Below are positions 1-64,000 of a DNA stretch of 64,000 bases, in pieces. Origin of the DNA: a virus (taxonomy: Duplodnaviria; Heunggongvirae; Uroviricota; Caudoviricetes); IMG/VR virus record IMGVR_UViG_3300031853_000008, positions 1 to 64,000 of that record. The stretch is one strand, 5' to 3'. The notes under the pieces were generated by a model. It worked only from the letters and a program-made list of their open reading frames with translations. It was not told the DNA's origin and made no database searches. How positions within the stretch are numbered: the stretch's first letter is position 1; every line of letters begins with the position of its first letter. A program made the translations under genes and the position numbers.

Positions 1-448
1 CCGTGCCGCCTGCATCGTAATAGTTTCGGTACGGTTTGTAATACGCCGTGCCGCCACGATGATAGATTTTCTTCCGGTCAAATCCTACGCAGTGTTCCAT
101 CTTTCGCACTTCGTTTTCAGACAACGCATTGACCGCTCTGGCGTGTAAATCATGATTCAGGTCGCTCATCTTCCCGCCTTTCCGCAAAACTGCAATATCC
201 GTTTTCGCTTGTCTTGCATCCATTGCCCCAGAAGTCGCACACCTCATGCCCGAGAACGGAACGCCTTGTATTACATACGGCATATCGTAGTGAAAGTGTC
301 CGCAATCTTTGCACCGTGTGATTTCTGGCTGTGCGGGTGGCAACTGCTTAAAGTGTTCAATAATCCGCTCTTTCGTCACGTTGTCATGCCATTCGTAGAT
401 TTCTTTAATCTCATCAATCGCCGTCTGTCTGCTGATTAGATCATCCAT
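1..448 (-). CDS. hypothetical protein, 5' partial in window; N-terminal module MDDLISRQTAIDEI..LPPAQPE shared with downstream DUF551 paralogs, followed by a Cys/His-rich segment
   Basis: ATG at 446-448 with GGAGGAAACAGG RBS. Open frame runs to window edge. N-terminal 40 aa paralogous to the gene at 851..1264. Confidence 0.5.
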   Translation of the reverse strand, partial: MDDLISRQTAIDEIKEIYEWHDNVTKERIIEHFKQLPPAQPEITRCKDCGHFHYDMPYVIQGVPFSGMRCATSGAMDARQAKTDIAVLRKGGKMSDLNHDLHARAVNALSENEVRKMEHCVGFDRKKIYHRGGTAYYKPYRNYYDAGGT

Positions 449-854
449 CCTGTTTCCTCCTCTCTTCAAACTTATCGCAATAATCGCCCCTGTGAACAAG
501 GCAGTTTTTGTTGAGATTGCACTTGCCATAATACAAGCTATTATCTTTCGGAGTCCATTCCACACAGTCTCGACAGTAATGACCAAAGCCGAACGAATCA
601 AATACCTCAGAAGTCATCTGACGAAGATACTTTTCGATGCGGTCTTTCCGTCCAAGTTCTGTAAACCATTTCGCCTTGAACTTATCTCTTGTCTCGCGCC
701 ATGATCCCACGCCCGTATCGCCCGAAAGATACCATTCACGATCATGGAAGAGTTCTACAAGGTCTTTAACAAGATCATCAAGTTCCTTGTCTCCGAAATC
801 TCCAATATGCTCCTCAAGACTGCTGTAAAAATAATTCAGCCTTCCACCACTCAT
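441..854 (-). CDS. hypothetical protein (137 aa)
   Basis: Six-frame ORF in a same-strand packed array. TGA stop overlaps the next gene's start. Confidence 0.5.
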   Translation of the reverse strand: MSGGRLNYFYSSLEEHIGDFGDKELDDLVKDLVELFHDREWYLSGDTGVGSWRETRDKFKAKWFTELGRKDRIEKYLRQMTSEVFDSFGFGHYCRDCVEWTPKDNSLYYGKCNLNKNCLVHRGDYCDKFEERRKQDG

Positions 855-1264
855 TCCTGTTCCTCCTTATACGGTTCTGGTAGTGGAATCCATGCGATGC
901 ACTCAATTGCTTCGTCAAATTCTTCGGAATCATACCGACCATATTCTGCAAGCATATCTTCCGTTGTGCTTGAGTACCAATACCACTTGCCGTTTTTGTA
1001 GCATGCTGTTCCAGTAAAATGTTTTCCGACAATGTACTGATAATAAGATGCAGGGTCAGTATTCTTCCATGTAACAATCACAGGTCTTATATTCTCTGGC
1101 AACCTCTCACTGCACGGAATCCACTGCTGTTCTGGCTGTGCGGATGGCAACGCTTTCAAATATTCAACTGGCACAACGTCATCGGAATATATCTCTACTC
1201 CATTGGCACGTTGTATTGATATTTTTCCATCAATCGCCGCCTGTCTGCTGATTGTATCGCTCAT
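851..1264 (-). CDS. DUF551-family phage protein (WIPxxERLPE ... AWIPLPEPYKE motifs)
   Basis: Internal ATG at 1262-1264 forms an ATGA overlap with the upstream stop. C-terminal AWIPLPEPY motif is typical of DUF551. Confidence 0.55.
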   Translation of the reverse strand: MSDTISRQAAIDGKISIQRANGVEIYSDDVVPVEYLKALPSAQPEQQWIPCSERLPENIRPVIVTWKNTDPASYYQYIVGKHFTGTACYKNGKWYWYSSTTEDMLAEYGRYDSEEFDEAIECIAWIPLPEPYKEEQE

Positions 1265-1662
1265 TCTTCTGTCCTTTCTTCCCTGTATGGCTTTGGAAAC
1301 GGCATCCATGCGATAATCTTGTAATCTGGGAATGCATACTTCATCTTCCAGTCCCATTCCCCGTCGTATGTACAAACAGTTACCGTCATCCTTTCGCCTT
1401 TCACTTCTACTGTGGCAAGAACATATTCTGACCGTTTGCTCGTCCCAAGTTTCTTTAGGATTCCTGCGTCTTTTTCCTCCGGAATCCTTTCCGCCACTGG
1501 AATCCATTCGGTGACGGTCGGCTTGCTGAGTGCCTCGATTGCCATCATGAGTGCTTCACCCTTTTGGTCACGGAGAGCATCGTCATACGCATCTGTTGCT
1601 GATCGCAAGATGCAATGTGAGTGCATCTCGTTCAGCAGTGCAATTGCTTTAGCCTTCGTCAT
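1261..1662 (-). CDS. DUF551-family phage protein
   Basis: Start MTKAK at 1662 with AAGGAGG RBS 6 nt upstream. Carries WIPVAERIPE and AWMPFPKPY motifs. Confidence 0.55.
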   Translation of the reverse strand: MTKAKAIALLNEMHSHCILRSATDAYDDALRDQKGEALMMAIEALSKPTVTEWIPVAERIPEEKDAGILKKLGTSKRSEYVLATVEVKGERMTVTVCTYDGEWDWKMKYAFPDYKIIAWMPFPKPYREERTEE

Positions 1663-1987
1663 GGCCATCCTCCTTATAGGCTTCGGGTAACGGCATCCAG
1701 GCGACAACCTTACTGTGCGACATATCGAAGAATCCATTCACCCAAATGTTGTCTGACTTGCGATACCTTGCAGAAAAAACCGTTCCATGCTCGAGACACA
1801 CAATCACTCTATGGGAATTCTCCGGTAACCTCTCCTTCACTGGGATCCATCCGCTGACGGTCGGTTCATACTGCATGACCTCGTCCATTGCGTCATTCCA
1901 TCCGACCTGATATGCCCTTGCCGGGTCATCGTCTGTTAATGTTGGGTATTTCCTCTCAGCTAGTGCGTCCGCATCTATCAATCTCAT
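1649..1987 (-). CDS. DUF551-family phage protein with MRLIDAD N-terminal module
   Basis: Carries WIPVKERLPE and AWMPLPEAYKE motifs. N-terminal MRLIDAD module shared with plus-strand paralogs at 50415 and 50783. Confidence 0.55.
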   Translation of the reverse strand: MRLIDADALAERKYPTLTDDDPARAYQVGWNDAMDEVMQYEPTVSGWIPVKERLPENSHRVIVCLEHGTVFSARYRKSDNIWVNGFFDMSHSKVVAWMPLPEAYKEDGHDEG

Positions 1988-2350
1988 TCCTGTTTCCTCT
2001 CTCCATCCGCACAGAACCAGTCATCCCGTGGGTAAAAGCCTTTTACCATCTTAGTGTTTTTACACATCCCCGATCTTCCACGCCATCGGCACTTACTACA
2101 TCTAACAATGGCTTCGGGCATATCCTGGGCAAAAAGAATCGCATGATCAAGAGTCGGGCAATCCTATAAATTGCTGGTCAGCTTATCTATGTACTCAAAC
2201 TCATCAATGTATCTCATTCACCGTTCCCCCGGCTAACTTTCTATTGATAACCTTGCTCTTTCATCTCGTCTGAATTGATATCACATTCTGTGATTTCACC
2301 AATCATCTCTGTTTCCCCATCATCTTTTACAATGTATAACGTATCCATTA

Positions 2351-2938
2351 TCAGTCACCCTCCCAAACACCATCTGGACACAGAATTGCCAACTCAATTA
2401 ACCCATCAATGGATTTAATTGCATTTGCCGCTGTAACTTCCCAATAATTATCAGTATCTCCTTCACTTACTGTGTATTTTTCTTCTTTCCTGACTCTTTC
2501 TTCAACTGGGAGATGCAACCAGTACCAGATATCATCTATCTCATTCCCTTTAGAATCAAAGTAATGAATCTTTGTTCTTTCTCCATCCTTCCACTTGCCA
2601 TTTACATAATATTTATCTTTAATTCTCTTTCTTAAATCACACAGCATAAGAAGAGAATCTCTTGCCGTTTTTCCATACAGACCACGGATTCCGTATATTG
2701 GGGTCGGGTCTTCCACATCTCCTCTTTCATCCGCGTAATGATAAACTCTATTGGGTTCTCTGAATCTTTCATCACCATCCGCAGCTTCACTAAAATACCC
2801 GGAATAATTGTATGTGATATTCAGCCAACACTCTCTGGTGCCGCCGAGAGCATATGTTCCGCCTTTAATGCCATGCGGTTCATCCAGATATAGGGTTTCT
2901 TTTGTGTCTTTATCTACAAGACTAATGTCGTAACTCAT
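2351..2938 (-). CDS. hypothetical protein (195 aa)
   Basis: Long ORF abutting the downstream gene. No recognisable motifs. Confidence 0.5.
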   Translation of the reverse strand: MSYDISLVDKDTKETLYLDEPHGIKGGTYALGGTRECWLNITYNYSGYFSEAADGDERFREPNRVYHYADERGDVEDPTPIYGIRGLYGKTARDSLLMLCDLRKRIKDKYYVNGKWKDGERTKIHYFDSKGNEIDDIWYWLHLPVEERVRKEEKYTVSEGDTDNYWEVTAANAIKSIDGLIELAILCPDGVWEGD

Positions 2939-3691
2939 TTATTCGATCCTTTCTATATTGTGATAAAAACCGTAGAACTTGCCAAGTAATGGCACAGTGT
3001 CGTTATGATAATGCCCAAAATACCATCTCGTAAAAGTCAGATTATAATCACTAATAAGACGCTCAAAGTAACTCGTCTCCTCATCTGACTCATATCCTCT
3101 TGACAATCTTTTAACAACTGAGCTGGGGGCGCAATGGGTTATCACATAGTCTACATTGAAATTCACTTTCTTTAGATTTTCTATCCCCCTGGCGTACTCT
3201 TCCTCATTAGGCATTTCCTCCGGCCACCAAGAGATATCCTTTACCCGGAACTGGCACCCCGCTTTGTTCCAATGATAATATTTGTTTTCAAAGTCCGGGT
3301 CCGCAGGATCAAGGATTCCGTCCTTTATGTCATGAGATCTCGCCCCGCCAAAAGTGAAAAACTTCTTGCCGTCAATATCGAAAACATATCCACGTTCTAG
3401 ATGAAGCACATTCTCACGGATCTTATGAACTTTCCCGCCGTGCCAGTCAACCTCTTTGAATTCCCTGTACAGGCGATTGTAGTTCTCGTGATTCCCATCC
3501 ACAAACAACAAAGTAAACGGCTTTTCCCCTAACCAGTTGAGCCACCATCGTTCCGTATTGGTGTTATGCCAGATGCCAAAGTCCCCGCAGACGATTACAT
3601 AATCATCTCTATTCATTAGTTTTCCGTCTGAGAAATTACCACTTGAAAATCGGCTCCAGTCACCATGTGTATCGCCTGTAATATAAATCAT
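2939..3691 (-). CDS. calcineurin-like metallophosphoesterase
   Basis: Motifs GDTHGD, GDFG and GNHE. ATG at 3691 with AAGGGG RBS. Confidence 0.65.
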   Translation of the reverse strand: MIYITGDTHGDWSRFSSGNFSDGKLMNRDDYVIVCGDFGIWHNTNTERWWLNWLGEKPFTLLFVDGNHENYNRLYREFKEVDWHGGKVHKIRENVLHLERGYVFDIDGKKFFTFGGARSHDIKDGILDPADPDFENKYYHWNKAGCQFRVKDISWWPEEMPNEEEYARGIENLKKVNFNVDYVITHCAPSSVVKRLSRGYESDEETSYFERLISDYNLTFTRWYFGHYHNDTVPLLGKFYGFYHNIERIE

Positions 3692-3692
3692 G

Positions 3693-4229
3693 TCACAACC
3701 CCTTATATTTCTGAAACTCTTTGTCCCACTGGTTCCAGTCGTTTTTCCATACCCATCTAACCGATTCATCCGCTGAATAGCCCACGTTGATCATTTCTTT
3801 AATCAGCGCATCCCGACACATATTCGCAAAATGTGTGTGGATTCCATCAATCGTAGCATTCTCTCCGCTCTCCTTGACCCGCTTGAAGATTTCTTCGCTA
3901 TTGGTAAATACTGGATCAGGGTTAACGAATTCGATTTTCTTACGTTTCGCCGCCCTGTAAGCCTTCTTCATTCTGTCTAGCATCCACGTAAGATGATCCC
4001 GCTCCTCTTCGTCAACAAAAGAGTCGGATGAAAGGATTACGATACCATGATTGTCTCTCCAGCCAGACATTGATATCAGATACGGATAGTACGGAACTAA
4101 ATCCTTTAATGAATTTACCCGTAGTGGAATGATTGCATTCTTACCGACGTAGTAATCATATTTCAAATATCTGTCATTATTGATTTCAATATGGTCTGCA
4201 AGATCACATTTCCCGCTATATATGCTCAT
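3693..4229 (-). CDS. hypothetical protein
   Basis: ATG at 4227-4229 preceded by AGGAGGGG. Ends next to the downstream gene. Confidence 0.5.
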   Translation of the reverse strand: MSIYSGKCDLADHIEINNDRYLKYDYYVGKNAIIPLRVNSLKDLVPYYPYLISMSGWRDNHGIVILSSDSFVDEEERDHLTWMLDRMKKAYRAAKRKKIEFVNPDPVFTNSEEIFKRVKESGENATIDGIHTHFANMCRDALIKEMINVGYSADESVRWVWKNDWNQWDKEFQKYKGL

Positions 4230-4247
4230 CAGCCCCTCCTTTGTTAT

Positions 4248-4338
4248 TAGGGATGCCCGGACTCGAACCGGGATCACACCTATCTTCAGACGACTAGTAG
4301 TGTTTCACGTCCATCTCTACCTGTTGAGCTACATCCCC
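4248..4338 (-). tRNA. tRNA-like gene, 91 nt; canonical acceptor stem (GGGGATG/CATCCCT), D arm and T arm (CCCGG-TTCGAGT-CCGGG), but the anticodon stem GGACG/CGTCT encloses a 15-nt loop; isotype undetermined
   Basis: Folded by hand from the reverse complement. Length is in the type II range. The loop contains CTACTAG. Confidence 0.4.
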
Positions 4339-4410
4339 TTTATGCATCTTCGTCCGCACTGATGCTTCGGCTCTTTCTGCCACCAGGTTTTATGTCCAAC
4401 GGCAGGACAA

Positions 4411-4611
4411 TCAACTCTCATCCAATATTTTTGCCCCAAACAAAGACATGATAAACGCTGAAATCCCCGCCAATATTAGATAGACCATCCCACCGTATCT
4501 TCCGACAAAGAACCACAAAATCATTGCAACTAGAAATGCCACTGTTTGTGACATATAGTATGTGAAATTGATTATTCGGTGACCGTATTTATCTAAATTC
4601 TCAAAGTTCAT
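4411..4611 (-). CDS. small hydrophobic membrane protein
   Basis: ORF with two predicted TM stretches. Lies between two tRNA genes. Confidence 0.45.
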   Translation of the reverse strand: MNFENLDKYGHRIINFTYYMSQTVAFLVAMILWFFVGRYGGMVYLILAGISAFIMSLFGAKILDES

Positions 4612-4626
4612 TTGTTCTCCTCTCCA

Positions 4627-4926
4627 TTAACGAATGTATTTAGCAGAATATTCCATGTATTTTTCCAGCGGAAAATTCTCCCATTGCATAAAATCGGAAA
4701 ACGCATATAGTGCTGATCCAGAAACACAGACTATAAGCGTAATCACTAATGCCATTAAAAGAATACTTACATCAGCATCGCCCACATTCTTCATTTCCCT
4801 ATAAGAAATGATTGTGAAAATAAGTATGACCGCAATAATTACCGTGCATCCAACCACGATAACGAAATCATTCCTCATATGCATTTTTGCCGTCCCAATA
4901 GCAATTTTAGATAATTCGTCACTCAT
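4627..4926 (-). CDS. membrane protein (99 aa)
   Basis: ATG at 4924-4926. Hydrophobic core. Confidence 0.5.
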   Translation of the reverse strand: MSDELSKIAIGTAKMHMRNDFVIVVGCTVIIAVILIFTIISYREMKNVGDADVSILLMALVITLIVCVSGSALYAFSDFMQWENFPLEKYMEYSAKYIR

Positions 4927-4944
4927 ATCCTTTCCCTCTTTTAA

Positions 4945-5018
4945 TGCGTCTAGCGGGACTCGAACCCACGACCGATCAGTTAAAAGCCGACTACTCTAGC
5001 CATCTGAGTTACAGACGC
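4945..5018 (-). tRNA. tRNA-Lys(UUU)
   Basis: 74-nt cloverleaf: acceptor GCGTCTG/TAGACGC, D arm ACTC..GAGT, anticodon stem GTCGG/CTGAT with loop CTTTTAA (anticodon TTT, A37), T arm GTGGG-TTCGAGT-CCCGC. CCA not encoded. Confidence 0.75.
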
Positions 5019-5090
5019 ATCTAGAAAATAGGGCAGCAACACGGGTGCCGCCGCCCCGAAAAGACTTAGTCTTTTGTTCATGAAGGCTGA

Positions 5091-5993
5091 TTAGCCTTCA
5101 GTTTCCTCAATTGATATAATGGGTGTCGCTCCCCCAGAAACTGTAGGGAGTTTGCCGTCCCACTTCTGGTACTTCTCATGCTCGATAAGTTCTGGGGTAA
5201 GGGACTTTGCAATCTCTTTGTTCGCCGCCGCCTGTGCATCAGCTTCGATCTTGATCGCATCCGCCTTACCCTGTGCCTCCGCCTTTGCCTTTTCAGCATT
5301 GATAGATGCAACAGATTTGTCTTTTTCAGCATTAACTTCAGCGGTCTTCTTCTCAACCTGGGCGGTTTCATAATCCTGCTGTGCAGAGATCTTCTTCTGA
5401 ATCGCTTCCTGTGTGGATTCATCAGCCGTGATATCAATGACGCTCGCAGATTCTATGATGATTCCATATGTTTCAAATTTCTTCTTAAGATAGTCAGTAA
5501 GCTCAGTATTAATATCCGCCCTCTTGTCTGCAAGAAGCTCAGTCACGTAATACTTCGCCGTGATTTCTTTTGTCCAGGAGACGATGTTGGGCTTAATAAA
5601 TGTTGTAAGGATTTCCTTGCCACTTCTGCCCCTGAATCGTGTAAAGGTACTGGGCACCTTGTCCGCATCGTATCTATAGGTAAAGGTGAGATCCACCTTC
5701 AGCCCCTTGCCGTCCTTACTGGGGACTTCAAAACTGTCATCATTCGGGGAATCCCCGGTATCCTTTGCCGTCAGATAAGACTGCTCGATTCCGATTGAGT
5801 ACAGGGTCACCTTCTTTGTTGGTGCAATCATGTGCCAACCCTGCCCAAGCGTCTCATCCTCGATGCCACCATTCATGTCATAAACGACCCCGACATATCC
5901 CGCCGGGACCCGCTCCGCACACAGAAAACCAAACACAACCAGTACCGCAATTACTATTCCAGCAATAATTCCACCAATTTTTCCACTACTCAT
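5091..5993 (-). CDS. SPFH/band-7 (flotillin/HflK-like) membrane protein
   Basis: N-terminal TM helix, SPFH-like core, C-terminal Ala/Glu/Lys-rich coiled coil. Confidence 0.65.
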   Translation of the reverse strand: MSSGKIGGIIAGIVIAVLVVFGFLCAERVPAGYVGVVYDMNGGIEDETLGQGWHMIAPTKKVTLYSIGIEQSYLTAKDTGDSPNDDSFEVPSKDGKGLKVDLTFTYRYDADKVPSTFTRFRGRSGKEILTTFIKPNIVSWTKEITAKYYVTELLADKRADINTELTDYLKKKFETYGIIIESASVIDITADESTQEAIQKKISAQQDYETAQVEKKTAEVNAEKDKSVASINAEKAKAEAQGKADAIKIEADAQAAANKEIAKSLTPELIEHEKYQKWDGKLPTVSGGATPIISIEETEG

Positions 5994-6181
5994 CCTTCTT
6001 TTCTCCTACCAGTTTCATATGTCTCATCTTCTTCGAAACTCTTGTCATCTGTGTCTATGTTCTTTTTTGTCTCTTTCATCGAGATTCGAAACAGCGCCCC
6101 GATTTTAGGAAAGAACTCACTCAGCAGAAACCAGAAGCCTACCGCAATCACAAGTACTAAAAAAACAAAAGTTGGACTCAC
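5990..6181 (-). CDS. small membrane protein
   Basis: Short ORF with a TM helix. Abuts the SPFH gene. Confidence 0.4.
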   Translation of the reverse strand: MSPTFVFLVLVIAVGFWFLLSEFFPKIGALFRISMKETKKNIDTDDKSFEEDETYETGRRKEG

Positions 6182-6447
6182 TCGAACGCTCCCCCTACTA
6201 AAGCATTAATCAGCATGATTCTGTCTTCCGGCTCTTTTGCCTGGATATTAATCTCCTTTACGAGGTCGTCTCCCTCATTGAACACTTTGGCAAGAGCGAA
6301 ATACTGTGCCAGTTTGCTCTTCAGATTAAGGCTCATATCTGGGGACAACAGATATACATCGCCTTTGCACTTGTCAATAAGTTCGAATAATTTATCAATG
6401 TTTTTTACGTTGTAAAGTGTCATAACGTACCTCCTTATGCCTTTCAC
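6178..6447 (-). CDS. hypothetical protein (89 aa)
   Basis: ORF in the packed array. Confidence 0.45.
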   Translation of the reverse strand: MKGIRRYVMTLYNVKNIDKLFELIDKCKGDVYLLSPDMSLNLKSKLAQYFALAKVFNEGDDLVKEINIQAKEPEDRIMLINALVGGAFE

Positions 6448-6860
6448 TTGTTGTATGGAAGATCAAGCTCTCCCATTGTGTAAATTTTTAATTCGTCAAG
6501 GGCAGCCACGGATGGATGCTCGTCTTTGTCAAAGCCCACATTAAGTTCTATCATTGACTCTGAGGAATCCACGATACACAGGGAATAACCGCTCCTTTTA
6601 TCTATAGTAATCTTTATTTGGGCATCATTGGTTGATATCCCAGCCATGTCGTATTTTGGGAAAAAGTAGGTGTTGATAAGTTGTGAGATCCATATCCTAT
6701 CATTTTCTAGAAGTAAGCTCTTTTTATAATCTTTATTTTCTTCCGCCGCCTTGATGATTCTGAGTAGCCATGTCTGAATATTACTGTATGTCTTTATCCC
6801 CGTATCGGTAGCAACTAACTGCATAACCTTGCGAAACATGACTTCGTTTTCTCTATTCAT
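6444..6860 (-). CDS. hypothetical protein
   Basis: ORF 6444..6986 trimmed to the internal ATG (MNRENEV) downstream of the upstream stop at 6883. Confidence 0.4.
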   Translation of the reverse strand: MNRENEVMFRKVMQLVATDTGIKTYSNIQTWLLRIIKAAEENKDYKKSLLLENDRIWISQLINTYFFPKYDMAGISTNDAQIKITIDKRSGYSLCIVDSSESMIELNVGFDKDEHPSVAALDELKIYTMGELDLPYNK

Positions 6861-6882
6861 TTTAATTTTCCCCTGTTCCTCG

Positions 6883-7281
6883 TCACTCCACAAAAATTCC
6901 CAACTCGTCAAGAGTATAGTTTCTGTTCCAATCAAGATTTCCAAGAGACGGATATAAAAGAATCGCCTTTGGAACAATAACTTCACAATCTTTGAATGTA
7001 ATTCTCAAGTTCCCAGTAGAGAAAGCTTGAATCCATTCAGCTGTACTAAGTTGTTTCTTACTGAAACTTTCGCTTAGAAACTTCTTTAATTTCTCTTTGT
7101 CTTCCTCAGACATCAATTCTTCTGAATGCTCATCCATGTATTGAGATGCTCTCTGGAACACCATCTTGACCGATTCACAGAAATGATTAATTTCATCAAC
7201 CGACTTTTCTGTATATGCCAACATCGTTCTTTTCACACAATTTTCTACATCGTCATATATTGTCTGAAGTTCAATTCTCAT
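6883..7281 (-). CDS. hypothetical protein (132 aa)
   Basis: ORF. Confidence 0.45.
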   Translation of the reverse strand: MRIELQTIYDDVENCVKRTMLAYTEKSVDEINHFCESVKMVFQRASQYMDEHSEELMSEEDKEKLKKFLSESFSKKQLSTAEWIQAFSTGNLRITFKDCEVIVPKAILLYPSLGNLDWNRNYTLDELGIFVE

Positions 7282-7461
7282 TTACAGGTTCCTCCACAAG
7301 TTCTGTAATTTCTGTTTCTGTTTGTGCAGTATTCGGTGTTTTATATTCACGGGCCAGAAATGCAATCAGAATCGCAAGACAAAACGCAATAAATATAGTG
7401 TATGCTCTTGCCATCTTCTCTAAATCCTCTCTCATGTTTGCCCCTCATTCTCGTCATAATT

Positions 7462-7659
7462 TCAATAACCATCATCCCAAGCGTCTATGTTGTATTCGCC
7501 GGATATACAATAACCACAGTCCTCGCATTCATACCAATACTCAGAGACGTTTGCTCCCCCAAAATTCCATTCTGGGAGTTCCGTGTGTACCTCTTCGTGA
7601 AATAGCATCGCCCCACCACATTTAGGGCACGTTCTTGTTTGCCCCATTACTTCCACCAT
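7462..7659 (-). CDS. small zinc-ribbon protein (CPKCGG ... CEDCGYC)
   Basis: Two CxxC pairs. Confidence 0.4.
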   Translation of the reverse strand: MVEVMGQTRTCPKCGGAMLFHEEVHTELPEWNFGGANVSEYWYECEDCGYCISGEYNIDAWDDGY

Positions 7660-7759
7660 CCGTCCGGGTTATGCCGTATATCGTAGATGAGGCTGTAGAC
7701 CGCCGCAGCTACCAGTGCCAGTAAAATTAATATCAGTGTCATGATTTCTCTCCTTATTA

Positions 7760-7984
7760 TCAGACTGTCTCCGATTTCTGTGACCCATTTCCCTCTTTGT
7801 TATAGGATTTAAGAAAATCCTTGGCTGCCATAGGCTTCCCAGTGAGATCATATACTTGCACCGTCGAGGTGTATTTATACCCTGTCGTATAAAAAACAAC
7901 GTTTAAGTTTTGGTCTACTGTGTAATATCCATAATCAGACGTATAGTATCTATCAACTAAATCGTTCATGCTTACCTCTAACAT
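7760..7984 (-). CDS. hypothetical protein (74 aa)
   Basis: ORF. Confidence 0.35.
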   Translation of the reverse strand: MLEVSMNDLVDRYYTSDYGYYTVDQNLNVVFYTTGYKYTSTVQVYDLTGKPMAAKDFLKSYNKEGNGSQKSETV

Positions 7985-8191
7985 TTATGTAGCAGCGGTG
8001 CCAGGTTATGCTCCCGGTCTGTGGACTTCAAAGGCCCCTTTGCTACTATTACAACACACCGCCGCATTAATTTGGCGTGACCTACGAAGGCTCTGAGCGC
8101 CCCGGCAGGACTGTTTAACTGGCTGTTATGACGCTGGCTCAGAACTACATCAAATTGGGAACTCTCATACTCCCCGCACCAGTACCAAATA

Positions 8192-8461
8192 TTATGCACA
8201 CTCTGCGTATTTCTTGAGCCTGTACCGAATATGTTTGTCCGCCGCCATCGCCTGTTTCGACGTGAGCGGGCTGAAGTTAATGTGTTTGTATCTTCCGCCC
8301 CACTTATCCAGAACGTGAATCGTAAAACAATCGCAGTTGTCTTTATGCCGGAAGGGGCAAGTTACACAGTTGTTTTTGTTCTCGCAAAAAGCAGCAACGC
8401 TTTCCATGTCTGTCATATCCTGTGGTGTAACTTTCAGATCAAACACTTCGTAAATGTTCAT
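8192..8461 (-). CDS. hypothetical Cys-rich protein (89 aa)
   Basis: ORF. Confidence 0.4.
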   Translation of the reverse strand: MNIYEVFDLKVTPQDMTDMESVAAFCENKNNCVTCPFRHKDNCDCFTIHVLDKWGGRYKHINFSPLTSKQAMAADKHIRYRLKKYAECA

Positions 8462-8470
8462 ATGGTCTCC

Positions 8471-8722
8471 TTATTCGACTGAAAATGTTATTGCATCTCT
8501 GCTATCAACCGAAACTAGTTCAAAACCGAGATAATCATCTGTGTAATCTTCTTTATAGACATCCGCTTCAACGACCCCAAGATCCTGCATCAGATCCTCA
8601 AGCATATTCTTTTTTGCATTGGCAATCTGTAAGTCATCGATATTTCCTTTTAATTTGTTAATGTCTGAAAGAATATCTGAATAATAACTACCGATAATCT
8701 GAAGTTCTTCTGTTTTCATCAC
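8471..8722 (-). CDS. hypothetical acidic protein (83 aa)
   Basis: ORF. Confidence 0.4.
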   Translation of the reverse strand: MMKTEELQIIGSYYSDILSDINKLKGNIDDLQIANAKKNMLEDLMQDLGVVEADVYKEDYTDDYLGFELVSVDSRDAITFSVE

Positions 8723-9474
8723 GCCACTCCTGTACTGCCGAACCCGCCCCTGGATTCGTTGTTAAGTGAGTCAACTGTCTCAAACTTGATCGTTGGCTGT
8801 CTTCTGACAATCTCAAACTGGCAAATCCTGTCGTTCTTGTGAATGACCGCATCTTTGAAGCAGTAAACGTGGGCGAACCACTGGTCATCGTCCCCACAGT
8901 AAGCACCATCAATCTGCCCGACTGAATTCACCAGAATGCAGTGATAATTCTTAAACATCGAAGACCTCGGATAAACGGCGGCCTTGTAACCTTCCGGCAG
9001 CTTCATTCCGACCCCAAGAGGAATCATATAGTCGTTCCCCGCAACCATATCGACTGTCTCTGCGGAACGGAGATCAATGAGGTCGCCCTTCGGATTAACA
9101 GTAAGCGGATCAATGTCGGCGAAGTACTTGACCTTGATTACTTCACTTCCCGGGGGGGTTGTATCATCAGCCACCCGGATGAACACCTTACCGACATATC
9201 GGTTCATCTCACGATTGTAGTTGCGGTACAGGTCTTCGATCACCTTGCTTGTCTCAGCCATTGAAGGATTGTAAAACCCCCAGTACAGAGATTCGGTGAA
9301 AGAATCATAAACATCCGAACGGATCATGTCGTCGTCCACGAACACCTTGCATCCGATGTTATGCCCAAGGTCGAACTTGTGCATATACCCTCTAGATGTT
9401 TTCTGAAACCCAAACCTTGAAAGAATCGTTGGCGTTACATTGTCCATCACCTTGTAGGTATTCAGCTTAACCAT
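8719..9474 (-). CDS. dut: dUTP diphosphatase with N-terminal extension
   Basis: C-terminal half carries dUTPase motifs (PRSS, GQIDGAYCGD, RGGFGSTG). Start trimmed to an internal Met after the upstream stop. Confidence 0.7.
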   Translation of the reverse strand: MVKLNTYKVMDNVTPTILSRFGFQKTSRGYMHKFDLGHNIGCKVFVDDDMIRSDVYDSFTESLYWGFYNPSMAETSKVIEDLYRNYNREMNRYVGKVFIRVADDTTPPGSEVIKVKYFADIDPLTVNPKGDLIDLRSAETVDMVAGNDYMIPLGVGMKLPEGYKAAVYPRSSMFKNYHCILVNSVGQIDGAYCGDDDQWFAHVYCFKDAVIHKNDRICQFEIVRRQPTIKFETVDSLNNESRGGFGSTGVA

Positions 9475-9925
9475 TTGAACCCTCCTTGCCGTCCCCACAG
9501 TATTTTCTATAATTCATACAATAATGTTTTGATTTATTAATTTCCTTCTGTGTCTTACCAAAGAGATCGCTAGATAAAGATGAGATATATGTCCCAATCT
9601 TCATCCAAAGACGACTAGACTGAAGATATTTTTTTGCCATTGCTTTATTATAAGCAATCTTCATACCAGTATCTTCATAATATGTATCTTCCGGCTGAAC
9701 TTGAGCAATTCCAATTACAGTTTTAGGGAAAGAATCATTCCCATACCTCTTCTGAAGTTCATGCATAATACTTCGCGCGACAAGTCTGTCGCACATCTTC
9801 ATTCCTAAATGGAACTTCGCTACGTCGAGATTCCATCCACTCGATGTCACAAAAACCGTTTTTCCTGTATCAGGAAAAATATGATAAGTTCCACCGTCTC
9901 TTTTAATAATCTTCACTTGATTCAT
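9467..9925 (-). CDS. hypothetical protein (152 aa)
   Basis: ORF. Confidence 0.45.
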   Translation of the reverse strand: MNQVKIIKRDGGTYHIFPDTGKTVFVTSSGWNLDVAKFHLGMKMCDRLVARSIMHELQKRYGNDSFPKTVIGIAQVQPEDTYYEDTGMKIAYNKAMAKKYLQSSRLWMKIGTYISSLSSDLFGKTQKEINKSKHYCMNYRKYCGDGKEGSNG

Positions 9926-10015
9926 TTGACTCCTGCCTTTCTGTGCTTGTCTTTCTTAACTGTCAAAAGAATAACACATTAATTTCCGCTTGTCAACCCC
10001 TCTTATGGAATCTTT

Positions 10016-11062
10016 TCAGAATTCCATAATAAATAAATCATCTGCATATTTGCTGAATTTGACCTTGCTTCTCTTATATCTCTTAAAATCGTCAAGAGTA
10101 ACAAATGCCTTGTCCGGCACCCCCATCCTACGACGCATCCACTTCCCTAGCAGGGCATTTGATTCTGCCGTCTGAATGCCTTTATTGTTTTGTTGGGCAA
10201 CTCTCATATACATCATCCCCATATCCGGGGTGAAAGCTTTAAATAGTTTACAGTTCTTATCTGATTCATGCATTCTTCCAGGGAAGAATCCATCTTTTCT
10301 ATCTTTACTATTATATGGAATATAAGCTTCATCACGATTTCTATTATATTTTTGCGACCTAAACCCCCAGTTGGGGCCAGATACTTCTCCTACCTTGCCG
10401 CTACTTTCAAGCCACGATACTTCGATGACATCTATTGGCGTTCTCTTCTTTAATTCTTCATAAGTAATATTCTCTAGTTTCCCCAACTCAAGTTCTTCGG
10501 CTGAGATGACCTTATTTGAGAATTTAATTTTGCTCAGTAAGTCTTTATCGAAACAATCAATTGTGTCTTCTAATAATGAGTCGTAATATTCTGATACGTC
10601 TTTAGCCGGGCAGTCTGTCATCACTTCTCGCCTATTTTGAAATGCATAGATGCTGTAATTTGCCGATCCAACAAACGCCTTTACAGGCTCATTCCCACGT
10701 AGCCACACATATGTTTTTGAATGGACATTTGCATTCCTATAGACATATCGTAAATTAATGTGGAGATTATTCGGTTTGATACTGTTCAGCTGATTAAGTG
10801 TCTTAATGATATTTGTGTGTTTATTTGCGTTAAGTCCGCTCCCTTTATACATACCTAATATGACATCGACATAGATATGACGATTGTATTTACCCTTGCG
10901 CCCCTGTTCCCCTTGTAGCTGAAGAATATGGGTGTTAATCATATCACAATCCGTGAAGCCTGTAACGATTTCAAGATGATCACAGTTATCTCCATCAATG
11001 ATTGCCGGGTCATACAATATCTGCTGCTCAAAGTCATGTGTCAAAAACATAAAAGCCCTCAC
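10016..11062 (-). CDS. PLD-family (HKD-like) nuclease, putative restriction endonuclease partner of the adjacent C5-MTase
   Basis: Two HxK...GSxN-like segments (RHIYVDV..GSGLNAN and VHSKTYVW..GSANYS). 4-nt overlap with the MTase gene. Confidence 0.35.
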   Translation of the reverse strand: MRAFMFLTHDFEQQILYDPAIIDGDNCDHLEIVTGFTDCDMINTHILQLQGEQGRKGKYNRHIYVDVILGMYKGSGLNANKHTNIIKTLNQLNSIKPNNLHINLRYVYRNANVHSKTYVWLRGNEPVKAFVGSANYSIYAFQNRREVMTDCPAKDVSEYYDSLLEDTIDCFDKDLLSKIKFSNKVISAEELELGKLENITYEELKKRTPIDVIEVSWLESSGKVGEVSGPNWGFRSQKYNRNRDEAYIPYNSKDRKDGFFPGRMHESDKNCKLFKAFTPDMGMMYMRVAQQNNKGIQTAESNALLGKWMRRRMGVPDKAFVTLDDFKRYKRSKVKFSKYADDLFIMEF

Positions 11063-12108
11063 TCTGATAAGTTAGGTTCTACAAAGGGATAATAGATTCC
11101 CGCAAAGCTATTTAATACCGCCGTTGTAACTATATTGCTTAATCTACAGGGGACCGCCATTCCTATCTGTCTGCGGACACTTGAATATTTTCCAACAAAC
11201 TCATAGTCATCTGGGAAGGTTTGGATTCTTGCCCTTTCCCTGTTGGTTAGTTCTCTGTCCGTCCAGTGGTAGCCGAACGTCCCGCCCCCACCTGAAGCAG
11301 TTATTGTATAGCTCGGTTTGTTGGGATCTAGCTTCCTGTATATCTGAGAAATTTTTGTTCTTGTTTTGATTCTAAGTTCTTCGGGCATCCGTTTCTCGGC
11401 TTGCCACACATTCTCACTAGGTTCTATGTAAGACAACCGCCTAACCACCTTATCACTCAATACTTTTATCTCATTATTTGGGGCATCCGCGGGAATACTA
11501 GATAATGCTGTTCTAGCAGAGATATCTCTCTTGTATTGGATAGGGGATGGCACCTTGAAATCCACATTTATATCATCTCTTACGCCTACTATTATAACTC
11601 TGTGGCGGGTCTGCGGGACCCCATACTCTTCTGCTTTGTATAGGTTTGTTGTGAGTTTGTATCCCGACTCACGAAGATCATTCAAGATGATTTGAAAATC
11701 ATTTCCTCCCGCCGACCTTATGCCGGATACATTTTCAGCTATGAACCAATCTGGCTGATAGATTCTGAGGGCTTCTACTCCATACCAGTAAAGCTGCCCG
11801 AATTTTTCGTTTGCGAGTCCTTTATGCTCCCCCACATTCGAAAAGCTATTGCATGGAAACCCATACGCAAAAGCATCTATTTTGCCAAGCGAAGATATGT
11901 CTAGGTTTCTGACATCTCCACAGATAACACTCTCTCTGTTATCAGGGCAAATGTTGTTCCTATAGGTTTCGCAAGTATCTGAGTCGTAATCATTTGCCCA
12001 AGCATGAGAGATTCGAAGGCTTCCGTCATCGCTCTGAGCATGTAACGCACCGTATGCAAGCCCACCCGGGCCGCAGTATAGTTCCCCTAGTTTATATACT
12101 TTTCCCAT
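11059..12108 (-). CDS. DNA (cytosine-5)-methyltransferase
   Basis: Motif I YCGPGG, motif IV GFPCNSFS, motif VI ENV. Confidence 0.75.
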   Translation of the reverse strand: MGKVYKLGELYCGPGGLAYGALHAQSDDGSLRISHAWANDYDSDTCETYRNNICPDNRESVICGDVRNLDISSLGKIDAFAYGFPCNSFSNVGEHKGLANEKFGQLYWYGVEALRIYQPDWFIAENVSGIRSAGGNDFQIILNDLRESGYKLTTNLYKAEEYGVPQTRHRVIIVGVRDDINVDFKVPSPIQYKRDISARTALSSIPADAPNNEIKVLSDKVVRRLSYIEPSENVWQAEKRMPEELRIKTRTKISQIYRKLDPNKPSYTITASGGGGTFGYHWTDRELTNRERARIQTFPDDYEFVGKYSSVRRQIGMAVPCRLSNIVTTAVLNSFAGIYYPFVEPNLSE

Positions 12109-12224
12109 TTATTCTCCTGGTTTTACGTCACCAACGAAACAGCGGATAATGCCGCAGCATTGTTACAGATACAATATATCATTCTCGAAAAAATGGGGCA
12201 AGACCTAAGTCCTACCCCATAATG

Positions 12225-12743
12225 TTAAATTGCTTCATCATAAGCGGATTCTTTTGAGACAAGATTTCCTTTATCGTCATGTTCATAAATGTGTTGGTTT
12301 CTGCTCCCCCGGAAAGCGATTAAAAGATCTCGCTTATCATACTCAAACCGCCCATCAACGATAGTATCCGCAAGATTCAGAACATCCTTGCGGGTTTGAT
12401 TATCCCCGCTAAGAATATCAGCGACATTGAACCCTGTATACACCCAGACTTTTTTATCGGGGTAAACATTTTTAATAGTTTTAATTAAATCTTTGACATC
12501 TTGAACATTCTGGTCTGCTAATGGCTCTCCCCCAAGAATAGAAACTCTTTTAATATAATCCTTCCCAGCGAGAGATAAAAATCTTTCTATTGTTTCTTTT
12601 GTCCAAGGTTTTCCACCGTTAAAATCCCACGTCTCACTATTAAAACACCCCTTGCAATGGAAGGGGCAACCCTGTACAAACAGGGAAACCCCAACATTAT
12701 TACCGTTTGAGATGTCGCACTTATACCAATTTGCATATCTCAT
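12225..12743 (-). CDS. nrdG: anaerobic ribonucleotide reductase activating protein (radical SAM)
   Basis: CPFHCKGC cluster. Starts MRYANWYKCD with AATGGAGG RBS. Confidence 0.7.
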   Translation of the reverse strand: MRYANWYKCDISNGNNVGVSLFVQGCPFHCKGCFNSETWDFNGGKPWTKETIERFLSLAGKDYIKRVSILGGEPLADQNVQDVKDLIKTIKNVYPDKKVWVYTGFNVADILSGDNQTRKDVLNLADTIVDGRFEYDKRDLLIAFRGSRNQHIYEHDDKGNLVSKESAYDEAI

Positions 12744-12754
12744 AACGGCCTCCA

Positions 12755-13717
12755 TTACTCACAGTGCTTAACTCTTTGTTCCGTTTCTTGTTGTTTCCCG
12801 GCATTAAATGCGGTTTTATAATCCCCCGTTAAGTAGCCTGTCACTCTACGAAGTCTCCGAATATTCGTACTTCCACAAACAGGACATGCGTCACCGATTT
12901 CATCTGTGTATCCACAATTCATGCACATATCATTTGGAAGATTAATTGCAAAATATGGAATATCATGATCCATAGCATAATTTACAATTTCCTCCATTGC
13001 ATCAATGTTATGTTTGGCTGTAGATTTCAGTTCTACATATGTAATGCATCCAGCATTTGAATATCCAGTAAGTTGTGATTCAATGTCTATCTTCTCGAAA
13101 GGATTCATATCTTCCCAAACACTGCAATGAATCGAATTCGTGAAATATTCACGGTCAGATACATCTTTAATCACGCCATACTTATCTCTGAATTTTTCAA
13201 GAGCAGTGTGGCACAGATTCTCTGCGGGCGTGTAATAAACTCCAAAATTCAATTTATATTGCTGCTTGAATTCTTTGCATCTCTTACTGAACAACTCTTC
13301 GATCCTCTTGGCAAGATCCATCCCAGTAGGAGTTGTTTGGTCACACCCAATCAAGATTCTAAGAGTTTCTGCAAGTCCAAGTTGCCCAAGAGCAAGAGTC
13401 CCATGTTTCAATGCAGATTGAATTCCCTCTTCGGGATGATATCCATACATCGTTCCGTTCTCATACATAAACTTTGCGGAGTCAGGTGACTGGGAACAAA
13501 TCCAGTTGTATCTTTCAATCAGCATATCTTTTCCTTCATGAATTTTCTTATCTAGAATTTCCATGAAATTCTCTACAATATCCCCATCCTTCTCTTTCGC
13601 TTCCATAGCGAGTGTTGGAAGAATGATTGTTACAGGGCAGATGTTGCCTCGCCCATCTTTCAACTGAGGGTTGACCCCAGGTTCAGCATTAATGTCATAT
13701 CCATTGTACGTCCTACA
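12755..13717 (-). CDS. nrdD: anaerobic ribonucleoside-triphosphate reductase NrdD, exon 2
   Basis: Carries the C-terminal glycyl radical motif RRVTGYL and a CxxC zinc site. Joins exon 1 as STMG|CRTYNG. Confidence 0.7.
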   Translation of the reverse strand, partial: CRTYNGYDINAEPGVNPQLKDGRGNICPVTIILPTLAMEAKEKDGDIVENFMEILDKKIHEGKDMLIERYNWICSQSPDSAKFMYENGTMYGYHPEEGIQSALKHGTLALGQLGLAETLRILIGCDQTTPTGMDLAKRIEELFSKRCKEFKQQYKLNFGVYYTPAENLCHTALEKFRDKYGVIKDVSDREYFTNSIHCSVWEDMNPFEKIDIESQLTGYSNAGCITYVELKSTAKHNIDAMEEIVNYAMDHDIPYFAINLPNDMCMNCGYTDEIGDACPVCGSTNIRRLRRVTGYLTGDYKTAFNAGKQQETEQRVKHCE

Positions 13718-14465
13718 CATTTTATCTTGTGTCGCCACAGGCACTGACTATATCTTCTACCTTCCAGTAGCCTTCCGCTTCGGGGCGGTGTCCATCTCCG
13801 CCCCTACTCCCTTACATTCATCAGGGATAGTCGATACACTTTACATATACTCAAAGTTGTAATTATAGTGATTAGTCTTTTTGTCACCCTTTAATATAGA
13901 AGTAATTGTTTTCCTGTTTAATCCAAGTTGATTCGCGCATTCTCTGATGCTAGAGAATTCTTTTATTTCATTTGTATCTTTTGAAGTTGCCCTAATTGGG
14001 CATTTTCTATGCTATGGGTACAATCCCATGTCGTAAGCTTCTTGCGTATTGTATGCGTTAGTACACCATTCCAAATTTTCAATTGAATTATTTAATTTAT
14101 TCCCATCTTTATGATTTATCATTGGCAGAACATCAGGATTCGGAATAAATGTTTCTGCTATTAATCGATGCAATCGTATGTATTTTTTCTTTTTATTTAT
14201 CCGAAAACTTGTCATGTAATAGCCTAGGGAATCAATCCACCTACTTAACTTATGGAAACTTCCGTTCTTTAGCTTTTTATATGCATACTAGCTATCAACA
14301 TAAATATTAGGATATTTAGTTTCTTTCATTGTGGTCTCCTTTTCCACAACATCTGAGTATATGTCTTAGCACGGTCTCATCTTATTTCAAAGACCTAACC
14401 GTTAGCCCTTTCGGACACCCTTGGACAAGGTTCAAAAGGTTTTAGATGAGCTGTAGTTTACGCTT
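13718..14465 (-). other. group I intron in nrdD carrying an HNH homing endonuclease ORF
   Basis: Exon 1 ends in U and the intron ends in G. 3' core has R-like CGACTAT, a GGGGCGG..CCGCCCC hairpin (P8-like) and S-like GAAGATATAGTC. Splicing restores the conserved NrdD sequence. Confidence 0.6.
13841..14215 (-). CDS. HNH homing endonuclease (intron-encoded) with one in-frame TAG at 14012..14014
   Basis: HRLIAETFIPNP..NHKDGNKLNN HNH motif. After the TAG the same frame continues into the conserved NUMOD-like C-terminus (IKEFSSIRECANQLGLNRKTI) and ends at TAA. Confidence 0.6.
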
Positions 14466-15695
14466 ACCCATCGTTGATACATAAGTTCTGGGGTCATTCC
14501 TGTCATACCCCGCATTAACACTCCAATCTACATTACAATAGTTTGGATATAACCGCTTTGCCGTTGATTTAAGTGCAAGCCTATAAAGATCATAGTTCGG
14601 ATCTCCCGGCTTGCGATTTACCCCTTTCATACACTGAAAAATCCCGCATGGAAAAATAGGAGTCCGATGAAGAGCGCCGATTCCTTCAATAGAAACATCA
14701 AGAAGGGCTTTCGTTACCATTCTCCCTTCTGGCAAGGTGCATGTTCCGTAATTTACAGATGTAAATGGTAATTGGTTTCCAGATCTACTTTGAAGGGTAT
14801 TTAAATTATGGTACATCCCTTCAACCGCCTGATATGTTTCCTTTCGCGTCATATCCATAGCGTATTTATACGCTTTGTCATGGCTTCGATAAAAAGCATC
14901 ATCTATTCTTTTATCAATATCAAAGAATGCGTCTTCTAATCGAACTCTTTGTTCAATATATTGTATTCCATCTTTGAAATGCTTCCAGAACGATTTACGA
15001 ACATATGGCACCATAGTCCAATCAATATGCGATGCCGAGCAACCCCCGAATTCTTGCAAACTTTGGAGCTGGAATAGAACTGCAACAAGCTGAAAAGCAG
15101 TGTTAATGCTTTGAGCTGGCCTTACATCAGTTTGTCTAGTGTTAAATCCTTTTGCGAGGAGATCATCAAAAGGAATAGTCAAACAATTGTGCATTCCCAC
15201 CGCGTAAGCATCAAGATCGTGTATATAAATCTCATTATTCAGATGATTATTACGAGACATCTCACTCATACAATAATCAAGAGCATACTGTTTCATTAAC
15301 GTAGAACTTGCCTCGCCTCTTCTCCCCCCAAAACTCTTTTCATCAACATTCGCATTTTGATTCTGCACATTGCTTGCATCAATCTTTTCTGCGATTGTTC
15401 TCATCATTCGACTGTTTTTTTCTCTGGCAAGCCTTCTGTTTTCTCTATAAATAACAAATGCTTTTGCTACATCTTTACGGTTGCTTGACATCAACTTATT
15501 TTCAATAATGTCTTGAATATCTTCAACAGACATATCTTTTCCGCTATCGGAAATTAGCTTGGATATTTCAGTGGCCTTATCCCTCGTATACTTCGTCGTT
15601 TCCCCATCAACTTCTGTAAAAGCCTTGATAATCGCGTCCTTCACTTTTTGTCGATCAAACTCAACTACTCTTCCGTCACGTTTCTTTACTTTCAT
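14466..15695 (-). CDS. nrdD: anaerobic ribonucleoside-triphosphate reductase NrdD, exon 1
   Basis: Starts MKVKKRDGRVVEFD (ATP-cone). RBS AGGAAG. Confidence 0.7.
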
Positions 15696-15753
15696 AACTT
15701 CCTCTCTTCCTTGTGTATTCCAACAGTTACTATAATGAACCGCAAAACGGTTA

Positions 15754-16605
15754 TTATGCCTTGTAAATAACGTCCATTCTGTGTATCTTCCCACCACCGT
15801 TTCTTCTTACGGTAGAAGCATCACGGTGCCAAATCGGCATGACAAAGTCATACATAGAAAAATACACGGGGAATCTCTGTTCTGTCGCCCAATGAACAAA
15901 ATCAAAAAAATCATCAAGATTATCCTTAGAAATGTCACAATAAACTATATCCCCAGGCTGATATTGATATTTGCGGTAGTCCATTGTTGTCATTTCAAGA
16001 TTGTTTCTTAAATCACCTATACCAGCTAAACTCTGTAGGGACTCGATTCTCTCAAGCCCCTCACATCTCATAGCAGACAAGTTTTTCAACTCTTTCTTAT
16101 GAACGGTTACGCAGTTATTAAACTCAGCCCGCCGCGACACCCAATCTTTTGCTTTTACATATTCGGCGATATCGGGGAGCGTTCCCTTGATAAAACTCTC
16201 ATATCGTCCATTGACAATATACTCGTGGATCGCCTTTTTCCAATCTTCTGTGTTGTAGCTGAAAGCATAATCCTCTCCGTTGCAACTAAAAGACCAATTC
16301 CATTTAATAAAGGCATCCTTGTCTCTTTTGTTGGCGAATTCTGTTCTTTCGATGAATGGCGGATCATAGATATCCGGCAGATATTTTCCATCCATTACGT
16401 CATTCAAATACGGAAGCCAAGTGCTATCCCTGTCGTTATATAAAACTTTCCCCCACTTTTTACTCAATAATGCACAGTGGGAGATTGCGAACCCCCCGCC
16501 ACAGATATCAACTAAGCGATTTCCATTTGGCAGAGCGTTCACAATATCTTCAGCTAATTTTGACTTGCTTCCTTTACAAGGAACTCCATACCTACTTGCC
16601 CTCAT
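15754..16605 (-). CDS. DNA N6-adenine methyltransferase (Dam-like)
   Basis: GGG motif (VDICGGGF) and DPPF catalytic motif. Confidence 0.55.
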   Translation of the reverse strand: MRASRYGVPCKGSKSKLAEDIVNALPNGNRLVDICGGGFAISHCALLSKKWGKVLYNDRDSTWLPYLNDVMDGKYLPDIYDPPFIERTEFANKRDKDAFIKWNWSFSCNGEDYAFSYNTEDWKKAIHEYIVNGRYESFIKGTLPDIAEYVKAKDWVSRRAEFNNCVTVHKKELKNLSAMRCEGLERIESLQSLAGIGDLRNNLEMTTMDYRKYQYQPGDIVYCDISKDNLDDFFDFVHWATEQRFPVYFSMYDFVMPIWHRDASTVRRNGGGKIHRMDVIYKA

Positions 16606-16850
16606 CCTGTTACCCCATGCGTCTTTAGTTTGTTCTTGAAATTATTGATAGCTTCGTTATCTGTGCTTATCGGGATTACATCAACTTCACTCCCTATAAA
16701 CATCATAAGCCCCAGGATTGAAGCCCCATCCACACAGTAGCGACCTTTACACACATCTACAGGGAACGGGGCCTTCCTGCAAATACTATTGATCTGCCCA
16801 ATATTGTCTTCAGTTAAAGTTATTTTCACGCTAGTCCTCCCACGCATCAA
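16602..16850 (-). CDS. HPr-like phosphocarrier-fold protein
   Basis: VDGASILGLMMFIGSEVDV resembles the HPr KSIMGVMSLG region. The canonical His15 context is absent. Confidence 0.35.
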   Translation of the reverse strand: MMRGRTSVKITLTEDNIGQINSICRKAPFPVDVCKGRYCVDGASILGLMMFIGSEVDVIPISTDNEAINNFKNKLKTHGVTG

Positions 16851-17000
16851 TCCAAGGGTTCATGTCTTGCTCGGAATCTTCCATATCCCCATCAACTCTG
16901 ATTCCGCAATAATCGCATTCCCAATGCCCGAATCTATAAGCCATTACAATTCCGCATTCCGGGCAATATACTTTGTTCTGCATAGACATCACCCCGCATT

Positions 17001-17366
17001 CTACTTACAGGATTTAGTCAGATAATCTTCTATATTGTCCCAAAGACCAGTACTACAATATCCTTTAATGCTTTGTGCATCTTCCAGTTCGATAACTGTC
17101 ATCAATGCGTAATTTGCCATGTCCATCAATGTATCCCGGATACTTTCATCCCCCGAATCAACCGAATCATTCTTTGCCAGATTTACAAGCCTGTTATATT
17201 TATCTGATATTCTTGTAACGGCGGACATAAGCCCCAATGATTTATAAGTCCTTGAAAAACTGTCACCGTATGCTTTGTTTTTTTGTATATATGTTTTGTG
17301 TAACTCGTCACACAATATTTTATGTTTCTCTGTTTTTGAAACCATTTCTATAATCCTCCGTTTCAT
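17001..17366 (-). CDS. hypothetical protein (121 aa)
   Basis: ORF. Confidence 0.4.
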   Translation of the reverse strand: MKRRIIEMVSKTEKHKILCDELHKTYIQKNKAYGDSFSRTYKSLGLMSAVTRISDKYNRLVNLAKNDSVDSGDESIRDTLMDMANYALMTVIELEDAQSIKGYCSTGLWDNIEDYLTKSCK

Positions 17367-17886
17367 TTTTATAGTTCTCAGATCCTATGAATCCGCAACA
17401 TCTCATTTCCGGGCAAAATCCTCTGTATTCACATTCCGGCACCATACAATCGGCAAGTTCAGGCTCGACCGTGCGGACAGCCTCTACAACCGCCCTCCAA
17501 GCCCCTCTCGTCTCGTTTGCGGCCTGACTGCATAACCTCTTCCTGCTTATATTAATAAGCGCCTGTGCGTTCGCTAGGAGTGTCAGACAGACGCTTGCGT
17601 TCTGTGGGAGGTTATTTCTATCTATTCCAGTTCTATCGGTTCTCTCTGTTGAGACGTATGGAGTCACCCCGATGTGGTGGCGCACTAGATGCATTGCCAC
17701 CCAGTAAGGAATATCATGGATTCTTATCGTCAACTCGATATACCTTATAGGAGAATGCTCTGCTCTAAGTATCTTACTCTTCCATGTAGAGGAAGGATAC
17801 TTTCCTGTTTCCTTCCCCACGGTATTCATGGCGGCGTTTTTCACTTCCTGCCAATGGTCTTGATAGTTCAAAATCTCTACGTTCAT
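17320..17886 (-). CDS. thyX: flavin-dependent thymidylate synthase ThyX-like (short)
   Basis: AEHSPIRYIELTIRI ... RHHIGVTPYVSTER resembles the ThyX signature. Confidence 0.5.
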   Translation of the reverse strand: MNVEILNYQDHWQEVKNAAMNTVGKETGKYPSSTWKSKILRAEHSPIRYIELTIRIHDIPYWVAMHLVRHHIGVTPYVSTERTDRTGIDRNNLPQNASVCLTLLANAQALINISRKRLCSQAANETRGAWRAVVEAVRTVEPELADCMVPECEYRGFCPEMRCCGFIGSENYKNETEDYRNGFKNRET

Positions 17887-19922
17887 GCCGTCTTATCCTT
17901 CCTTAAGTCCGACTTGTAAAGATACTGATAATCCAGTATCCAGAGTTCATTAGTGTGTGGAATCGGCACCCAATTACCATTTTCATTGGCTCTTCTCTTC
18001 GGTTTATTCATATAGTTCCCAAGTTTTATCACATCTCCTTCAACAAGAGAATGATTAATAAATTCCTTCTTTGGGACTTTGAATGAATAATACCCAGAGT
18101 TTTTCAGAGAATATGCACTTATGATAGGCGTTGATTTTTTATCATCAACATCTCCGATAACACAAACTCCTGCCGCTTCCGGGTCCGTAACTGTTACGCT
18201 GTGCAGGATCTGCTGCTGATACGATGCCTTGTGAATCGCATCGAAATCCGTCACTTTTATCTTTTCAAGACCAGTTAGCATCCCTAACATATCCATCATC
18301 ATGTATGTGGCGGGAGTTTCTTTACCACAATACTTCTTAATTATATTTTCCCCGACCAGAAGATTTTTTACGCTACTTTTCTTTATTTGTTTTTTGAAGC
18401 GCTTATTTGCGTTATCATAAAGTTGCTCAAATGCTTTCAGTATTCCTAAAAGCTTCCTCGATGTACCGAACTCTGAAAAATAATCAATCTTAACAAGCTG
18501 CTCGATTGTTTTAAGCCCGATCCCAGTATTACTCTTGATAAATAAAATTAACGATGTAAATGTATCCCCATCAAAATCCTTTATCTTATACAATTCATCA
18601 GCTACTGTTTTCCCAAGTCCTTTGATTGCTGACAGGCTGGGGTTGATACAATGTGATTCTTTATCAATCGTAAACTGCCTGTTATCAAGCCGGAACTTAT
18701 AAGCACCTTCGTTTATCCCAAATGCCTTTTTCATTTCTGTCTTAAAGGCTACTACTTTATCTTTATCCCCTTTATCGGTGTACATCTGAAGCATAGTACA
18801 ATAAAACTCATACGGATAATGAGCTTTTGTATAGGCCCCATACACAGAATCATACGCATATGATACAGAGTGTGAGGCGTTAAACGAATACCTTGCGGAG
18901 GCTTCTACAATCGCCCAGGTCTTTTCGAATCCTCTCATAGATCCGACTTGTTTCATCCAACCTTCTGCTAATTTGGACTTAAGCTCTTCAAGTGCCTCTA
19001 GGGTGAATTTCTTTTTCGAAATCTTTTTAATAATGGCATAGGTTTCAGTTTGTGGAATGCCAAGCCATCCAAGATAACCCATTATTGACTCTTGATAAAT
19101 CATAAATTTCATAGAATCTTGTAATAAGTTATCTAATTCTTTTACCCCAGTTGTGTAATATTTTCTCTGAAGAAAAGTACTTAGCTGAGTTTTAAAGCCA
19201 GGGCGGAGTGCAGCGACAAAGGCACTCATCTCTCGCATATTCTTTGGTTTATACTCCATACAGGAATTTCTGCCAAAATCCGACTCACATTGATTAACGC
19301 CGCATGTGTAGCCTTTAGCGTAGATGTCCCAAGTTGCTTGATCACTCTCAACTAGTTCGTTCATCTCGTTAATAGAAGGTGTTGGAATTCCAACTTTCTT
19401 GAATATTTCATTAATGGCTAGCCACACATCAACCTTAAGTAAATCGTTCTTAAGATACTTGTATTTTTCGGCAACCATTCCATCTACAACGGTTGTTAAT
19501 ACATAATTTCCGTCACTGGTGGAACATCTAATAAGACCAATTTCGCTTTTAATATCACCGCCATAAATAAGATATCCACACGGGGCCTGTGACTTCGCGT
19601 TGATAATCTTCTGGTATTTTTTAGATTCGTCCAACATCTTATGATATTGTGGAGAAACATAATCATAGACGCTGATTGAATCCTTATCATCCGCACTAGC
19701 ATGTTTTAATGCTTTTTCATACTTAGCAAGCTGTTTTGTTACATTATTCGATGTTTCAAAATCAAGCCCCTGAGACTTCGCATACAACTTAAAGGCTGAT
19801 GATGCCTGTAACGGTTTATATGAAATCATCGGGTATGAATGCCCAGGAGTTCCATAAGCTTCTGTTAAGATATCATCCTGCGCTTTCGCAAATGGCTCAA
19901 CTGTCCCAAGGTTCATATCAAT
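17883..19922 (-). CDS. dnaE: DNA polymerase III alpha (DnaE-like), exon 2 (palm, fingers and C-terminal region)
   Basis: FNASHSVSYAYDSVYGAYTKAHYP matches the DnaE fingers motif. Begins IDMN.., completing the PDxDxD catalytic motif with exon 1. Confidence 0.7.
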   Translation of the reverse strand: MDMNLGTVEPFAKAQDDILTEAYGTPGHSYPMISYKPLQASSAFKLYAKSQGLDFETSNNVTKQLAKYEKALKHASADDKDSISVYDYVSPQYHKMLDESKKYQKIINAKSQAPCGYLIYGGDIKSEIGLIRCSTSDGNYVLTTVVDGMVAEKYKYLKNDLLKVDVWLAINEIFKKVGIPTPSINEMNELVESDQATWDIYAKGYTCGVNQCESDFGRNSCMEYKPKNMREMSAFVAALRPGFKTQLSTFLQRKYYTTGVKELDNLLQDSMKFMIYQESIMGYLGWLGIPQTETYAIIKKISKKKFTLEALEELKSKLAEGWMKQVGSMRGFEKTWAIVEASARYSFNASHSVSYAYDSVYGAYTKAHYPYEFYCTMLQMYTDKGDKDKVVAFKTEMKKAFGINEGAYKFRLDNRQFTIDKESHCINPSLSAIKGLGKTVADELYKIKDFDGDTFTSLILFIKSNTGIGLKTIEQLVKIDYFSEFGTSRKLLGILKAFEQLYDNANKRFKKQIKKSSVKNLLVGENIIKKYCGKETPATYMMMDMLGMLTGLEKIKVTDFDAIHKASYQQQILHSVTVTDPEAAGVCVIGDVDDKKSTPIISAYSLKNSGYYSFKVPKKEFINHSLVEGDVIKLGNYMNKPKRRANENGNWVPIPHTNELWILDYQYLYKSDLRKDKTA

Positions 19923-20187
19923 CCTTGCTACCCTCGGTTTCCCGATATTTATTAGGGGAGTAGACTATACCATTATCTCAATGAGATACCCATTGGTAGT
20001 CGTTGCAAGCTTTCCATTTAAGGACTATCTCTCAGGATTATCAAATCCTCAATCTTGTTACCATACTGTGGTGATTAGCCACACCGCGCTTCAGTTTCCT
20101 TTGCGTTTGGTAATTGAGGCTCTAATGACTTCCCCTGATATTCTGGGTTATTCAATACGGATCGCTCCGTAAGGCGACTATAAGTTA
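19923..20187 (-). other. group I intron (265 nt, no ORF) in dnaE
   Basis: Begins with TAA directly after exon 1 ...SLPD (last nt U) and ends in G. Contains GACTAC / P8 hairpin / TATAGTCTAC (P7-like). Removal restores SLPD-IDMN. Confidence 0.5.
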
Positions 20188-21498
20188 ATCGGGCAATGAT
20201 CTTGTTTTTAATATACGAACTTCGCTAAGAAAACGATCTGGGTAGAGTTTTACAGGAGATGTAAAACGGTCAACACTAGAAAATCCTAACAAAGAATTAA
20301 TGTAATACGATACCGCACTTCCTCTTCCTGTCTTCGTAATAACCCCGCCGTATTCTTTGCCGCGCTTAACCAACTCATAATCCAATAAGAAATAATCTGA
20401 CATATGAGTATTTATTACAGCGTTTAACTCATACTGAATGCCATCCTCGTATTCCTTCCATCTTGATGGATCAACGTGCTGCTTTTCTTTATCCCATGCA
20501 TCATAAATAATCGACTTTAACTTATTATCTTTCCATTCCTGTGACTTCCCTGGATACAGAGTTGGCAGCTTGATATCTTTCCCAAATGTGATATCATCAA
20601 AAGTTAAGATGATATCCGATGCATCAAGCATTTCATCTATCTCAGCTTCATTAAAAACACCCTGTTCGATTAATCTCTGCTTCGCCGTCTCTCGGTCGGG
20701 GTAATCCATGTACCACCCGACTTCATCCTCGTCATAAGTAAATCCGCGCCCCTCAAGATAATTATCTCTCTCAACGCTATCGGATTCATATATGTAGTGG
20801 CTGTCTAATCCGACAATCCATTTAATTCCATACTTATAATGTAACTCTTTTATGTGTTTATTAATATCTTTCTGTCTGTCTGTATTATGGCACTGGGTTT
20901 CCAAATAGAAACTGTCCCCAAAGTGTTTCCACAGCTTCATCGTAATATCATCAATGTCTTCGTACTGCCAGTACTTCACACAGGCCGTGGTTACCATCAC
21001 ATCTTCCGGCTTCAGTTGCTCTAACAACTCAAGATCAACTCTTGCCTGTCCGTAATATCCAGTGATATTTGCTTCGGAGAGGATACTATTTATCTCTCGC
21101 CGCCCCTGTTCATTCCGGGCCAGTAAGATAATGTGGCAGTTCGCCCTGTCTTTGCGGTACTTGGTTTCCGTGTTCCCCTTCTTATCGGTAACAGTATAAG
21201 GATATTCCTTTTGTCTGTCTTTTACCCAATAAGCTTCTGCTCCAAATACAAATTTTTGTTTTTGTTTATTATATTGTTCTTCCGTAATGTCGCCAATATC
21301 TAATCGAGCCTTAAGCTTTTGATTGAAATCGACGACGCTGTCATAATAAACATAATAGTTTGATTGAAAACCATGCTCTACAGTGCTAACTACTTGGCTT
21401 CCGACCTCAACATTTCTCTGGATGTACTTTTCAGGGGCAGTAGCGCAATCAATTACACAGCAGTTAGAAAACCAACTGTGTTTATGATAATTCTGCAT
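20188..21498 (-). CDS. dnaE: DNA polymerase III alpha (DnaE-like), exon 1 (PHP domain and first palm segment)
   Basis: HKHSWFSNCCVID..VEHG PHP motifs and GRGSAVSYYINS palm segment. Start 21498 with GGAGG RBS. Confidence 0.65.
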
Positions 21499-22261
21499 CC
21501 TCGTCCTCCATCTCTTTGTATAGGCAATCATTTCTAAAAGAACACAACCTATTACACCATAGGAACGATTTCTTAGCGGCAAATTCCTGGTCATTCTCGA
21601 TAAGATTTATTGTTTCAAGCACCCAGTTTTTGGTTTCTTCGCATTCATCTTCTCTATAGGGGATCTCTGTAATTGCTCCCTTATCAAGAAAATGATTCCA
21701 CGCAAGAGATTGTGCAGAAATACCGAATTTCTGTTTGACCCCCATAGCGTAAATGTAAAGTTGCTTTTTGTAATCGTTAAACTGATCAAGTTTACTCTTC
21801 AGCGGGGTGCCGTCTTTCTTTAGAAAATGACCACTACTCTTATGATCCACTATAATAGTCTCACCATTATTTTTATCCTCGATAATTAAATCAACACGCC
21901 CAATTATTTCATTTCCGTTCAGTTCAAACTCAACTGGGATCTCCGTCCCTAAAACTTTAAAATTTGCAAAAAACTTATCGATATCAAGAGTATCCAGGTA
22001 ATCGATAAATTGATCCTGTTTCGCAAGTACTTTTTCGATATCCGTATCTTCCGGGACTTCGGCTAAGAGATTATCAAGAGTATTCTGTTTTGCTTGCTCT
22101 ATTGTTTCTTTCCCAGAAAAAAGCATCTATAATTCATTATGGCAAAAGCTCCCGACAGCAGCCTGAAAGTTCTTTTCCTCGTACTGTTGTTCAACCTTAT
22201 GTAAATAATAGGCATATGGGCATTGTCTGTATTGGCTTAAACTACTGAAAGAATACTGCAT
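21482..22261 (-). CDS. PD-(D/E)XK Cas4/RecB-like exonuclease with in-frame TAG at 22127..22129
   Basis: N-terminus MQYSFSSLSQYRQCPYAY (44 aa, strong AAGGAGG RBS), then TAG followed immediately by ATG, then the D..EDK nuclease core and C-terminal CxxCxxxxxC. The N- and C-terminal Cys form the expected 4-Cys cluster only if TAG is read through. Confidence 0.55.
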
Positions 22262-22283
22262 CTATACCACCTCCTTGTTTTGT

Positions 22284-22312
22284 ATTATACTATATTAATA
22301 TATTCCTGTCAA
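22284..22312 (-). promoter_or_regulatory. sigma70-type promoter TTGACA-N17-TATAAT
   Basis: Exact consensus hexamers on the minus strand, upstream of the Cas4-like gene. Confidence 0.45.
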
Positions 22313-22320
22313 TATAATAT

Positions 22321-22351
22321 AAAAAAAGAGTGAGGATAATTCCCCACTCTT
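22321..22351 (-). terminator. rho-independent terminator after primase-helicase
   Basis: AAGAGTGGGGAATTATCCTCACTCTT hairpin followed by T7. Confidence 0.5.
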
Positions 22352-22462
22352 ATCACCACTATCTTACTGTGTAATATTTCTTCTTTTTCTTAACTCCATA
22401 CTTTATGAACACCCACAAGATAGCAATCTGAAATAAGAAAATTATCCAATCTATTATCTTTC

Positions 22463-24412
22463 TCATGAGAACGGTGTACTCCCCCCTGTACCGGTACTAT
22501 GCTCCGGCATTTTTAATCTGTCTGAATACTGATTCGTATCCCAAGAATAGTTCTTATTGAACTCCGCTTCGTTTGAGTAGAACCTTCTTGATGCTTTGTC
22601 ATAATAAATTCCAAAGTCTAATCCGCTCTCCCCTGTCAAACGGTCTTTGGAAATCTCACAAACAACATTGTATTGTGCCCATTTTGTTTGTTTTTCTTTC
22701 TCGTCATCTGTGACTCTTCTCATCCCGATTACCCTGTGCGCCAAGTTAACGAGATCGCTACTGCCAGATATCCCATACATCCCGATATCAGCACTCATAT
22801 CACCCTGTAAAGGCTTTTTAGGGTGAGTCACCAGTACAATAGCCACGTCATATTTTTTAGCCATAGCCCGGAGAGAGTTCATGAATTTCTTTTGGTTGGA
22901 GTACTTCTCATCTTCTCCTCCACCAAGGTCAATCGTCATAAGAGAATCGAGAATAAGAAGTTTCACTCCAAACTTTCGAATACTCTCTTCCATACTCTCA
23001 AGAACGTCTTTGGCATCAACACTGGCATCATCCCTGTAAAGGTGAATCAAACCTTTGTATTTTGCTCTGATCTGTGACTTAATAAAAGAAGGTACAACAT
23101 AATATGAATTTCCGTCCGCATTCTGTCTTTTCGTAACATTTCGCGGCCCCGCAAAGATATAATTGATCCACCCACTCAAAAATCTCACAGGCAGCTCTTG
23201 CGACATACACCAAGTCTGGATTCCCTCTTCTGCGGCATTGCACAGGAGTTGCGTAAGCAAAGATGATTTACCAGATCCAGGATAGCCAGTAAGTAATGTT
23301 ACCGTCGAATAGAACACCTTTAGAATGACTTTATCTAGTGATGCAATCCCGCTCTTGATTCCATCCATCTTTGAAAGGTCAATGTCATCAATATCAGAAT
23401 AATCCTGTACACTCTTGACAGGAACATCCTTTGCTGTCGTGATAAGATTAAGTACTGCCGTTGGTCCCTGTACTTGGAGAATATCATTCAAATCCTTTGT
23501 CTTATAAGTCTTGCCGTCATTCCCCACGACGCTTGTAGGAACTTCCACATAACGTGTCCGCCATGAGCCAAGCCTATAAATCGTATTTTCCCTTGCTTCG
23601 ATTCCTGGTTTGTCAGAATCAAAACAGATAATGATTTCAGAGAATTCGTTCAAGAAGTCATAATTCTCTTCTATCCACTTCGTGTCCTTGCATCCCATAG
23701 GGATCGAGACGGCATTGTAATACCCCGCTTCGATAGCGGTCATTACCTCGCCTTCCCCCTCCTGTACAAGCAAAGGTTTTTCCGGGTTAACGCGATTCAT
23801 ATTGAAAAGAAGATGGCAAGTGTCCGCCCCCTTCTGGAACCAACACTTCGCTTCTCCCTTTTGTATCGGTCTGGCTGGGCGATACTTCACTACGGAAAGG
23901 ACATCATTCAAATCGTAATATTTCCAAACAGTGTTCCCTCTTCCATCAGACACAATATCGAGATATTCAAGAGTCTCGTCAGAAATCCCTCTGCGATTCC
24001 AGTATTTATGGATACCCTCTATAGAACCATTCTCGTCGTGTGGATACTTATACTGTGTCTTATCTTTAACCCCGCTATAGGAAAACTCGTAAGGAATACC
24101 AGCTTTCTCAAAAAGGAATTTGCATGCGTCTGTGAATGTATGACCCTGTTCAATATAAGCATCTATGATATCTGTATCTCTATCTCCCCCAAAATCTTTA
24201 AAACGATATCTCTTGCGGTCGTATACATATGACGGTGTATCTTCTGTTCTGTAAGGGGAAAGGGCTTTCAGAGATCTCTCATCAAACTTTTCCAAACTCT
24301 GTAACTCAGCAATAACGAATGCATTTTTATCCCCAAGAAGTTCCTTTGCTTCCTTAATCTTATCTGAAAGCTCTTTCCTATCTTCTCCCACTTTACGCTC
24401 CTCATATTGCAT
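22463..24412 (-). CDS. primase-helicase (TOPRIM primase domain + DnaB-like helicase)
   Basis: TOPRIM acidic motifs (EGEGEV..DSDKPG) and Walker A GYPGSGKSS. RBS GGAGG before MQYEERK. Confidence 0.75.
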   Translation of the reverse strand: MQYEERKVGEDRKELSDKIKEAKELLGDKNAFVIAELQSLEKFDERSLKALSPYRTEDTPSYVYDRKRYRFKDFGGDRDTDIIDAYIEQGHTFTDACKFLFEKAGIPYEFSYSGVKDKTQYKYPHDENGSIEGIHKYWNRRGISDETLEYLDIVSDGRGNTVWKYYDLNDVLSVVKYRPARPIQKGEAKCWFQKGADTCHLLFNMNRVNPEKPLLVQEGEGEVMTAIEAGYYNAVSIPMGCKDTKWIEENYDFLNEFSEIIICFDSDKPGIEARENTIYRLGSWRTRYVEVPTSVVGNDGKTYKTKDLNDILQVQGPTAVLNLITTAKDVPVKSVQDYSDIDDIDLSKMDGIKSGIASLDKVILKVFYSTVTLLTGYPGSGKSSLLTQLLCNAAEEGIQTWCMSQELPVRFLSGWINYIFAGPRNVTKRQNADGNSYYVVPSFIKSQIRAKYKGLIHLYRDDASVDAKDVLESMEESIRKFGVKLLILDSLMTIDLGGGEDEKYSNQKKFMNSLRAMAKKYDVAIVLVTHPKKPLQGDMSADIGMYGISGSSDLVNLAHRVIGMRRVTDDEKEKQTKWAQYNVVCEISKDRLTGESGLDFGIYYDKASRRFYSNEAEFNKNYSWDTNQYSDRLKMPEHSTGTGGSTPFS

Positions 24413-24485
24413 TATTTCCTCCACGAAGTACACACAAAATATACTTAGTGGAGGAAATAGATAAGTTACAAAAAACTGTTATTTA

Positions 24486-24923
24486 TTAAGAAAACGGAAG
24501 GTTCTCGTCTGATCCATCCAGCACAGTAAACTCGGATAGGTCAGGTTTGACCGCTTTCTGCTTAGTAGTGGGTCTTGTGGAAGAGTTATCTCCGCTACCC
24601 CCACCATTGCTGCTCTTGCTTTCCACGAATTCCTGTGAATCAACTACCACATCCGTAGTATAGACGGTCTTTCCTTCCTTGTTCTGGTAAGATCCAGTCT
24701 GGATTCTCCCTGTAATGGCAATCTTCATTCCCTTGTGAAGATACTTTTCGGCGAACTCTGCACCTTTACCAAAGACAATACAATTCGGGAAGTCTGCGGT
24801 CGGCTGACCATCCTTCTTGAACTGTCTATCACAGGCAAGCGTATATCTTGCCCAAGTTGCCTGTCCCGTCTGCGGAACTTCCGGATCTCTAGTTAAGCGG
24901 CCGATTAAGATTACTCGATTCAT
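24486..24923 (-). CDS. ssb: single-stranded DNA-binding protein
   Basis: MNRVILIGRLTRDPE OB-fold start and acidic tail ending DENLPFS. Confidence 0.8.
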   Translation of the reverse strand: MNRVILIGRLTRDPEVPQTGQATWARYTLACDRQFKKDGQPTADFPNCIVFGKGAEFAEKYLHKGMKIAITGRIQTGSYQNKEGKTVYTTDVVVDSQEFVESKSSNGGGSGDNSSTRPTTKQKAVKPDLSEFTVLDGSDENLPFS

Positions 24924-24926
24924 AAA

Positions 24927-25568
24927 TTATCCTTTCTTTGCGGGGATTTTTCTAAGCCCCATAAGTTTGGTCTTGACGGATTTAAGCTGGTCTTCATTAT
25001 CACATGACCTATAATTTCCGCCTGTCTCTGCACCAATAATTTCCTCGATGACTTTAAGAAGATCATCATCGGTAAATCCTGATTTTTTCTTTGCGATATA
25101 AATTTTGTCAATTTCCTGGATGTACTTCTGTACATTTGCTGTCGCTTCTGGAATATCTTCGCCTTCGTAAAGATAAAGCCCGATGCCACCACAGCATGCA
25201 CATGCTTTTGCAAGGCAACGCTTAAAAGATTTATTTGCATCGCTTGACGTAATAGCTTCCGCCGCAATCGGTTTGTTCTTATAATCAAGGATAGGCAACG
25301 ATTCTGTCTGTGATACATCATTAATCGTGACCTTAACCTTTACCCAACCAGTGCGGCCGTCATCAAACCAAGGTCTGCTCCGAATCGTATTTCCTTCTGT
25401 ATCGGTCTGAATTACTTGCTCAAGCAATTCATACTTCGCATTTGGAAATCTCTTTTTGACTTCAGCCCAGGAAGCAGCCCACGGGGCATAAGATAGTCCG
25501 TTCTTCTGCTTCACCTTGGCAGACATATCAACGCTGTATAAATCTTTGAAAAAATTTGTTTCTGCCAT
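24927..25568 (-). CDS. Rad52-like single-strand annealing protein (Sak/DUF1071-type)
   Basis: LSYAPWAASWAE ... KACACCGGIGLYLYEGEDIP resembles the Rad52/Sak family. Confidence 0.4.
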   Translation of the reverse strand: MAETNFFKDLYSVDMSAKVKQKNGLSYAPWAASWAEVKKRFPNAKYELLEQVIQTDTEGNTIRSRPWFDDGRTGWVKVKVTINDVSQTESLPILDYKNKPIAAEAITSSDANKSFKRCLAKACACCGGIGLYLYEGEDIPEATANVQKYIQEIDKIYIAKKKSGFTDDDLLKVIEEIIGAETGGNYRSCDNEDQLKSVKTKLMGLRKIPAKKG

Positions 25569-25587
25569 ATATTCACCTCCGAGTATT

Positions 25588-25616
25588 AATATATCTCTTT
25601 AATATACGTTTGTCAA
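25588..25616 (-). promoter_or_regulatory. sigma70-type promoter TTGACA-N17-TATATT
   Basis: Sequence match upstream of the SSAP gene. Confidence 0.4.
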
Positions 25617-25816
25617 TAGTCATCCTCAATAATTATTTCTATGTCACACAAGTTTGATAAATCTTTGTCTTTTCTGTGATCAATCACTTCATAATATGGA
25701 GATATATTTTCATCTTCCCACATAGAGTATAATCTATCGAATAGCTGTGGAATGGAATTAGTGGTAATATACTTGAATTTATTTCCGCTGCTTTCTTTTC
25801 GCACAAGAATCGTCAT
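25613..25816 (-). CDS. hypothetical protein (67 aa)
   Basis: ORF. Confidence 0.4.
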   Translation of the reverse strand: MTILVRKESSGNKFKYITTNSIPQLFDRLYSMWEDENISPYYEVIDHRKDKDLSNLCDIEIIIEDDY

Positions 25817-26043
25817 GTTTCATCATCCTTCATTGAATAGTCACTCCATTTTACGGAAGATGTATTTTCATTCCCCGCATCAGGAGTTGTTGTTTTCAAA
25901 ATACTGATAATCTCACCCTTCATATCTTCGCCACCGATAAAGTATGCCAGATTTAGAATTTCCCGCTCTCTTGCCGCCCTGTCGTTCTTCTGTGCGATTC
26001 CAGCAAGTTTAATAGCTATCTTCAGTTTCTTGAATTTTGTCAT
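25813..26043 (-). CDS. hypothetical protein (76 aa)
   Basis: ORF. Confidence 0.4.
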   Translation of the reverse strand: MTKFKKLKIAIKLAGIAQKNDRAAREREILNLAYFIGGEDMKGEIISILKTTTPDAGNENTSSVKWSDYSMKDDET

Positions 26044-26061
26044 GAGATTCTCCTTATATAG

Positions 26062-26133
26062 TCACCCGGTGGGGATTCGAACCCCAGTCTTGAGGGTTAG
26101 GGCCTCTCGTCTTGACCACTCGACTACCGGGCG
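26062..26133 (-). tRNA. amber suppressor tRNA, anticodon CUA (reads UAG); charged amino acid unknown
   Basis: 72-nt cloverleaf: acceptor CGCCCGG/CCGGGTG, U8A9, D arm GTCG..GAC, T arm TGGGG-TTCGAAT-CCCCA, discriminator A. Anticodon arm GAGG/CCTC with loop CCCTAAC puts CTA at positions 34-36. Position 33 is C rather than U. Confidence 0.6.
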
Positions 26134-26202
26134 CTCTGTCTTTCCAGAGTGTCAAGTTGATTTGTATTTCCAGTTACTGGTTACATATTTGCGTCACAAA
26201 AA

Positions 26203-26463
26203 TTAGAAACGAAGGAAGTCTGTCAGAAGGGCTGGAATAATGCTTAAACTGCTATATCCACCATAATCTGCTTCGTACTTTTCCTTCAGCTTCAAATACT
26301 CGCGTTCCGCATCTTGAACTCTGTCATATGCCTTACGGAGTTCTTCTGCTCGTTCCTTCTTCTTGCTCTTGATTGTGAGAGCATCGGCTTCAGCCACTTT
26401 CGCTTCGTCTTCTGTTCCGTAAAACTTCTGCGTTACATCGCTATAGTATCTCAATGGAATCAC
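26203..26463 (-). CDS. hypothetical protein (86 aa; non-ATG start)
   Basis: ORF with an AGGGG RBS and an ATT/alternative start. Lies between a conserved leader element and the suppressor tRNA. Confidence 0.35.
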   Translation of the reverse strand: MIPLRYYSDVTQKFYGTEDEAKVAEADALTIKSKKKERAEELRKAYDRVQDAEREYLKLKEKYEADYGGYSSLSIIPALLTDFLRF

Positions 26464-26480
26464 CCCTTTCTTTTAGATTT

Positions 26481-26545
26481 CAAGACCCGAAAATGGTTGC
26501 AGATTAACAGTCTGTTCATATTTGTGTTGCTGTTAGGGTCTTAAT
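26481..26545 (-). promoter_or_regulatory. conserved leader element copy L3 (AAGACCC-AACAGCAA..CAGACT..GCAACCATTT..GGGTCTTG)
   Basis: About 65 nt that aligns with L2 (28841..28908) and partly with L1 (58879..58974). Its ends are complementary (AAGACCC / GGGTCTT). Confidence 0.4.
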
Positions 26546-26639
26546 AATTTTTATTATTATTTACAAGGCGCTCATTACTAGATCGGTTACAAGTCGATTG
26601 TAAAGTTGTTTGCTGTATGCGCCTTAATTTCAAGACTCG

Positions 26640-26712
26640 GCTTTGACTTTGAGCTGGGGCCAGATTAGAACTGGCAATCTCTCCGGGGCCACCGAAGCGC
26701 TTTAACCTTTGA
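26640..26712 (-). ncRNA. tRNA-like fragment (D-arm-like GGCTCAAAGGTTAAAGC and T-arm-like CCAG-TTCTAAT-CTGG hairpins) just downstream of rsr
   Basis: GC-rich structured segment. No canonical acceptor pairing could be found. Confidence 0.25.
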
Positions 26713-26750
26713 GCCACCCGGCTAATCATTGCTGTACGGAGTCTTATAGC

Positions 26751-28274
26751 TTACACAATATCCTTTACGGCATCTTCTATTGGCTTATATCTATCTGTAT
26801 TCAACTCATTAAGAAGAGCTTCATACGGATCAATCTTTGCCGTCATAAACATCTTCAGCAGATTCACAGAGAACCCAGAACAGAGAACCATGCCGAGATC
26901 ATTCTCCTGCATCGGAATCGTCTTATCCATGTTAAGCGACAGATTCCAGAAAACAATCTTTGGCAGCTTATAGCCATGACTCTGATATTCGTCGCTGATT
27001 TCTTCGAATAGAGTCTTGTTATATCCAAAACTTGTCCAATGGCTTCTTCCATCCCACTGCATATCACTGCAAATCACAATCATCTTCGGCATATCGTCCT
27101 GCGTCATATGATTCTCGATTGCGGTGTTCAGAATCAGTTTCATTGTCTTATAGATGTCTGTATTGGAACATTCATCTTCTGCATAAGTCTTAGCAACTTT
27201 ATCTGCCAGGGTCTTACAATTGCGGAGATCGATAAACTTCGGATTGGCGGAAAATGTAATGAATCTCCCCCGCCAAGCCTTAGAGTTATGATCCGCCATG
27301 TAAATAGCGAGTGCTGTGGCAACATCAATAGGCCTGTAGCTTCCACAGTTAGATTCCATTGACCCGCTACCATCTCTGACGACAAGAGCATCGGAGAGCA
27401 TAATATTCTTCTGGCTCTTCCATAATTCTTCCAGTACTGGATCTTCTTTCACATTATCGCGCTCCCAGTAACAACGACCACCAATATACTGCTTGACAAT
27501 CTCATGCGGCTGAAGAGCCTTTGCGTTAATCTTTGTATCGCCTTTAACAAGAGAGTCAATATATTCCTGTCTTCTTGCTTGATCGTGACGTGCGAACGCA
27601 TCTTTGTAATTGAGATTTGCCTTGGACGGAACCTTTGCGTAATCAATATCGCTCCAGTTCCCGCAAGACATCTTCTGCTCCACTACATCAAGGTACGTTC
27701 TCAGCCCTGTAAGAAGTTTTCTGTACTGGCGGGGCTGAATCCCCCACTCATCCATCGTCTTTCTCGCAAGTCTTCTTGTGTTCTTTGACGAAGTGTTTTC
27801 TGATGGAAGCCATTTGCTCAAAAGGGATACAGACTTTCCTTCTTTTGCATTTCTCACATCTTCAAGAGCCTGGTTGAGCATGAGCCTTGCCGTATCTTTC
27901 CAGACTGGAGTATTCTCTAGTGTATAAAGGCTATCCCATCTGTTATATTCTGAGACGAACTTAATCAGCTTTTTCACAACGTCTGGCTTCTGATCCGCCA
28001 GCCACGCAAGACAAGCCCGGAAGACTTTACGCTCTCCCACCCCCTCACGGATATCTCCAACATAGAAGAGATACTTTACCGCAATAAGTGGGTTCTCGAA
28101 ATAAACCTTTGCAAATTCATCCTTGATATCACTCTCGTCCATACTCCTCATAGAAGAAAGCGCGAAGTTGAAATCAAGAAGGTTCTTTCCTGATGTTTTG
28201 TATGCAACGGCACCGTTCGTGGTAAGCGTTTTCTCGTTGTTAAGTTCTTTCTTCATTCCATCATAAAAATTCAT
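26751..28274 (-). CDS. rsr: Ro60/Rsr-like ribonucleoprotein (TROVE + von Willebrand A domains)
   Basis: N-terminal TTNGAVAYKTSGKNLLDFNF TROVE-like region. vWA MIDAS VVRDGSGSM. Start MNFYDG with AAAGGA RBS. Confidence 0.6.
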   Translation of the reverse strand: MNFYDGMKKELNNEKTLTTNGAVAYKTSGKNLLDFNFALSSMRSMDESDIKDEFAKVYFENPLIAVKYLFYVGDIREGVGERKVFRACLAWLADQKPDVVKKLIKFVSEYNRWDSLYTLENTPVWKDTARLMLNQALEDVRNAKEGKSVSLLSKWLPSENTSSKNTRRLARKTMDEWGIQPRQYRKLLTGLRTYLDVVEQKMSCGNWSDIDYAKVPSKANLNYKDAFARHDQARRQEYIDSLVKGDTKINAKALQPHEIVKQYIGGRCYWERDNVKEDPVLEELWKSQKNIMLSDALVVRDGSGSMESNCGSYRPIDVATALAIYMADHNSKAWRGRFITFSANPKFIDLRNCKTLADKVAKTYAEDECSNTDIYKTMKLILNTAIENHMTQDDMPKMIVICSDMQWDGRSHWTSFGYNKTLFEEISDEYQSHGYKLPKIVFWNLSLNMDKTIPMQENDLGMVLCSGFSVNLLKMFMTAKIDPYEALLNELNTDRYKPIEDAVKDIV

Positions 28275-28297
28275 AATCAGTATCCTTTCATTGTAAG

Positions 28298-28410
28298 GAG
28301 GGCAGTGTGGGTTCGAACCACAAACATCGCCTTTCAAGAGGAAAATGTTTTGCTGTTAGCACCTATACAAGATGCGTATTTTCGTGCTCTACCATTGAGC
28401 TACTGCCCTC
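28298..28410 (-). ncRNA. Y-RNA-like tRNA mimic
   Basis: Perfect acceptor stem with G-1 (gAGGGCAG/CTGCCCT), U8A9, D arm GCTC-AATGGTA-GAGC, T arm TGTGG-TTCGAAC-CCACA. In place of an anticodon arm there is about 63 nt of extra helices. Lies 23 nt upstream of rsr. Confidence 0.5.
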
Positions 28411-28505
28411 ATAGAAACAAGACCCTTAACCCATTGATTGCCGCTAGAAGGAGATCCATTTATCATTTTCATGTGATTTGCTGCGTGGGTCTTAATATGT
28501 TACTG

Positions 28506-28811
28506 TTATTTATTTAGTTTTTCTTCTTCTTTCTTTTTGATTTCCGCTTGCTCGTCCAACCAGTTCTGAAGCTTTCTGAATACGGAAATCTCTTTCTGTA
28601 AAGGAGTCTTACCGTTATCAATCCGTTTATCGGAATTTCTGGCAAGCTCATTTATTTTCTTGTACTGGTATCCCTTTCCATTCTCAATCCTAATTCTGAA
28701 ATGGGAGATTCTTTTTTTATCTCTCTCCTGCTTAATCGCCTTATTCTTTTCACGAGTTCCAGCCGCTTCGTACTTCTTGCACCAGTCTTTATTTCTTCCA
28801 ATCTTAGACAT
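28506..28811 (-). CDS. hypothetical basic protein (101 aa)
   Basis: Lys/Arg-rich ORF, first gene after leader L2. Confidence 0.45.
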   Translation of the reverse strand: MSKIGRNKDWCKKYEAAGTREKNKAIKQERDKKRISHFRIRIENGKGYQYKKINELARNSDKRIDNGKTPLQKEISVFRKLQNWLDEQAEIKKKEEEKLNK

Positions 28812-28840
28812 ACATAAGTCCTTTCTGTAATATCATAATC

Positions 28841-28908
28841 GCAAGACCCTAATTAAATGGTTGCGGATTTCAAGTCTGCTCATTATTGGTTTTGCTGTTC
28901 GGGTCTTT
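28841..28908 (-). promoter_or_regulatory. conserved leader element copy L2
   Basis: AAAGACCCGAACAGCAAAACCAATAATGAGCAGACTTGAAATCCGCAACCATTTAATTAGGGTCTTGC. A 16-mer (AGACCCGAACAGCAAA) is identical to L1. Confidence 0.4.
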
Positions 28909-28917
28909 CTATTGTTG

Positions 28918-28946
28918 ATATTACCACATTAATTTACGCATGTCAA
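28918..28946 (-). promoter_or_regulatory. sigma70-type promoter TTGACA-N17-TAATAT upstream of L2
   Basis: Sequence match. Confidence 0.35.
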
Positions 28947-31346
28947 CCCTCTTCGGATAAAATTCTTTTTATATTTTTCAAGGGTTCAATGAGAGTATTC
29001 AGTGCTATGCCGTTTCCCCACAACTTATATTCAGCTGAGTCGGAGTGTGGCACGTCGGCACACCAGTCATCTGGAAATCCCTGCAACCTAGCACATTCTG
29101 TCGGGGTCAATCTTCTCACAATATATTCATCTTCCATTACAAAATTCCTTCCATTATTTGTCATTACATAATGTTGTCCGTGACAATGGCTCGACCCCCC
29201 CCCACAAATACAGGGTGCCAACCCATCATCGCTACATATCTGCCTTGATTCGTGTTCCCACTGGTTCAATATCATTTCCGTTCCTCTTTACGAGAACATA
29301 ACATTCCGACCCACCCCATCTGCAATCGCCGCTATATAAAGCCCCACAGATTCCATCGGGCAAGAATATTGCCTTACTTTCTACGTCCCCTCTGTTTAGA
29401 TTTATTATCTTCAACATCGCTGTTCTCTACTCTATAGGCTACTGCGTGTACCTCTGTAATATTTAAGGTGTACATTACTTTGGATTCTTTATACCCTATG
29501 CCCTGATGGGATGGGCGGCAGCCATTTCCCTCAATTGCTACAGTCTCATCAGATATCATTTTCATATCATTTCCTTTGAAGCACCATCATCCCGCCTTGA
29601 TTACACGCAGGATTTCCACCGTTAAGATCAAGGGTCCTCGATGTTTCAATCTTCTGAATCCCGCTATAAGGGTTACTCGATTTCATGCAGTTGGAGCAAT
29701 ATGAAGATATATTATAAACAAGAAATTTTTGACTCTTGCTCTTTTCTAATACTATCGGAAGGTGTTGGTGCGTCTGCGCCCTCAATGTGCCTACTACATC
29801 TTCATATACTGTCATCTGACTCCCGCCTTGGTCATCTAACACAATCATTTTTCTTCCTCGTTATCAGTACCTGATCTTGAGAAACCCCAAGTGTGGCGGA
29901 AATATCTGTCTGAATCAAAAGCCCTTTCCCGGCAGTCCCCGTCTTTCCGTTCCACATGGTATATGTATTTGCCCCCCCTCTTATCTTAAGAGTATAGGCA
30001 TCTGCTCCCTAAATATATGGCATATCATTTTTCCTTCTTTAATAGTATAGCTGGCGGATCTTTATAATCATTCCAATGAAGAGTATACGCAACATTAATG
30101 TTCCGCCATCTGCACATCTGCCCACCCTGGTCGGTCATCCAGTACTTTTTATTACTGTCTTTTTTTATAAGCACGAGTGGAGTATTGTTCCCCCCAGTGC
30201 CATATCGAGCGGATACTGTGCATGCGATATCATATGGCCCAGTAACCCTAGAATCTCCTGGGTGGCTTTCGTAATATTGTGGCTTCATGATGATTCCTTT
30301 TTATTAACAATTACTATAGGAGTCCTATTCTCAGAATTATCAAATACATTTAATGTATCTGACACTTTTGTTTCTTCCCAAAGCTGTGGCTATCCTTTGT
30401 AATGGGAATGCGCTTTCTTATGAAAAGCGTAAACCACAGACATCTGATTGTCCCCGGGGTTACTCCTTAATGTTCCGCTCACTTTTTCATAGTAGTGGCC
30501 ACCACACCTTGACATAACCCCAGGTTCGAATGACATAGGTTCTGTTAATTTTTTTTTACATCATCCTCTGTTGATAATCCGGCTTGTTTCATTAATGCGT
30601 TCTTCAAGACTTCTGGAAGTTCCTTCCCACGACTTTCTGATCTCCTCAGTATTCCAAGACACGCTTTCGGGCTTAAATAATACTTCGGCTGCTCTTCTTC
30701 CATCAAGATCTGCGACAAGGTACACTCTCCGCCTTCTTTGGGCGGTACCGCCTCCGACGTGGCAAGCGTCCAAGGTACGCCAAGCGATTTGCCAGTCATC
30801 TCCGTCCAGAACTCCTGCGTAGTGCCATTTCCCTTCTGGAGGGAGAGGTACATTGGCACATCTCTCTTTAATTTGCGCCACTGTTTCGAGTACTGTTCTA
30901 AAGTCTGATCCTTTGTTGCTTGAGAATATCCCGGGGACATTTTCAAAACACCAGAATCTCGGATATCTTCCATTTGTTACCTCCCTCATTTCTTTTGCAA
31001 TTCGAACTGATTCATAAAATAGTCCACTCTGCTTTCCGGCCAGCCCTTCCCTATTTCCTGCAACGGAAATATTTGTGCATGGGCTTGAATTCGTAAACAC
31101 ATCAACTGGCGGGATTTTTGCCCCATCAATCTTTGTTACATCTCCAAGCTGAATACACTCAGGAAATCGTTTTGCTTCAAGTGCTACAGGGAACGGTTCA
31201 ATCTCTGATTCCCATAATGGCTTTATCCCGACCATCTTCCCAGCCAACTCCCATGTTCCAGCCCCTGAGAAAAGATTGCCTAATGTAATTTCCTTTTTGC
31301 TCATATTCTTACCTCCTGAACCATACATTATCATATTAATATCCAT
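28943..31346 (-). pseudogene. fragmented multi-TRD DNA (cytosine-5)-methyltransferase, split over at least 6 frames
   Basis: ORF 30561..31346 has motifs I (LFSGAGT), IV (SPCTNISVAG), VI (ENVPG) and VIII (QRRRRVYLVA). Downstream fragments carry repeated TRD-like T..R..G.GGN segments and a terminal IX/X (RLTPTECARLQGFPDDW, WGNGIA) in frames 0/1/2, with at least one TAG. Confidence 0.45.
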
Positions 31347-31353
31347 CTGTCAA
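31325..31353 (-). promoter_or_regulatory. sigma70-type promoter TTGACA-N17-TAATGT
   Basis: Sequence match upstream of the MTase remnant. Confidence 0.35.
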
Positions 31354-31370
31354 GAGGTTGGAATGATAAA

Positions 31371-31673
31371 TTACCACGGAAATCCTATTTCATGTTCGAT
31401 ATTGTCTTCACCGACCCAATCAAATGTATGCTCTACATCATCATAGATATCGCATTCGCTATTCTCATCTGGCAATGCAAATAAAACCAGATTGTTAAAC
31501 TGGTCAATAACTACAAGATTATCTTCTTCGATCCTATATTCCCTAACAACCAAATTATTGAAATACGAGTCGGCATCATCGTATGTCATTGCAGTTAACC
31601 CACATTGGGTTTTCTTAGCGTCAGCCAGAGCGTTATCAAGAGCAACAATGAACTCGGTTTTCCTCATAATCAT
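31371..31673 (-). CDS. hypothetical acidic protein (100 aa)
   Basis: ORF. Confidence 0.4.
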   Translation of the reverse strand: MIMRKTEFIVALDNALADAKKTQCGLTAMTYDDADSYFNNLVVREYRIEEDNLVVIDQFNNLVLFALPDENSECDIYDDVEHTFDWVGEDNIEHEIGFPW

Positions 31674-31816
31674 TTACCTCCCCGGAAAAAGCAAACATCT
31701 GTTCGATTTCTTATTCATACTGTACTACTTCTTAACCCCTTTTTCAAGTGTCATTTGATATTTTATTAATAATAATTTTGGCTTGTCTTTTGCAGAGGAT
31801 CGCTCCCCTTTAATTC

Positions 31817-32767
31817 TCAAAAAAATACTCCGTATTTTGTCAGATATCTTTTCACTAATCCTATAGGTGCATACTGATTGTCAACCTCCTTTATATGCTC
31901 AGACATAATAAATTCCCTTACATTAGTGATTCCATATTTTTGCATTAGATTTCTCATCATATCAATGCGCCCGGACTCCCATATGTCTTTCGCCAGGATT
32001 CCTTTATAAAGCCCCGCATTATGTGAAACCCTTTTCACCCTTTTTCGGATAGATACGTGCATATGCTGAATATCGCTGTTCTTCGAATTCACAAAAGGCT
32101 TAATTATTCGTTCAGGGTCACTGTTGATAAGTGTCGCTTCCCTTGCACCAGCCCCGCCTATGCCTGTATAGACAGTCTCTTCAGCAGCTTCAAACGCCAC
32201 TGTAACCAACTTTTTTGTAGCGGCTATGGTACGTCCTTCCAACTTAAAATAATAAGAATCTCCATCCTTATAGATATCACTTGTCCTTGCATTTATCAGA
32301 TCTTTCGTCTGCTCTCCCATAAAACCTTCATAGAGGGCTAATATGATAAACTTGTCACTTGGGTTCTTCTGTTCATCCACCAAAGCATATAGTTTATCTT
32401 TCGGGATAAATTTCGATTGGATGGCATTCGGATTTAGAAATCCAGACAGATCATCCATAGATATCTCGTTAAAATGATTCTGGTTATCTTTGACTAAAGT
32501 ATTTGACAGACACCAATCTGTATATATCTTTAGTGCAGAATTCATAACGACCAAGCTATCATAAGTTGGGGTATTACAATACAAATAAAAATCCTGTATA
32601 TTCGCAACACTCCAATCACATACGTCACGCTGTTCTTTTTCTTCTAGCGGACGAGTCTTCCTAAATAGGTTTTCCAAGAAATATCCGGGGAGAGTCACTA
32701 TATTTTTTCTGTATTGGATGAACTGGCTCTTTCTGTCTTCATTATAGTAATCTGACATTGTCTTCAC
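31817..32767 (-). CDS. hypothetical protein (316 aa)
   Basis: Long ORF. No recognised motifs. Confidence 0.45.
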   Translation of the reverse strand: MKTMSDYYNEDRKSQFIQYRKNIVTLPGYFLENLFRKTRPLEEKEQRDVCDWSVANIQDFYLYCNTPTYDSLVVMNSALKIYTDWCLSNTLVKDNQNHFNEISMDDLSGFLNPNAIQSKFIPKDKLYALVDEQKNPSDKFIILALYEGFMGEQTKDLINARTSDIYKDGDSYYFKLEGRTIAATKKLVTVAFEAAEETVYTGIGGAGAREATLINSDPERIIKPFVNSKNSDIQHMHVSIRKRVKRVSHNAGLYKGILAKDIWESGRIDMMRNLMQKYGITNVREFIMSEHIKEVDNQYAPIGLVKRYLTKYGVFF

Positions 32768-32773
32768 TTCCCC

Positions 32774-33997
32774 TCATATTAATGTATTCAACTGATTTAT
32801 TACCGCTCTTCTGGGCGGTCTTGAATTAACTATCTTCTCATCAAAATCTTTTAGAATATTTATTGCATTAAGAAAAATTGTATTGTTTTCCTTACTACTT
32901 TCCTGTTCTTCATTAGCAATGACAAACATCATCGCCAGTAAAGAAGAATAAGGAATCTTTGTCTGAATCAACTCTGGGTTCGCTTCGATGATTCCGTTAA
33001 TTCCATTCCGTAATTTCGGGACCAACCCCAATACTTTCGATTTCTCTTCATTCTTAGACATTCTGTTTCTAAAATAGAAGTAATGAATCAACCCACTAAG
33101 ATCAGCAAAATCGATGATGCCGTTATTCCGGCTGACCAATCCCTGGATATCACTCAAAGGATCCTCGTTCAACCTATTCACTATAATATTTGATGAATCA
33201 TATTGATTCATTGTATCGGAAGAAACCTTTGACATCTTAGTCTTCTGGTCTTCCTGCCAAATAAACTGCTGTGCTTTGTTTATTGGGTAGATAGCAAGCC
33301 GGAGTTCCATTACAAGATCTATGTTTGGATTTTCTCTATAAGCTTTTGACATTGCCACCCATCGGTGATATCCGTCATAGATATCAAAGCACCCGGAAGC
33401 CCCAAGATTTTTAATAGAGAACTCCCCATCTGAATAGCTGTATTCCGCATCGAGAGGTAGCCCAAGTGTGATAGTATCCGGGATATACGTTCCACTCAAC
33501 ATAGCGTTTGTGATATCCTTTACGCTCCGCTTATTAAGGGTGATCCGGTATTCTTCTCTGTTCCCTTTAATGACTCTGGTGAGCGTTCTCTGTGCATTCT
33601 TATTGTAATTGACTATCCCCGCATTTTTTAATAGCATCGCCTTTTCTACAGGGATTACTGTTAAGTACTGATCATCCGCCACCTTCGCCACATTGTCGAA
33701 TATGATAGGAAATTTCAGTTTCGGAACTTTATATTTCGTGGCACGGAATGTTTCAATTTCTATATCTGTAAAATATGTATGAACCTTATCAGAATCAATT
33801 ACATCAAGTACACAGAACAATTCGTAAGAAGTGAATTCTTCTAACGATTTTCTATTATTAATGATGTCATTTGAAAGTTTTACTGGGAAGTTATATTTTT
33901 CATTCAGTTTAGAGAATACTTCTTGAGAGTTCGTTAAGCTTACTTGAACACATTCTTTTTCTAATAGCTTAATTAACTCTTCTAACGATTTTTTCAT
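32774..33997 (-). CDS. hypothetical protein with ParB/DGQHR-like motif (YDGYHRW)
   Basis: Long ORF. The single motif resembles the DndB/ParB-like DGQHR family. Confidence 0.35.
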   Translation of the reverse strand: MKKSLEELIKLLEKECVQVSLTNSQEVFSKLNEKYNFPVKLSNDIINNRKSLEEFTSYELFCVLDVIDSDKVHTYFTDIEIETFRATKYKVPKLKFPIIFDNVAKVADDQYLTVIPVEKAMLLKNAGIVNYNKNAQRTLTRVIKGNREEYRITLNKRSVKDITNAMLSGTYIPDTITLGLPLDAEYSYSDGEFSIKNLGASGCFDIYDGYHRWVAMSKAYRENPNIDLVMELRLAIYPINKAQQFIWQEDQKTKMSKVSSDTMNQYDSSNIIVNRLNEDPLSDIQGLVSRNNGIIDFADLSGLIHYFYFRNRMSKNEEKSKVLGLVPKLRNGINGIIEANPELIQTKIPYSSLLAMMFVIANEEQESSKENNTIFLNAINILKDFDEKIVNSRPPRRAVINQLNTLI

Positions 33998-34034
33998 AGA
34001 AGAACTCCTTTCTTTAAGATATTATAGCACTAAA

Positions 34035-34586
34035 TTAATATAACATTCCATATAAATCTTTATATTCTTCTCTCGTTATTTCATTATAACTCCTTGCCAG
34101 TTCATTACTAACCTTGGGACCAACATATCCTTCTATATATATTTTAGTATACGATCCATCGCTACTGCATACTTTGTATGGATACCCAGTGCTGTCCTCA
34201 ATTTGTAAAATCGCCCCATTCTCCCAATCATTATATCCAGCACACTGCCGATATTCCCAATGATATTTCTTGTTCTTGCAATCCCATTTTTCATTTAATT
34301 CATCAAGTTTTCGCTGGAGATAATTTTCAACGATTTCTCCTGTTTTAGAATCGATATAAACAGGTAACCTTGTATTCGCACTTCCAGGATACATACACGG
34401 TTTAAGTACACGCACTTCATTTTGGGTTCTGATGTTTCTTGCGATTCCTCTTCCGTCGTAATAGATTCTTGACCCACTGTTGTATGCGTCTTCCTGTTTT
34501 TTAATATCATAAGCATTATCCATTATCTTTTCTTTAGCAAGGAATCCCATGCCGATAGCTGTACAGATTGCCGTAAAAAACCACAT
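34035..34586 (-). CDS. membrane-anchored/secreted hypothetical protein (183 aa)
   Basis: N-terminal hydrophobic anchor. Confidence 0.45.
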   Translation of the reverse strand: MWFFTAICTAIGMGFLAKEKIMDNAYDIKKQEDAYNSGSRIYYDGRGIARNIRTQNEVRVLKPCMYPGSANTRLPVYIDSKTGEIVENYLQRKLDELNEKWDCKNKKYHWEYRQCAGYNDWENGAILQIEDSTGYPYKVCSSDGSYTKIYIEGYVGPKVSNELARSYNEITREEYKDLYGMLY

Positions 34587-34602
34587 TTTATTTTTCCTCC
34601 TA

Positions 34603-35565
34603 TTAAAACAGATCGTTCATAATCTTTGCTGCATTTGTCCGCTTCGTTTTATCGACTTGAGCATATCTCTTAGTACTGGCAATATTGTTATGTCCAAGCA
34701 CTTGAGCCACAAGATAGATATCTCCTGTCTTCTGGTAAAGATTTGTTCCACATGTGCTTCTCATTTTATGTGGGGTAATTTTTTTCCCAATACACTTAGT
34801 TGATTCTTTAAGCATATTTGTAACAGTAAACGTAGTAATCCTCTTCTTTGTTACTGGCGTTAAAAACAATGCGTCTGTATCCTCTTTTTCCATCTTATCA
34901 CGAACTTCAAGCCATTTTCTTATATAATTTATGGTTTTCCTTCCAAGATATACAGTTCTTTCTTTATTTCCTTTTTCGACTACCGTAATTGACCCATGCT
35001 CAAGGTCAAGATCCGCAACATTTATCTCGACAATTGACTCAACTCTCAGCCCAGTAGTGCAGCCAAGACTGAAGATAGCCAAATTTCTAGCAACAAGATT
35101 CCGTCTTGAATTCTGTGCGATAACACTCTCAACTTGACGCACTTCATCTGGAGTCATGAAAACTACTTCCTTCTTATTATTTGGATGAGGAGTGTCGGCA
35201 TCATCACATGGGTTTTCCGTGATGCATCTCATTTTCTTCTTGAGAAATGTATAAAAACTTTTTACCGCATAGAACTTCTGATGGGCGGACCCATTTCCGC
35301 TTCCGTTATCTTTTAAGTAACTAATATAATCATCAATGTCACTCGGAAGAATATCTTTATATGTATCAATAGAATTGATATCATATCCGTTCTCTTCAAG
35401 ATATTCTAGATAATGCCATACAAAAAACAGATAGCGGTACTTAGTGCTTTTCGTTTTGCTATTGAAAGATGAATTAGCGTATCTGATTAGCACATCTGGC
35501 TTGCCATCGAGAAGATTGTTTATCATCTCATCAAATTTTGCATCATGTTCTTCTCTTCCTGTCAT
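34603..35565 (-). CDS. int: tyrosine recombinase/integrase
   Basis: R..HxxR..Y catalytic signature (TGLRVES, HKMRST, LGHNNIASTKRYAQV). Confidence 0.75.
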   Translation of the reverse strand: MTGREEHDAKFDEMINNLLDGKPDVLIRYANSSFNSKTKSTKYRYLFFVWHYLEYLEENGYDINSIDTYKDILPSDIDDYISYLKDNGSGNGSAHQKFYAVKSFYTFLKKKMRCITENPCDDADTPHPNNKKEVVFMTPDEVRQVESVIAQNSRRNLVARNLAIFSLGCTTGLRVESIVEINVADLDLEHGSITVVEKGNKERTVYLGRKTINYIRKWLEVRDKMEKEDTDALFLTPVTKKRITTFTVTNMLKESTKCIGKKITPHKMRSTCGTNLYQKTGDIYLVAQVLGHNNIASTKRYAQVDKTKRTNAAKIMNDLF

Positions 35566-35598
35566 AATAATGTCCTTTCTTTAAGCATATTTTCTTCT

Positions 35599-35925
35599 TC
35601 AGATATTGATTGCATTCCCTCTTTTGTCAAGCTTGCGACCCATTCTTAAATCATTATAAATTCTCTTTATCTTTCTTTTCCCAGCTATGATATATACCAC
35701 ATTCGGGTCCTCCCCTTCAGGATGATAGATTTCTCTAAACTGTCTGCCATTAAATCGATTGAATGCCCTCTTATTACTTTCATCTATCGTGTGGTTGCTT
35801 ACCCTGTACTTCTGACCATTGAGTTTGAAGTAATAGCTATTATGATTCTTGTCTGTAATAATATGATGTTTCTTACAGAAAACCTGGATATCATGCATTT
35901 CCTCATCATATAACATTATAATCAC
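35599..35925 (-). CDS. hypothetical protein (108 aa)
   Basis: ORF. Confidence 0.4.
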   Translation of the reverse strand: MIIMLYDEEMHDIQVFCKKHHIITDKNHNSYYFKLNGQKYRVSNHTIDESNKRAFNRFNGRQFREIYHPEGEDPNVVYIIAGKRKIKRIYNDLRMGRKLDKRGNAINI

Positions 35926-36335
35926 CCCTCTTCCTTTTCGTCATCGTCTTTATGGGTTCCATAAATCTTGCCGTCTTTACCAAAGACAAGTGGAGCTTCG
36001 TTATGAACCAGTGCCCAATAATTATCATCATCCAGTAACGGATGATATGTATCACTGTAACAAGCAAAGTTCTCTTCCGTTTCTTTTGTAGCGGGGTCAT
36101 ACCGATCAATCATCCAGTTATATCCACGGAAACTGTCCTCATAATTATTAAACTCATTAATAACACTTTCAATTCTCCCCTGTAAATCGCCGTAATCAGT
36201 TCCATAAATCCTCGCCTCGTTGTCTTCAAGAGCATTGTCTTCCGCCATCTCTCTATCAGAGGTCGGGATTCTAATATCTCTCTCTTCAAGGAAATCTTCA
36301 AACGCTTCAATAATCATATCAGAAAGATTCATCAT
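35922..36335 (-). CDS. hypothetical acidic protein
   Basis: ORF trimmed to MMNLSD, downstream of the promoter at 36352..36380. Confidence 0.4.
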   Translation of the reverse strand: MMNLSDMIIEAFEDFLEERDIRIPTSDREMAEDNALEDNEARIYGTDYGDLQGRIESVINEFNNYEDSFRGYNWMIDRYDPATKETEENFACYSDTYHPLLDDDNYWALVHNEAPLVFGKDGKIYGTHKDDDEKEEG

Positions 36336-36351
36336 GTCTTTTCTCCTTTTT

Positions 36352-36380
36352 AATATACACTTCTTAAATACGATTGTCAA
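36352..36380 (-). promoter_or_regulatory. sigma70-type promoter TTGACA-N17-TATATT
   Basis: Sequence match. Confidence 0.35.
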
Positions 36381-36384
36381 TTGT

Positions 36385-36639
36385 TTACTTGCGGTTCATA
36401 AAATCAATGAACTCTGCATTTACTTTGTCTGCTTCGCCGGATTTGAAGCTTCCAAACACTACCATCAAATCAGACATATTGGGGTTTACATAATGCTCAT
36501 AAAAAGCAGCCACTCCTCTGTCCGTTACAACTGTGAAGTTGTCCTGAAGCACCCCTTCTACATAAGCTCCTGTGAAGTCAGCATTGTTCTGGTGCATCCA
36601 CTTGAAAAAGTTCATCGGGTCAAGATAGAATTTTGTCAT
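36385..36639 (-). CDS. hypothetical protein (84 aa)
   Basis: ORF. Confidence 0.4.
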   Translation of the reverse strand: MTKFYLDPMNFFKWMHQNNADFTGAYVEGVLQDNFTVVTDRGVAAFYEHYVNPNMSDLMVVFGSFKSGEADKVNAEFIDFMNRK

Positions 36640-36653
36640 AATGTACTCCTTTC

Positions 36654-37052
36654 TTAGCGGGCCATTCGGCTGGGCATCATAATTCCAAGTTCATTCATAA
36701 TGCTACGCATCTCTTCCCATTTAGTCCTTACATTGTCATATGCATCTTCCTTTTCTTCACAATATGTATCGGCATAATCTTCTGTAAAGAATGCCGATAC
36801 ATTCATGTCGGCGAAAACCCCAAATGATCCGTTATCATCAAGTTCTGTGTACGGGTAATCAAGACAGTATTTCCAACCAACAACCTCATCAATCACTTCT
36901 TTCCAGATGTCTTCGTGAAGCCTGGGATCAAGTCCAAATACATCTTTAATCTCTTCGACATCAACACACCAGTTCCCATACGTTGTTTTATAGGCGGCCT
37001 CAGTGATACAATAATCTGCAATTGCTTTTACAAGAAGTCCTCTTTTATTCAT
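36654..37052 (-). CDS. hypothetical protein (132 aa)
   Basis: ORF. Confidence 0.4.
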   Translation of the reverse strand: MNKRGLLVKAIADYCITEAAYKTTYGNWCVDVEEIKDVFGLDPRLHEDIWKEVIDEVVGWKYCLDYPYTELDDNGSFGVFADMNVSAFFTEDYADTYCEEKEDAYDNVRTKWEEMRSIMNELGIMMPSRMAR

Positions 37053-37089
37053 CTTAATTTTCCCCTTTCTATCAATCGGAATGTACTGA

Positions 37090-37308
37090 TCACTTCCCTT
37101 GAAGCCCCCAGTGAATCAAGTTCTCAAGATCCCATACATCCAGACGACCAATTCCTTTGTTTTCAGGGATAGAAATTCTTCTTTTTTCAGGGGACATCTC
37201 TGCGTACTGAGAAAGAGCATCAAGAATCATGCACAGCTGTTCCCTTGAAATCTTGATGTTCTCATTTGTATCGGTTCTCGTAATAATGAATTCCATTTCC
37301 ATAATCAT
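37090..37308 (-). CDS. hypothetical protein (72 aa)
   Basis: ORF. Confidence 0.35.
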   Translation of the reverse strand: MIMEMEFIITRTDTNENIKISREQLCMILDALSQYAEMSPEKRRISIPENKGIGRLDVWDLENLIHWGLQGK

Positions 37309-37462
37309 CTGTTCCTTTCTTCAATCGATTCCTCGCCACGCATCATCCAATCGAGCATATCCCAATTGTCCGGGTTTTCCATCAACTCGTTGTATTCTGT
37401 GTAATCGTCTTCCTCTTCAGCCTTTCTGATTGCTTCAATTGCCGCACGTTCCATATAACTAC

Positions 37463-37729
37463 TCATTTTAATATCTCCTTTCTTTTCTTATTCAATTTTT
37501 CTGCGATTAACGTAATTTCATGGTCTGGAAGAGACTCATCGATGATAGTGATTTCCGATCCGCTATCATCAATACACTGCCAGCCGGAATACCACATATT
37601 CAAGTTCATCAAAGCCTGTTCAAGTGCATCGCTCTCGTTCATCGCCTTGTACTGGCCTTCAATTGTAAGATTATCATCCTCAGTTACTCCAACTACAGTA
37701 ATCTTATAATTATTCATTTTAACTTCCAT
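37463..37729 (-). CDS. hypothetical protein (88 aa)
   Basis: ORF. Confidence 0.35.
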   Translation of the reverse strand: MEVKMNNYKITVVGVTEDDNLTIEGQYKAMNESDALEQALMNLNMWYSGWQCIDDSGSEITIIDESLPDHEITLIAEKLNKKRKEILK

Positions 37730-37924
37730 TCAAAAATCCTCCGGCTTAATCTCTTCCAGGCAGACAATCCCAAGCCCATTCTCATCTTCTTCGATGACAG
37801 CTATCTGAACCCCCTCTTCTCCGTCCTCGATATACTTTTTTGCCATCCTGACTGCTTCGTTGTAATCGGGGGAACCATCGTCCCATTCCATGTAATCTGC
37901 CGTCTGTACTGCATACCACTTCAT
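37730..37924 (-). CDS. hypothetical protein (64 aa)
   Basis: ORF. Confidence 0.35.
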   Translation of the reverse strand: MKWYAVQTADYMEWDDGSPDYNEAVRMAKKYIEDGEEGVQIAVIEEDENGLGIVCLEEIKPEDF

Positions 37925-38157
37925 GCCCTTTTTCTCCTTTTCTCATTTCGGACTTCTTCTTCCATTTTATTGATTAAATAATCTGGATCAACATCCGTCA
38001 GCATTTCAAACCAATCGGAATAAAAGAATTCTTTCAATTCTTCCATCTCTTTTCGCCTAAGTTTCCCGCACCTCAAACAACTCATGTAGTCTTGGGCGGC
38101 CTGTCCGATGATTCCAATCTTTAGATTCTCTAATCCTTCCTGTGTCATAATTACCAC
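37921..38157 (-). CDS. hypothetical protein (78 aa)
   Basis: ORF. Confidence 0.35.
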   Translation of the reverse strand: MVIMTQEGLENLKIGIIGQAAQDYMSCLRCGKLRRKEMEELKEFFYSDWFEMLTDVDPDYLINKMEEEVRNEKRRKRA

Positions 38158-38298
38158 CTCTCTTAAATACTCGGTTCATGAACCACACCATTCCTATCAA
38201 TATATCCAAGTGGGTTCGGCCCATCGATATATTCAATACAATCATATGGTGCTTCCTCAAGTTCATCGTCTGGGTCAGCGATTCCATATAAAATTGTT

Positions 38299-38481
38299 TT
38301 ATCTCCTTCCCGACATTGTCACGAAATACAGACCACCGTTCTTTTTCTCAAGCTTCCCAGCTTCACGGACAGCATCCTCAAAGCTCGTATAAGCCCCTCT
38401 AACAGCTTCTCCGTACATATTGGATATCTTATACATATATCTTCTTTCAATCGAATTATGACTATAATTTGCGTTTCTCAT
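38299..38481 (-). CDS. hypothetical protein (60 aa)
   Basis: ORF. Confidence 0.3.
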   Translation of the reverse strand: MRNANYSHNSIERRYMYKISNMYGEAVRGAYTSFEDAVREAGKLEKKNGGLYFVTMSGRR

Positions 38482-38499
38482 GGGTATCTCCTTCCCCTT

Positions 38500-39150
38500 T
38501 CATATTGCTACCGACCACTGCTCTGCCATCGCTTTGGCAATTCCGTAGAATGTCTTTGATCTGTTCTTCTGCCGTTCCTTCCCTCCTTTGTTGAACCAAT
38601 TCCCTACGACTTTTGTACTCTGCCGATTCTCTTTCGGCACGATGTCGGTCGGGGTCAGTGTGGGCAGCCCTTTCAGCCAAAGGCACGTTCTTTTCTGTAC
38701 AGGATGTCCGAACTCCCACGGCTGGATGACTTCGCTACATTTCGGAAGACCATATACTTTCGAAGGTGTCGGGTTTTCTACTGCGATGTGATCGCAATCC
38801 GCATTCAACATTTTAAGGAAGAACTCCGCGCCTTTCTTCCCTTTCTCATATCTCTCTTCATTGAGAACTCCGTGAGGATAAAGGTGTCTTGCCCCTGCAT
38901 TGCTCAAATAAGTGCAGGGCGGATGAGCAACGATCAGATCCCACTTCCCATCAATCCTATGTTTCTTCCCGTCACAAGTTATGAACTCACACCTTCCATT
39001 AACGAGATGTGTAGCGTCTCCCTTGATGTGCCATTCGGGGTGACCGCCGGAACAATCCTGAAGGTCTGCGGAATATGCTTCCGCCCCAACCTTTCTAAAA
39101 GCTTCACATACACGCTGACTCTCTTCACAAGCAACTAATACTTTTACCAT
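38500..39150 (-). CDS. C5-methyltransferase-fold protein (paralog A) with catalytic PPC and ENP motifs but no glycine-rich SAM loop
   Basis: MVKVLVACEESQRVCEAF..., AHPPCTYLSNAG (motif IV-like), AVENPTP (motif VI-like). Paralogous to 40610..41344. Confidence 0.45.
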   Translation of the reverse strand: MVKVLVACEESQRVCEAFRKVGAEAYSADLQDCSGGHPEWHIKGDATHLVNGRCEFITCDGKKHRIDGKWDLIVAHPPCTYLSNAGARHLYPHGVLNEERYEKGKKGAEFFLKMLNADCDHIAVENPTPSKVYGLPKCSEVIQPWEFGHPVQKRTCLWLKGLPTLTPTDIVPKENRQSTKVVGNWFNKGGKERQKNRSKTFYGIAKAMAEQWSVAI

Positions 39151-39259
39151 AATTTACTCTCCTATCTTAAATACTGAATACGTTGCGTCCTTGCACCAAC
39201 CAAATCTGGTTTCAAGTACTTCCCATGCTGTTTCGTCGGCTTCAAACTCTGTTTTGTAC

Positions 39260-39520
39260 CTATGCCCTCTGTAAACAACATCTCCGTTCCAATCCATTTT
39301 CTGTGAGCGTACAATTATATGCTTCGAAGTACATCAGTTTCTTCTCAAATGATTCCCCATCACCGTTATCGATATCTGCCGACATATTGTAATATCTGTC
39401 ATGTGGTCGCATCTTGCTCGGACACAGTGTTACTGGAAGTCCTGCATCATACAGCATCTTCGCTTCGCTTTTTTGCACCCGGTACATACAATTCACTCTA
39501 ATTCTATTCATTTCTCCCAC
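39260..39520 (-). CDS. hypothetical protein
   Basis: ORF. Confidence 0.35.
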   Translation of the reverse strand: MGEMNRIRVNCMYRVQKSEAKMLYDAGLPVTLCPSKMRPHDRYYNMSADIDNGDGESFEKKLMYFEAYNCTLTENGLERRCCLQRA

Positions 39521-39846
39521 TCCTCATAATTATTTTTATCAATGTCAATATAACAACCGAAAAACCAACTGGATGCTTCTCTTGCCATTTTTTCTTTTGA
39601 CCAGTTTCCAGCAAGGCTGTCGAACTTTTTCTGGCTGAATCTTTTTCCTTTAGAGATACAAAATCTTTGTGTCTCATTTAAGAAAAATATCTGCGATTCG
39701 AATCCATCCTTCTTTCTTACTGGAATAATCGATACCAAATATTCTCCCTTGTAATACTTCAACGCCACCTCGATTCGGTTAAACTCTTCACCGTGAAGTT
39801 TATATGTTCTGTCCAGTATGAAGGTTCTTCCTAATTCTCTCATCAT
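39508..39846 (-). CDS. hypothetical protein
   Basis: ORF with ATGA overlap to the upstream gene. Confidence 0.4.
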   Translation of the reverse strand: MMRELGRTFILDRTYKLHGEEFNRIEVALKYYKGEYLVSIIPVRKKDGFESQIFFLNETQRFCISKGKRFSQKKFDSLAGNWSKEKMAREASSWFFGCYIDIDKNNYEEWEK

Positions 39847-40376
39847 GCCACTTCCTTTCTGTATACTGGAAGGGGAACAAGCCCCTTCTCTCTGCACAGC
39901 CTGTCTACCTCATCCCACGGAACTTCGCGGATAAGTTTCATCCATCCGCAAATGACCCACCACCCTCTCATATTAGACGATGTCTTGTATTTATAATATC
40001 CATCTGTCGGAACATGATCAAGTTGTGCCCTCTTGGGTGCCCACCGCCCATTCAGCCATCCGTTCTCTCTTGCTTCGTTCTGGTAGTTGATGTTGCTTGA
40101 GTACTCGACCTCTACCCATACACACCCATCTTTCATGTACTTGACCCCATTGTGCATCGAATAGATGTGTTCAACGTGCGGAGCATCATAGTTGAGGTGA
40201 AGTCCCGGACGATATGCAAGATCCCCAAGCTTTGACTTTACATGAACTCCATCTTCTGCCTTGTCCCCTTCCTTTGCAAATACCTTATCGCCGATTCTCC
40301 ATCTGTCATCGGTCCCCACATAGAGGGGTCCGTAGACCCCATTACTATACTTTCTCATCAGTTTCCATCCTATCAT
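39843..40376 (-). CDS. hypothetical protein (178 aa)
   Basis: ATG at 40376 with AAAGGAG RBS. Confidence 0.45.
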   Translation of the reverse strand: MIGWKLMRKYSNGVYGPLYVGTDDRWRIGDKVFAKEGDKAEDGVHVKSKLGDLAYRPGLHLNYDAPHVEHIYSMHNGVKYMKDGCVWVEVEYSSNINYQNEARENGWLNGRWAPKRAQLDHVPTDGYYKYKTSSNMRGWWVICGWMKLIREVPWDEVDRLCREKGLVPLPVYRKEVA

Positions 40377-40389
40377 AATATACGCTCCT

Positions 40390-40617
40390 TTACAAGATAT
40401 TTTCGATTGTGTCAATCATGTCCTCAATAGCATCTACCGCGTCATCCAATGTGTCGGCGGCTTCTTCCATTGCATAGGCTTTATCACTGTCCTGCAAGTT
40501 ATCCGGCAGATTGTCATATGAGTCTCTCTCATCTGTCCCGGTTTCCTCAAAGATGTCCTTCGCTTCCTCAAGCAGCTTCAGTCCTTTACGAATCTCTTTT
40601 CTTCTCTGATTATTCAT
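40390..40617 (-). CDS. hypothetical acidic protein (75 aa)
   Basis: ORF trimmed to MNNQRRK after the upstream stop. Confidence 0.4.
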   Translation of the reverse strand: MNNQRRKEIRKGLKLLEEAKDIFEETGTDERDSYDNLPDNLQDSDKAYAMEEAADTLDDAVDAIEDMIDTIENIL

Positions 40618-41344
40618 TGTTAGTTCTCCTTTCTGAGGAAACAAAGTCTCCCCACTGTTCTGCCATTGCTTCAGCGATACCGGGATAAGTCTTGCTCCTT
40701 GCCCTCGATACCCTCGGGTCCCTGTAGGAAAGAGCCTTGCCATTTTCATCGTAGACATTCCATGCGGGTCCCGAAAACGTGTAGTTCTTCTTCTTGCCTT
40801 TACAAGGAATGATATTCGGCTCGACTACGTTTGTCGGTTTGAGTTCCGGCAGACCTTTCAGCCACAGGCAAGTTGCTTTCCTTACTGGGTCACCGAACAT
40901 ATATGGCTGAATAATCTGGTCGGGTTTGCGATACCTCGTACTCATCACTCCTATCGGATTTTCAATTGCGATGTAGTCGCAGTTCGCAACTGTGAATCTT
41001 TTGAAGAACTTAATTGCGGCTTCTCTATCGGCAAGTCTCTTCACAGCTTTATCTCCGTACCTCTCTACGTTGTACAGCTTGTTTGCCGCCACTGTGAGGT
41101 AAGTGCAGGGCGGATGAGCCACAATAATGTCCCAATGTCCAATCATGTGTTTCTCTCCGTCCAATGTCATGAACTCACAGTTCCCATCAATCAGAGGAAG
41201 CACGTTCTGCTGAATCGCCCATTCTGGATGTCCGCCTGACGGCTCAAGAATGTCACAGCTATATGCTTCATGCCCCCTCTTTCTGAAAGCTTCACAAACC
41301 CTTTGACTCTCTTCGCACGCTACAAGTACCTTTAATTTCTTCAT
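40610..41344 (-). CDS. C5-methyltransferase-fold protein (paralog B), same atypical motif set
   Basis: MKKLKVLVACEESQRVCEAF, AHPPCTYLTVAAN, IAIENPIG. RBS AAAGGAAAGGATGG. Confidence 0.45.
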   Translation of the reverse strand: MKKLKVLVACEESQRVCEAFRKRGHEAYSCDILEPSGGHPEWAIQQNVLPLIDGNCEFMTLDGEKHMIGHWDIIVAHPPCTYLTVAANKLYNVERYGDKAVKRLADREAAIKFFKRFTVANCDYIAIENPIGVMSTRYRKPDQIIQPYMFGDPVRKATCLWLKGLPELKPTNVVEPNIIPCKGKKKNYTFSGPAWNVYDENGKALSYRDPRVSRARSKTYPGIAEAMAEQWGDFVSSERRTNNE

Positions 41345-41505
41345 GTCAATACCATCCTTTCCTTTACCAAACAATTCAGAGTGATCTTATCCATACCCAG
41401 CTTCGCAAGATCCCGTTCAATCTTTTTCTGAGCCTTTGCATCATGTTCTTTCAATGCCTTTTCATATGCCACAATGTAATCTTCCAACATTCCACACACT
41501 CTCCT

Positions 41506-41736
41506 TTAGAATGAAATCGCCTTGCCTGGTTCAATCTCAAAGTAATTGATTTCATCGGGGTTGAATGGGTCTGCATAATCCGCCCCACACCACCACAACT
41601 CATCATCTGCATTGCCTTTCCATATATTCTTACGAATTTTCTTCACTTCTTTAATTGCTAAGTTCTTTGCTTCCTCTTCGTCATGCCCCAACGCATAACC
41701 ATTCATTCCGTATGCATAGAATTCTGCCAGTACCAT
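41506..41736 (-). CDS. hypothetical protein (76 aa)
   Basis: ORF. Confidence 0.4.
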   Translation of the reverse strand: MVLAEFYAYGMNGYALGHDEEEAKNLAIKEVKKIRKNIWKGNADDELWWCGADYADPFNPDEINYFEIEPGKAISF

Positions 41737-41740
41737 ATCA

Positions 41741-42280
41741 TCACCCCATTATCTGAATATAATCATTGCCGTCCTGCACGAATTCCCCTTCAAGTTCCAT
41801 GTCTCTTCCGTACTTCTCATAATCGAAGTAATTTCGATACGATTCAGGAATCTGTTCAAGTATTCCGCACTCATCAATATACTGCTCTGCGACATCCCCC
41901 ATGTCATCGCAATCATGCCATATTATGTAATCTCTGTTTTCCACGATTGAGACCGCATTGTCGAAGTCATACCCTTCATCCATCGCCACGTTGAACACCC
42001 TCATCATGTCATCATCGAAGTCATCAATCTGTTCAGCCATTTCATTTACATCGTCAATGCTCTCATACTCTCCAAGATTCATCCCATCGGGCAACTCCCA
42101 ATCCGTGAAGAAGTACTCCTCATAGATGTTTCCATCTTCATCGGGTTCGTCTGAGATTCCGATACGCTCAAACACCTCTTCCAACTCATCCTCATCGATC
42201 GGGAATTCAATCCACTCGCCGACCAAGTCACCTTCGTTGTACTTGCCTAGATTTGTGATAAATCCTCTGATATCAGCCAT
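41741..42280 (-). CDS. ardA: antirestriction protein ArdA (DNA mimic)
   Basis: Highly acidic. MADIRGFITNLGKYNEGDLVGEWIEFP matches the ArdA N-terminus. Confidence 0.6.
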   Translation of the reverse strand: MADIRGFITNLGKYNEGDLVGEWIEFPIDEDELEEVFERIGISDEPDEDGNIYEEYFFTDWELPDGMNLGEYESIDDVNEMAEQIDDFDDDMMRVFNVAMDEGYDFDNAVSIVENRDYIIWHDCDDMGDVAEQYIDECGILEQIPESYRNYFDYEKYGRDMELEGEFVQDGNDYIQIMG

Positions 42281-42297
42281 GATCATTCTCCCTTCTT

Positions 42298-42540
42298 TTA
42301 CCAATTTGCCCTAGTCCACTTGCCTTCAGAACCGAACTTCTGCACATCATTGATATGCTCCACCGCATCTTCAAAATCTCTGTAGTAATGCCCCTGCCCC
42401 CAATGAATGTCATTCGGGTCATCGACTTCCGGTGCCCAAGCAGCCACGAACTCCCACGCTTTCTTTGTTTCGGGGTCAACCCTTGCAATAAGGGCATAGT
42501 CAATATCCTTGTAAACGGCCAGTACTACAACATTCTTCAT
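42298..42540 (-). CDS. hypothetical protein (80 aa)
   Basis: ORF. Confidence 0.4.
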   Translation of the reverse strand: MKNVVVLAVYKDIDYALIARVDPETKKAWEFVAAWAPEVDDPNDIHWGQGHYYRDFEDAVEHINDVQKFGSEGKWTRANW

Positions 42541-42543
42541 AAT

Positions 42544-42870
42544 TTACTCTCCCTTCACTTCGTACTCACGAGCCTTGTTCAAGTTGATTTTCATAAGTGG
42601 GTAGTGAGCATACCCACTATACCCAAACTTGCCAGTTCTGGAAGCAATTCCGTACTTCTCCAACAAATCCACGCCATACGGAGCGGAAATGTATGTCTCA
42701 TCAGGCAAGGATGAAGGTCTGTGATCGTTAAGGCAGACCGTCAAGTCTGAGAATGATTCACCGTCCTCATCAATAAGCCCCAAGTAAATCCGCCCATCTG
42801 ATTCGTAATTAGCAATTATCAGGCCAAGCTCGAAATCCTCTCCATAGAAGTTCAATTTCAGTTTCTTCAT
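42544..42870 (-). CDS. hypothetical protein (108 aa)
   Basis: ORF. Confidence 0.4.
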   Translation of the reverse strand: MKKLKLNFYGEDFELGLIIANYESDGRIYLGLIDEDGESFSDLTVCLNDHRPSSLPDETYISAPYGVDLLEKYGIASRTGKFGYSGYAHYPLMKINLNKAREYEVKGE

Positions 42871-42938
42871 GATTCTTCCCCTCTCCCCGAACTCGCTTGT
42901 AGGTCAGTTATAATTCCTTAATTTGCTCTTGTCAATCT

Positions 42939-43736
42939 TTATTTTACGATCTCACGGACAACCTTGACTCTGCTCACCTTGTGATAACAGCAGTTCTCGC
43001 AAGTCTGACAATGCCGACCCCCACAGTTGATGAAGTGGTCGATGTCCATGCAGTTTTCCTTAAGCCACGACTTCTCATAGCAAGCGAAGATCGCATCAAC
43101 GAATGGAAACTGTCTCTGTACTCTGCGGAGCGTTTCCTCATCCACAACCAGGTTCTTCTTCGCCACGCTGTAAATCATCCACATGTTGCTAGGCTTATCT
43201 CCGTATAGATGAAGTGCGTCACGGATAAACCACGGATTCTTCGACCACCACCCAAACGATGTAGCCGGATTCTTCTCAATCGTGTACAAAGTGTTCAAAC
43301 TCTGTACCTCACTTCTCTGATCCCCTAAAGGCTCAATTCTGCCTTCCTTGTCCCCCTTGAAGTCGGGCAGCCATTCCATAGGAAGAATGGCATAGTTCAG
43401 CACGAAGCTGTTCCACAAAGCCCACAACATGGCGAAGAAGTAGCGGGCAAGAGTATTATCCGCAAAGCACTCATGGCAGATGAGTGACTCGCACTTCATC
43501 CGCTTTTCACATAATTTGTTGCCCTTGCAGGATGTGGTCATTCCGCGGATTCCCTTCATCTTGCCTGTAAGGTCAGACAGATGTACAGGAGACCCTGTCA
43601 TCTCAAAGTTGTCAGCAATCATCAGCCAGAATGGGCGATACGTTCTTTTCTGCGTCTTCTCCCATTCCCTCTGCATCTCAGTAAGTTCCATTGCATAGTC
43701 CCGAAATGCCTTCGGGAGGATATCAAATTTCCTCAT
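42939..43736 (-). CDS. hypothetical Cys-rich protein (265 aa)
   Basis: ORF. Cys clusters CHEC and CGGRHCQTCENCC. Confidence 0.45.
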   Translation of the reverse strand: MRKFDILPKAFRDYAMELTEMQREWEKTQKRTYRPFWLMIADNFEMTGSPVHLSDLTGKMKGIRGMTTSCKGNKLCEKRMKCESLICHECFADNTLARYFFAMLWALWNSFVLNYAILPMEWLPDFKGDKEGRIEPLGDQRSEVQSLNTLYTIEKNPATSFGWWSKNPWFIRDALHLYGDKPSNMWMIYSVAKKNLVVDEETLRRVQRQFPFVDAIFACYEKSWLKENCMDIDHFINCGGRHCQTCENCCYHKVSRVKVVREIVK

Positions 43737-43823
43737 ATTAATTCTCCTTTCTTATAACCGCCAGGTTTTCACTCACTCAACAGGACGATGCCCATCCTCG
43801 ATTCTCTCCAATTGAACATATTC

Positions 43824-44105
43824 TCACCTCTCCATAAACTTTCGGGTGTAGTCATACACCGCCACCCATGACTTTGTGATCTCAGGAGCATACTCGCAGA
43901 ACGTCATGAACGTGTACGCATTCGACCACGCTTTATGAATCATTTCTTTGTCTTCTCCCGACAATTCCCCACTCAGACAGAATGCTGTACCGTTGAATTT
44001 ACGCCCCTCGGCGTTACGTCTCTGAACTGGGCAAGTCTGCACAATCGACAACCCTTTCAATGTTACAAAATCATAGACATCGCTTACACTTGCTTTACCC
44101 TTCAT
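43824..44105 (-). CDS. hypothetical protein (93 aa)
   Basis: ORF. Confidence 0.4.
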   Translation of the reverse strand: MKGKASVSDVYDFVTLKGLSIVQTCPVQRRNAEGRKFNGTAFCLSGELSGEDKEMIHKAWSNAYTFMTFCEYAPEITKSWVAVYDYTRKFMER

Positions 44106-44139
44106 AATCGTCCCCCCTCTCTATGTGCGATAACATAGC

Positions 44140-44355
44140 TCATGACAAAACCCCCTTCCCGAAATATTCCATGACATCCTCGACTACCCACTGAAACAGG
44201 AATGCCATAAGTCCGATACCAAGGGAATCAATGATCCCCAAACCAAAAGCACAACCTACAAAAGCAGCCACGCACACGGACACGCAGATGGCTTCAGCCA
44301 TCCACACCCAAAACTCACGGTCGTTATTACTCATAATCGTCCTCCTGTCGCCCAT
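44140..44355 (-). CDS. small membrane protein (71 aa)
   Basis: Hydrophobic ORF. Confidence 0.4.
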   Translation of the reverse strand: MGDRRTIMSNNDREFWVWMAEAICVSVCVAAFVGCAFGLGIIDSLGIGLMAFLFQWVVEDVMEYFGKGVLS

Positions 44356-44480
44356 GCGACATAAAAAAAGAACGTCATGTGACGTTCACACTGGGTTTTT
44401 CCCACACACGCTACATCCACTAGGGTTTTTCCCTTACGCGTAACGGTCATAGGGTTTTCGTGTGTTATATATGCGCGCAC

Positions 44481-44518
44481 GAAAAAAAAAATAAAAAGAG
44501 AAGAGCGGATCTCTCCGC
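44481..44518 (-). terminator. rho-independent terminator/attenuator after the first leftward gene
   Basis: GCGGAGAGATCCGC hairpin followed by a T-rich run (TCTTCTCTTTTTATTTTTTTTTT). Confidence 0.45.
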
Positions 44519-44537
44519 CCTTCCCTTTAGGAATCGG

Positions 44538-45059
44538 TCATCGGATGTCAAACATTCCGTTTCTCTTACGGCGATACTGTAACCAGTTATCGCCCGCTAG
44601 AGACATCAATGTTTGAAGAATCAATTTATAAAGTGTGTCCTTGCTTTTCGTGCTTACGAATTCATTTGAAAGATACTTCTTTCCATTCGTTTTGTTGATT
44701 CCTACTGATTTTGCTACGATGGATAATGTCTGATAGCCGATATTGTTAACACCGTACATCTTGAGAAACTTTCCTATGGAAGCTTTAAAATCTGAATACT
44801 TAATATCACTTTCCATATCATTAAAGGAGTCTGTATAAGATTCATAAACCGAAGTCGGGAAAGTTTCACACAAAAACTTGTGCATGTTCTTGTTCAACCT
44901 TTTCTGTCTGTCGGCAATAGTTACAAGCTGCTCTGTAGTTGCTTCTTTCTTCTGTATAGTAAGGTGAATCCCCGCTACTACCATTTTGTCGTATCTGTTC
45001 AGAATCTCAAAAAATGCTACATTTTCGTTATTCGGTGTAAAATCTGTTTTCTTATTCAT
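44538..45059 (-). CDS. hypothetical protein, first gene of the leftward operon (173 aa)
   Basis: ORF directly downstream of the divergent control region. RBS GGAAGGAAAAC. Confidence 0.45.
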   Translation of the reverse strand: MNKKTDFTPNNENVAFFEILNRYDKMVVAGIHLTIQKKEATTEQLVTIADRQKRLNKNMHKFLCETFPTSVYESYTDSFNDMESDIKYSDFKASIGKFLKMYGVNNIGYQTLSIVAKSVGINKTNGKKYLSNEFVSTKSKDTLYKLILQTLMSLAGDNWLQYRRKRNGMFDIR

Positions 45060-45943
45060 AGTTGTTTTCCTTCCTTTAAAATACCGTGTAGGTAAGTTTG
45101 CTACAGCAAGCCTTGCTTTTTATCTCTAGTAAAAGTATCCCTTGCTAGTACATCGACCACAATGATTAAGTCATTACAATCGACATTTTGAACTACTTCG
45201 GGGAGGTTTCTGAACTGTCGGGACGAGTTGCATTAACTCTTCTTCTTAGGGCTGTATTATTCAGTTCACTCAACTTGTTCATGGTACTTGTTCAAGTTGT
45301 AAGGATCAACTTTTGTTGACAATGCTATATTAATATACCTAAAAATTATATGCAAGTATACAAAGGTTTACATAGGGATAGTTCTAACTCCCATGATGAC
45401 TCAAGGGCAGTGATCCGGCTTAAGTGCTATTTCCACACACCACCCATGTAAATTCTATTCATTCCCCCTTCCCCCCTTCTCTCGCCTTCCCCTCAGTTGC
45501 TCCTTTACGAAGATAAGATAAGTTTTTTAGATCCTTGATATAACCTAAAACAGAGTATTTCAGTTTGTTATAGGTTTTGCCTGTACGAAAAAATCTTTTT
45601 AGTTATAGGTTCAGCCTATATCAGGAAAAATGTAGCTATTGAAAATGTAGCTGTTATATTAACTTACTGGAGTTCACTAGTTTGCTTTAGACATATATTA
45701 GACAAGATATTAATTTCTACCTATAACAAGAAAAGAAGTAAATGTGAACGACAGTAAGTTAATTCCCCATTCTGTTGCTCACCAATATATGAACTAAAAG
45801 CAGTGGGGGGCTAGATATGAAGTAAGAAATTAATTTCATCTACACAGAAAACAGAGATATGTGGATGCGAAGAAATATCTATAGAGATTTAGCCTGTACC
45901 AAAAAAATGATAGGAATGGAATTTTAGGTATTACATAAAATTA

Positions 45944-45993
45944 AGACCCCGGAGAGACCCCGGTGGTCTCGAAGGGGGTCGTCCATTTTTTTC
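45944..45993 (+). terminator. long GC hairpin followed by T7 inside the control region (terminator-like)
   Basis: AAGACCCCGGAGAGACCCCGGTGGTCTCGAAGGGGGTCGTCC followed by ATTTTTTT. Confidence 0.3.
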
Positions 45994-46204
45994 TGTACAG
46001 GCTATACCCGAAGGGTATTCTACTACGGGGACTAAATACAGATAATTCGGTAGATTTTTAGTTCAGCCACTATATTCAGGTATATATTGTGATCTCCTGC
46101 GTTGCTTCCCTTGTGCCTTCGCTGGGGGCTACGGCACGGTCAGCAACTTAGTATAATATATATATTTAGAGGGATCACTCCGTATCTTGGCTGTCACTTT
46201 TTTG

Positions 46205-46290
46205 TCACCAAAGTGGTGACAACTTTTAGAGCAAGCCTGGAGCGGGGTTTCAGAGAATTTTGTCACCGTTTTTCTCCATTTTGGTGACAA
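46205..46290. promoter_or_regulatory. GTCACC..GGTGAC inverted repeats (operator- or origin-like)
   Basis: Perfect palindrome GTCACCAAAGTGGTGAC at 46205-46222, and a second GTCACC-N15-GGTGAC at 46262-46290. Confidence 0.3.
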
Positions 46291-46502
46291 AATGGATTCA
46301 AGATTGGCTTAAATAGAGAGGTTTTCGCACCCATCTCTTATAATATATAGAAGAGAAAAGTCGGTAAGAAGAGCCTGAACGAATTGCTAGTTTTGGGGAC
46401 CTATCGGAGGTAAAACACCCCCCAATCCCCCACGCCGTTATTTTTTCGAAGTTTCGTGGATATTTTCGTAATTATTTTTGCTCACTTTTCAAAACATAGC
46501 TA

Positions 46503-46531
46503 TTGACAGGCATATATTAATGTGCTACTAT
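46503..46531 (+). promoter_or_regulatory. sigma70-type promoter TTGACA-N17-TACTAT for the rightward operon
   Basis: Shares the spacer motif GG.ATATATTAAT with the minus-strand promoter at 22284. Confidence 0.4.
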
Positions 46532-46578
46532 ACAGATAGTTACGAAAACTAACGAAACTGAAGGAAGGGGGCGAGTTC

Positions 46579-47793
46579 GTGGAAATCTGGGTGGCGGATC
46601 TTCCTATGGGGTCCGGCAAGACAACGGCAGCGATCAACTACATGAATGAACACGAAGAATGTAAGATCATTTACATTACTCCTTTTCTGGATGAAATAAA
46701 CAATAGAATCATACCTCAATGTCGAAAACGCAGTTTTCGCACTCCTGACCCGAAGGACGGGGGAAGTAAGTTAGCTTCTCTAAAGCGGTTGATTGCTAAC
46801 GGTGATAACGTAGCTTCGACCCATGCTCTCTTCGAGCGTTTTGATGACGAGGTCATGGGTTTGCTTCGCAAACATCATTATACTCTCATTATGGATGAAG
46901 TGAGTAATGTTGTCCAGGGCGTGACGCTTAACAGGGCAGATATCAACGTGATGATGGATAGTCTTGTAGGAGTTGACAGATCTACTCGTATGTGCAAGTG
47001 GAGGTCTGACAAGTCAGACTACCCGGATTCCGGGGGATACTTCAGCGAAGTAAAGCAGCTCATAGATAGTGGGCAGATAGCATATGTTGGGGACGGCACC
47101 CTTGTTAAGATTTTTCCTGTACAGGTCTTTCAGACGTTTGATAAGGTCGTTATATTAACATACTTATTCAAATATTCTGTACAAGCATACTATTTTAAGT
47201 ATTACAATTTGTCATATCGCAACTTATATGTAACGGATGATTACCATTTTGTTATTACTCCTTATCGGAGTAATAAGAAGTATGATTATTCCAAGTTAAT
47301 ACATATTTGTGACAAGCCTAAATTAAACAGTGTTGGGGCTGATATGTTTGATCTCAGTATGGGCGGGTATGAAAGGAAACACCCTGAGGACACATTAAGA
47401 AAAAACGTGATTACGTTTTTCAAGCATGAGTGTTTAAAGGTCCCCGATAAGAAGGTGTTGTGGACAACTTACATTCGGTACAGGGAAAAGATAGCCGATA
47501 AAGGATTTAAGGGGGCATTCCTAGAGTGTAATAGTCGCGCCACTAATGCTTACCGGGATCGGAACTGTTTAGCATATCTTGTGAACCGATACTTGAGTGC
47601 GCCAGTCCGGATCTTCTTTAACCAGAATGGAATTCAAATAGACGAGGATGGGTTTGCTCTTTCAGAGATGCTGCAGTGGGTGTGGCGGTCTGCTATACGA
47701 GACGGGAAGGAAATATGGTTATATATTCCTTCTTACAGGATGCGGGAGCTGCTGAAAGAATGGATACGGGGAGAAGGCACAAATGAAAATTAA
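46579..47793 (+). CDS. P-loop NTPase, helicase-like (Walker A PMGSGKT, Walker B LIMDEV)
   Basis: GTG start with GAAGGAAGGGGG RBS. Confidence 0.5.
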   Translation: MEIWVADLPMGSGKTTAAINYMNEHEECKIIYITPFLDEINNRIIPQCRKRSFRTPDPKDGGSKLASLKRLIANGDNVASTHALFERFDDEVMGLLRKHHYTLIMDEVSNVVQGVTLNRADINVMMDSLVGVDRSTRMCKWRSDKSDYPDSGGYFSEVKQLIDSGQIAYVGDGTLVKIFPVQVFQTFDKVVILTYLFKYSVQAYYFKYYNLSYRNLYVTDDYHFVITPYRSNKKYDYSKLIHICDKPKLNSVGADMFDLSMGGYERKHPEDTLRKNVITFFKHECLKVPDKKVLWTTYIRYREKIADKGFKGAFLECNSRATNAYRDRNCLAYLVNRYLSAPVRIFFNQNGIQIDEDGFALSEMLQWVWRSAIRDGKEIWLYIPSYRMRELLKEWIRGEGTNEN

Positions 47794-48169
47794 TATAGAT
47801 GAAGTTGTATATAAAACAAAAGAAGAAATTTCTAAGCTGCTCTCTCCTATCAGGCAGACAGAGAGAGATGTGGTCGATTCGTTCAGTGATGACTATCTGT
47901 TTTTGGCGAGAAACAGGGATGGTACACTGATGTTTTTCAAGCACTGGCCTAGGAAGGTGTATGGGTGGTGGGAGGATGATATCGGTTATGGGACGATTGT
48001 CTCTCATAATGAAGGAGATTTCAGAGATATAAAGTGGGCGGACGAAGATCCAACGATTGCAACTTGCTATCTTCCCCCTGTAAAGGCCGTGCAGGATGGA
48101 GTGCCTGTTCTTTTATATACGATACATAAGGATGGGATAAATTTATTTGCGTGTGTAGAGGGGAGATGA
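47783..48169 (+). CDS. hypothetical protein (128 aa)
   Basis: ORF. Confidence 0.45.
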   Translation: MKINIDEVVYKTKEEISKLLSPIRQTERDVVDSFSDDYLFLARNRDGTLMFFKHWPRKVYGWWEDDIGYGTIVSHNEGDFRDIKWADEDPTIATCYLPPVKAVQDGVPVLLYTIHKDGINLFACVEGR

Positions 48170-48181
48170 TGAAATTGACTT

Positions 48182-48631
48182 ATGACAAGGAGTCTATCAC
48201 AACTGTCCCGGCATCTGCGTCAAAGTCCGGCAAAAGGAAATGCACTGATGGAGAATGAAACGAACTGTCTGATGCTCTTCCCGCCGTTTTATACAGATGA
48301 TGTTGCAGAATGTTTTTTTAATTTACGCGGTAAGGGGTTAATGGAAAAATTATCAAATAAGCATAAAGAAGAGACAATACATTTCCATGTGTACGATTGG
48401 AAATTTATGAAAGGAAAAGCTATTCATGAAGGTGAATTGTCTCAATTAGCAAATATATGTCTGTGGCTATCGGTGTCAAAGTGTGTAGCGTTGTTTAATC
48501 CAATGCACTGGGACCCGTGGAAAGATCTATATGACGAAATCATTCATTTATGTGATGTGTATGGGATTGAAGTTGTGAATCCTCATGTTTATAGGTCACT
48601 ACGGTTTGGATGTAAGGGAGGTTTGTTATGA
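48182..48631 (+). CDS. hypothetical protein (149 aa)
   Basis: ORF. Confidence 0.4.
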   Translation: MTRSLSQLSRHLRQSPAKGNALMENETNCLMLFPPFYTDDVAECFFNLRGKGLMEKLSNKHKEETIHFHVYDWKFMKGKAIHEGELSQLANICLWLSVSKCVALFNPMHWDPWKDLYDEIIHLCDVYGIEVVNPHVYRSLRFGCKGGLL

Positions 48632-49302
48632 GTCATTACAGAGTAGCTGTTTTTCATAGGCCGGAGCAAAAGGTCGAGGATCTTCTCGCCCCGTATGATG
48701 AGAATATCGAGGTTGAAAAGTATCTGAAATATACCCGGCAGGAAGCCATTGACATGGCTCGGAAAAATTACGATGGGTATAGTGAAAAGTCTGACGATGA
48801 GTGTTGGGAATGCGTGGCGGATGGTTATGAACATGACGAGAAAGGTAATATCTATTCCACATATAATCTAAAATCAAAGTGGGACTGGTGGAGTTTTTCA
48901 GAGCCGTATATCCCTATTTATAATAAAAAGGGCGAATCTGTTAATGGCGGGGTTATGAAAGATCTTGATTTTCCGCTGGATAAAGATGAGTACAAAGCAG
49001 CACTCGATTTCTGGGATTCATATGTTGTCGGAAACGATAAGACATTAAGTTGGTACAAGCCGGAATATTACATTGATACATATGGGACAAGAGAAAAATA
49101 TGCGAAGATTCAAGCGGAATTTTCAACTTATGCGGTGATTACGCCGGATGGGGAATGGCATGCCCCTGGGAAGGTCGGATGGTTCGGGTGGTCGAGCGAG
49201 ACCCCTGATGAGAAGATCGATTGGTATGACCATTACAGGGAAAGGTTTATTGATGCCGCCGACCCGGAATGGGTTTTGGATATCGTTGATTGCCATATTT
49301 GA
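48628..49302 (+). CDS. hypothetical protein (224 aa)
   Basis: ORF. Confidence 0.45.
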   Translation: MSHYRVAVFHRPEQKVEDLLAPYDENIEVEKYLKYTRQEAIDMARKNYDGYSEKSDDECWECVADGYEHDEKGNIYSTYNLKSKWDWWSFSEPYIPIYNKKGESVNGGVMKDLDFPLDKDEYKAALDFWDSYVVGNDKTLSWYKPEYYIDTYGTREKYAKIQAEFSTYAVITPDGEWHAPGKVGWFGWSSETPDEKIDWYDHYRERFIDAADPEWVLDIVDCHI

Positions 49303-49511
49303 GGAGGGGCATATGGAACTTTAGGATTTAATGAAGCTGGATAATGAGTTTTTCGCCCTACAGGGAGATATTATGCGGGTATTGCGAGATGTTTAGTAGG
49401 ATGAAGCAATACGTGGCTATGCAAGAATGATTATATAGGAAATGGAGAAGACTTGCGCCATTGACATGACTGGGTGGATGAATCATGAAGAAATCTTGAA
49501 ATGGAAGGGAG

Positions 49512-49700
49512 ATGTTCCAGGTGAAACTGTTCTGCATGCACAAGGATCTACATAGAATAGCGGTGAATAAGATGGACTTTGGGGAAATCCTCTGCCACTG
49601 CCCCGATTGTGGGAGATACTACGTATATGATAAGCGGTTGGATGAGTTCTATCGGCTTCCGAAGAAAAAGCTGAATGTTTCAGAATGGGATTATGATTAA
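49512..49700 (+). CDS. small zinc-ribbon protein
   Basis: CHCPDCG motif. Confidence 0.35.
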   Translation: MFQVKLFCMHKDLHRIAVNKMDFGEILCHCPDCGRYYVYDKRLDEFYRLPKKKLNVSEWDYD

Positions 49701-49712
49701 GAGGTTCATATT

Positions 49713-49955
49713 ATGGAAGAATACACAAACGATGACATAAAAGCTTTACTTATTATGTTGGCAGAAACTGATCCCTCTAATGCAAAGGAAAGAGACACGA
49801 TAAGTAAAGCTATGGATGCGGTGCGGAGGCTTGTCCCGCCTACAGGACAGGAATACACAGGTCGCTGTCCTGTCTGTGGAACGCCAGTAACTATAGTGGC
49901 GAACTTCTGTTATAAGTGTGGGCAGAAACTCCCGGAGTGGAAACTTGGGTGGTGA
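49713..49955 (+). CDS. small zinc-ribbon protein (CPVCG ... CYKCG)
   Basis: ORF with two CxxC pairs. Confidence 0.4.
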   Translation: MEEYTNDDIKALLIMLAETDPSNAKERDTISKAMDAVRRLVPPTGQEYTGRCPVCGTPVTIVANFCYKCGQKLPEWKLGW

Positions 49956-49971
49956 TTCCCACAAATAACTG

Positions 49972-50412
49972 TTGGGTTTGGGGGAATATGGGGGATTTGA
50001 CATGTCAGTAGAGAGGATAACCATGACGATTGACGAAATCCGTGCAGAAATGTGCAACCATTTTTGTTGGAATGCGCCGTATGCGTCAGATGACAACTTG
50101 TTCTGCAAGACCTGCCAAATGGATGACCTGCCGCGATGGATTCCTGTAACGGTGAAAGTTCCAGAAGATCAAGGTGACCAAGTTTTATTTATTGAGATGG
50201 AATATTTTGATGGTGTTCCTAATCCTAAATACCATATTGGGCAACGATACAATGGTCATTGGTATGCAACTGACGACGAGGACAAAGTGAAAGATGTTGT
50301 CGCTTGGATGCCTCTCCCGCCCTATCAAAATGATACTATGGGTGAAATGATTAAGGAATCATGGGACGATTATCATGATTCGAGAAGTGCTTACAGATAT
50401 ACTGGAGATTAA
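49972..50412 (+). CDS. DUF551-family phage protein
   Basis: WIPVTVKVPED and VVAWMPLPPY motifs. Confidence 0.5.
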   Translation: MGLGEYGGFDMSVERITMTIDEIRAEMCNHFCWNAPYASDDNLFCKTCQMDDLPRWIPVTVKVPEDQGDQVLFIEMEYFDGVPNPKYHIGQRYNGHWYATDDEDKVKDVVAWMPLPPYQNDTMGEMIKESWDDYHDSRSAYRYTGD

Positions 50413-50414
50413 AA

Positions 50415-50786
50415 ATGAGACTGATAGATGCTGATTCGTTTAATCGGAAAATTGAAGACGAATATCATGGGGCTTTGTCGGATTCCATCATTCATCCTTA
50501 TGAAGTGTTACGAATGATTGATCAGATGCCGATTGTTAATCAGTGGATTTCGTTAGATGAAAGATTTCCAGATTGTGCCGATGACGTACTGATTTCTTAC
50601 TATATTGAGAAGAATGGAAAACGATGTAGGGGAAATTTCGTAGATATTGCAAGTTGGCACAGCGGAGATGTTTATGGCGAAGGATATTGGATTTTTTATT
50701 CTGACGAATATCTTATTCCCGGAATAAAGGTGCATCGGACTGCTTGGATGCCTCTGCCCACCCCTTATAAGGAGAATAAAAAATGA
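50415..50786 (+). CDS. DUF551-family phage protein with MRLIDAD N-terminal module
   Basis: WISLDERFPD and TAWMPLPTPYKE motifs. Confidence 0.5.
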   Translation: MRLIDADSFNRKIEDEYHGALSDSIIHPYEVLRMIDQMPIVNQWISLDERFPDCADDVLISYYIEKNGKRCRGNFVDIASWHSGDVYGEGYWIFYSDEYLIPGIKVHRTAWMPLPTPYKENKK

Positions 50787-51121
50787 GACTCATTGATGCG
50801 AACAAGATTCCACATGAAATAGCCTCTAATTCCGATTTTGTTGATGATATCTCTGATGCTGTCTTTATGGTGATTAGAAAAGCAATCGACAAGATTCCAA
50901 CAATTAATGCCGTACCTGTAAAATATGCGGCATGGGTTGGCAGTGATGATGGCGAAGAGCATATGGGGAGATACGAAACCTATGAATGCTCCAATTGCGG
51001 GTATCAAATTTCCTGGAGAGATTATGACAGAATCATGAATCAGGAGAAAGATGGGGCTGTTCCTGAGAATTCGTTTAAAGAATATTATTGTCCGCATTGT
51101 GGGGCGAGGATGGTTTTGTGA
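50783..51121 (+). CDS. MRLIDAN-module protein with C-terminal zinc ribbon
   Basis: CSNCGYQ..CPHCGARM. Confidence 0.45.
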   Translation: MRLIDANKIPHEIASNSDFVDDISDAVFMVIRKAIDKIPTINAVPVKYAAWVGSDDGEEHMGRYETYECSNCGYQISWRDYDRIMNQEKDGAVPENSFKEYYCPHCGARMVL

Positions 51122-51206
51122 GATTAATCGAAAAAGATAGTTATTGGAGGTATTACCATGACTGTGGGATCTAAAAACTATTATGATCGGGAAAAGAGGT
51201 GACAGT

Positions 51207-51404
51207 ATGAGAATCAGAATTTATCCACTACATCATTACAATGATGACCTTTATGATGAGTGGTCGGAGAAAGCCGATGGAATCACTGACTACACAATCA
51301 ACAAGAATAATTTTGTTGTGCGTAGAGGCGACCAGTGGATGGGGATTTACAACCTTGATGACATTTCAAAGATTATTGTATCGGATGAAAAGGTGAATGA
51401 ATGA
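51207..51404 (+). CDS. hypothetical protein (66 aa)
   Basis: ORF trimmed to MRIRIYPL. Confidence 0.35.
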   Translation: MRIRIYPLHHYNDDLYDEWSEKADGITDYTINKNNFVVRRGDQWMGIYNLDDISKIIVSDEKVNE

Positions 51405-51496
51405 GTGAATACGGACTAAAGATACGAAACTACTCTGCTGCTCCGCTGTATATGTACAATCAGGGGGTGCGGGATCATTGTGACTACAAATAGGCG

Positions 51497-53158
51497 ATGT
51501 TGTGTAATTCTTTATTTCTTACGTTTCTGAAGAACAATGGACTTAAAAATTATAAGGATATTTCTACCAGGGACGTGATATGTATTGATTTCGGGTTTGG
51601 GACGAGATCGTACGATGAAGAGTACTCTCATATCAAAAAAATGCTTCAAAGTGCCGAAGAATCTGGGAATGATGAAAAAATCACAAAAATGAAGGATTTA
51701 TTGGCAAAAACAATCAAAAATAAGTCGAAATTTAAGAAAATTTCGAAAGAAAACCTTAGAATTTTGATGTATGAAAACGGCATTGATGTGACCTATAAGG
51801 GGTTTGGGGATGACTCAGATGAAAAGATTCACTATAAGATGTTGGAGAGAAATGCTTCCCATGCCAAAGTTGGGACTGTAATCTTCATCAATTCTGAACT
51901 TTATGATAAAGCCTATAACTGGTTAAGTATGGGAATCAAGTTGCCGAAGAAAAAGGCTAAAATCGTTGAGATGTCGGCATATATGCCATTGACAACTTCG
52001 ACGATAGTCGGCACCGTTCACATTCCTGTACAGGATATTTTAATCTTAAAGGATTATGATTCGTTCTATAAAACAGTTGCGGATGTGATTAAACCTAAAA
52101 AAGGCGATAACGGCAAGATGATGTGCTACGTGTCAAGAGAGGATACGGAAGTAAAGAATACTCTGTGGGACGGGATGGCACTTATTGAGTCCTCGATTCT
52201 GCCCGGATACTGTAATGGAATGGCGTTGCTGAGAAACCATTTTTTCAAGGCTTGTGCGTTTAAGACTAATATCCAGCTGTTCTTCCATGATTACTGCGAC
52301 AAACACGGAATTGACTATGAAACTTATCAGATTACCGATATGTTTGGATACAGGCATTATTTAAAAGATATCAAAATGATAACGACAGATAATGCTATTA
52401 AGTGGAAGAAATTTATCTCTCTTATGGGGAACAGCCCTACTGAGGCGTATGGCTACTGGTGCGAAAAAGTTAGAGCGGATGGGGAAGAATGGGGAATCGT
52501 AAAGACAGACCACCCAAGCAAACTTAGTTATATAGGGAACTATAACAGAATGAGTTACCAGATGCTCAATACTCTCCCGACCACTTATGAAGATGTAGGC
52601 AAAATAGCTTCTACAAGCATTAAATATGTAGAAGATATGAAAAACAACAATGATATTTACGAGAAGTTTCTGCGAGAGAATGCCACGGCAGTCAATCATT
52701 ATGAGATGTTGGCTGACCTATACAAACAGAATAAAGAGTTCGCAAGAAGCGTTATGTGGAAACGAGACAAAGCGGATATCATCCGGCATTATGTCAACAA
52801 TCTTCGCAAAGGGAAGATATTCGTTAGAGGCGATAATCTGACGCTTTGTGGAAATCCATATGCTCTACTGCTTTACAGCATGGGGGAAGCTCCTGAGAAT
52901 GACAAAACGCTGTTACATGAGGATGGAACTATACAGTGTTACACGAAACAGTTTGAAGATGGTGAGTATTTGTGTGCTTTTAGATCCCCACAGAATTCAG
53001 CAAACAATATAGCATATTTTCATAACCACTACTCTCCCGAAATGGAGAAGTATTTTGATTTTAGTAAAAATATAATTGCTGTTAATTGTATTGGGACTGA
53101 TATTCAGCCTCGGATGAACGGCTCAACAATCGGGGCCAGTTGTGCGGAAACGCACTTC
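51497..53158 (+). CDS. large protein of unknown function, exon 1 (554 aa)
   Basis: ORF ends at TAA, the first codon of a group I intron (the same arrangement as in dnaE). Confidence 0.5.
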
Positions 53159-53436
53159 TAAAAATATTCGGTGAAAATTGGAAAGCTGACAATGCCAGCC
53201 AATCAATTACCAAGCCAGTGAATATCAGAAAGTAGCTGGAAGGTTTAGAGACTAGGGGTTGAGGAGATACCCAATAACACCCCCACGAGTGCCGAATACC
53301 TTAACACATAATGGTGAAGGTAATGAGATAGTCCGATACTCTTAGGAAACTGAGAGCTGCCGTGGATAAAGAGCCACGGACATAACAATATGGCGATTTT
53401 GACAGCGATTTTGTTTTTGCAACTAACCAACAAGAA
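53159..53436 (+). other. group I intron A (3' boundary approximate)
   Basis: R element GGTTTAGAGACTA at 53243-53255, S element GAGATAGTCCGA at 53325-53336, P9-like hairpin CCGTGG..CCACGG. Confidence 0.55.
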
Positions 53437-53700
53437 ATGGTAAAGGGTTCAAAGATTGCATATAGAGATTTCCCAACGGTAGTGAATGCTATCCCTGAAA
53501 GTGGGTTGACATATGACAATACTCCAGATTCGTATGCACTTATGGATAATCGCTTTGCCAAGAGCCAACGTGCGATAGGGGAATCATCGAATTTGGCGAT
53601 GTTGGCAGTAACATATTATTTAACAAACATTGCGAATAATATAAACAATGAACAAACCAAACAATTGTATGATATTTCAGTAATTCTAGCAGTATTGGCT
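53437..53700 (+). CDS. large protein of unknown function, exon 2 (about 88 aa; 5' boundary lies between 53386 and 53440)
   Basis: ORF bracketed by two group I introns. Ends at TAA, which begins intron B. Confidence 0.4.
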
Positions 53701-54061
53701 TAATTAACTGGGCCGGTCGCATAGAAATATGCCCCATAAAATATCCTGTGAATTTCTGGAAAGCTAAGAGTAAATGACTATGAATAAAGAACCTATGAAG
53801 ATGCCATTAGTAAACCGATATGAAAAATATAAATTGTAGTTATTTACTTATGCTAATCAGAAGCCAAGCCACTAAATCCTGTAGAAGTAAGTGGAAGGTT
53901 CAGAGACTAATCGGTGAGAAGGGGATCAATATCCGAACACGAGTGCAGGACACCTAAAAGATATTCTCAAGGTGATGATATAGTCCGATCTATAGGGAAA
54001 CCTATTGAAGCAACAGATAAATAGCTGTTGATGTAACGACAAGCAGTGCAGCATAGATAGT
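53701..54061 (+). other. group I intron B (3' boundary approximate)
   Basis: Q-like AATCCTGTAG, exact R element GGTTCAGAGACTAA at 53898-53910, S element GATATAGTCCGA at 53976-53988. Confidence 0.55.
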
Positions 54062-54730
54062 GTGAAAAGGGTCTATTCTGTAGATACTATGGACGAGATT
54101 GCAAGAATCAAGTCTCTTCCATGTATGGCTAGAACTACTGTAATTGATGGTAAGGAAGAACGCAGTGATTTTCCACTCTTCTTTCGATACACAAGAGATG
54201 TGCCTGTAACGAAGAATGGGAAAGAACTTCCATATGAAGACATCAAAACTGGTCGGCAAAAAGTTACGAATCGTATTAATGAAGACCTTGTTTGCCCGAT
54301 GAATTATCTTGAATCGTGGCTTGATAAAATTCAAGGCGCTTCCAAGACAAAAGATATACCAAATGAGAAGTTTCTGCGGAAAATTCCAGCCAATAGGAGA
54401 AATTCCGATTCTAAAAAGGTTGGTGAAATCCGAAAGATGATAGAGACATACGCATATTATCTTTATGATCACAGAGAACTTTTCAGTACATCTGAGGGAT
54501 TCGAAAAAGTTGTGGAGAAAACGGACGAACTTACAAATGCGATTAGAGGAATGAAGATTAATCTCGCAACCACACATAGACTTATACAGATTGCATTTGG
54601 AATCAATATAAATGATGATTCAAGGGATGTAACTGTAAAGTCTAATAAAATAGGGCGGAAAATCCTTATTATCCTTTATCATAGTAATCCAAAAGCTTTC
54701 TTAAGTTGCTTTGTAAAGGGTGAATGCTGA
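54062..54730 (+). CDS. large protein of unknown function, exon 3 (about 222 aa; 5' boundary lies between 54032 and 54090)
   Basis: Open frame continues from within the intron's 3' end. Confidence 0.4.
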   Translation: MKRVYSVDTMDEIARIKSLPCMARTTVIDGKEERSDFPLFFRYTRDVPVTKNGKELPYEDIKTGRQKVTNRINEDLVCPMNYLESWLDKIQGASKTKDIPNEKFLRKIPANRRNSDSKKVGEIRKMIETYAYYLYDHRELFSTSEGFEKVVEKTDELTNAIRGMKINLATTHRLIQIAFGININDDSRDVTVKSNKIGRKILIILYHSNPKAFLSCFVKGEC

Positions 54731-54867
54731 AAACGCCTCTGTTACAGGCAACTTTTCAGAAAGTCCGCTATAGGAGCGGAGTTTTGCGATTTTCAATAAT
54801 GTTTATCGTGGAGAGAACGAATCTCCGTGAGACAAAACCAAATTTTTATACAAAAGGAGAACAGAAA

Positions 54868-55143
54868 ATGACTAGAGTAGAAATTGTTGATGAAATTAAT
54901 GCAAAGACTGGAATTCACAAGAAGGATATCAGAGATATGCTTCAGAGCCTCGATGCTATCTTCGAGGATTGCATGGCAAGACATGACGAGGTTAAGCTTC
55001 TTAAGGGGCTGAGAGTCGATTGCCATGAGTCCGCCGCCCGGAATGGCGTGAATCCGCTCACTGGCGAGAAGGTCAAGTATCCGGCTACATTCAGACCGAA
55101 GGCTCATTTCACTCCACACATTAAAGAAGTTGTGAAGGGCTGA
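54868..55143 (+). CDS. HU/IHF-family DNA-binding protein
   Basis: MTRVEIVDEINAKTGI..GEKVKYPATFRPKAHF beta-arm motif. RBS AAAAGGAGAA. Confidence 0.7.
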   Translation: MTRVEIVDEINAKTGIHKKDIRDMLQSLDAIFEDCMARHDEVKLLKGLRVDCHESAARNGVNPLTGEKVKYPATFRPKAHFTPHIKEVVKG

Positions 55144-55212
55144 AACTAATTTGCTTGTGACAGGAAGTGTTGAAATATGCGCTTCCTGTTTCTTTTGAAG
55201 AGAGGTACTCAG

Positions 55213-55398
55213 ATGGTTCATATTACAAAAGATGAAGCATTTTATCTTAGAAAATGCGGTCGTGGAAAGGATATTCATATGTCTTCGAGAACCCACCAGA
55301 ATAGAAAAAGATATTGGGCAACCGAGTCGTATAAGACAATGAAATATCTTGACGGATACAGGGAAGAACAGCTTCGGGCAGGACAGACAAATGATTAA
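55213..55398 (+). CDS. hypothetical basic protein (62 aa)
   Basis: ORF. Confidence 0.3.
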   Translation: MVHITKDEAFYLRKCGRGKDIHMSSRTHQNRKRYWATESYKTMKYLDGYREEQLRAGQTND

Positions 55399-55522
55399 AT
55401 TCTATGACACGAATGCCATACTGAAGTTACAGGAAAAGATATTCGATGAAGAATTCTGGATTTCTACTGTAACACTTGAAGAGCTTTAGAATATAAAGAC
55501 CCAGAAAAATAAATCAGAGGAC

Positions 55523-56569
55523 GTGAAGTATGCCGCTAGAAAGATGGTAAGACTTCTTAATTTGAATTATGGAAAATACTGGAAAATCGTAAATAATGAT
55601 AGTCATTATGAGTTCGGTGCGGACGAGAGGATATGTAAAGATGCGGATCGTGTGAATAAAACGAACGGCCCCATCCAGTTTGTGACATATGATCTTTGTT
55701 GCCGAGTAATTGCGGATGGCAAATACGATTTGAATCCATATTATCCTGATAATAGTGGGGAGTCTATTTATAAAGGTTATAAAGAATTTGTCGGGTCTAC
55801 GAATGATATTAACACTGCTATCGAGAATATTAATCTTGATGATTGGTATATGAATGAATATCTGATTGCAGTGCCGACAGATGGTGGAAAGCCGTTTGAA
55901 CTCCGATATAATGGAGAGGAATTTGTTCCACTTCGCCTCCCATCATCGAAATTTATTAAAGGGAAAAATGCTCTTCAGAGATGTGCGTTGGATATGCTTG
56001 CAAACCCGAACATCACGATATGCGGTGTGCTTGGAAATTATGGTTCGGGTAAATCTTATCTTACGATGAGAATGGGGCTTTACTCTGTTAGAGAAAAAGG
56101 ATACCAGTCTAAAATCGTTGGAGTAAGAGAATACCGCGGAGAAGGCGAAGAAATTGGGTTTCTTCCTGGAGAAAAGGAAGCGAAGTTGAATGACTTCTTT
56201 CTGCCACTAGCACAGCAGCTTGATGGCGGGGAATTCGAACTCGAAAGCATGAAGCAACGCGGGGAGATTGAAATCAATACCCCATTTTTTATGAAAGGTA
56301 CTACATATGATAATTCTATCATACTTGTAGATGAAGCCGAAGATTTGAAAGAGAAACAGATAAAACTTATTGGAACGAGAGTTGGTCAGAATGGGCGGAT
56401 CTTCTTTAGCGGAGATTATAAACAGTCCTTGATCTGCGATAATGAGAATAATGCATTGGTGCGGACTTGCAACACCCTTAAGGGCAAGCCTGAATTCGCA
56501 TGCATTTATCTCGATGACGATGTTCGTTCCGATACAAGCAAGATTTTTGCGACATTATTTGAGGATTAA
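55523..56569 (+). CDS. phoH: PhoH-like ATPase with N-terminal extension
   Basis: Walker A GNYGSGKSY. Conserved GFLPGEKEAKL..FLPL PhoH segment. Confidence 0.7.
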   Translation: MKYAARKMVRLLNLNYGKYWKIVNNDSHYEFGADERICKDADRVNKTNGPIQFVTYDLCCRVIADGKYDLNPYYPDNSGESIYKGYKEFVGSTNDINTAIENINLDDWYMNEYLIAVPTDGGKPFELRYNGEEFVPLRLPSSKFIKGKNALQRCALDMLANPNITICGVLGNYGSGKSYLTMRMGLYSVREKGYQSKIVGVREYRGEGEEIGFLPGEKEAKLNDFFLPLAQQLDGGEFELESMKQRGEIEINTPFFMKGTTYDNSIILVDEAEDLKEKQIKLIGTRVGQNGRIFFSGDYKQSLICDNENNALVRTCNTLKGKPEFACIYLDDDVRSDTSKIFATLFED

Positions 56570-56573
56570 AACA

Positions 56574-56786
56574 ATGGAAGAAAAAACAAAAATTATTTTT
56601 AAGAGTTATATCGCAAGGAGACTTCTTAAGTCCGGGTGCAGAATAGTCGATATTAAGCCGGACAAAAATGATCCTGATAAGAAGCGTACTATTTTTGTGT
56701 TCGAGGATAATGAGAAGTTCCAGAAGGATCTGACGGATATCCTTGAGGATGAAAAGAAGGAACGTGCCAAGACAGATAAGCAGTAA
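56574..56786 (+). CDS. hypothetical protein (70 aa)
   Basis: ORF with GAGGA RBS. Confidence 0.4.
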   Translation: MEEKTKIIFKSYIARRLLKSGCRIVDIKPDKNDPDKKRTIFVFEDNEKFQKDLTDILEDEKKERAKTDKQ

Positions 56787-56817
56787 TTAAATACAAATAA
56801 AAAAGGGGGAATCAACC

Positions 56818-57471
56818 TTGGATATTGAAACTTTTACACTTCCTCTTATTGGAAATACAAAGTAGAGTGAAATTCCGTCTCCTGAGGAGTATACATATTG
56901 GAAACTTCGTAGCAACCGGGTATTCACAATTGATTATGAAATTGATCAAGATTACAGTCTTATTGAACTCAGTAAAGCTATCATGCAACTGAATTTTGAG
57001 GAAAGGGATATTCCGAAGGAAGAATTAAAACCGATTTATATTCTTATCCATACTTATGGGGGTGATATTGATCAGGCTTTCTATTTTGCGGATATGCTTA
57101 TTAGTTCTAGAATCCCTATCGTGACGGTAGGTCTTGGAGCTGTAATGTCGGCTGGGTTTATCATTTTTCTTGGTGGGCAGAGACGTTATGCCTTTAAGCA
57201 TTGTCAGATGCTTGTCCATAAAGGAAGTGCAGGATTTTCCGGCACCGCTCAGGAAATGGAAGACTTTCAAGCAAATTATAAGAAACAGCTGAATGACATG
57301 AGAACGTATATTCTTGAGAGAACAGATATCGATGAAAAGGTCTTTAACAGGAACAGGAACAAAGATTGGTATCTGCGGCCTAATCAACTGACTGAATATC
57401 ATATTGTTGATAAGATTATTGACAATTTTGATGACATCACTGATGACAAGGAGGGAAAAGAAGATGCTTAA
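56818..57471 (+). CDS. ClpP-family serine protease (likely prohead protease) with in-frame TAG at 56863..56865
   Basis: TTG start with AAAGGGGGA RBS. After the TAG the frame encodes the ClpP N-terminal strand region (RVFTIDYEIDQDYSLIELSKAI) before the conserved LIHTYGG..GLGAVMSAG..HKGSAG core. Confidence 0.55.
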
Positions 57472-57655
57472 GGTTAAAGACTCACAGCCGAAACCATCGA
57501 CCCCGACTAGAACGATTACGGTTAATACAGTGAACCTTAATAATGGGGTTCTTGAAGATGAAGACGGTCCCATTATTGACAGGATTATTGATTCTCTCCC
57601 TGAGAACGCCACGGATTTTACTGTAAAGGTAATGATTCCGCTTAATGAGACATAA
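57464..57655 (+). CDS. hypothetical protein (63 aa)
   Basis: ATG overlaps the end of the ClpP-like gene. Confidence 0.4.
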   Translation: MLKVKDSQPKPSTPTRTITVNTVNLNNGVLEDEDGPIIDRIIDSLPENATDFTVKVMIPLNET

Positions 57656-57758
57656 GGGGGATAAACCATTGGGCTATTCATATGATAAGAGAGACGATTA
57701 GAATGAACTCCAGTACATTTGGCGGCTCTGCCATTCAAAGGATGACGGATTAATTGAC

Positions 57759-58874
57759 ATGACGTGGGTCGAACTTGCGGATGTCATGAACCGTAATCTC
57801 CGGGAAGACGGTCAGTATTGGTCGGAGTCAGCTTATCGGAAGAAATATCAAGAAGCGAAAGCTTTTTATGATGAAGTATTTTCTAAGCAGACGAGTGATG
57901 ATGAGTCCTCTTCTCTCATAAACGAGAGACATGAACTTGAAAAGGAAACCGTGCGAGTTCGTGACGAGAGGAATGAGCTTCGCCGACTGCTTAGAGAACA
58001 AGCCCGGAATGAATCCTTTATAGATCAGCTGGTAAGGATGATTAAAGAGCATACCACTCCAGAAATGGATACAGGAGATATTCCTGTAATAAAAGATGAA
58101 GGGATTAATGCTATGCTCGTCCCTATCACAGATATCCATACTGGGATGAATTCCGATAATTACTGGAATTATTTTGATGACGATGTGCTTGAAGCGAGAT
58201 TGAGTGATTATCTTACAAAGGTTGTAGAAATAGGGAAAAGGCATAATGTGTCTTACGTTCATGTAGTAATTTCTGAAGTTATTTCTGGATATATCCACCC
58301 GACTCTTCGCATCGAATCGAATAAAGATGTTATAGAACAGTTTCTAACTATCATGGATTATCTTACTCAGTTTCTGATCAAACTGAATAAAGAATTCCCC
58401 CATATTTATGTATATTGCGTTCCGGGCAATCACAGTCGGATGACTCCAAACAAGAAGGAAAGCGTTGAACATGAGAATATTGATATTCTTGCTATTCCTA
58501 TGTTGTCTGCGAGATTACAGAATTATCATGGAATCGAGTTTGCAACGAAAGATAATGAGATCGATTCTTCAATAATCAAGTTCTGGGTCAACGACAGACT
58601 TGTATTGGCCGTGCATGGAGATAAAGATAATCCTGATAACATGGTAGAAAAGCTTACTATGATGGTAGGTATTCAGCCGGATATTATCCTTTGTGGGCAT
58701 AGACACACAAATGGGGTAAAAACGGTTTATGATACAAAGATTATTCAATCTGGGTCATTATCGGGTACAGACCAGTATTGTGTTGATCACAGATTGAAGA
58801 ATCGTCCAGAGCAATTCGTTGCCGTCGTTGGAAGCGATGGCGTGGATTGTCTTTATGATGTCAAGTTTGATTAA
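57759..58874 (+). CDS. SbcD/Mre11-like metallophosphoesterase with N-terminal coiled coil
   Basis: ITDIHTG, CVPGNHS and GHRH phosphoesterase motifs. Confidence 0.6.
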   Translation: MTWVELADVMNRNLREDGQYWSESAYRKKYQEAKAFYDEVFSKQTSDDESSSLINERHELEKETVRVRDERNELRRLLREQARNESFIDQLVRMIKEHTTPEMDTGDIPVIKDEGINAMLVPITDIHTGMNSDNYWNYFDDDVLEARLSDYLTKVVEIGKRHNVSYVHVVISEVISGYIHPTLRIESNKDVIEQFLTIMDYLTQFLIKLNKEFPHIYVYCVPGNHSRMTPNKKESVEHENIDILAIPMLSARLQNYHGIEFATKDNEIDSSIIKFWVNDRLVLAVHGDKDNPDNMVEKLTMMVGIQPDIILCGHRHTNGVKTVYDTKIIQSGSLSGTDQYCVDHRLKNRPEQFVAVVGSDGVDCLYDVKFD

Positions 58875-58878
58875 CATT

Positions 58879-58974
58879 AAGACCCGAACAGCAAATTTAC
58901 AGGATAAATTATGATGACATTGAACGGATATGAACTTGGTTCGTCCCCGTTCTTTCCCTTTTTTGGGTCTTGCG
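58879..58974 (+). promoter_or_regulatory. conserved leader element copy L1 upstream of the late operon
   Basis: TTAAGACCCGAACAGCAAA ... TTTTTTGGGTCTTGCG. The termini match L2 and L3 and are mutually complementary. Confidence 0.4.
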
Positions 58975-58997
58975 CCATGATTAAGGAGGGAAGCTAT

Positions 58998-60052
58998 ATG
59001 GCTTTTTTGAAAAAAGTCCTGCCATAGCAGGAAATGAAAAGGCTTACCCTCAAGCCCCTAAGAGAACAATATACTGCTTTGGGGTAGGCTTATAACAAAA
59101 TTATGAATTATGAACTTCCTTATTGTGTCAAATGTGGGACATTTGGAAGTGCTACTCTCTTCTATCAAGATAGCAGATTTGCGAATGGGTATTTCCCTAT
59201 TTGCAAAAAATGTATTATGAAAATGGTATAGAACAGATAGAAGGATGATGATGAACCACACGAAACGAAGGAATCCGTTGCTAAAGTATTGAAAATGATG
59301 GATCTTCCGTTCTTGGAAGACCTTTATGATTCTTGTGTAAAGGCTATTGAGGACGGAACTGAAAAGCGAGGGTCTAAATCTTCGTTTATTAATTATGTGT
59401 CCGCTATCCGTTCTCTCCCACAGTATCATCGTTTAACGTGGAAAGATTCTGATTATATTTCCCAAGAGAAGGAAATTGAGAACGACGCTGATAATGAGGA
59501 TATTCTTGAAAAAGCGAGAGAACATTTTGGAACAACTTATACTAATCAAGATTTGAAATTCCTTTAGACTCAATATGAAGACTGGACTGCCAGATATGCC
59601 TGTGAAAGTAAAGCACAGTAGATTTTGTTCCAGAGGGTATGCTTTATCCAATTAGCACTGGACAAGGCTCAAAAATCTGGGAAAGAAACGAAAGATCTTG
59701 ATAAACAGCTTCAGGATGTGTTGACATCGCTTCAGATTAAACCTAATCAGAGTAACTCTAATGCTCTTACGGAAGCAAAGACGTTTAGCCAGCTTATTGA
59801 GAAGTGGGAAGCTTAGAAACCTCTCCCTGAAATATAGGATGATTTTAAGGATGTTGATCATGTTGGGAGATATATTGATGTGTTCTTTAAAGGACATCTA
59901 TCCAAAATGATGGGGCTTAAGAATGCGTTTTCTTCTATGTATGATAAATTCATGAAAAAATATACTGTTAAGAAGCCGGAATATGATGAGGATACCGACT
60001 CTGAAGAATTGTTTGATAAAATATTTGGCAATCCTGTGGAGAATAGGTCATG
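58998..60052 (+). CDS. late protein with N-terminal zinc ribbon (candidate small terminase subunit); 8 in-frame TAG codons
   Basis: ATG with TTAAGGAGGG RBS. A single frame runs 58998 to 60052. Every interruption is TAG and the final stop is TGA. Confidence 0.45.
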
Positions 60053-60115
60053 AGTGACGCTAAGAAATCTGTTAAATAGATAGAGAAAACCAAATAGCGT
60101 AAAATAATGTAGACG

Positions 60116-61813
60116 GTGGCTTGGAGAGCAAGCTACTATCGTGAAAATCCTCATCGATTCGTTTCTGAAGTATTATTCCCAGATGGAACTTTTAAGTTGA
60201 AATTGTTTCAAAAGATTCTTCTTTGGGCAATGATGCACTACAACTTTATTATGTACTTGGCGGCGCGCGGCCAGGGGAAAACGATGATAACTGCGTTGTT
60301 TTGTGTCGTGAGATGTATCTTATATCCGGGGACAAAGATAATTGTAGTAAGCGGTACGTTGAAACAAGCGAATGAATTGCTGTTAAAGATACAAGATGAA
60401 TTTATGCCGAAATCACCATTCCTATGTAATGAAATATAGTCTTGTAAAATTGGGCAGAATGACGCATCAATTTATTTTCGAGGAAATTCATGGATTAAAA
60501 CTCGCACAAGCACTTAGAACTCTCGTTCCGCAAGAGCAAATATTCTTATAGCGGATGAGTTTCGCATGATAGATTAGAAGATATTGAACACAGTTCTTCG
60601 AAAGTTTCTGACAAGCCCTCGTGAACCTGGATATTTGAATAACCCAGAATATACTCATTTAAAGGAACGCAATAAGGAAATTTATATGAGTTCTGCGTGG
60701 TTTAAGTCATCTTGGGCATATGAAAAGGCTATTGGATATACTAAGAATTTTTTCGATGATACAAAGAAATATTTTATCTGCGGGCTTCCATATCAGTTAT
60801 CTATTATGGAGGGCTTGCTTATGAAAGAACAAGTGCAGGATGAGATGAGCTAGCCGGATTGGAATGATTTATTGCAGTCGATGTAGATGGAATGCACCTG
60901 GATAGGTGATGTTGGAGATAATTTATTTCATTTTGATGATTTCAATAATAGACGGGTATTGAAGAGTTCTTTTCTTCCATTGAAATATTATAATGATAAT
61001 AGAAAAGTGCCATAGCCTCATTCAAAAGGGAAAAGGGTATTATCTCTTGATGTAGCTTTAATGAAATCATCAAAGTCTAAAAAAAATGATGCCTCAGCAT
61101 TATTCATTAACGATCTTACACCATCTACTAATACGAGTTATCATTCAAATATCGTTTATGCTGATACATTCGAGGGGTTAACAACTGACTAGCTTGGCTT
61201 AATTGTGATGAGATATTTTTATAAATATAAATGTACTGATTTAGTTATAGATACCAACGGTATCGGTTTAGGTGTCTATGACTTTTTATGTCGTGATCAA
61301 TATGACCCATCGACTGGGGAAACCTATCAAGCTATGACTTGTGCTAATGATCCAGATATGGCTGAGAGATGTCGTGTATAGGGGGCTAACAAGGTTATTT
61401 GGAGTGTAAAAGCAACCGCTTCATTTAACAATGATATTACTATTTTGCTCCGTAATGCTATATTAAATGGACGGATTAGCTTTCTTATATCTTAGGATGA
61501 TGCGGATGAGCCACTCAAAGATAAGCTTAAAGGATATGCAAAGCTGACCCCAACGGAACAAGCATTGTTAAAGAAACCTTACGCTCAGACAACTATGACA
61601 GAGTATGAACTCATAAAACTCAACCACTAGGTAAAGAATGGCAATATTAAAGTTTATTAGAGTTCTGGAATGCGCAAGGATCGCTACAGTTCATTATCGT
61701 ATAATTATTGGTGTGCGACTCAGCTTGAACTTAAGCTACGACCTAAAGAGTCACACGACAAACTTATCAGTTACTTTCCGATAAGGAAAGCAAGAGTTTA
61801 TAAATCATTTTAA
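60116..61813 (+). CDS. terL: terminase large subunit; 11 in-frame TAG codons
   Basis: GTG start. Walker A AARGQGKT, Walker B ILIADEF, nuclease-domain motif VIDTNGIGLGVYD, C-terminal KDRYSSL. One frame throughout, with interrupting stops only TAG (60437, 60515, 60575, 60851, 60884, 61013, 61184, 61379, 61493, 61628, 61658). Terminates at TAA. Confidence 0.75.
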
Positions 61814-61825
61814 GGAGGTGCATGA

Positions 61826-63376
61826 ATGCCACAAAATAGTGATAAGGTGTCAACTGCACCTACTAAGAAACAGCCTACTTCTGCGGAACTTCGCAAATGG
61901 TATGCGAATTATTCAAAGAAACAATAGAATTTTGATTCTATGAAAAATGCTTTGAAACGGCTTACTGATATTACGAAAAGTAGAAAAGAAAGAACTATTA
62001 ATACATTCTCAAAAGAGGATCTCAGAACTTATCTGAGAAATATAAGTTCCAGTGAAAAGCAGTTAAGAAATCTTTCGAGATATCTGTACTACCGTTCTCA
62101 TAGTTATTATAGAATCATTAACTATTATGCCAATATGTTTGACCTAAAAGCAAGGTCGGTTATTCCTACATATGATTTCACAAAAAATAAACAGGATGCG
62201 AAGAAGGTCACAAAACAGTTCTATACGACTTTGACTTATCTAGATCAAATGAACCTTCAGTATGAGTTCCTTAAAATATATCTCACTTGTTATAGGTAGG
62301 ATGTATTCTATGGTTGCCTGTACTGGGATGATACCGACTTCTTTATTCTCCCGTTGGACCCGGATTTTTGTAAAATTTCTGGCGTTTATGGGACAGGAGA
62401 CTTTTCATTCGCTTTCGACTTCTCCTATTTCAGAAATAGACAGGACGTTCTCGAATACTGGGGTGAGCCATTCCAATCTATGTATAACACATATGAGAAT
62501 GATACCACCAACAATAGGTGGCAGGACTTCCCGGAAGAATACTCTGTTTGCTTGAAAGCAAGGGCATAGGATTGGCAGACCGTAGTGCCCCCGTTCTCAG
62601 GGCTTTTTAATGAGATTATCAATCTTGAGGATCTGAAAGATATTCAGGCGGTGGCAGATGAGTCGCAGATTTACAAGCTTCTCTGGTTCGAACTTAAAAC
62701 CATCACAGGGTCGAAAGATGTTAATGATTGGGCGGTTGATCCAGACCTTGCTTTGGATTATTACGATAAACTTCAGAATGAGATTCCTGAGTGGGCTGAT
62801 GTTGCGATGGTTCCTGGGGAACTCAAGTCTATCGAGTTCAATCAAGACCAGGCGGATGATACAAACAAGGTATAGAAAGCTACTGAAAGTGTATTCAATA
62901 CTTCCGGCGGAGCGCAGATTCTTAATGCTGCTTCTATCTCTGGGACAACAGCTTTTACTGCCGCGATTGCGTCTGATACTGAATTTGCCGTTTCTCTCCT
63001 GTTGCCACAGACTTAGGCTTGGGTGAATCGTATGCTTTCGTATAAGATGAATAACCCCGCAAAGGTGAAATTCTTTGAGATAAGCATCTATACGAGAGAT
63101 AAGTTAAGAGATGCTCTTCTCAAGTCGAGTCAGTTCGGGCTTCCAAATAAACTTGCCATTAATACCCTGTTTGGATATTCCGAGAAAGATACAATGGCGA
63201 TGAATTTCCTTGAAGAGAATTGCTTGCAAGTCAGCACTAAATTTACTCCACTCCAGTCTTCCTATACAAGGAGTGCGGATGTTGACACAGATTCTATTAC
63301 AGGGGGAAGACCATCTAGCACATAGATAACAGATGACGGTGAAGCAAGCAAAGATAAGAGGGATAATGCGAAATGA
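61826..63376 (+). CDS. portal/connector-like late protein; 6 in-frame TAG codons
   Basis: AAGGAGG RBS. Four listed ORFs (61940, 62354, 62585, 63023) plus flanks are all in frame 2, joined by TAG only. Terminates at TGA. Confidence 0.5.
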
Positions 63377-63549
63377 CGAAAAAGAATCTTTTTATCGTAA
63401 CAGATAATGCGGATACTGCTAATGAACTTCTCAATGAAGACCTTAAGCTTATTACATTTGAAGACGGTTATTGGTATTTTATTAACAATAATAAATTAAA
63501 TTTTGACGGGATGCAAGATGTCTCCTATACGGATATTTTGAGATTCTGA
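63373..63549 (+). CDS. small hypothetical protein (58 aa)
   Basis: ATGA overlap with the portal-like gene stop. Confidence 0.3.
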   Translation: MTKKNLFIVTDNADTANELLNEDLKLITFEDGYWYFINNNKLNFDGMQDVSYTDILRF

Positions 63550-63574
63550 TTCCGTCAGGAAGGAGAATGTCACC

Positions 63575-64000
63575 GTGAAGAGGATTCTTACTCTCTAGGA
63601 TTTAGTGGCTCTTTGTAGCTAGAATAAATTTTCTACATTTGATTCTGAAAAAGCTGGATTTCAGCTTTGTGTTCATGTCCCCGCGGTTTTCGAAAATACA
63701 GAATCTGACGAGCATACTCTGTATGGATATGTCAAACTTATGCATACGGGAAAAAACCGAAATGGTTCTAATCTAACAGAGGAGGCGGCAAAAAACTGCC
63801 TTTCTTCTATTGCATATAAGCCACTTCTTGCAGATTTTTGTGAAATTGATGGCGTAGAGGACTTTACTTCTCACGCTTTTCATGAAGATTAGGATGGAAA
63901 TATCGTATATGATGAGCGTCAAGTCGGAGCATTTACTGCTGACCCACCGGAATTAAAGGAAGATGGCGAGCATCCAGATCGCAAATATGTTTTTGCGAAA
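63575..64000 (+). CDS. late protein, 3' partial, at least 3 in-frame TAG codons
   Basis: GTG start with AGGAGA RBS. The frame continues to the window end through TAG codons only. Confidence 0.4.

What the first reader, a model, noticed from the sequence alone, without database searches (positions are those of the whole stretch)
26481..28908. Conserved ~65-nt leader element present three times, ahead of the late operon, the rsr operon and the suppressor-tRNA operon
L2 (28841-28908) and L3 (26481-26545) align over almost their whole length. Both start AAGACCC(G/T)AACAGCAA, contain CAGACT and GCAACCATTT, and end GGGTCTTG just before the first gene. L1 (58879-58974, plus strand, before the TAG-rich late operon) shares an identical 16-mer AGACCCGAACAGCAAA at its 5' end and GGGTCTTGCG at its 3' end. 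The two termini are reverse complements (AAGACCC/GGGTCTT), which suggests a stem closing a structured 5' leader. A shared cis element could couple late morphogenesis with production of the suppressor tRNA, Rsr and the Y-like RNA. It could be a late promoter plus an antitermination or processing RNA.
Basis: seen in the sequence. Interest (0 to 1): 0.65.

Follow-up and report, generated by a model that had tools for sequence, protein, structure and literature searches.

The report
Y-RNA-like modules for phage Ro protein
The repeated "leader" is real, but it is one of at least seven copies of a small folded RNA module (a covarying stem plus the invariant motif ACAGCAA) that travels with a Ro60-like RNA-binding protein in hundreds of phages. 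It is therefore most likely that protein's docking site, on small Y-like RNAs and on some mRNA leaders, and not a late promoter.

Summary
The window holds six free-standing copies: L1 58879-58972(+), L2 28907-28842(-), L4 28493-28418(-), Ea 26745-26631(-), Eb 26625-26564(-) and L3 26542-26481(-). A seventh, permuted copy lies inside a tRNA-like gene (28409-28298).

The consensus is a 7-9 bp stem formed by the two ends, then nnA-CAGCAA directly 3' of the 5' strand, a variable interior, and an unpaired G after the 3' strand.

Five copies flank a DUF2828/DUF7788 gene whose AlphaFold model best matches Ro60. In 84 phage loci carrying this gene, a covariance model finds 146 copies, all on the gene's strand. 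The stem covaries at every pair.

Long forms enclose a permuted tRNA-like domain and give sub-threshold, full-length matches to Rfam YrlA. No Rfam family reaches threshold.

Phages that keep the metallophosphatase-terS-terL order lack the element before terS. Several have a tRNA gene there.

The element often forms the 5' leader of the Ro-like gene itself.

My reading: it is the docking module of a divergent Y-RNA family, used both in small RNAs and in mRNA leaders. The promoter and antitermination ideas are not supported. Binding has not been tested.

The parts
58879..58972 (+). L1. A free-standing module with stem AAGACCC (58879-85) / GGGTCTT (58965-71) plus an unpaired G (58972), and ACAGCAA at 58888-94. 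Its interior is a two-tier hairpin followed by a U/C-rich tract. It lies 26 nt before the ATG (58998) of the first TAG-recoded late gene (terS-like).
   Evidence: (27.8 bits, E=6e-4, not in the seed)
28842..28907 (-). L2. A free-standing module with stem AAGACCC/GGGTCTT+G, ACAGCAA, and an anticodon-arm-like hairpin GCAGA-CUUGAAA-UCCGC. It lies 31 nt before the ATG of a 101-aa ORF (28811-28509). It is the first RNA feature after a sigma-70-like promoter.
28918..28946 (-). Sigma-70-like promoter TTGACA-17 nt-TAATAT (TG before the -10 box). It ends 10 nt upstream of L2 and is the likely start of the leftward transcript that carries L2, L4, the tRNA-like gene, the Ro-like gene, Ea, Eb and L3.
   Evidence: 10 of 12 matches; a consensus match only, function inferred
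28418..28493 (-). L4. It has stem AAGACCC/GGGTCTT+G and the motif variant CGCAGCAA. It lies 8 nt upstream of the tRNA-like gene.
   Evidence: 31.6 bits, E=7e-5, not in the seed
28298..28409 (-). A 112-nt tRNA-like gene with normal acceptor, D and T arms. The anticodon arm is replaced by the permuted module (hairpin GCATCTTG-tat-AGGTGC followed by TAACAGCAAAAC) and a short CUUGAA-loop hairpin.
   Evidence: (Rfam tRNA 42 bits with a 53-nt insert)
26754..28277 (-). Gene for the Ro60-like protein (508 aa; Pfam DUF2828 + DUF7788; PHROG 850 'RNA-binding protein'). This is the presumed partner of the module.
26631..26745 (-). Ea. A long module with stem AAGACTC/GAGTCTT+G and ACAGCAA. It encloses a complete tRNA-like sequence (26723-26651), giving a YrlA-like architecture.
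26564..26625 (-). Eb. A free-standing module with a covarying stem AAGGCGC/GCGCCTT+G, ACAGCAA, and a hairpin with loop CUUGUAA.
   Evidence: (60 bits)
26481..26542 (-). L3. A free-standing module with stem AAGACCC/GGGTCTT+G, ACAGCAA, and an anticodon-arm-like hairpin CAGA-CUGUUAA-UCUG. It lies about 27-36 nt before the start of an 86-aa ORF (to 26206), which is followed by the suppressor tRNA(CUA) at 26133-26061.
   Evidence: (62 bits)

Best explanation
The element is a portable RNA module. It consists of a 7-9 bp helix, the single-stranded motif nnA-CAGCAA directly 3' of the helix's 5' strand, and an unpaired G after the 3' strand. I propose that it is the docking site for the phage's Ro60-like (DUF2828/DUF7788) ring protein. 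That makes it the counterpart of the Ro60-binding module of Y RNAs.

The module carries interchangeable cargo:
- a tRNA-like domain (Ea, and YrlA-like long forms in other phages);
- an anticodon-stem-loop look-alike (L2, L3, Eb);
- other hairpins (L1, L4).
- It can also be grafted, circularly permuted, into a tRNA body in place of the anticodon arm (28409-28298).

In this phage, the promoter before L2 probably drives one leftward transcript that carries L2, L4, the tRNA-like gene, the Ro-like gene, Ea, Eb and L3. L1 sits alone before the late operon.

What is shown:
- the repeat;
- the RNA-level structure, supported by covariation;
- the strand-specific linkage to the Ro-like gene;
- the architectural match to YrlA.

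What is inferred:
- The Ro-like protein binds the module.
- Copies between RNA genes are released as small Y-like RNAs.
- Copies directly 5' of ORFs (L1, L2, L3) act as operators, through which the same protein modulates translation or stability of those mRNAs. This would mirror what the module appears to do in the leader of the Ro-like gene itself in other phages.
- Free Y-like RNAs would compete with the leaders for the protein.

The direction of any such control (repression or protection) is unknown. I favour translational repression or feedback, because in several phages the Shine-Dalgarno (SD) ribosome-binding sequence abuts the helix, and in one (KVP40) the SD and the AUG lie inside it.
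For: 1. Linkage to the Ro-like gene.
- In 80 IMG/VR loci chosen only for a DUF2828 homologue, ACAGCAA occurs 336 times on the gene strand and 33 times on the other strand.
- With a perfect 7-bp closing stem the counts are 231 versus 21.
- 73 of the 80 loci hold at least one copy, and up to 10.
- Covariance model R1 finds 146 hits at E<=0.01 in 84 loci, all on the gene strand. It finds none in 158 kb of TerL-centred loci.

2. RNA-level structure.
- In 134 distinct sequences the closing stem is 98% paired, and all 7 pairs show changes on both sides. Over the 12 modelled pairs, pairing is 95.8% against 64% in shuffles and 35-50% with slid partners.
- G-U pairs outnumber A-C mismatches 24 to 5 on the sense strand.
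- C, G and C of CAGCAA are invariant and each A is present in at least 132 of 134; the 3' unpaired G is present in 128 of 134.
- The permuted hairpin inside tRNA-like genes also covaries at 6 of 7 pairs.

3. The partner protein has the Ro60 fold.
- The AlphaFold2 model has pLDDT 80.
- Its six best PDB matches are Ro60/Rsr over the full length, with E about 3e-6 to 4e-5 and TM-score 0.38-0.50.
- Homologues are annotated 'Ro-like RNA binding protein' in mycobacteriophages.

4. Same architecture as Y RNAs.
- Y RNAs are defined by a 5'/3' stem holding the Ro60 site plus an effector module, which is often a permuted tRNA mimic (10.1101/312249; PMC4201824).
- Long forms of this family give full-length matches to Rfam YrlA RF02553 at 33-48 bits. 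The closing stem aligns to the YrlA outer stem.

5. Leader use.
- A copy ends within 60 nt of the Ro-like ATG in 36 of 80 loci. In about 13 of these the SD abuts the stem.
- In KVP40, phiM7 and Campylobacter phage F371 the module lies directly upstream of the Ro-like ORF; in KVP40 and phiM7 a promoter-like site lies just 5' of it. In KVP40 the stem includes the AUG.

6. The family is present in cultured phages of Proteobacteria, Firmicutes and Actinobacteria.
Against: - No binding, transcript-end or expression data exist. Everything about protein-RNA contact is inferred from co-occurrence and analogy.
- The protein is assigned to Ro60 by predicted fold only. It has 12-17% identity, TM-score of at most about 0.5, no Pfam TROVE hit and no PDB sequence hit.
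- The conserved motif (ACAGCAA) differs from the known Ro60-site motif GNCGAAN0-1G/CGAA. Every YrlA match is below Rfam's gathering score.
- Of 45 full elements found by a pattern scan of IMG/VR, 25 had no Ro-like gene in the fetched stretch. They sat in tRNA arrays instead, often 5-13 nt upstream of a tRNA. The true partner could therefore be a tRNA-processing factor.
- L1 is 30 kb from the Ro-like gene, and its position is not conserved in relatives.
- The element sets were collected with a regex or model that demands pairing, so the 'percent paired' figures are partly circular. The strand bias, the variety of pair types and the slid controls are not.
Confidence: 0.68

Rival explanations
1. 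The module belongs to tRNA-array biology rather than to the Ro-like protein. On this view it is a structured spacer or 5' leader that guides or protects processing of polycistronic tRNA precursors by RNase P, Z, E or J, or by an unknown phage factor. Its proximity to the Ro-like gene would arise only because that gene also lives in tRNA arrays.
For: - Copies sit 5-13 nt upstream of canonical tRNAs in 33 of 163 cases, and next to each other in 15.
- 25 of 45 scan-derived copies had no Ro-like gene in the fetched stretch, but many had tRNAs.
- L4 is 8 nt before a tRNA-like gene.
- Relatives have a tRNA where L1 sits.
- The stem plus 3' unpaired G resembles an acceptor stem plus discriminator base.
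Against: - KVP40, phiM7 and Campylobacter F371 carry the module directly upstream of the Ro-like ORF, with no tRNA between them.
- Long forms align to YrlA, a known Ro60 partner.
- An invariant single-stranded heptamer is not a known feature of RNase P, Z or E recognition.
- The fetched stretches were short parts of contigs of roughly 100-240 kb, so an absent Ro-like gene in them is weak evidence.
Confidence: 0.14
2. The element is a late (or middle) promoter plus an antitermination or processing leader, which co-activates morphogenesis genes, the suppressor tRNA and rsr.
For: - It lies directly 5' of the first TAG-recoded gene, and upstream of the ORF that precedes tRNA-Sup.
- L1's interior has a hairpin followed by a U/C-rich tract that looks weakly terminator-like.
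Against: - Only L2 has promoter-like hexamers upstream, and they lie outside the element.
- Copies occur in tandem and inside tRNA-like genes, which is not promoter behaviour.
- Six of the seven copies lie in the replication/recombination gene block.
- 23 phages with a related TerL lack the element before terS, and those checked keep the same gene order.
- Compensatory base changes show selection on RNA pairing, not on DNA hexamers.
Confidence: 0.03
3. The element is a self-cleaving ribozyme or ribozyme-like processing element with permuted topologies (as in hammerhead or twister). It would cut polycistronic RNA next to tRNAs, like the HDV-like theta ribozymes of recoded gut phages.
For: - The helix can be closed at either end, as in permuted ribozymes.
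- The context is tRNA-adjacent in recoded phages.
- The core heptamer is invariant.
Against: - No Rfam ribozyme family matches, even at E<=1.
- The interior is not conserved in sequence or length (about 25-110 nt), so no catalytic core beyond 7 nt is available.
- The 5'-end/3'-end helix topology is not that of HDV-like ribozymes.
- Sub-threshold twister-P1 hits in two loci lie elsewhere, not in the elements.
Confidence: 0.04
4. The element acts at the DNA level as a miniature mobile element or recombination cassette, with terminal inverted repeats AAGACCC/GGGTCTT that has spread within the genome.
For: Four copies in this phage share an identical stem yet have unrelated interiors (L1 and L4 against L2/L3). 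This looks like cassette exchange or concerted evolution.
Against: - Strand bias relative to transcription is absolute: 146 to 0.
- G-U pairs outnumber A-C mismatches on the sense strand.
- Stems differ between copies in other phages while pairing is preserved.
- No target-site duplications or transposase were seen.
Confidence: 0.03

Closest known systems
YrlA / bacterial Y RNAs (Rfam RF02553; Chen et al. 2014, PMC4201824; Wang et al. 2018, 10.1101/312249)
   Same: - Modular RNAs whose 5' and 3' ends form the protein-binding stem, with a conserved motif at the junction of stem and loop.
- The effector module is often a circularly permuted tRNA mimic.
- They are encoded near a Ro60-type gene, on the same strand, and often in several copies.
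- Long forms of this family align full-length to RF02553.
   Different: - The junction motif is ACAGCAA, not GNCGAAN0-1G.
- The partner is a DUF2828/DUF7788 protein that has the Ro60 fold but no TROVE Pfam match.
- All RF02553 scores (28-48 bits) are below the gathering score of 69, and the short forms do not match at all.
- There are up to about 10 copies per locus, interleaved with tRNAs.
- The module is also found permuted inside tRNA bodies, and as an mRNA leader.
Yrl1/Yrl2 of Thermus phage phiLo with phiRo60 (Hu et al. 2025, PMC12135203)
   Same: These are phage-encoded Y-like RNAs just upstream of a phage Ro60 homologue, with a 5'-3' stem flanking a loop that holds a short conserved motif. 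Binding was shown there by EMSA, and the complex attenuates host PNPase.
   Different: - That motif is CGAA.
- The window protein finds no chain in a sequence search of the PDB copy made in 2026 at E<=1, so it has no detectable sequence relative among solved structures.
- There are two RNAs there, not arrays.
- No anticodon-loop-like cargo or leader use was reported.
Autogenous translational operators that mimic the protein's primary RNA ligand (for example the E. coli thrS leader mimicking the tRNA-Thr anticodon arm, ribosomal-protein leaders, the MS2 coat and T4 RegA operators). This comparison rests on established knowledge and was not tested here.
   Same: The same binding module appears both in the presumed primary RNA ligands and in the 5' leader of the protein's own gene. 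It lies next to or overlapping the SD and AUG.
   Different: Regulation is untested here. In this window the module precedes three genes other than the Ro-like gene.
HDV-like theta ribozymes next to tRNAs in recoded gut phages (Kienbeck et al. 2024, PMC10879173)
   Same: These are small structured RNAs adjacent to phage tRNAs, including suppressor tRNAs, in stop-codon-recoded phages.
   Different: The fold topology differs. No ribozyme model matches, and there is no conserved catalytic core.

Membership tests
Y RNA / YrlA-type Ro60 partner RNAs | A long stem formed by pairing of the RNA's 5' and 3' ends | tested here: met
   The 7-bp closing stem is 98% paired in 134 distinct sequences, and all pairs covary. 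All six window copies have it.
Y RNA / YrlA-type Ro60 partner RNAs | Encoded close to, and on the same strand as, a Ro60 orthologue | tested here: met
   Five of the six free-standing copies lie within 1.6 kb of the DUF2828 gene. Across 84 loci, 146 of 146 hits are on the gene strand. The protein's Ro60 fold is shown by Foldseek. L1 is the exception, 30 kb away.
Y RNA / YrlA-type Ro60 partner RNAs | The known Ro60-site sequence (GNCGAAN0-1G / CGAA at the stem-loop junction) | tested here: not met
   The junction motif is nnACAGCAA: C, G and C are invariant and each A is present in at least 132 of 134. CGAA in L1 and L2 is incidental and is absent from L3, L4, Ea and Eb.
Y RNA / YrlA-type Ro60 partner RNAs | A second (effector) module, tRNA-like in YrlA | tested here: inconclusive
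   Met for Ea (tRNA-like 26723-26651) and for long forms elsewhere (GGTTCRA in 13 interiors against 0.6 expected). L1-L4 and Eb carry other cargo, as does YrlB.
Y RNA / YrlA-type Ro60 partner RNAs | A match to Rfam RF02553 at its gathering score (69 bits) | tested here: not met
   The best scores are 47.8, 39.8 and 33.5 bits for long forms in other phages. There is no hit in the window region at E<=1.
Y RNA / YrlA-type Ro60 partner RNAs | Physical binding by the Ro60-type protein | not testable with these tools
   This needs EMSA, RIP or a structure.
Sigma-70-type or phage late promoter | Conserved hexamers at fixed spacing in every copy, upstream of a transcript start | tested here: not met
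   Only L2 has such a site, and it lies outside the element. Tandem copies and copies inside tRNA bodies are incompatible with a promoter.
Known self-cleaving ribozymes (hammerhead, twister, pistol, hatchet, HDV-like) | A match to the family's covariance model or conserved catalytic core | tested here: not met
   There are no ribozyme hits over the elements at E<=1.
Cis-regulatory mRNA leader (protein-binding operator) | A recurrent position in the 5' UTR of a defined gene, next to the SD and AUG | tested here: met
   A copy ends within 60 nt of the Ro-like ATG in 36 of 80 loci, and the SD abuts the stem in about 13. KVP40, phiM7 and F371 carry the module directly upstream of the ORF, and KVP40 and phiM7 have a promoter-like site 5' of it. 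The regulatory effect itself was not tested.

The most novel reading that the evidence does not exclude
The family would be a phage toolkit of bait or decoy RNAs. A Ro60-like ring docks on the invariant helix+ACAGCAA handle and displays interchangeable look-alikes of host translation RNAs. Chief among these are anticodon stem-loops with loops CUUUUAA (Lys-UUU-like), CUGUUAA (Asn-GUU-like), CUUGAAA and CUUGUAA, and whole tRNA bodies.

These baits would absorb, sense or repair attack by host anticodon nucleases and related tRNA-targeting defences. The same handle in mRNA leaders (the Ro-like gene, terS-terL-portal, the ORF before tRNA-Sup) would let the free protein level gate those genes. That would tie the switch to TAG-recoded late expression to the state of the tRNA pool.
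Probability: 0.12. Interest if true: 0.88.

Novelty: new variant of a known kind. Interest (0 to 1): 0.63.

Why it matters
- DUF2828 'Ro-like' proteins occur in at least 703 cultured phage genomes. These include Felix O1-like coliphages, KVP40, Listeria P100-like phages and Staphylococcus, Enterococcus, Campylobacter and mycobacteriophage lineages. Thousands of metagenomic homologues also exist. Their function and RNA partners are not described in the literature I could search.

- A sharply defined handle of about 20 nt (covarying helix, ACAGCAA, 3' G) gives a direct, testable candidate ligand. It would also allow dozens of unannotated small RNAs per phage lineage to be annotated. Some of them are currently called short hypothetical proteins or 'tRNA-OTHER'.

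- The family extends the Y-RNA concept in three ways: a second recognition code, multi-copy arrays inside tRNA clusters, and a possible autoregulatory leader.

- For this phage, the practical point is that the region before the recoded late operon is an RNA-gene slot rather than a late promoter, so the recoding switch must be sought elsewhere.

Tried and rejected
- blastn of 26000-29000 against cultured phages found no match.
- An exact-pattern scan for TAAGACCCNNNCAGCAAA in IMG/VR gave 50 single, unrelated hits. The stem sequence is phage-specific, so this was the wrong probe.
- The search for related loci with single proteins gave only one relative each. An alignment query was needed.
- Rfam at gathering score and at E<=1 over the elements returned only tRNA. 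The ribozyme and riboswitch ideas were dropped.
- A sequence search of the PDB with the protein found nothing. Only the fold search was informative.
- Promoter and terminator scans were at background level, apart from the L2 promoter.
- I tested whether L1-type placement before terS is conserved. It is not.
- I tested whether some interiors mimic the 16S 3' end (anti-SD CCUCC). There is no enrichment: 2 observed against 2.5 expected.
- I asked whether ACAGCAA pairs with a conserved complementary site. Its complement TTGCTGT occurs 33 times on the gene strand of the 80 loci, against my own rough estimate of about 36 expected by chance, so it is not enriched.
- Literature searches for DUF2828 and for Ro-like proteins with phage ncRNA found no description of this family. 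One review (PMC10870794) was not available.
- The supplement of Chen et al. 2014 is not held. I therefore could not check whether any of their 22 phage YrlAs carry CAGCAA.


Full report
**1. The observation**

The three elements are present as described.
- On the strand of the local genes, each begins AAGACCC-nn-ACAGCAA and ends GGGTCTTG.
- L2 and L3 are 80% identical.
- L1 shares a 17-mer at its 5' end and a 10-mer at its 3' end with L2.
- Chance is excluded. AAGACCCNNNCAGCAA gives 4 exact matches, and 8 with up to 2 mismatches against 1.1 expected. AGACCC-N35-65-GGGTCT gives 3 against 0.03 expected. No shuffle reaches either number.

A scan for CAGCAA with a flanking complementary 7-mer revealed more copies on the same strand.
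- L4 (28493-28418) has the same stem.
- Eb (26625-26564) has stem AAGGCGC/GCGCCTT.
- Ea (26745-26631) has stem AAGACTC/GAGTCTT and encloses the tRNA-like sequence that ARAGORN and Rfam call at 26723-26651.
- The 112-nt 'tRNA' at 28409-28298 has a 53-nt insert in place of its anticodon arm. The insert holds the same parts in permuted order: GCATCTTG-loop-AGGTGC, then TAACAGCAAAAC.

**2. Genomic setting**

- Genes run leftward from about 45 kb to 1 and rightward from about 46 kb.
- The leftward block encodes DNA polymerase III alpha, NrdD, a primase-helicase, a Sak-type annealing protein, methylases and integrases.
- In the rightward block, in-frame TAG codons start exactly after L1. The metallophosphatase gene before L1 has none. 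The terS-like gene has 8, terL has 14 and the portal gene has 6.
- Six of the seven copies lie in the leftward replication block, around a 508-aa ORF (28277-26754).
- That ORF matches Pfam DUF2828 + DUF7788 and PHROG 850 'RNA-binding protein'.
- It has no PDB sequence relative. Its AlphaFold2 model (pLDDT 80) finds Ro60/Rsr as its six best PDB matches over the full length, with E of 3e-6 to 4e-5 and TM-scores of 0.38-0.50. vWA domains follow in the list.
- It is therefore a divergent Ro60-like protein.

**3. Comparative evidence**

The one relative found first already showed the key point (L051; protein 55% identical). The same ACAGCAA element occurs before and after its Ro-like gene with different but complementary stems: AAGGCAC/GTGCCTT, AAGTCGC/GCGACTT, ACGGCAC/GTGCCGT and AAGGCGGG/CCCGCCTT. 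It also has two tRNA-like genes with the permuted insert.

The protein family is large. There are more than 2,795 homologues at E<=1e-20, at least 583 in IMG/VR, and 703 cultured phage records.

In 80 IMG/VR loci selected only by the protein:
- ACAGCAA is ten-fold strand-biased, 336 to 33.
- 231 against 21 occurrences have a perfect closing stem.
- 73 of the 80 loci have at least one copy.

A covariance model was built from 47 copies (A3 and R1).
- It finds 146 hits at E<=0.01 in 84 loci, all on the gene strand.
- It finds none in 158 kb of control phage loci.
- In the window it finds only the five short free-standing copies. Ea is missed because of its large insert.

On 134 distinct sequences:
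- The closing stem is 98% paired.
- Every pair shows double changes, for example AU, UA, GC and CG at the outermost pair.
- Slid-partner controls fall to 35-50%.
- G-U exceeds A-C by 24 to 5 on the sense strand.
- C, G and C of CAGCAA are invariant, and each A is present in at least 132 of 134.
- The nucleotide after the 3' strand is G in 128 of 134.

The permuted hairpin inside tRNA-like genes covaries as well. The collection steps favoured paired candidates, so absolute pairing percentages are inflated. The strand bias, the variety of pair types and the slid controls do not depend on that.

**4. What kind of RNA it is**

Rfam 15 has no family for it.

Long copies enclose a T-arm, a closed 'acceptor' hairpin and a D-arm in that order. 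This is the circularly permuted tRNA mimic of YrlA. They give full-length but sub-threshold matches to RF02553:
- L187, 33.5 bits;
- Enterococcus phage ZJGS2, 47.8 bits;
- mycobacteriophage UPIE, 39.8 bits;
- the gathering score is 69.

The closing stem aligns to the YrlA outer stem.

The literature defines Y RNAs by exactly this modular plan: a stem formed by the 5' and 3' ends that carries the Ro60 site, plus an effector module. The known junction motif is GNCGAAN0-1G/CGAA. Here the junction motif is ACAGCAA.

I therefore read the element as the protein-docking module of a divergent Y-RNA family, paired with the DUF2828 clade of Ro60-like proteins.

The cargo varies.
- 62 of 187 short copies carry a hairpin with the hallmarks of an anticodon arm (4-5 bp stem, 7-nt loop Y-U-NNN-R-N), against 10 +/- 3 in shuffles.
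- The commonest loops are CUUGAAA, CUUUUAA and CUGUUAA.
- By that criterion L3 qualifies. L2 and Eb have such a hairpin with one A-C mismatch in the stem, so they were read by eye and not counted.

**5. Where copies sit**

In other phages the copies lie in tRNA arrays.
- Many are 5-13 nt upstream of a tRNA (33 of 163).
- Some are in tandem (15).
- Some are within 60 nt of an SD plus ORF (22).

The last class is dominated by the Ro-like gene itself.
- A copy ends within 60 nt of its ATG in 36 of 80 loci, and the SD abuts the stem in about 13.
- In KVP40, Sinorhizobium phage phiM7 and Campylobacter phage F371, a module lies directly upstream of the Ro-like ORF. In KVP40 and phiM7 a promoter-like site lies just 5' of it. 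In KVP40 the 3' strand of the stem contains the AUG.
- This is the classic layout of an autogenous operator.

In the window:
- L1, L2 and L3 are in the same leader position before other genes: terS-terL-portal, a 101-aa ORF, and an 86-aa ORF followed by tRNA-Sup(CUA).
- L4 precedes the tRNA-like gene.
- Ea and Eb follow the Ro-like gene.
- A strong sigma-70-like promoter (TTGACA-17-TAATAT) lies just upstream of L2. L2 is probably the 5' end of a transcript running through the whole cluster.

**6. The late-operon link**

- 23 phages with a TerL 46-66% identical were fetched. terS matches in all 23 loci, and the metallophosphatase gene matches upstream in the 12 loci that extend far enough. Neither the model nor the regex finds an element before terS in any of them.
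- In several, a tRNA(UGU) gene occupies the L1 position, followed by the same AUGAUUAAAAGGAGG...AUGGC ribosome-binding region.
- L1 therefore sits in a slot that holds small RNA genes. Its placement is specific to this lineage.

**7. Mechanism: commitment and limits**

- Shown: the repeat, the RNA structure, the invariant motif, the strand-specific linkage to a protein with the Ro60 fold, the YrlA-like architecture of long forms, and recurrent leader placement.
- Inferred: the Ro-like ring binds the helix plus ACAGCAA. Copies between RNA genes are released as Y-like small RNAs. Leader copies let the protein modulate translation or stability of the downstream mRNA, and free Y-like RNAs compete for the protein. 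I put 0.68 on the docking-module identity and roughly 0.35 on a real regulatory role for L1-L3.
- Main rival (0.14): the module serves tRNA-array processing, and the Ro-like gene is merely a neighbour. This is supported by the 25 of 45 scan-derived copies with no Ro-like gene in the fetched stretch.

**8. Novelty**

Y RNAs next to phage Ro60 genes are known (PMC4201824, PMC12135203). What I could not find described or modelled in Rfam is:
- the ACAGCAA recognition code;
- its pairing with the DUF2828 clade;
- the multi-copy arrays in tRNA clusters;
- the permuted graft into tRNA bodies;
- the leader placement.

This is a new variant of a known kind, present in many model phages, and directly testable.

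Noticed in passing
window 58875-58998 versus 58998-63376: In-frame TAG use switches on exactly at L1. The metallophosphatase gene ending at 58874 has 0 TAG codons. The next three genes (terS-like, terL, portal) have 8, 14 and 6.
   Followed up: partly
window 58922-58964 (+), inside L1: L1's cargo is a two-tier hairpin (GAACGG..AUGAAC-UUG-GUUCGU..CCGUUC) followed by UUUCCCUUUUUU, which looks weakly like an intrinsic terminator. Part of the U tract can extend the closing stem. The terminator scan did not flag it.
   Followed up: partly
L137 2300-2400, L136, L142, L149 (loci of TerL relatives): Relatives have a tRNA gene (anticodon loop UUUGUAA or CUUGUAA, UGU) at the position of L1, directly before the conserved terS ribosome-binding region.
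   Followed up: partly
window 58879-85, 28901-07, 28487-93, 26536-42: Four copies in this phage share the identical stem AAGACCC/GGGTCTT although L1 and L4 have interiors unrelated to L2 and L3. In other phages, copies in one genome mostly have different stems. This suggests concerted evolution or cassette exchange at the stems.
   Followed up: no
window 53114-53356 and 53691-54007 (+): There are two group I introns (Rfam RF00028, 76 and 91 bits) about 340 nt apart in the rightward gene block.
   Followed up: no
window 4248-4338 (-): A 91-nt tRNA-like gene. ARAGORN reports an odd two-base 'anticodon' (ga), and Rfam tRNA gives 37 bits. It has no CAGCAA motif.
   Followed up: no
window 12755-15797 (-) and 17883-21594 (-): NrdD is split into two ORFs with a gap of about 700 nt. 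DNA polymerase III alpha is also split into two ORFs. Intervening elements are likely.
   Followed up: no
window 10016-12108 (-) and 28943-29275 (-): The phage carries a C5-cytosine methylase next to an NgoFVII-type restriction endonuclease. There is also a 110-aa ORF that matches only the C-terminal end of a C5 methylase, just upstream of the L2 promoter.
   Followed up: no
window 13240-13277 (-): This is a weak covariance-model hit (20.9 bits, E=0.025) inside the NrdD coding sequence. It has AAGAATTC..CAGCAA..GAATTTT. It is probably chance.
   Followed up: no
L281 2400-2465 (Vibrio phage KVP40), L285 (Sinorhizobium phiM7), L284 (Campylobacter F371): A module lies directly upstream of the Ro-like ORF in all three. 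KVP40 and phiM7 also have a sigma-70-like site just 5' of it. In KVP40 the SD and AUG lie inside the helix (GACAUU...AAUGUC). This is an autoregulation-like layout.
   Followed up: partly
L158 5834-7045 (Listeria phage LP-048): An RtcB-like RNA ligase gene lies 1.3 kb downstream of the Ro-like gene. This echoes the bacterial rsr-yrlA-rtcBA RNA-repair operon.
   Followed up: no
L195 4082-4706, L169 1-552, L188 1447-1903, L158 1451-2002: Large ncRNAs share the tRNA arrays that hold the modules: ROOL at 341 and 254 bits, a sub-threshold ROOL in the Listeria phage at 90 bits, and a sub-threshold GOLLD at 103 bits. A tmRNA (L195) and sub-threshold twister-P1 hits (L249, L187) are also present.
   Followed up: no
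L159 4513-4602 (Staphylococcus phage S-CoN_Ph11); L156 5039-5126, 6352-6422 (phage wV8): Deposited annotations call short 'hypothetical proteins' or 'tRNA-OTHER' pseudogenes in the same arrays. In S-CoN_Ph11 the CDS at 4513-4602 overlaps an element (model hit 4523-4592). In wV8 the tRNA-OTHER at 6352-6422 contains a hairpin plus CAGCAA. These are probably mis-annotations.
   Followed up: partly

What the first reader, a model, noticed from the sequence alone, without database searches (positions are those of the whole stretch)
26751..28410. Rsr/Ro60 ortholog with an adjacent tRNA-mimic (YrlA-like) RNA
The 507-aa protein combines an N-terminal TROVE-like region with a C-terminal vWA domain carrying a DxSGS MIDAS motif, the Ro60/Rsr architecture. 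Immediately upstream (23 nt) is a 113-nt element with a perfect tRNA acceptor stem (including G-1 opposite a C discriminator), D arm and T arm. The anticodon arm is replaced by about 63 nt of extra helices. This matches Y-RNA-like RNAs that use a tRNA-like module. A second tRNA-like fragment follows rsr at 26640-26712. The suppressor tRNA lies 600 bp further on. So the phage groups an Ro RNP module with its translational recoding machinery. Ro/Y RNA systems are rare in phages outside mycobacteriophages.
Basis: partly seen in the sequence, partly recalled or inferred. Interest (0 to 1): 0.8.

Follow-up and report, generated by a model that had tools for sequence, protein, structure and literature searches.

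The report
Phage Ro-like protein with new partner RNAs
The phage gene encodes a distant structural relative of the Ro60 RNA-binding ring.

Summary

The RNA is not YrlA. It gives no Rfam Y-RNA match, lacks the GNCGAA motif and has a different topology. Its insert carries a module that recurs in the locus: a helix (UAAGRCnnn/nnnGYCUUG) followed on its 5' strand by single-stranded ACAGCAA. Four free-standing units, one unit enclosing a degenerate tRNA, and the tRNA-embedded copy flank the gene.

A covariance model of the free units found 153 copies in 80 gene-selected phage loci and 113 in 80 bacterial/MAG loci. All lie on the gene's strand, mostly within a few hundred nt of the gene, and the helix covaries strongly. 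In mycobacteriophage Snenia the units sit beside the gene, not in the tRNA cluster 20 kb away. Phage T5's tRNA region has none.

Best reading: a divergent Ro60-type RNP with a new class of Y-like RNAs whose variable parts imitate tRNAs or anticodon arms. Binding, expression and function are untested.

The parts
28918..28946 (-). sigma-70-like promoter candidate (TTGACA-17-TAATAT with an upstream TG) ending 8 nt before unit U1
   Evidence: Consensus scan gives 10 of 12 matches. The number of such sites in the region is not above shuffles, so this is only a candidate.
28840..28910 (-). free-standing unit U1: AAGACCC / GGGUCUU helix, ACAGCAA (28898-28892), and an interior anticodon-arm-like hairpin with loop CUUGAAA
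   Evidence: Model R1 scores 36.9 bits, E 5e-6. The minimum-free-energy fold contains the helix.
28506..28811 (-). 101-aa lysine-rich ORF between U1 and U2; not a conserved part of the system
   Evidence: ORF list. It has no PHROG hit and no tblastn hit in 164 related loci.
28416..28496 (-). free-standing unit U2 (motif variant GCAGCAA; AAGACCC / GGGUCUU helix)
   Evidence: R1 scores 24.6 bits, E 0.003. The fold contains the helix.
28298..28410 (-). the 113-nt tRNA-like RNA of the finding. It has an acceptor stem with G-1:C73, a D arm and a T arm. Inside the anticodon stem, after nt 28, sits an insert: hairpin 28375-28359 (GCAUCU-UGUAU-AGGUGC) followed by ACAGCAA 28356-28350. A helix GAAAAU/AUUUUC (28383-28378 / 28346-28341) closes the insert. 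A residual anticodon-arm-like hairpin CCU-CUUGAA-AGG lies at 28341-28330 and has only a 6-nt loop.
   Evidence: Rfam tRNA 42 bits. Fold z-score -3.5. Coordinates. About 90 similarly built tRNA-likes occur in related loci.
26751..28274 (-). Ro60-like protein gene (DUF2828 + DUF7788/vWA with DGSGS MIDAS), 507 aa
26631..26746 (-). unit U3: helix AAGACUC / GAGUCUU and ACAGCAA (26735-26729) enclosing a whole degenerate tRNA-like (26723-26651, 'Ala-GGC', non-canonical anticodon loop and T loop)
   Evidence: ARAGORN. Rfam tRNA 38.3 bits in the local scan. The fold contains the outer helix. R1 does not detect it because of the long interior.
26562..26628 (-). free-standing unit U4 (AAGGCGC / GCGCCUU helix; interior hairpin with loop CUUGUAA)
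   Evidence: R1 scores 42.9 bits, E 2e-7; fold.
26479..26545 (-). free-standing unit U5 (AAGACCC / GGGUCUU helix; interior hairpin CAGA-CUGUUAA-UCUG)
   Evidence: R1 scores 48.1 bits, E 1e-8; fold.
26061..26133 (-). amber-suppressor tRNA (anticodon CUA), same strand, about 350 nt beyond U5; membership in the system is uncertain
   Evidence: ARAGORN and Rfam, 56.9 bits. TAG is almost never a stop in the window and is frequent in-frame in the + strand genes at 58.9-63.4 kb.
58876..58894 (+). isolated half-site AUUAAGACCCGAACAGCAA, which shares its 5' helix strand and motif (AAGACCCGAACAGCAA) with U1, just upstream of the first TAG-rich gene; it has no convincing 3' partner strand
   Evidence: R1 scores 19 bits, E 0.06, with the 3' side unpaired.

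Best explanation
The locus encodes a divergent Ro60-type ribonucleoprotein system. The protein is a predicted Ro60-like ring (helical-repeat N-terminal part plus a vWA domain with a MIDAS site). It is probably co-transcribed with six small RNAs that share one candidate protein-binding module.

The module is a 7-9 bp helix with conserved ends (5'-UAAGRCnnn ... nnnGYCUUG-3'), followed on its 5' strand, after 0-3 nt, by single-stranded ACAGCAA. In U1, U2, U4 and U5 the helix joins the RNA's two ends and closes a 40-55 nt interior that usually holds an anticodon-arm look-alike. In U3 the helix encloses a whole degenerate tRNA. In the 113-nt element the same module is closed into a hairpin and inserted in the anticodon stem of a tRNA scaffold.

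By analogy with Ro60 and Y RNAs, I propose that the protein binds the helix/ACAGCAA module. The variable tRNA-like or anticodon-arm-like part would be the working end, presenting a tRNA mimic to host factors that recognise tRNAs: nucleases of anti-phage defence, or processing and repair enzymes.

Shown here: the predicted fold, the RNA helix (by covariation), and the tight same-strand linkage of RNA and gene across phages and bacteria.
Inferred: physical binding, existence as stable RNAs, and the biological role.

For: Motif bias. ACAGCAA occurs 367 times on the gene strand and 43 times on the other strand in 80 gene-selected IMG/VR loci. It piles up in the 500 nt before the start codon and just after the stop.

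Helix, tested without selecting for pairing. Of 148 sites matching [AT][ATG]G-NNNN-NN-ACAGCAA, 56% have a perfectly complementary NNNN next to a downstream C[TC][TAC]G. When the partners are permuted the figure is 5% (maximum 11.5% in 1000 permutations).

Helix, on model-aligned hits. 92% of cells pair, and 251 cells carry a change on both sides against 61 +/- 9 in shuffles. Sliding the partner columns drops pairing to 26-50%.

Model R1. It gives 153 hits at E<=0.01 in 59 of 80 phage loci, all on the gene strand. In 22 loci a unit ends less than 60 nt before the start codon. In 80 bacterial/MAG loci found through the gene it gives 113 hits, all on the gene strand, in 61 loci by my count of the table. 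Of those 80 loci, 54 have no tRNA gene nearby, including Veillonella atypica KON and Treponema ruminis RU1.

Cultured phages outside the seed also score: Bacillus Tsamsa, Mycobacterium Snenia, Enterococcus EFDG1, and weakly a Felixounavirus.

Whole Snenia genome. The only two R1 hits lie in the 382-nt gap right after the gene, and none lie in its tRNA cluster 20 kb away.

Negative control. The T5 tRNA region, which has no homolog of the gene, gives 0 hits.

Embedded copies. 76% of 96 tRNA-embedded sites have a hairpin of at least 5 bp ending at the motif, against 28% in shuffles, and its 5' strand commonly ends UCUUG or UCUAG like the free units.

Anticodon-arm-like hairpins occur in 77 of 206 free units, against 12.5 expected (maximum 21).

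Literature. Bas63 gp130 is described as structurally Ro60-like, lies directly upstream of that phage's tRNA genes, and counters the Ppl defence system. Its authors guessed that some of the neighbouring tRNAs are Y RNAs (PMC11482910). Another phage Ro60 binds RNAs encoded upstream of its own gene (PMC12135203).
Against: There is no binding, expression or end-mapping data for any of these RNAs.

gp130 alone, expressed from a plasmid or moved into T7, rescued plating on Ppl. At least that activity therefore does not need the phage's own RNAs.

I did not retrieve the Bas63 sequence. Its membership in this protein family rests on its description, on my own knowledge that Bas63 is a Felixounavirus, and on the conserved gene-plus-tRNA-array layout in 245 Felixounavirus-type records.

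The AF2 model is of moderate quality (pLDDT 79), and TM-scores to Ro60 are only about 0.5.

Many units lie just before the start codon, which equally fits a cis-acting operator.

In a motif-first scan, only 29 of 80 fetched stretches also held the gene. The stretches were short and uneven, and about 50 chance matches to that pattern are expected, so the scan is uninformative rather than contrary.

R1 hits on the Felixounavirus are weak (E 0.05-0.13), and 21 of 80 phage loci have no R1 hit.
Confidence: 0.6

Rival explanations
1. The helix+ACAGCAA units are cis-acting signals rather than stable partner RNAs. They could be processing or insulator elements of long transcripts that carry tRNAs and the gene, or a translational operator through which the protein controls its own mRNA. 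The tRNA-like element would then be a precursor or a by-product.
For: In 22 of 80 phage loci a unit ends less than 60 nt before the start codon, with the ribosome-binding site directly after the CUUG. The units lie in same-strand arrays between tRNAs. A conserved G follows the 3' strand, which could mark a cleavage site.
Against: There are up to eight units per locus, and many lie downstream of the gene or kilobases away. The module is also grafted inside about 90 tRNA scaffolds, and the interiors imitate anticodon arms. Neither feature is needed for an operator or a cleavage signal. The units occur beside the gene where no tRNA is nearby. This rival overlaps the main explanation, because an RNP can also autoregulate.
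Confidence: 0.2
2. One reading: a canonical Rsr (TROVE) ortholog with a YrlA-type Y RNA, in which the tRNA-like domain is the effector module and a GNCGAA-type stem binds Ro.
For: Ro60-like fold. The tRNA-like RNA is adjacent on the same strand. Homologs carry the GenBank annotation 'Ro-like RNA binding protein'.
Against: No TROVE Pfam match appears, and no sequence match to any Ro60 in the PDB appears even with a profile. No Rfam Y RNA or YrlA hit appears at E<=10. The GNCGAAN0-1G motif is absent. The ends lie in the acceptor stem, whereas YrlA has a loop-closed acceptor and its ends in the Ro-binding stem (PMC4201824).
Confidence: 0.07
3. The 113-nt element and its about 90 relatives are real tRNA genes interrupted by a new kind of small intron (hairpin+ACAGCAA) that is cut out and the halves rejoined. 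The free-standing units would be related elements, and the Ro-like protein would assist splicing or folding.
For: In many relatives, removing the insert restores a normal 5-bp anticodon stem and a 7-nt loop with U33 and a purine at 37 (for example L019 3593, anticodon GUU). In one group of loci only class II tRNAs (Ser, Leu) are uninterrupted, while every class I tRNA-like carries the insert.
Against: No endonuclease or ligase is conserved in the neighbourhood. In the window element the restored loop would have 6 nt. In other relatives the whole anticodon loop is replaced. The free units and the copies in tRNA-free bacterial loci have nothing to splice. The insert is far too small to be a self-splicing intron, and Rfam finds no ribozyme.
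Confidence: 0.08
4. Chance, or a decayed tRNA pseudogene next to an unrelated vWA protein.
For: ARAGORN does not call the element as a tRNA.
Against: All 266 model hits lie on the gene strand. Covariation is strong. The pairing recurs in phages of Proteobacteria, Firmicutes and Actinobacteria and in bacterial isolates.
Confidence: 0.02

Closest known systems
Ro60/Rsr with Y RNAs (bacterial YrlA/YrlB, D. radiodurans Yrn1; Chen et al. 2014, PMC4201824)
   Same: A ring-plus-vWA protein is encoded beside several same-strand small RNAs. The RNAs have a terminal stem with a short conserved purine-rich motif on its 5' side, and a second, variable module that imitates tRNA.
   Different: The protein is not detectable as TROVE by sequence (it is DUF2828/DUF7788). 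The motif is ACAGCAA after a UAAGRC/GYCUUG helix, not GNCGAAN0-1G. The tRNA mimicry differs: complete tRNA scaffolds with free acceptor ends, or bare anticodon-arm look-alikes, rather than a loop-closed acceptor with D and T arms. There are more copies per locus, and no RtcB/RtcA neighbours were seen.
Thermus phage phiLo Ro60 with Yrl1/Yrl2 (PDB 9KOP, 9L5Y; PMC12135203)
   Different: Its PDB entry names it a TROVE-domain protein, and a profile of this family does not match its sequence. Its RNAs were picked by a CGAA motif and a stem-bulge-stem shape, and they contain no tRNA-like module.
Bas63 gp130 (PhageMaP preprint, PMC11482910)
   Same: It is described as structurally Ro60-like and lies directly upstream of the phage's tRNA array. 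Felixounavirus homologs of the window protein have exactly that layout, and units with ACAGCAA lie in that array in phage Mushroom.
   Different: That work reports a phenotype (it counters the Ppl defence) but no RNA partner. The authors only guessed that some tRNAs are Y RNAs. The protein worked without the phage's RNAs. I did not verify the Bas63 sequence itself.
tRNA (Rfam RF00005), tRNA pseudogenes and tRNA-like stable RNAs of phage T5
   Same: The 113-nt element passes the tRNA model's gathering score and has canonical acceptor, D and T arms. T5 also carries tRNA-like stable RNAs of unknown role in its tRNA region.
   Different: The anticodon stem is interrupted by a conserved foreign module, and the residual loop has 6 nt. 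T5 has neither the module nor the gene.

Membership tests
Ro60 / TROVE protein family | Sequence match to the TROVE domain (Pfam PF05731) | tested here: not met
   hmmscan against Pfam-A at E<=1 returns DUF2828, DUF7788 and weak VWA_2 only. phmmer and profile searches of PDB sequences find no Ro60.
Ro60 / TROVE protein family | Fold: helical-repeat ring followed by a vWA domain | tested here: met
Ro60 / TROVE protein family | MIDAS motif DxSxS in the vWA domain | tested here: met
   D301, S303 and S305 (DGSGS) are invariant in 26 homologs.
Ro60 / TROVE protein family | Binds Y RNAs or misfolded RNAs | not testable with these tools
   Only genomic linkage to conserved RNAs was shown.
YrlA / bacterial Y RNA | Match to the Rfam Y RNA / YrlA covariance models | tested here: not met
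   cmscan of 25900-28700 at E<=10 lists only tRNA and two chance hits. Nothing appears at gathering score in the window or in 112 kb of related loci. Whether Rfam 15 holds a dedicated YrlA model is from my memory, not checked.
YrlA / bacterial Y RNA | GNCGAAN0-1G motif near the 5' end (PMC4201824) | tested here: not met
   By my own reading of the sequences, the element and the units lack it. The conserved motif is ACAGCAA.
YrlA / bacterial Y RNA | 5' and 3' ends pair in the protein-binding stem, and the tRNA-like domain has a loop-closed acceptor | tested here: not met
   This row concerns the 113-nt element. Its ends are the acceptor stem, and the candidate binding module is an internal hairpin. 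The free units U1, U2, U4 and U5, and U3, do have their ends in the conserved stem, so they share this one feature.
YrlA / bacterial Y RNA | Encoded within a few kb of the Ro gene on the same strand | tested here: met
   All 153 + 113 model hits lie on the gene strand, mostly within 500 nt of the gene.
tRNA (RF00005) | Cloverleaf that passes the curated score, with a 7-nt anticodon loop | tested here: inconclusive
   It scores 42 bits against a gathering score of 29, with intact acceptor, D and T arms. The anticodon stem carries a net insert of about 40 nt, the residual loop has 6 nt, and ARAGORN does not call it.
Helix+ACAGCAA RNA family (defined here, model R1) | 7-9 bp covarying helix UAAGRCnnn/nnnGYCUUG with ACAGCAA 0-3 nt after the 5' strand | tested here: met
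   Four window units score 24.6-48.1 bits. U3 and the embedded copy fit on inspection. Covariation is shown.

The most novel reading that the evidence does not exclude
A widespread class of Ro-type RNPs in phages and some bacteria, not described in what I could search, whose RNAs use a helix+ACAGCAA handle to hold the protein. They display tRNA or anticodon-arm decoys (loops mimicking Lys-UUU, Asn-GUU, Ser-UGA and Ser-GCU) that trap or misdirect tRNA-targeting immune nucleases or other tRNA-recognising host factors. This would make it an RNA-based anti-defence device that travels with phage tRNA arrays and suppressor tRNAs.
Probability: 0.25. Interest if true: 0.85.

Novelty: new variant of a known kind. 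Interest (0 to 1): 0.7.

Why it matters
Ro60 and Y RNAs are an old puzzle: they are conserved from bacteria to humans and are a lupus autoantigen, yet their function is only partly understood. This analysis gives a second, sequence-divergent branch of that system a concrete and easily recognised RNA partner. It also supplies a covariance model and more than 260 examples.

The examples include tractable hosts: Felixounaviruses of E. coli and Salmonella, mycobacteriophage cluster L in M. smegmatis, Enterococcus and Bacillus phages, and Veillonella and Treponema isolates.

This makes a published guess testable (PhageMaP: 'some tRNA genes are possibly Y RNAs'). It explains many 'tRNA-OTHER', pseudo-tRNA and unannotated gaps beside these genes. 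It also suggests that part of what is counted as phage tRNA cargo is not for translation at all.

If the tRNA and anticodon-arm mimicry serves counter-defence, it would be a new mode of phage-host conflict.

Tried and rejected
Sequence routes to Ro60 gave nothing: Pfam TROVE, phmmer against PDB sequences, and a profile against PDB sequences. Only the fold comparison shows the relation.

The Rfam search for Y RNA, YrlA or any other known family in the locus and in related loci gave nothing.

Promoter idea. I considered that AAGAC...ACAGCAA could be a sigma-54 or phage-polymerase promoter. I rejected it for three reasons. The GG/GC spacing is 2 nt short of the sigma-54 consensus. The 5' box covaries with a downstream partner. 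The motif is conserved in phages of unrelated hosts that use host polymerase.

Conserved protein partners. The small flanking ORFs (101, 86, 76 and 67 aa) have no relatives in 164 related loci and no PHROG hit.

Motif-first scan of IMG/VR. The stretches returned were uneven in length and the pattern is short enough for roughly 50 chance hits, so it could not measure linkage cleanly. I replaced it with three other tests: the whole Snenia genome, phage T5 and the gene-first bacterial set.

I tried to fetch Bas63 by guessing its accession. MZ501111 turned out to be Bas51, and I did not pursue it.

Literature searches for DUF2828, ACAGCAA, and Ro60/TROVE with phage found no description of these RNAs. 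The library does not hold most subscription journals, so prior description cannot be excluded.
Full report
WHAT IS THERE

On the minus strand, 26751-28274 encodes a 507-aa protein. Pfam places its N-terminal half in DUF2828 (E 7e-36) and its C-terminal half in DUF7788 (E 4.5e-43). The generic vWA model reaches only E 0.17, and TROVE does not appear. PHROGs files it as phrog_850, 'RNA-binding protein' (E 5e-120). DGSGS (D301, S303, S305) is invariant among 26 homologs.

By sequence, though, this is a separate family and not an Rsr ortholog.

THE 113-NT ELEMENT

The stretch 28410-28298 (-) ends 23 nt before the ATG. It scores 42 bits on the Rfam tRNA model (gathering score 29). The acceptor stem, D arm and T arm are perfect, and 53 nt stand in place of the inner 13 nt of the anticodon arm. 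G28410 pairs with C28298, a G-1:C73 pair. ARAGORN does not call the element. It folds better than all 200 shuffles (z -3.5).

No Y RNA or YrlA family matches, even at E<=10. The published YrlA hallmarks are a GNCGAAN0-1G motif, RNA ends in the Ro-binding stem, and a loop-closed acceptor (PMC4201824). None of them is present in this element.

The downstream tRNA-like is real. It lies at 26651-26723. The amber-suppressor tRNA is at 26061-26133.

Inside the insert lies a hairpin (GCAUCU-UGUAU-AGGUGC) followed by UA-ACAGCAA. The same two-part signature occurs outside tRNAs in the locus as UUAAG-nnnn, then nACAGCAA, then 40-55 nt, then nnnn-CUUG. The variable nnnn are complementary in each copy: AAGACCC/GGGUCUU, AAGGCGC/GCGCCUU and AAGACUC/GAGUCUU.

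Around the gene there are four free-standing units:
- U1 at 28910-28840
- U2 at 28496-28416
- U4 at 26628-26562
- U5 at 26545-26479

There is also one unit whose helix encloses the whole degenerate tRNA (U3, 26746-26631), and the copy embedded in the 113-nt tRNA-like. A sigma-70-like promoter candidate ends 8 nt before U1.

IS IT MORE THAN CHANCE?

Eighty IMG/VR loci were chosen only for encoding a homolog (36-55% identity; more than 565 such stretches exist). In them ACAGCAA occurs 367 times on the gene strand and 43 times on the other, in 79 of 80 loci. It is concentrated in the 500 nt before the start codon and just after the stop.

A test that does not select for pairing gave a clear result. 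Of 148 sites matching [AT][ATG]G-NNNN-NN-ACAGCAA, 56% have a perfectly Watson-Crick complementary NNNN beside a downstream C[TC][TAC]G. After permuting partners the figure is 5%, with a maximum of 11.5% in 1000 permutations.

I built a covariance model (R1) from 55 units, with 8 base pairs.
- In the window it finds U5, U4, U1 and U2 (48, 43, 37 and 25 bits). It finds nothing else strong in 64 kb.
- In the 80 phage loci it finds 153 hits at E<=0.01, every one on the gene strand, in 59 loci. In 22 loci a unit ends less than 60 nt before the start codon.
- On the model-aligned hits, 92% of cells pair. There are 251 cells changed on both sides, against 61 +/- 9 in shuffles. Sliding the partner columns drops pairing to 26-50%.

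These counts lean towards the model, and that is why I also ran the permutation test.

IS THE RNA TIED TO THE GENE OR TO tRNA ARRAYS?

The gene usually sits in same-strand tRNA arrays: 55 of 80 loci have tRNAs within 4 kb, all on the gene strand. The alternative therefore had to be tested. Three results tie the RNA to the gene.

(i) Eighty loci from bacterial genomes and MAGs were retrieved through the gene. R1 finds 113 hits in them, all on the gene strand, in 61 loci by my count. Most lie within about 350 nt upstream or about 400 nt downstream of the gene. Of these 80 loci, 54 have no tRNA gene within 3 kb. They include Veillonella atypica KON, V. caviae DSM 20738 and the Treponema ruminis RU1 chromosome.

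(ii) In the complete genome of mycobacteriophage Snenia, the only two R1 hits (E<=1) lie in the 382-nt unannotated gap right after the 'RNA-binding protein' gene. A third, T-arm-bearing copy lies between them. The phage's main tRNA cluster, 20 kb away, has none.

(iii) Phage T5's first 50 kb holds its tRNA region (25 annotated tRNA genes) but no homolog of the gene. It gives no R1 hit at E<=1, and no ACAGCAA occurs in the tRNA region.

Cultured phages not used for the model also score: Bacillus Tsamsa (E 4e-7), Snenia (8e-6), Enterococcus EFDG1 (1e-4), and weakly the Felixounavirus Mushroom. In Mushroom the helix variant is CAGAAGACC.../...GGUCUGG.

ANATOMY ACROSS THE FAMILY

The invariant parts are the G-C pair of AAG/CUU, the G that follows the 3' strand, and ACAGCAA. 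The inner four helix pairs vary freely but stay complementary.

The interior of free units holds a hairpin with a 7-nt loop in 157 of 206 cases (96 expected). In 77 cases the loop has the anticodon-loop signature: pyrimidine-U, then three bases, then a purine. Only 12.5 such cases are expected, with a maximum of 21. These hairpins start a median of 11 nt after ACAGCAA. The commonest 'anticodons' are UUU, UGA, GUU and GCU.

About 90 tRNA scaffolds in the related loci carry the module as a hairpin whose outer end is closed by a loop. Of these, 76% have a hairpin of at least 5 bp ending at the motif, against 28% in shuffles. The 5' strand commonly ends UCUUG or UCUAG, as in the free units. Rfam's tRNA model scores about 30 such 110-145 nt genes at 39-58 bits in 12 loci, and no Rfam family covers the free units.

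In many of them the insert sits between nt 28 and 29 of the anticodon stem, with an intact anticodon arm after it (for example GUU nine times and GCA seven times). In others the whole anticodon loop is replaced.

The window's element is of the first kind but keeps only a 6-nt loop. An extra arm at that position would face the large-subunit contacts of A- and P-site tRNA. This is my own knowledge of ribosome structure and was not tested. I therefore doubt these RNAs decode as they stand.

MECHANISM

The best-supported reading is a Ro60-type RNP. The protein would bind the helix/ACAGCAA handle, and the variable module (a tRNA scaffold or an anticodon-arm look-alike) would be the effector part. 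This is how Y RNAs are organised: a terminal stem with a conserved 5'-side motif, plus a tRNA-like module (PMC4201824).

- phiLo Ro60 binds two RNAs encoded upstream of its gene and forms complexes with host PNPase (PMC12135203).
- Bas63 gp130 is structurally Ro60-like and lies directly upstream of the phage's tRNA genes. It counters the Ppl defence, and it does so when moved into T7 (PMC11482910).

That transfer result also means the protein can act without the phage's own RNAs, which is a real caveat. I infer, but did not verify, that gp130 belongs to this family. The inference rests on the gene-plus-tRNA-array layout being conserved in 245 Felixounavirus-type records.

Shown: the predicted fold, the RNA structure, and the linkage.
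Inferred: binding, RNA stability and the role.

The decoy idea (tRNA or anticodon-arm mimics aimed at tRNA-targeting defence nucleases) is a hypothesis that fits the anatomy. No data here support it directly.

RIVALS

(a) The units are cis-acting processing signals or an autoregulatory operator. Their frequent position in the 5' leader makes this plausible. It does not explain the copies inside tRNA scaffolds or the anticodon-arm mimicry.

(b) A literal Rsr + YrlA reading. Its defining RNA features were tested and not met.

(c) A new small tRNA intron. The clean restoration of anticodon arms in many relatives suggests this, as do the loci where only class II tRNAs are uninterrupted. There is no conserved nuclease or ligase, however, and the free units have nothing to splice.

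(d) Chance or a pseudogene. The comparative data exclude this.

NOVELTY AND VERDICT

That phages carry Ro-like proteins next to tRNAs is known. Homologs are annotated 'Ro-like RNA binding protein' or 'RNA-binding protein', and the structural likeness has been published.

I found no description of the helix+ACAGCAA RNAs in Rfam 15 or in the searchable literature. That library is incomplete, so a prior description cannot be excluded.

I rate this a new variant of a known kind: a divergent Ro60-type system with its own class of Y-like RNAs. It is widespread, with 703 phage records carrying the gene and more than 4,200 homologs in the protein collection.

Noticed in passing
window 58908-63376 (+); 26061-26133 (-): Amber recoding. 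TAG ends only 1 of 54 open frames of at least 150 codons. Three long + strand frames (58908-60053, 60020-61813, 61826-63376) contain 8, 15 and 6 in-frame TAG codons. The tRNA-CUA lies in the same transcription direction as the Ro-like module. Suppressor-type anticodons also turn up next to homologs elsewhere: a tRNA-CUA just after the gene in L055 and an embedded unit with a CUCUAAA loop in L006.
   Followed up: partly
window 58876-58894 (+): An isolated half-site, AUUAAGACCCGAACAGCAA, shares its 5' helix strand and motif (AAGACCCGAACAGCAA) with unit U1. It sits about 14 nt before the first TAG-rich gene and has no proper 3' partner strand (R1 19 bits). It could be a protein-binding site on a late mRNA, or it could pair in trans with the GGGUCUUG strands of U1, U2 or U5. 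Neither was tested.
   Followed up: partly
window 53114-53356 and 53691-54007 (+): Two group I introns (Rfam 76 and 91 bits) lie close together, presumably interrupting one gene.
   Followed up: no
window 4248-4338 (-): Another non-standard tRNA-like (Rfam tRNA 37 bits; ARAGORN gives 'tRNA-???') has a 37-nt stretch in place of the anticodon arm but no ACAGCAA module. A normal tRNA-Lys(UUU) lies at 4944-5019.
   Followed up: partly
L010, L012, L014, L022, L025, L030, L033-L035, L038 (about 1.5 kb upstream of the gene): In this group of phage contigs, ARAGORN finds only class II tRNAs (Ser-GCU, Leu-UAA) near the gene. Three to five class I tRNA-like genes per locus all carry the hairpin+ACAGCAA insert. 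It is unexplained whether they are spliced tRNAs or dedicated mimics.
   Followed up: partly
L293 14313-15251 and 18030-19328 (Mycobacterium phage Snenia): The same phage that carries the Ro-like gene and its RNAs also encodes a polynucleotide kinase and an RNA ligase, a tRNA-repair pair, plus NAD-salvage enzymes. I did not check co-occurrence across phages.
   Followed up: no
L211 30284-33949 (phage T5): T5's tRNA region is annotated with eight 'stable RNAs with unknown functions', some of them tRNA-like. They lack the ACAGCAA module, and T5 lacks the gene in the 50 kb examined. They may be an independent case of tRNA-like non-coding RNAs in phage tRNA arrays.
   Followed up: partly
L205 6971-7714 and 9138-9332 (= window about 29.0-31.3 kb, -): Cytosine DNA-methylase (PF00145) matches are split between two ORFs, with four small ORFs between them. 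I did not examine whether this is a disrupted gene, two genes, or an intervening element.
   Followed up: no

Follow-up and report, generated by a model that had tools for sequence, protein, structure and literature searches.

Probable decoding of TAG as glutamate, with read-through of a ClpP-like protease gene, in an SPbeta-like phage known from metagenomes

In the phage represented by the 64,000-nucleotide stretch of DNA analysed here (the window), TAG is a sense codon that is probably decoded as glutamate and not as glutamine, the ClpP-like protease gene being read through its in-frame TAG from a TTG start at 56818, and a tRNA that the phage itself encodes, with anticodon CUA (tRNA(CUA)), is the most likely decoder. 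In the window, at least 13 genes have TAG as a sense codon. The assignment of TAG to Glu is a computational one, drawn from the comparison of aligned protein sequences and from amino-acid composition.

Results

The ClpP-like gene is read from a TTG start through a TAG

An earlier note on this DNA had described a TAG at 56863, 15 codons past a TTG start, in a ClpP-like gene said to need TAG read-through. The sequence is as described, and the elements of the gene are as follows.

56818..57471, plus strand: ClpP-like serine protease gene; 217 codons, TTG start, TAG as codon 16, TAA stop at 57469-57471
56805..56809, plus strand: GGGGG ribosome-binding site, read from the sequence, 8 nt upstream of TTG 56818
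56863..56865, plus strand: TAG within the reading frame of the ClpP-like gene, located N-terminal to the conserved core

The frame reads LDIETFTLPLIGNTK up to the TAG and continues with SEIPSPEEYTYWKLRSNRVFTIDYEID... after it, and between this TAG and an ATG at 56983 the sequence holds no in-frame ATG, GTG or TTG. A database search with the extended protein as query returned several hundred relatives, the best-scoring full-length ones being 201-221 aa long with a query coverage of 86-96%. The 15 codons 5' of the TAG (MDIETFTLPLIGNTK) can be aligned with the N-terminal ends of 23 homologues, which are 201-221 aa long; homologues of 205-211 aa begin at the position of the TTG, and in the 24-sequence alignment Pro9 is at least 90% conserved and the start Met of most homologues lies within a few residues of TTG 56818. 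Homologue P0009 reads MGDLFTFDLPIIGNTK-D-SDIPSPEEYTYW across the TAG position (excerpt FDLPIIGNTK-D-SDIPSPEEYTYW). The need for read-through is thus borne out by the conservation in homologues of both the pre-TAG peptide and the start position. The residues under the TAG itself vary among homologues (D, S, E, A, N), and because this column is variable the Glu reading at the ClpP TAG rests on other genes. In public databases the product is found only as a 162-aa protein from Met 56983, instead of 217 residues.

That the frame past the TAG encodes the genuine ClpP N-terminal region, as had been proposed, is confirmed by PF00574 and by solved ClpP structures, both of which align there. Residues 29-203 of the read-through protein correspond to profile positions 12-181 of 182 (79.7 bits, cutoff 20.2), and in alignment with solved ClpP structures query residue 27 faces ClpP residue 20 at the alignment start. 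The earlier note had allowed for a protein complete from Met 56983; in the ClpP profile alignment this shorter protein covers only positions 44-181 (78.4 bits), with positions 1-43 and ClpP residues ~20-48 lost. As the PF00574 and solved-structure alignments begin upstream, about 30 residues of the conserved core would be missing with this start, and the protein therefore cannot be complete from Met 56983.

Ser111, His134 and Asp183 are invariant in the 24 aligned sequences, and align with the Ser of AAS, the His of MIHQP and the Asp of DRDYYL in the ClpP of 6hwm, which we take to be its catalytic triad. The best PHROG match of the protein is phrog_94, 'head maturation protease' (6.6e-18), and on this sequence evidence a role as prohead (head maturation) protease is plausible. 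The window protein shares with ClpP (MEROPS S14) and with phage head maturation proteases (PF00574; phrog_94) the same full-length domain, the Ser-His-Asp triad and a length of ~200 aa, but its identity to cellular ClpP is only ~20-25%. In contrast to the genes of phage head maturation proteases, which lie between portal and capsid, the window gene belongs to a PhoH-ClpP-YonK-YonJ cluster upstream of the terminase and adjoins neither portal nor capsid genes. It lies three genes upstream of the terminase, separated from it by a 63-aa ORF, a phosphoesterase and a YonG-like gene, and in relatives the PhoH/YonK/YonJ neighbourhood is kept.

In-frame TAG in neighbouring and distant genes

It had also been claimed that the adjacent PhoH and phosphoesterase genes are without TAG, and that a boundary between TAG-free and TAG-containing genes lies at about 56.8 kb. 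These claims were wrong, as the following genes make plain.

51401..53161, plus strand: exon 1 of a YonO-like RNA polymerase candidate; 586 codons, TAG at 51491-51493 (codon 31), homology spanning the TAG, Glu in relatives
55391..56569, plus strand: PIN-PhoH gene; ATG start, one TAG at 55487-55489 (codon 33), Glu in 3/3 relatives
57669..58874, plus strand: YonJ-like metallophosphoesterase gene; TTG start (or ATG 57645), TAG at 57699-57701 (codon 11)
58998..60053, plus strand: YonG-like gene; 8 in-frame TAGs, dense TAG use beginning here (58.99 kb)
60050..61813, plus strand: large terminase gene; 14 in-frame TAGs, 12 of them on Glu-majority columns
61826..63376, plus strand: portal gene; 6 in-frame TAGs
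63551..64000, plus strand: N-terminal part of a YonD-like gene, running off the window; 3 in-frame TAGs, start codon uncertain
21482..22261, minus strand: PD-(D/E)XK-type exonuclease gene; one TAG at 22127-22129 (codon 45; GSFCHNEL-TAG-ML)
13841..14329, minus strand: HNH homing endonuclease gene, inside the split NrdD gene; TAGs at 14288-14290 and 14012-14014

The TAG of the PhoH gene lies within an N-terminal PIN domain that extends across it (MIKFYDTNAIL...VTLEEL-TAG-NIK; Pfam PIN_4, 27.3 bits, cutoff 21.9). For the YonJ-like gene (Pfam YonJ_N in the source record; a match to phrog_284), relatives of ~400 aa align across TAG 57699, with Glu in 11 of 12, and the TTG at 57669 sits behind the same kind of GGGGG site as that of the ClpP-like gene. 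The supposed boundary is contradicted by the TAG at codon 31 of the YonO-like gene at 51401, by the TAGs of the two minus-strand nuclease genes, which are the only convincing TAG-containing genes on that strand, and by dense use that begins only at 58.99 kb. TAG use is instead graded along the late-side plus strand, where four single-TAG genes at 51.4-58.9 kb (YonO-like polymerase, PhoH, ClpP and YonJ-like phosphoesterase), each with a 5'-proximal TAG, are followed from 58.99 kb by the many-TAG packaging and head genes.

Gene calling with TAG read through gave 106 genes, of which 60 stop at TGA, 46 at TAA and none at TAG; about four small genes with a TAG near the end may truly stop there, which would put TAG stops at no more than ~4 of the 106. 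Comparing ORF coverage roughly between the stop-codon reassignments did not tell them apart. The first TAG falls at or before codon 45 in all nine genes examined, and when TAG positions were permuted among the Glu sites of each gene the bias towards the 5' end had a combined p of 0.016 for the nine genes and of 0.008 for the five single-TAG genes. This bias is suggestive only, and would fit either a gate awaiting the tRNA or a design in which early termination is the cheapest failure.

The ClpP-like and YonJ-like genes have an unusual initiation region in common, AAGGGGGA followed by 5-6 bases, CC(A) and TTG (56800-56820 and 57651-57671, plus strand), and in both the TAG comes at most 16 codons past the TTG.

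TAG positions coincide with glutamate in relatives

At 34 TAG sites in 8 genes, the log-likelihood calculated from column frequencies was -38.7 for E, -135.0 for D and -176.5 for Q. Aligned pairwise with four relatives, the TAGs of the window face Glu and then Asp. For one of these comparisons, with relative L008 at 33 sites, substitution frequencies were drawn from the same alignments, and the log-likelihoods were -52.7 for E, -57.5 for D and -79.6 for Q; the 24 TAGs of L008 itself gave -60.7 for Q and -74.6 for E. In 12 of the 14 terminase TAG columns most of the 119 terminase homologues (64-68% identity) have Glu: all 119 do so at residues 268, 279 and 537, 117 at residue 176 and 116 at residue 527. 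The TAG columns pooled over these homologues hold 75% E, 9% K, 7% D and 2% Q. As controls, Glu makes up 65% of the residues opposite the window's Glu codons, and Gln 84% of those opposite its Gln codons. When only conserved terminase columns are considered, TAG occupies 7 of 21 that are Glu-conserved and none of 16 that are Gln-conserved (Fisher p = 0.012). The YonG-like, portal, PhoH, YonJ-like, polymerase and YonD-like genes have the same Glu pattern at their TAGs.

A survey of 83 terminase relatives found 76 without a terminase TAG and six with 5-13 TAGs, all on Gln columns, so that among the surveyed terminases TAGs on Glu columns occur only in the window. These six Gln-type relatives serve as a control of the method, which recovers Gln for them. 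Since TAG stands for Gln in related phages with a terminase of the same family, one phage group would hold two meanings of the codon.

Amino-acid composition leads to the same assignment. The Glu content of the late genes is 5.3% without the TAGs and 7.1% with TAG counted as Glu, compared with 6.9-7.6% elsewhere in the window, whereas TAG counted as Gln would double late-gene Gln to 5.3%, against 2.4-2.8% elsewhere in the window. TAG/GAG or TAG/CAG polymorphism was sought among near-identical strain variants, which had only 2-4 SNPs, none of them at a TAG. The public translation of the terminase (P0121, ENA) has Q at 14/14 TAGs.

The candidate decoder tRNA

26061..26133, minus strand: tRNA with anticodon CUA, presumed TAG decoder; found by ARAGORN, Rfam tRNA 56.9 bits, within the replication module

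The tRNA reads CGCCCGG UA GUCG AGUGGUCA AGAC G AGAGG CCCUAAC CCUCA AGAC UGGGG UUCGAAU CCCCA CCGGGUG A. It has C1-G72, A73, U11-A24, A46, a 4-nt variable loop, an 8-nt D loop and C33. In E. coli the identity elements for GluRS include U11-A24, the 13-22 pair with A46 and the absence of nucleotide 47. The window tRNA keeps U35, A37, U11-A24, A46 and the missing nucleotide 47, all of which are features of the tRNA-Glu identity set, but its 13-22 position is G·A and its acceptor stem starts with C1-G72.

The anticodon loop, CCCUAAC (anticodon 26099-26101, minus strand), has C33, and the Gln-type suppressor of L008 has U33, which is near-universal in tRNAs. The tRNA is identical in a second, independent assembly that differs nearby by a 6-bp indel, and because both assemblies hold the same base, C33 is not an assembly error. 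There are mismatches in the D stem and the anticodon stem, and the minimum-energy fold is not a cloverleaf; the cloverleaf assignment comes from the covariance-model (Rfam) match and not from the thermodynamic fold. Because of C33, the stem mismatches and the non-cloverleaf fold, the efficiency of tRNA(CUA) as a decoder is uncertain.

The D-arm 18-mer of the tRNA occurs in genes for tRNA-Glu (3), tRNA-Asp (2) and tRNA-Val (2) in metagenomes and IMG/VR and, being common to these isotypes, fails as an isotype marker; in genome contigs the 18-mer had one match, which was not a tRNA. The anticodon-arm 17-mer gave 10 chance matches in IMG/VR, none a tRNA, blastn against phage records gave only weak T-arm matches to unrelated isotypes, and ranking the tRNA by similarity to a set of tRNAs from the retrieved loci was uninformative, as the set was biased by the way it was gathered.

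ARAGORN labels any tRNA with a CUA anticodon as pyrrolysine tRNA. The genuine pylT has an unusual tRNA architecture and is accompanied by pyl genes. That identity was rejected, since the window tRNA is an ordinary cloverleaf by Rfam, the TAGs lie on Glu columns, and the window ORFs scanned contain no pyl-type domains. Among window ORFs of at least 300 aa there is no synthetase or release factor; the ~48 kb of the source contig outside the window could hold another suppressor tRNA or a translation factor.

The suppressor tRNA of L008 has A1-U72 and G73 and is located between the YonJ-like and YonG-like genes. This different genomic position suggests that the window tRNA(CUA) and the L008 suppressor were acquired independently. 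Two of the Gln-type relatives carry CUA-anticodon tRNAs of 89-92 nt with inserted sequence (L058:5674-5762 and L060:827-918), and as such the suppressor tRNAs of this phage group are structurally diverse.

Discussion

It is established that phages can recode stop codons, that suppressor tRNAs take part in this and that late genes are favoured (10.1101/2021.08.26.457843; PMC9523058; PMC10607447), and in phages whose code is unlike that of the host Borges et al. saw only TAG to Gln and TGA to Trp (10.1101/2021.08.26.457843). The window phage resembles the code-15 phages (crAss-like, Lak, Garnet/Topaz, phAss-1) in concentrating TAG in structural, packaging and late genes, in leaving early and replication genes largely free of it, in carrying its own CUA-anticodon tRNA, and in the fragmentation or shortening of its genes by standard-code calling; it differs from them in that TAG would mean Glu where theirs means Gln. 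No report of reassignment to Glu in phages was found in the literature searched, coverage of which was incomplete. UAG, together with UAA, is Glu in the nuclear codes of peritrich ciliates (NCBI table 30) and of Blastocrithidia, and to our knowledge UAG as Glu is known only from such eukaryotic nuclear codes. In these organisms too the tRNA anticodon matches the former stop, but theirs are whole-genome cellular codes that include UAA, in contrast to the viral, TAG-only code of the window.

The reading that precedent would favour is ordinary genetic code 15, with TAG as Gln, as crAss-like, Lak and phAss-1-type phages use it and as the public record assumes. TAG to Gln is the sole TAG reassignment reported for phages with a code unlike the host's, and amber suppressor tRNAs are often Gln-charged in E. 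coli (10.1101/2021.08.26.457843); the ENA terminase P0121 has Q at all 14 TAGs, and at portal residue 397 Gln is the majority in relatives. We nevertheless consider code 15 very unlikely for this phage, as its TAGs fall on Glu columns, several of them invariant, and on none of the 16 Gln-conserved terminase columns, as Gln lies ~138 log-likelihood units below Glu over the 34 sites by a method that does yield Gln for six related phages, and as the amino-acid composition fits Glu. Somewhat less improbable, though still unlikely, is an ambiguous or leaky decoding of TAG, whether as a Glu/Gln mixture or as low read-through in competition with release factor 1, in which the single TAGs of the ClpP, PhoH and YonJ-like genes would mainly lower expression. 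The atypical tRNA(CUA), with its C33 and weak stems, is consistent with such leakiness, as are the location of the single TAGs near 5' ends, where abortive products are cheap, and the fact that neither a release-factor inhibitor nor a synthetase was seen among the ORFs scanned. However, without efficient decoding neither the terminase, with its 14 TAGs, nor the YonG-like protein, with 8, could be made at a useful level, and the invariant Glu positions argue for mostly Glu.

For the ClpP-like gene itself, the protein might begin at Met 56983, or the gene might be decaying, with the upstream similarity a remnant and the TAG the real stop of a short upstream ORF. Public calls do give 162 aa, even in a record that otherwise reads through TAG, and the Pfam score is nearly unchanged (79.7 versus 78.4 bits). 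This reading seems to us highly improbable, given the loss of Pfam positions 1-43 and ClpP residues ~20-48, the conservation of the pre-TAG peptide and start position in homologues, the strong ribosome-binding site before TTG 56818, the same architecture in three other genes, and neighbouring genes that are unreadable unless TAG is a sense codon. A ClpP pseudogene was rejected, as the pre-TAG peptide, start position and strong ribosome-binding site are retained, and so was programmed read-through at this one site, since the architecture is shared by three other genes and the neighbours cannot be read without TAG as sense.

With TAG decoded as Glu, the reading that we prefer, translation from TTG 56818 through the TAG at codon 16 would yield a ClpP-family protease complete at 217 residues, its Ser-His-Asp triad intact. 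From what is known of tRNA biology, the host glutamyl-tRNA synthetase (GluRS) would probably charge tRNA(CUA) with Glu. A Bacillota host is likely, because Enterocloster bolteae and Thomasclavelia ramosa are the hosts of isolated phages that have a homologue of the polymerase-like gene. In those Bacillota that form Gln-tRNA by way of a non-discriminating GluRS and the GatCAB amidotransferase, the amidotransferase requires a U1-A72-type end. The C1-G72 pair would be expected to make tRNA(CUA) a poor substrate for GatCAB or GlnRS, and if GatCAB is excluded in this way Glu would therefore remain on the tRNA. Judged by gene content, tRNA(CUA) would be expressed with the replication genes and the TAG-containing genes translated only afterwards. 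The TAG code is probably switched on during infection of a standard-code host, and the 5'-proximal TAGs may act as cheap translational gates.

We put forward only tentatively the wider picture of an SPbeta-like gut or rumen phage family with two meanings of TAG, Gln in most recoded members and Glu here through an independently acquired tRNA, in which the acceptor pair C1-G72 decides the meaning and early TAGs gate the late programme. If this were true, what a codon means would hinge on one acceptor-end base pair, and gates in the YonO-like polymerase, PhoH, ClpP and phosphoesterase genes would make the whole late programme dependent on tRNA(CUA).

The phage reassignments described so far, of TAG to Gln or of TGA to Trp, have been attributed to the readiness with which host GlnRS and TrpRS accept suppressor tRNAs. 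A phage in which TAG is Glu beside relatives of the Gln type would imply a wider set of possible reassignments than has been thought, and codon meaning that can vary between related viruses would offer a natural system for studying how such meaning is set and changes. There are also practical consequences for annotation. Pipelines that apply code 15 would mistranslate the proteins of such phages, with 14 Glu-to-Gln errors in the window terminase, and gene callers still shorten the ClpP, PhoH, YonJ and YonD genes, the public record cutting both the ClpP-like protein (P0001) and the YonD-like gene. The best PHROG matches of the terminase, 15503, 26582 and 24618, are each of 'unknown function', have 230-363 positions and tile its length; they appear to be fragments of TAG-recoded terminases called with the standard code.

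Genome context and minor observations

The window is an exact match to ENA contig k141_938339 (112.8 kb; locus L001), which carries the Pfam families YonV_C, YonJ_N, YonG, YonD_N and YonB in SPbeta order, and by these gene families the phage is SPbeta-like. It shares with the late region of Bacillus phage SPbeta (yonV...yonB, with the YonO polymerase) the same order of Yon families and a YonO-like polymerase candidate, but its sequences are very divergent, the phage is known from metagenomes only, and unlike SPbeta it has a recoded TAG, two group I introns in the polymerase gene and the ClpP-like gene. A megablast search of window positions 55-64 kb against GenBank phages gave no matches, and a search of the literature on SPbeta YonJ, YonG and ClpP found nothing useful.

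The group I introns that split the YonO-like candidate lie at 53114-53356 and 53691-54007 (plus strand; Rfam, 76 and 91 bits), and L008 has an uninterrupted homologue of 872 aa. The first intron falls exactly at a DFDSD metal-binding-like motif, exon 1 ending in ...RMNG and exon 2 beginning with DFDSDF. Phage genes to which the protein is similar carry the annotation 'RNA-dependent RNA polymerase' and are YonO-like, and on sequence grounds the protein may be the late RNA polymerase.

The minus strand from 1 to 45 kb is a replication and nucleotide-metabolism module, with genes for Pol III alpha, a primase-helicase, NrdD, a Sak annealing protein, SSB, dUTPase, a methylase with a restriction enzyme, and integrases. 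NrdD occupies two ORFs, one on each side of the HNH homing endonuclease (12755-15695, minus strand), and Pol III alpha is divided between two ORFs ~270 nt apart (17886-21498, minus strand); these splits are probably further introns or inteins missed by Rfam. At 10016-12108 (minus strand) a C5 cytosine methyltransferase and an NgoFVII-type restriction endonuclease adjoin, forming a complete restriction-modification pair. About 1.4 kb at 45100-46500, where coding strand and GC skew switch, is without a convincing gene; T runs follow several hairpins there, and the segment may serve as a control region or origin. One strong terminator-like hairpin lies at 55159-55190, and promoter-like sites are no commoner than in shuffled sequence, so that transcription units could not be defined from them.

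One of the Gln-type relatives, the 202-kb L057 (IMGVR_UViG_3300031867_000003), shares its JGI sample (3300031867) with a copy of the window phage (L003). Two tRNA-like genes of the window (28298-28409 and 4248-4338, both minus strand) have normal acceptor, D and T arms and an insert of 37-53 nt in place of the anticodon arm, and just downstream of the first comes a DUF2828/DUF7788 gene (26751-28274; phrog_850, 'RNA-binding protein'). If DUF2828 is linked to Ro60/TROVE, these tRNA-like genes may be Y-RNA-like.
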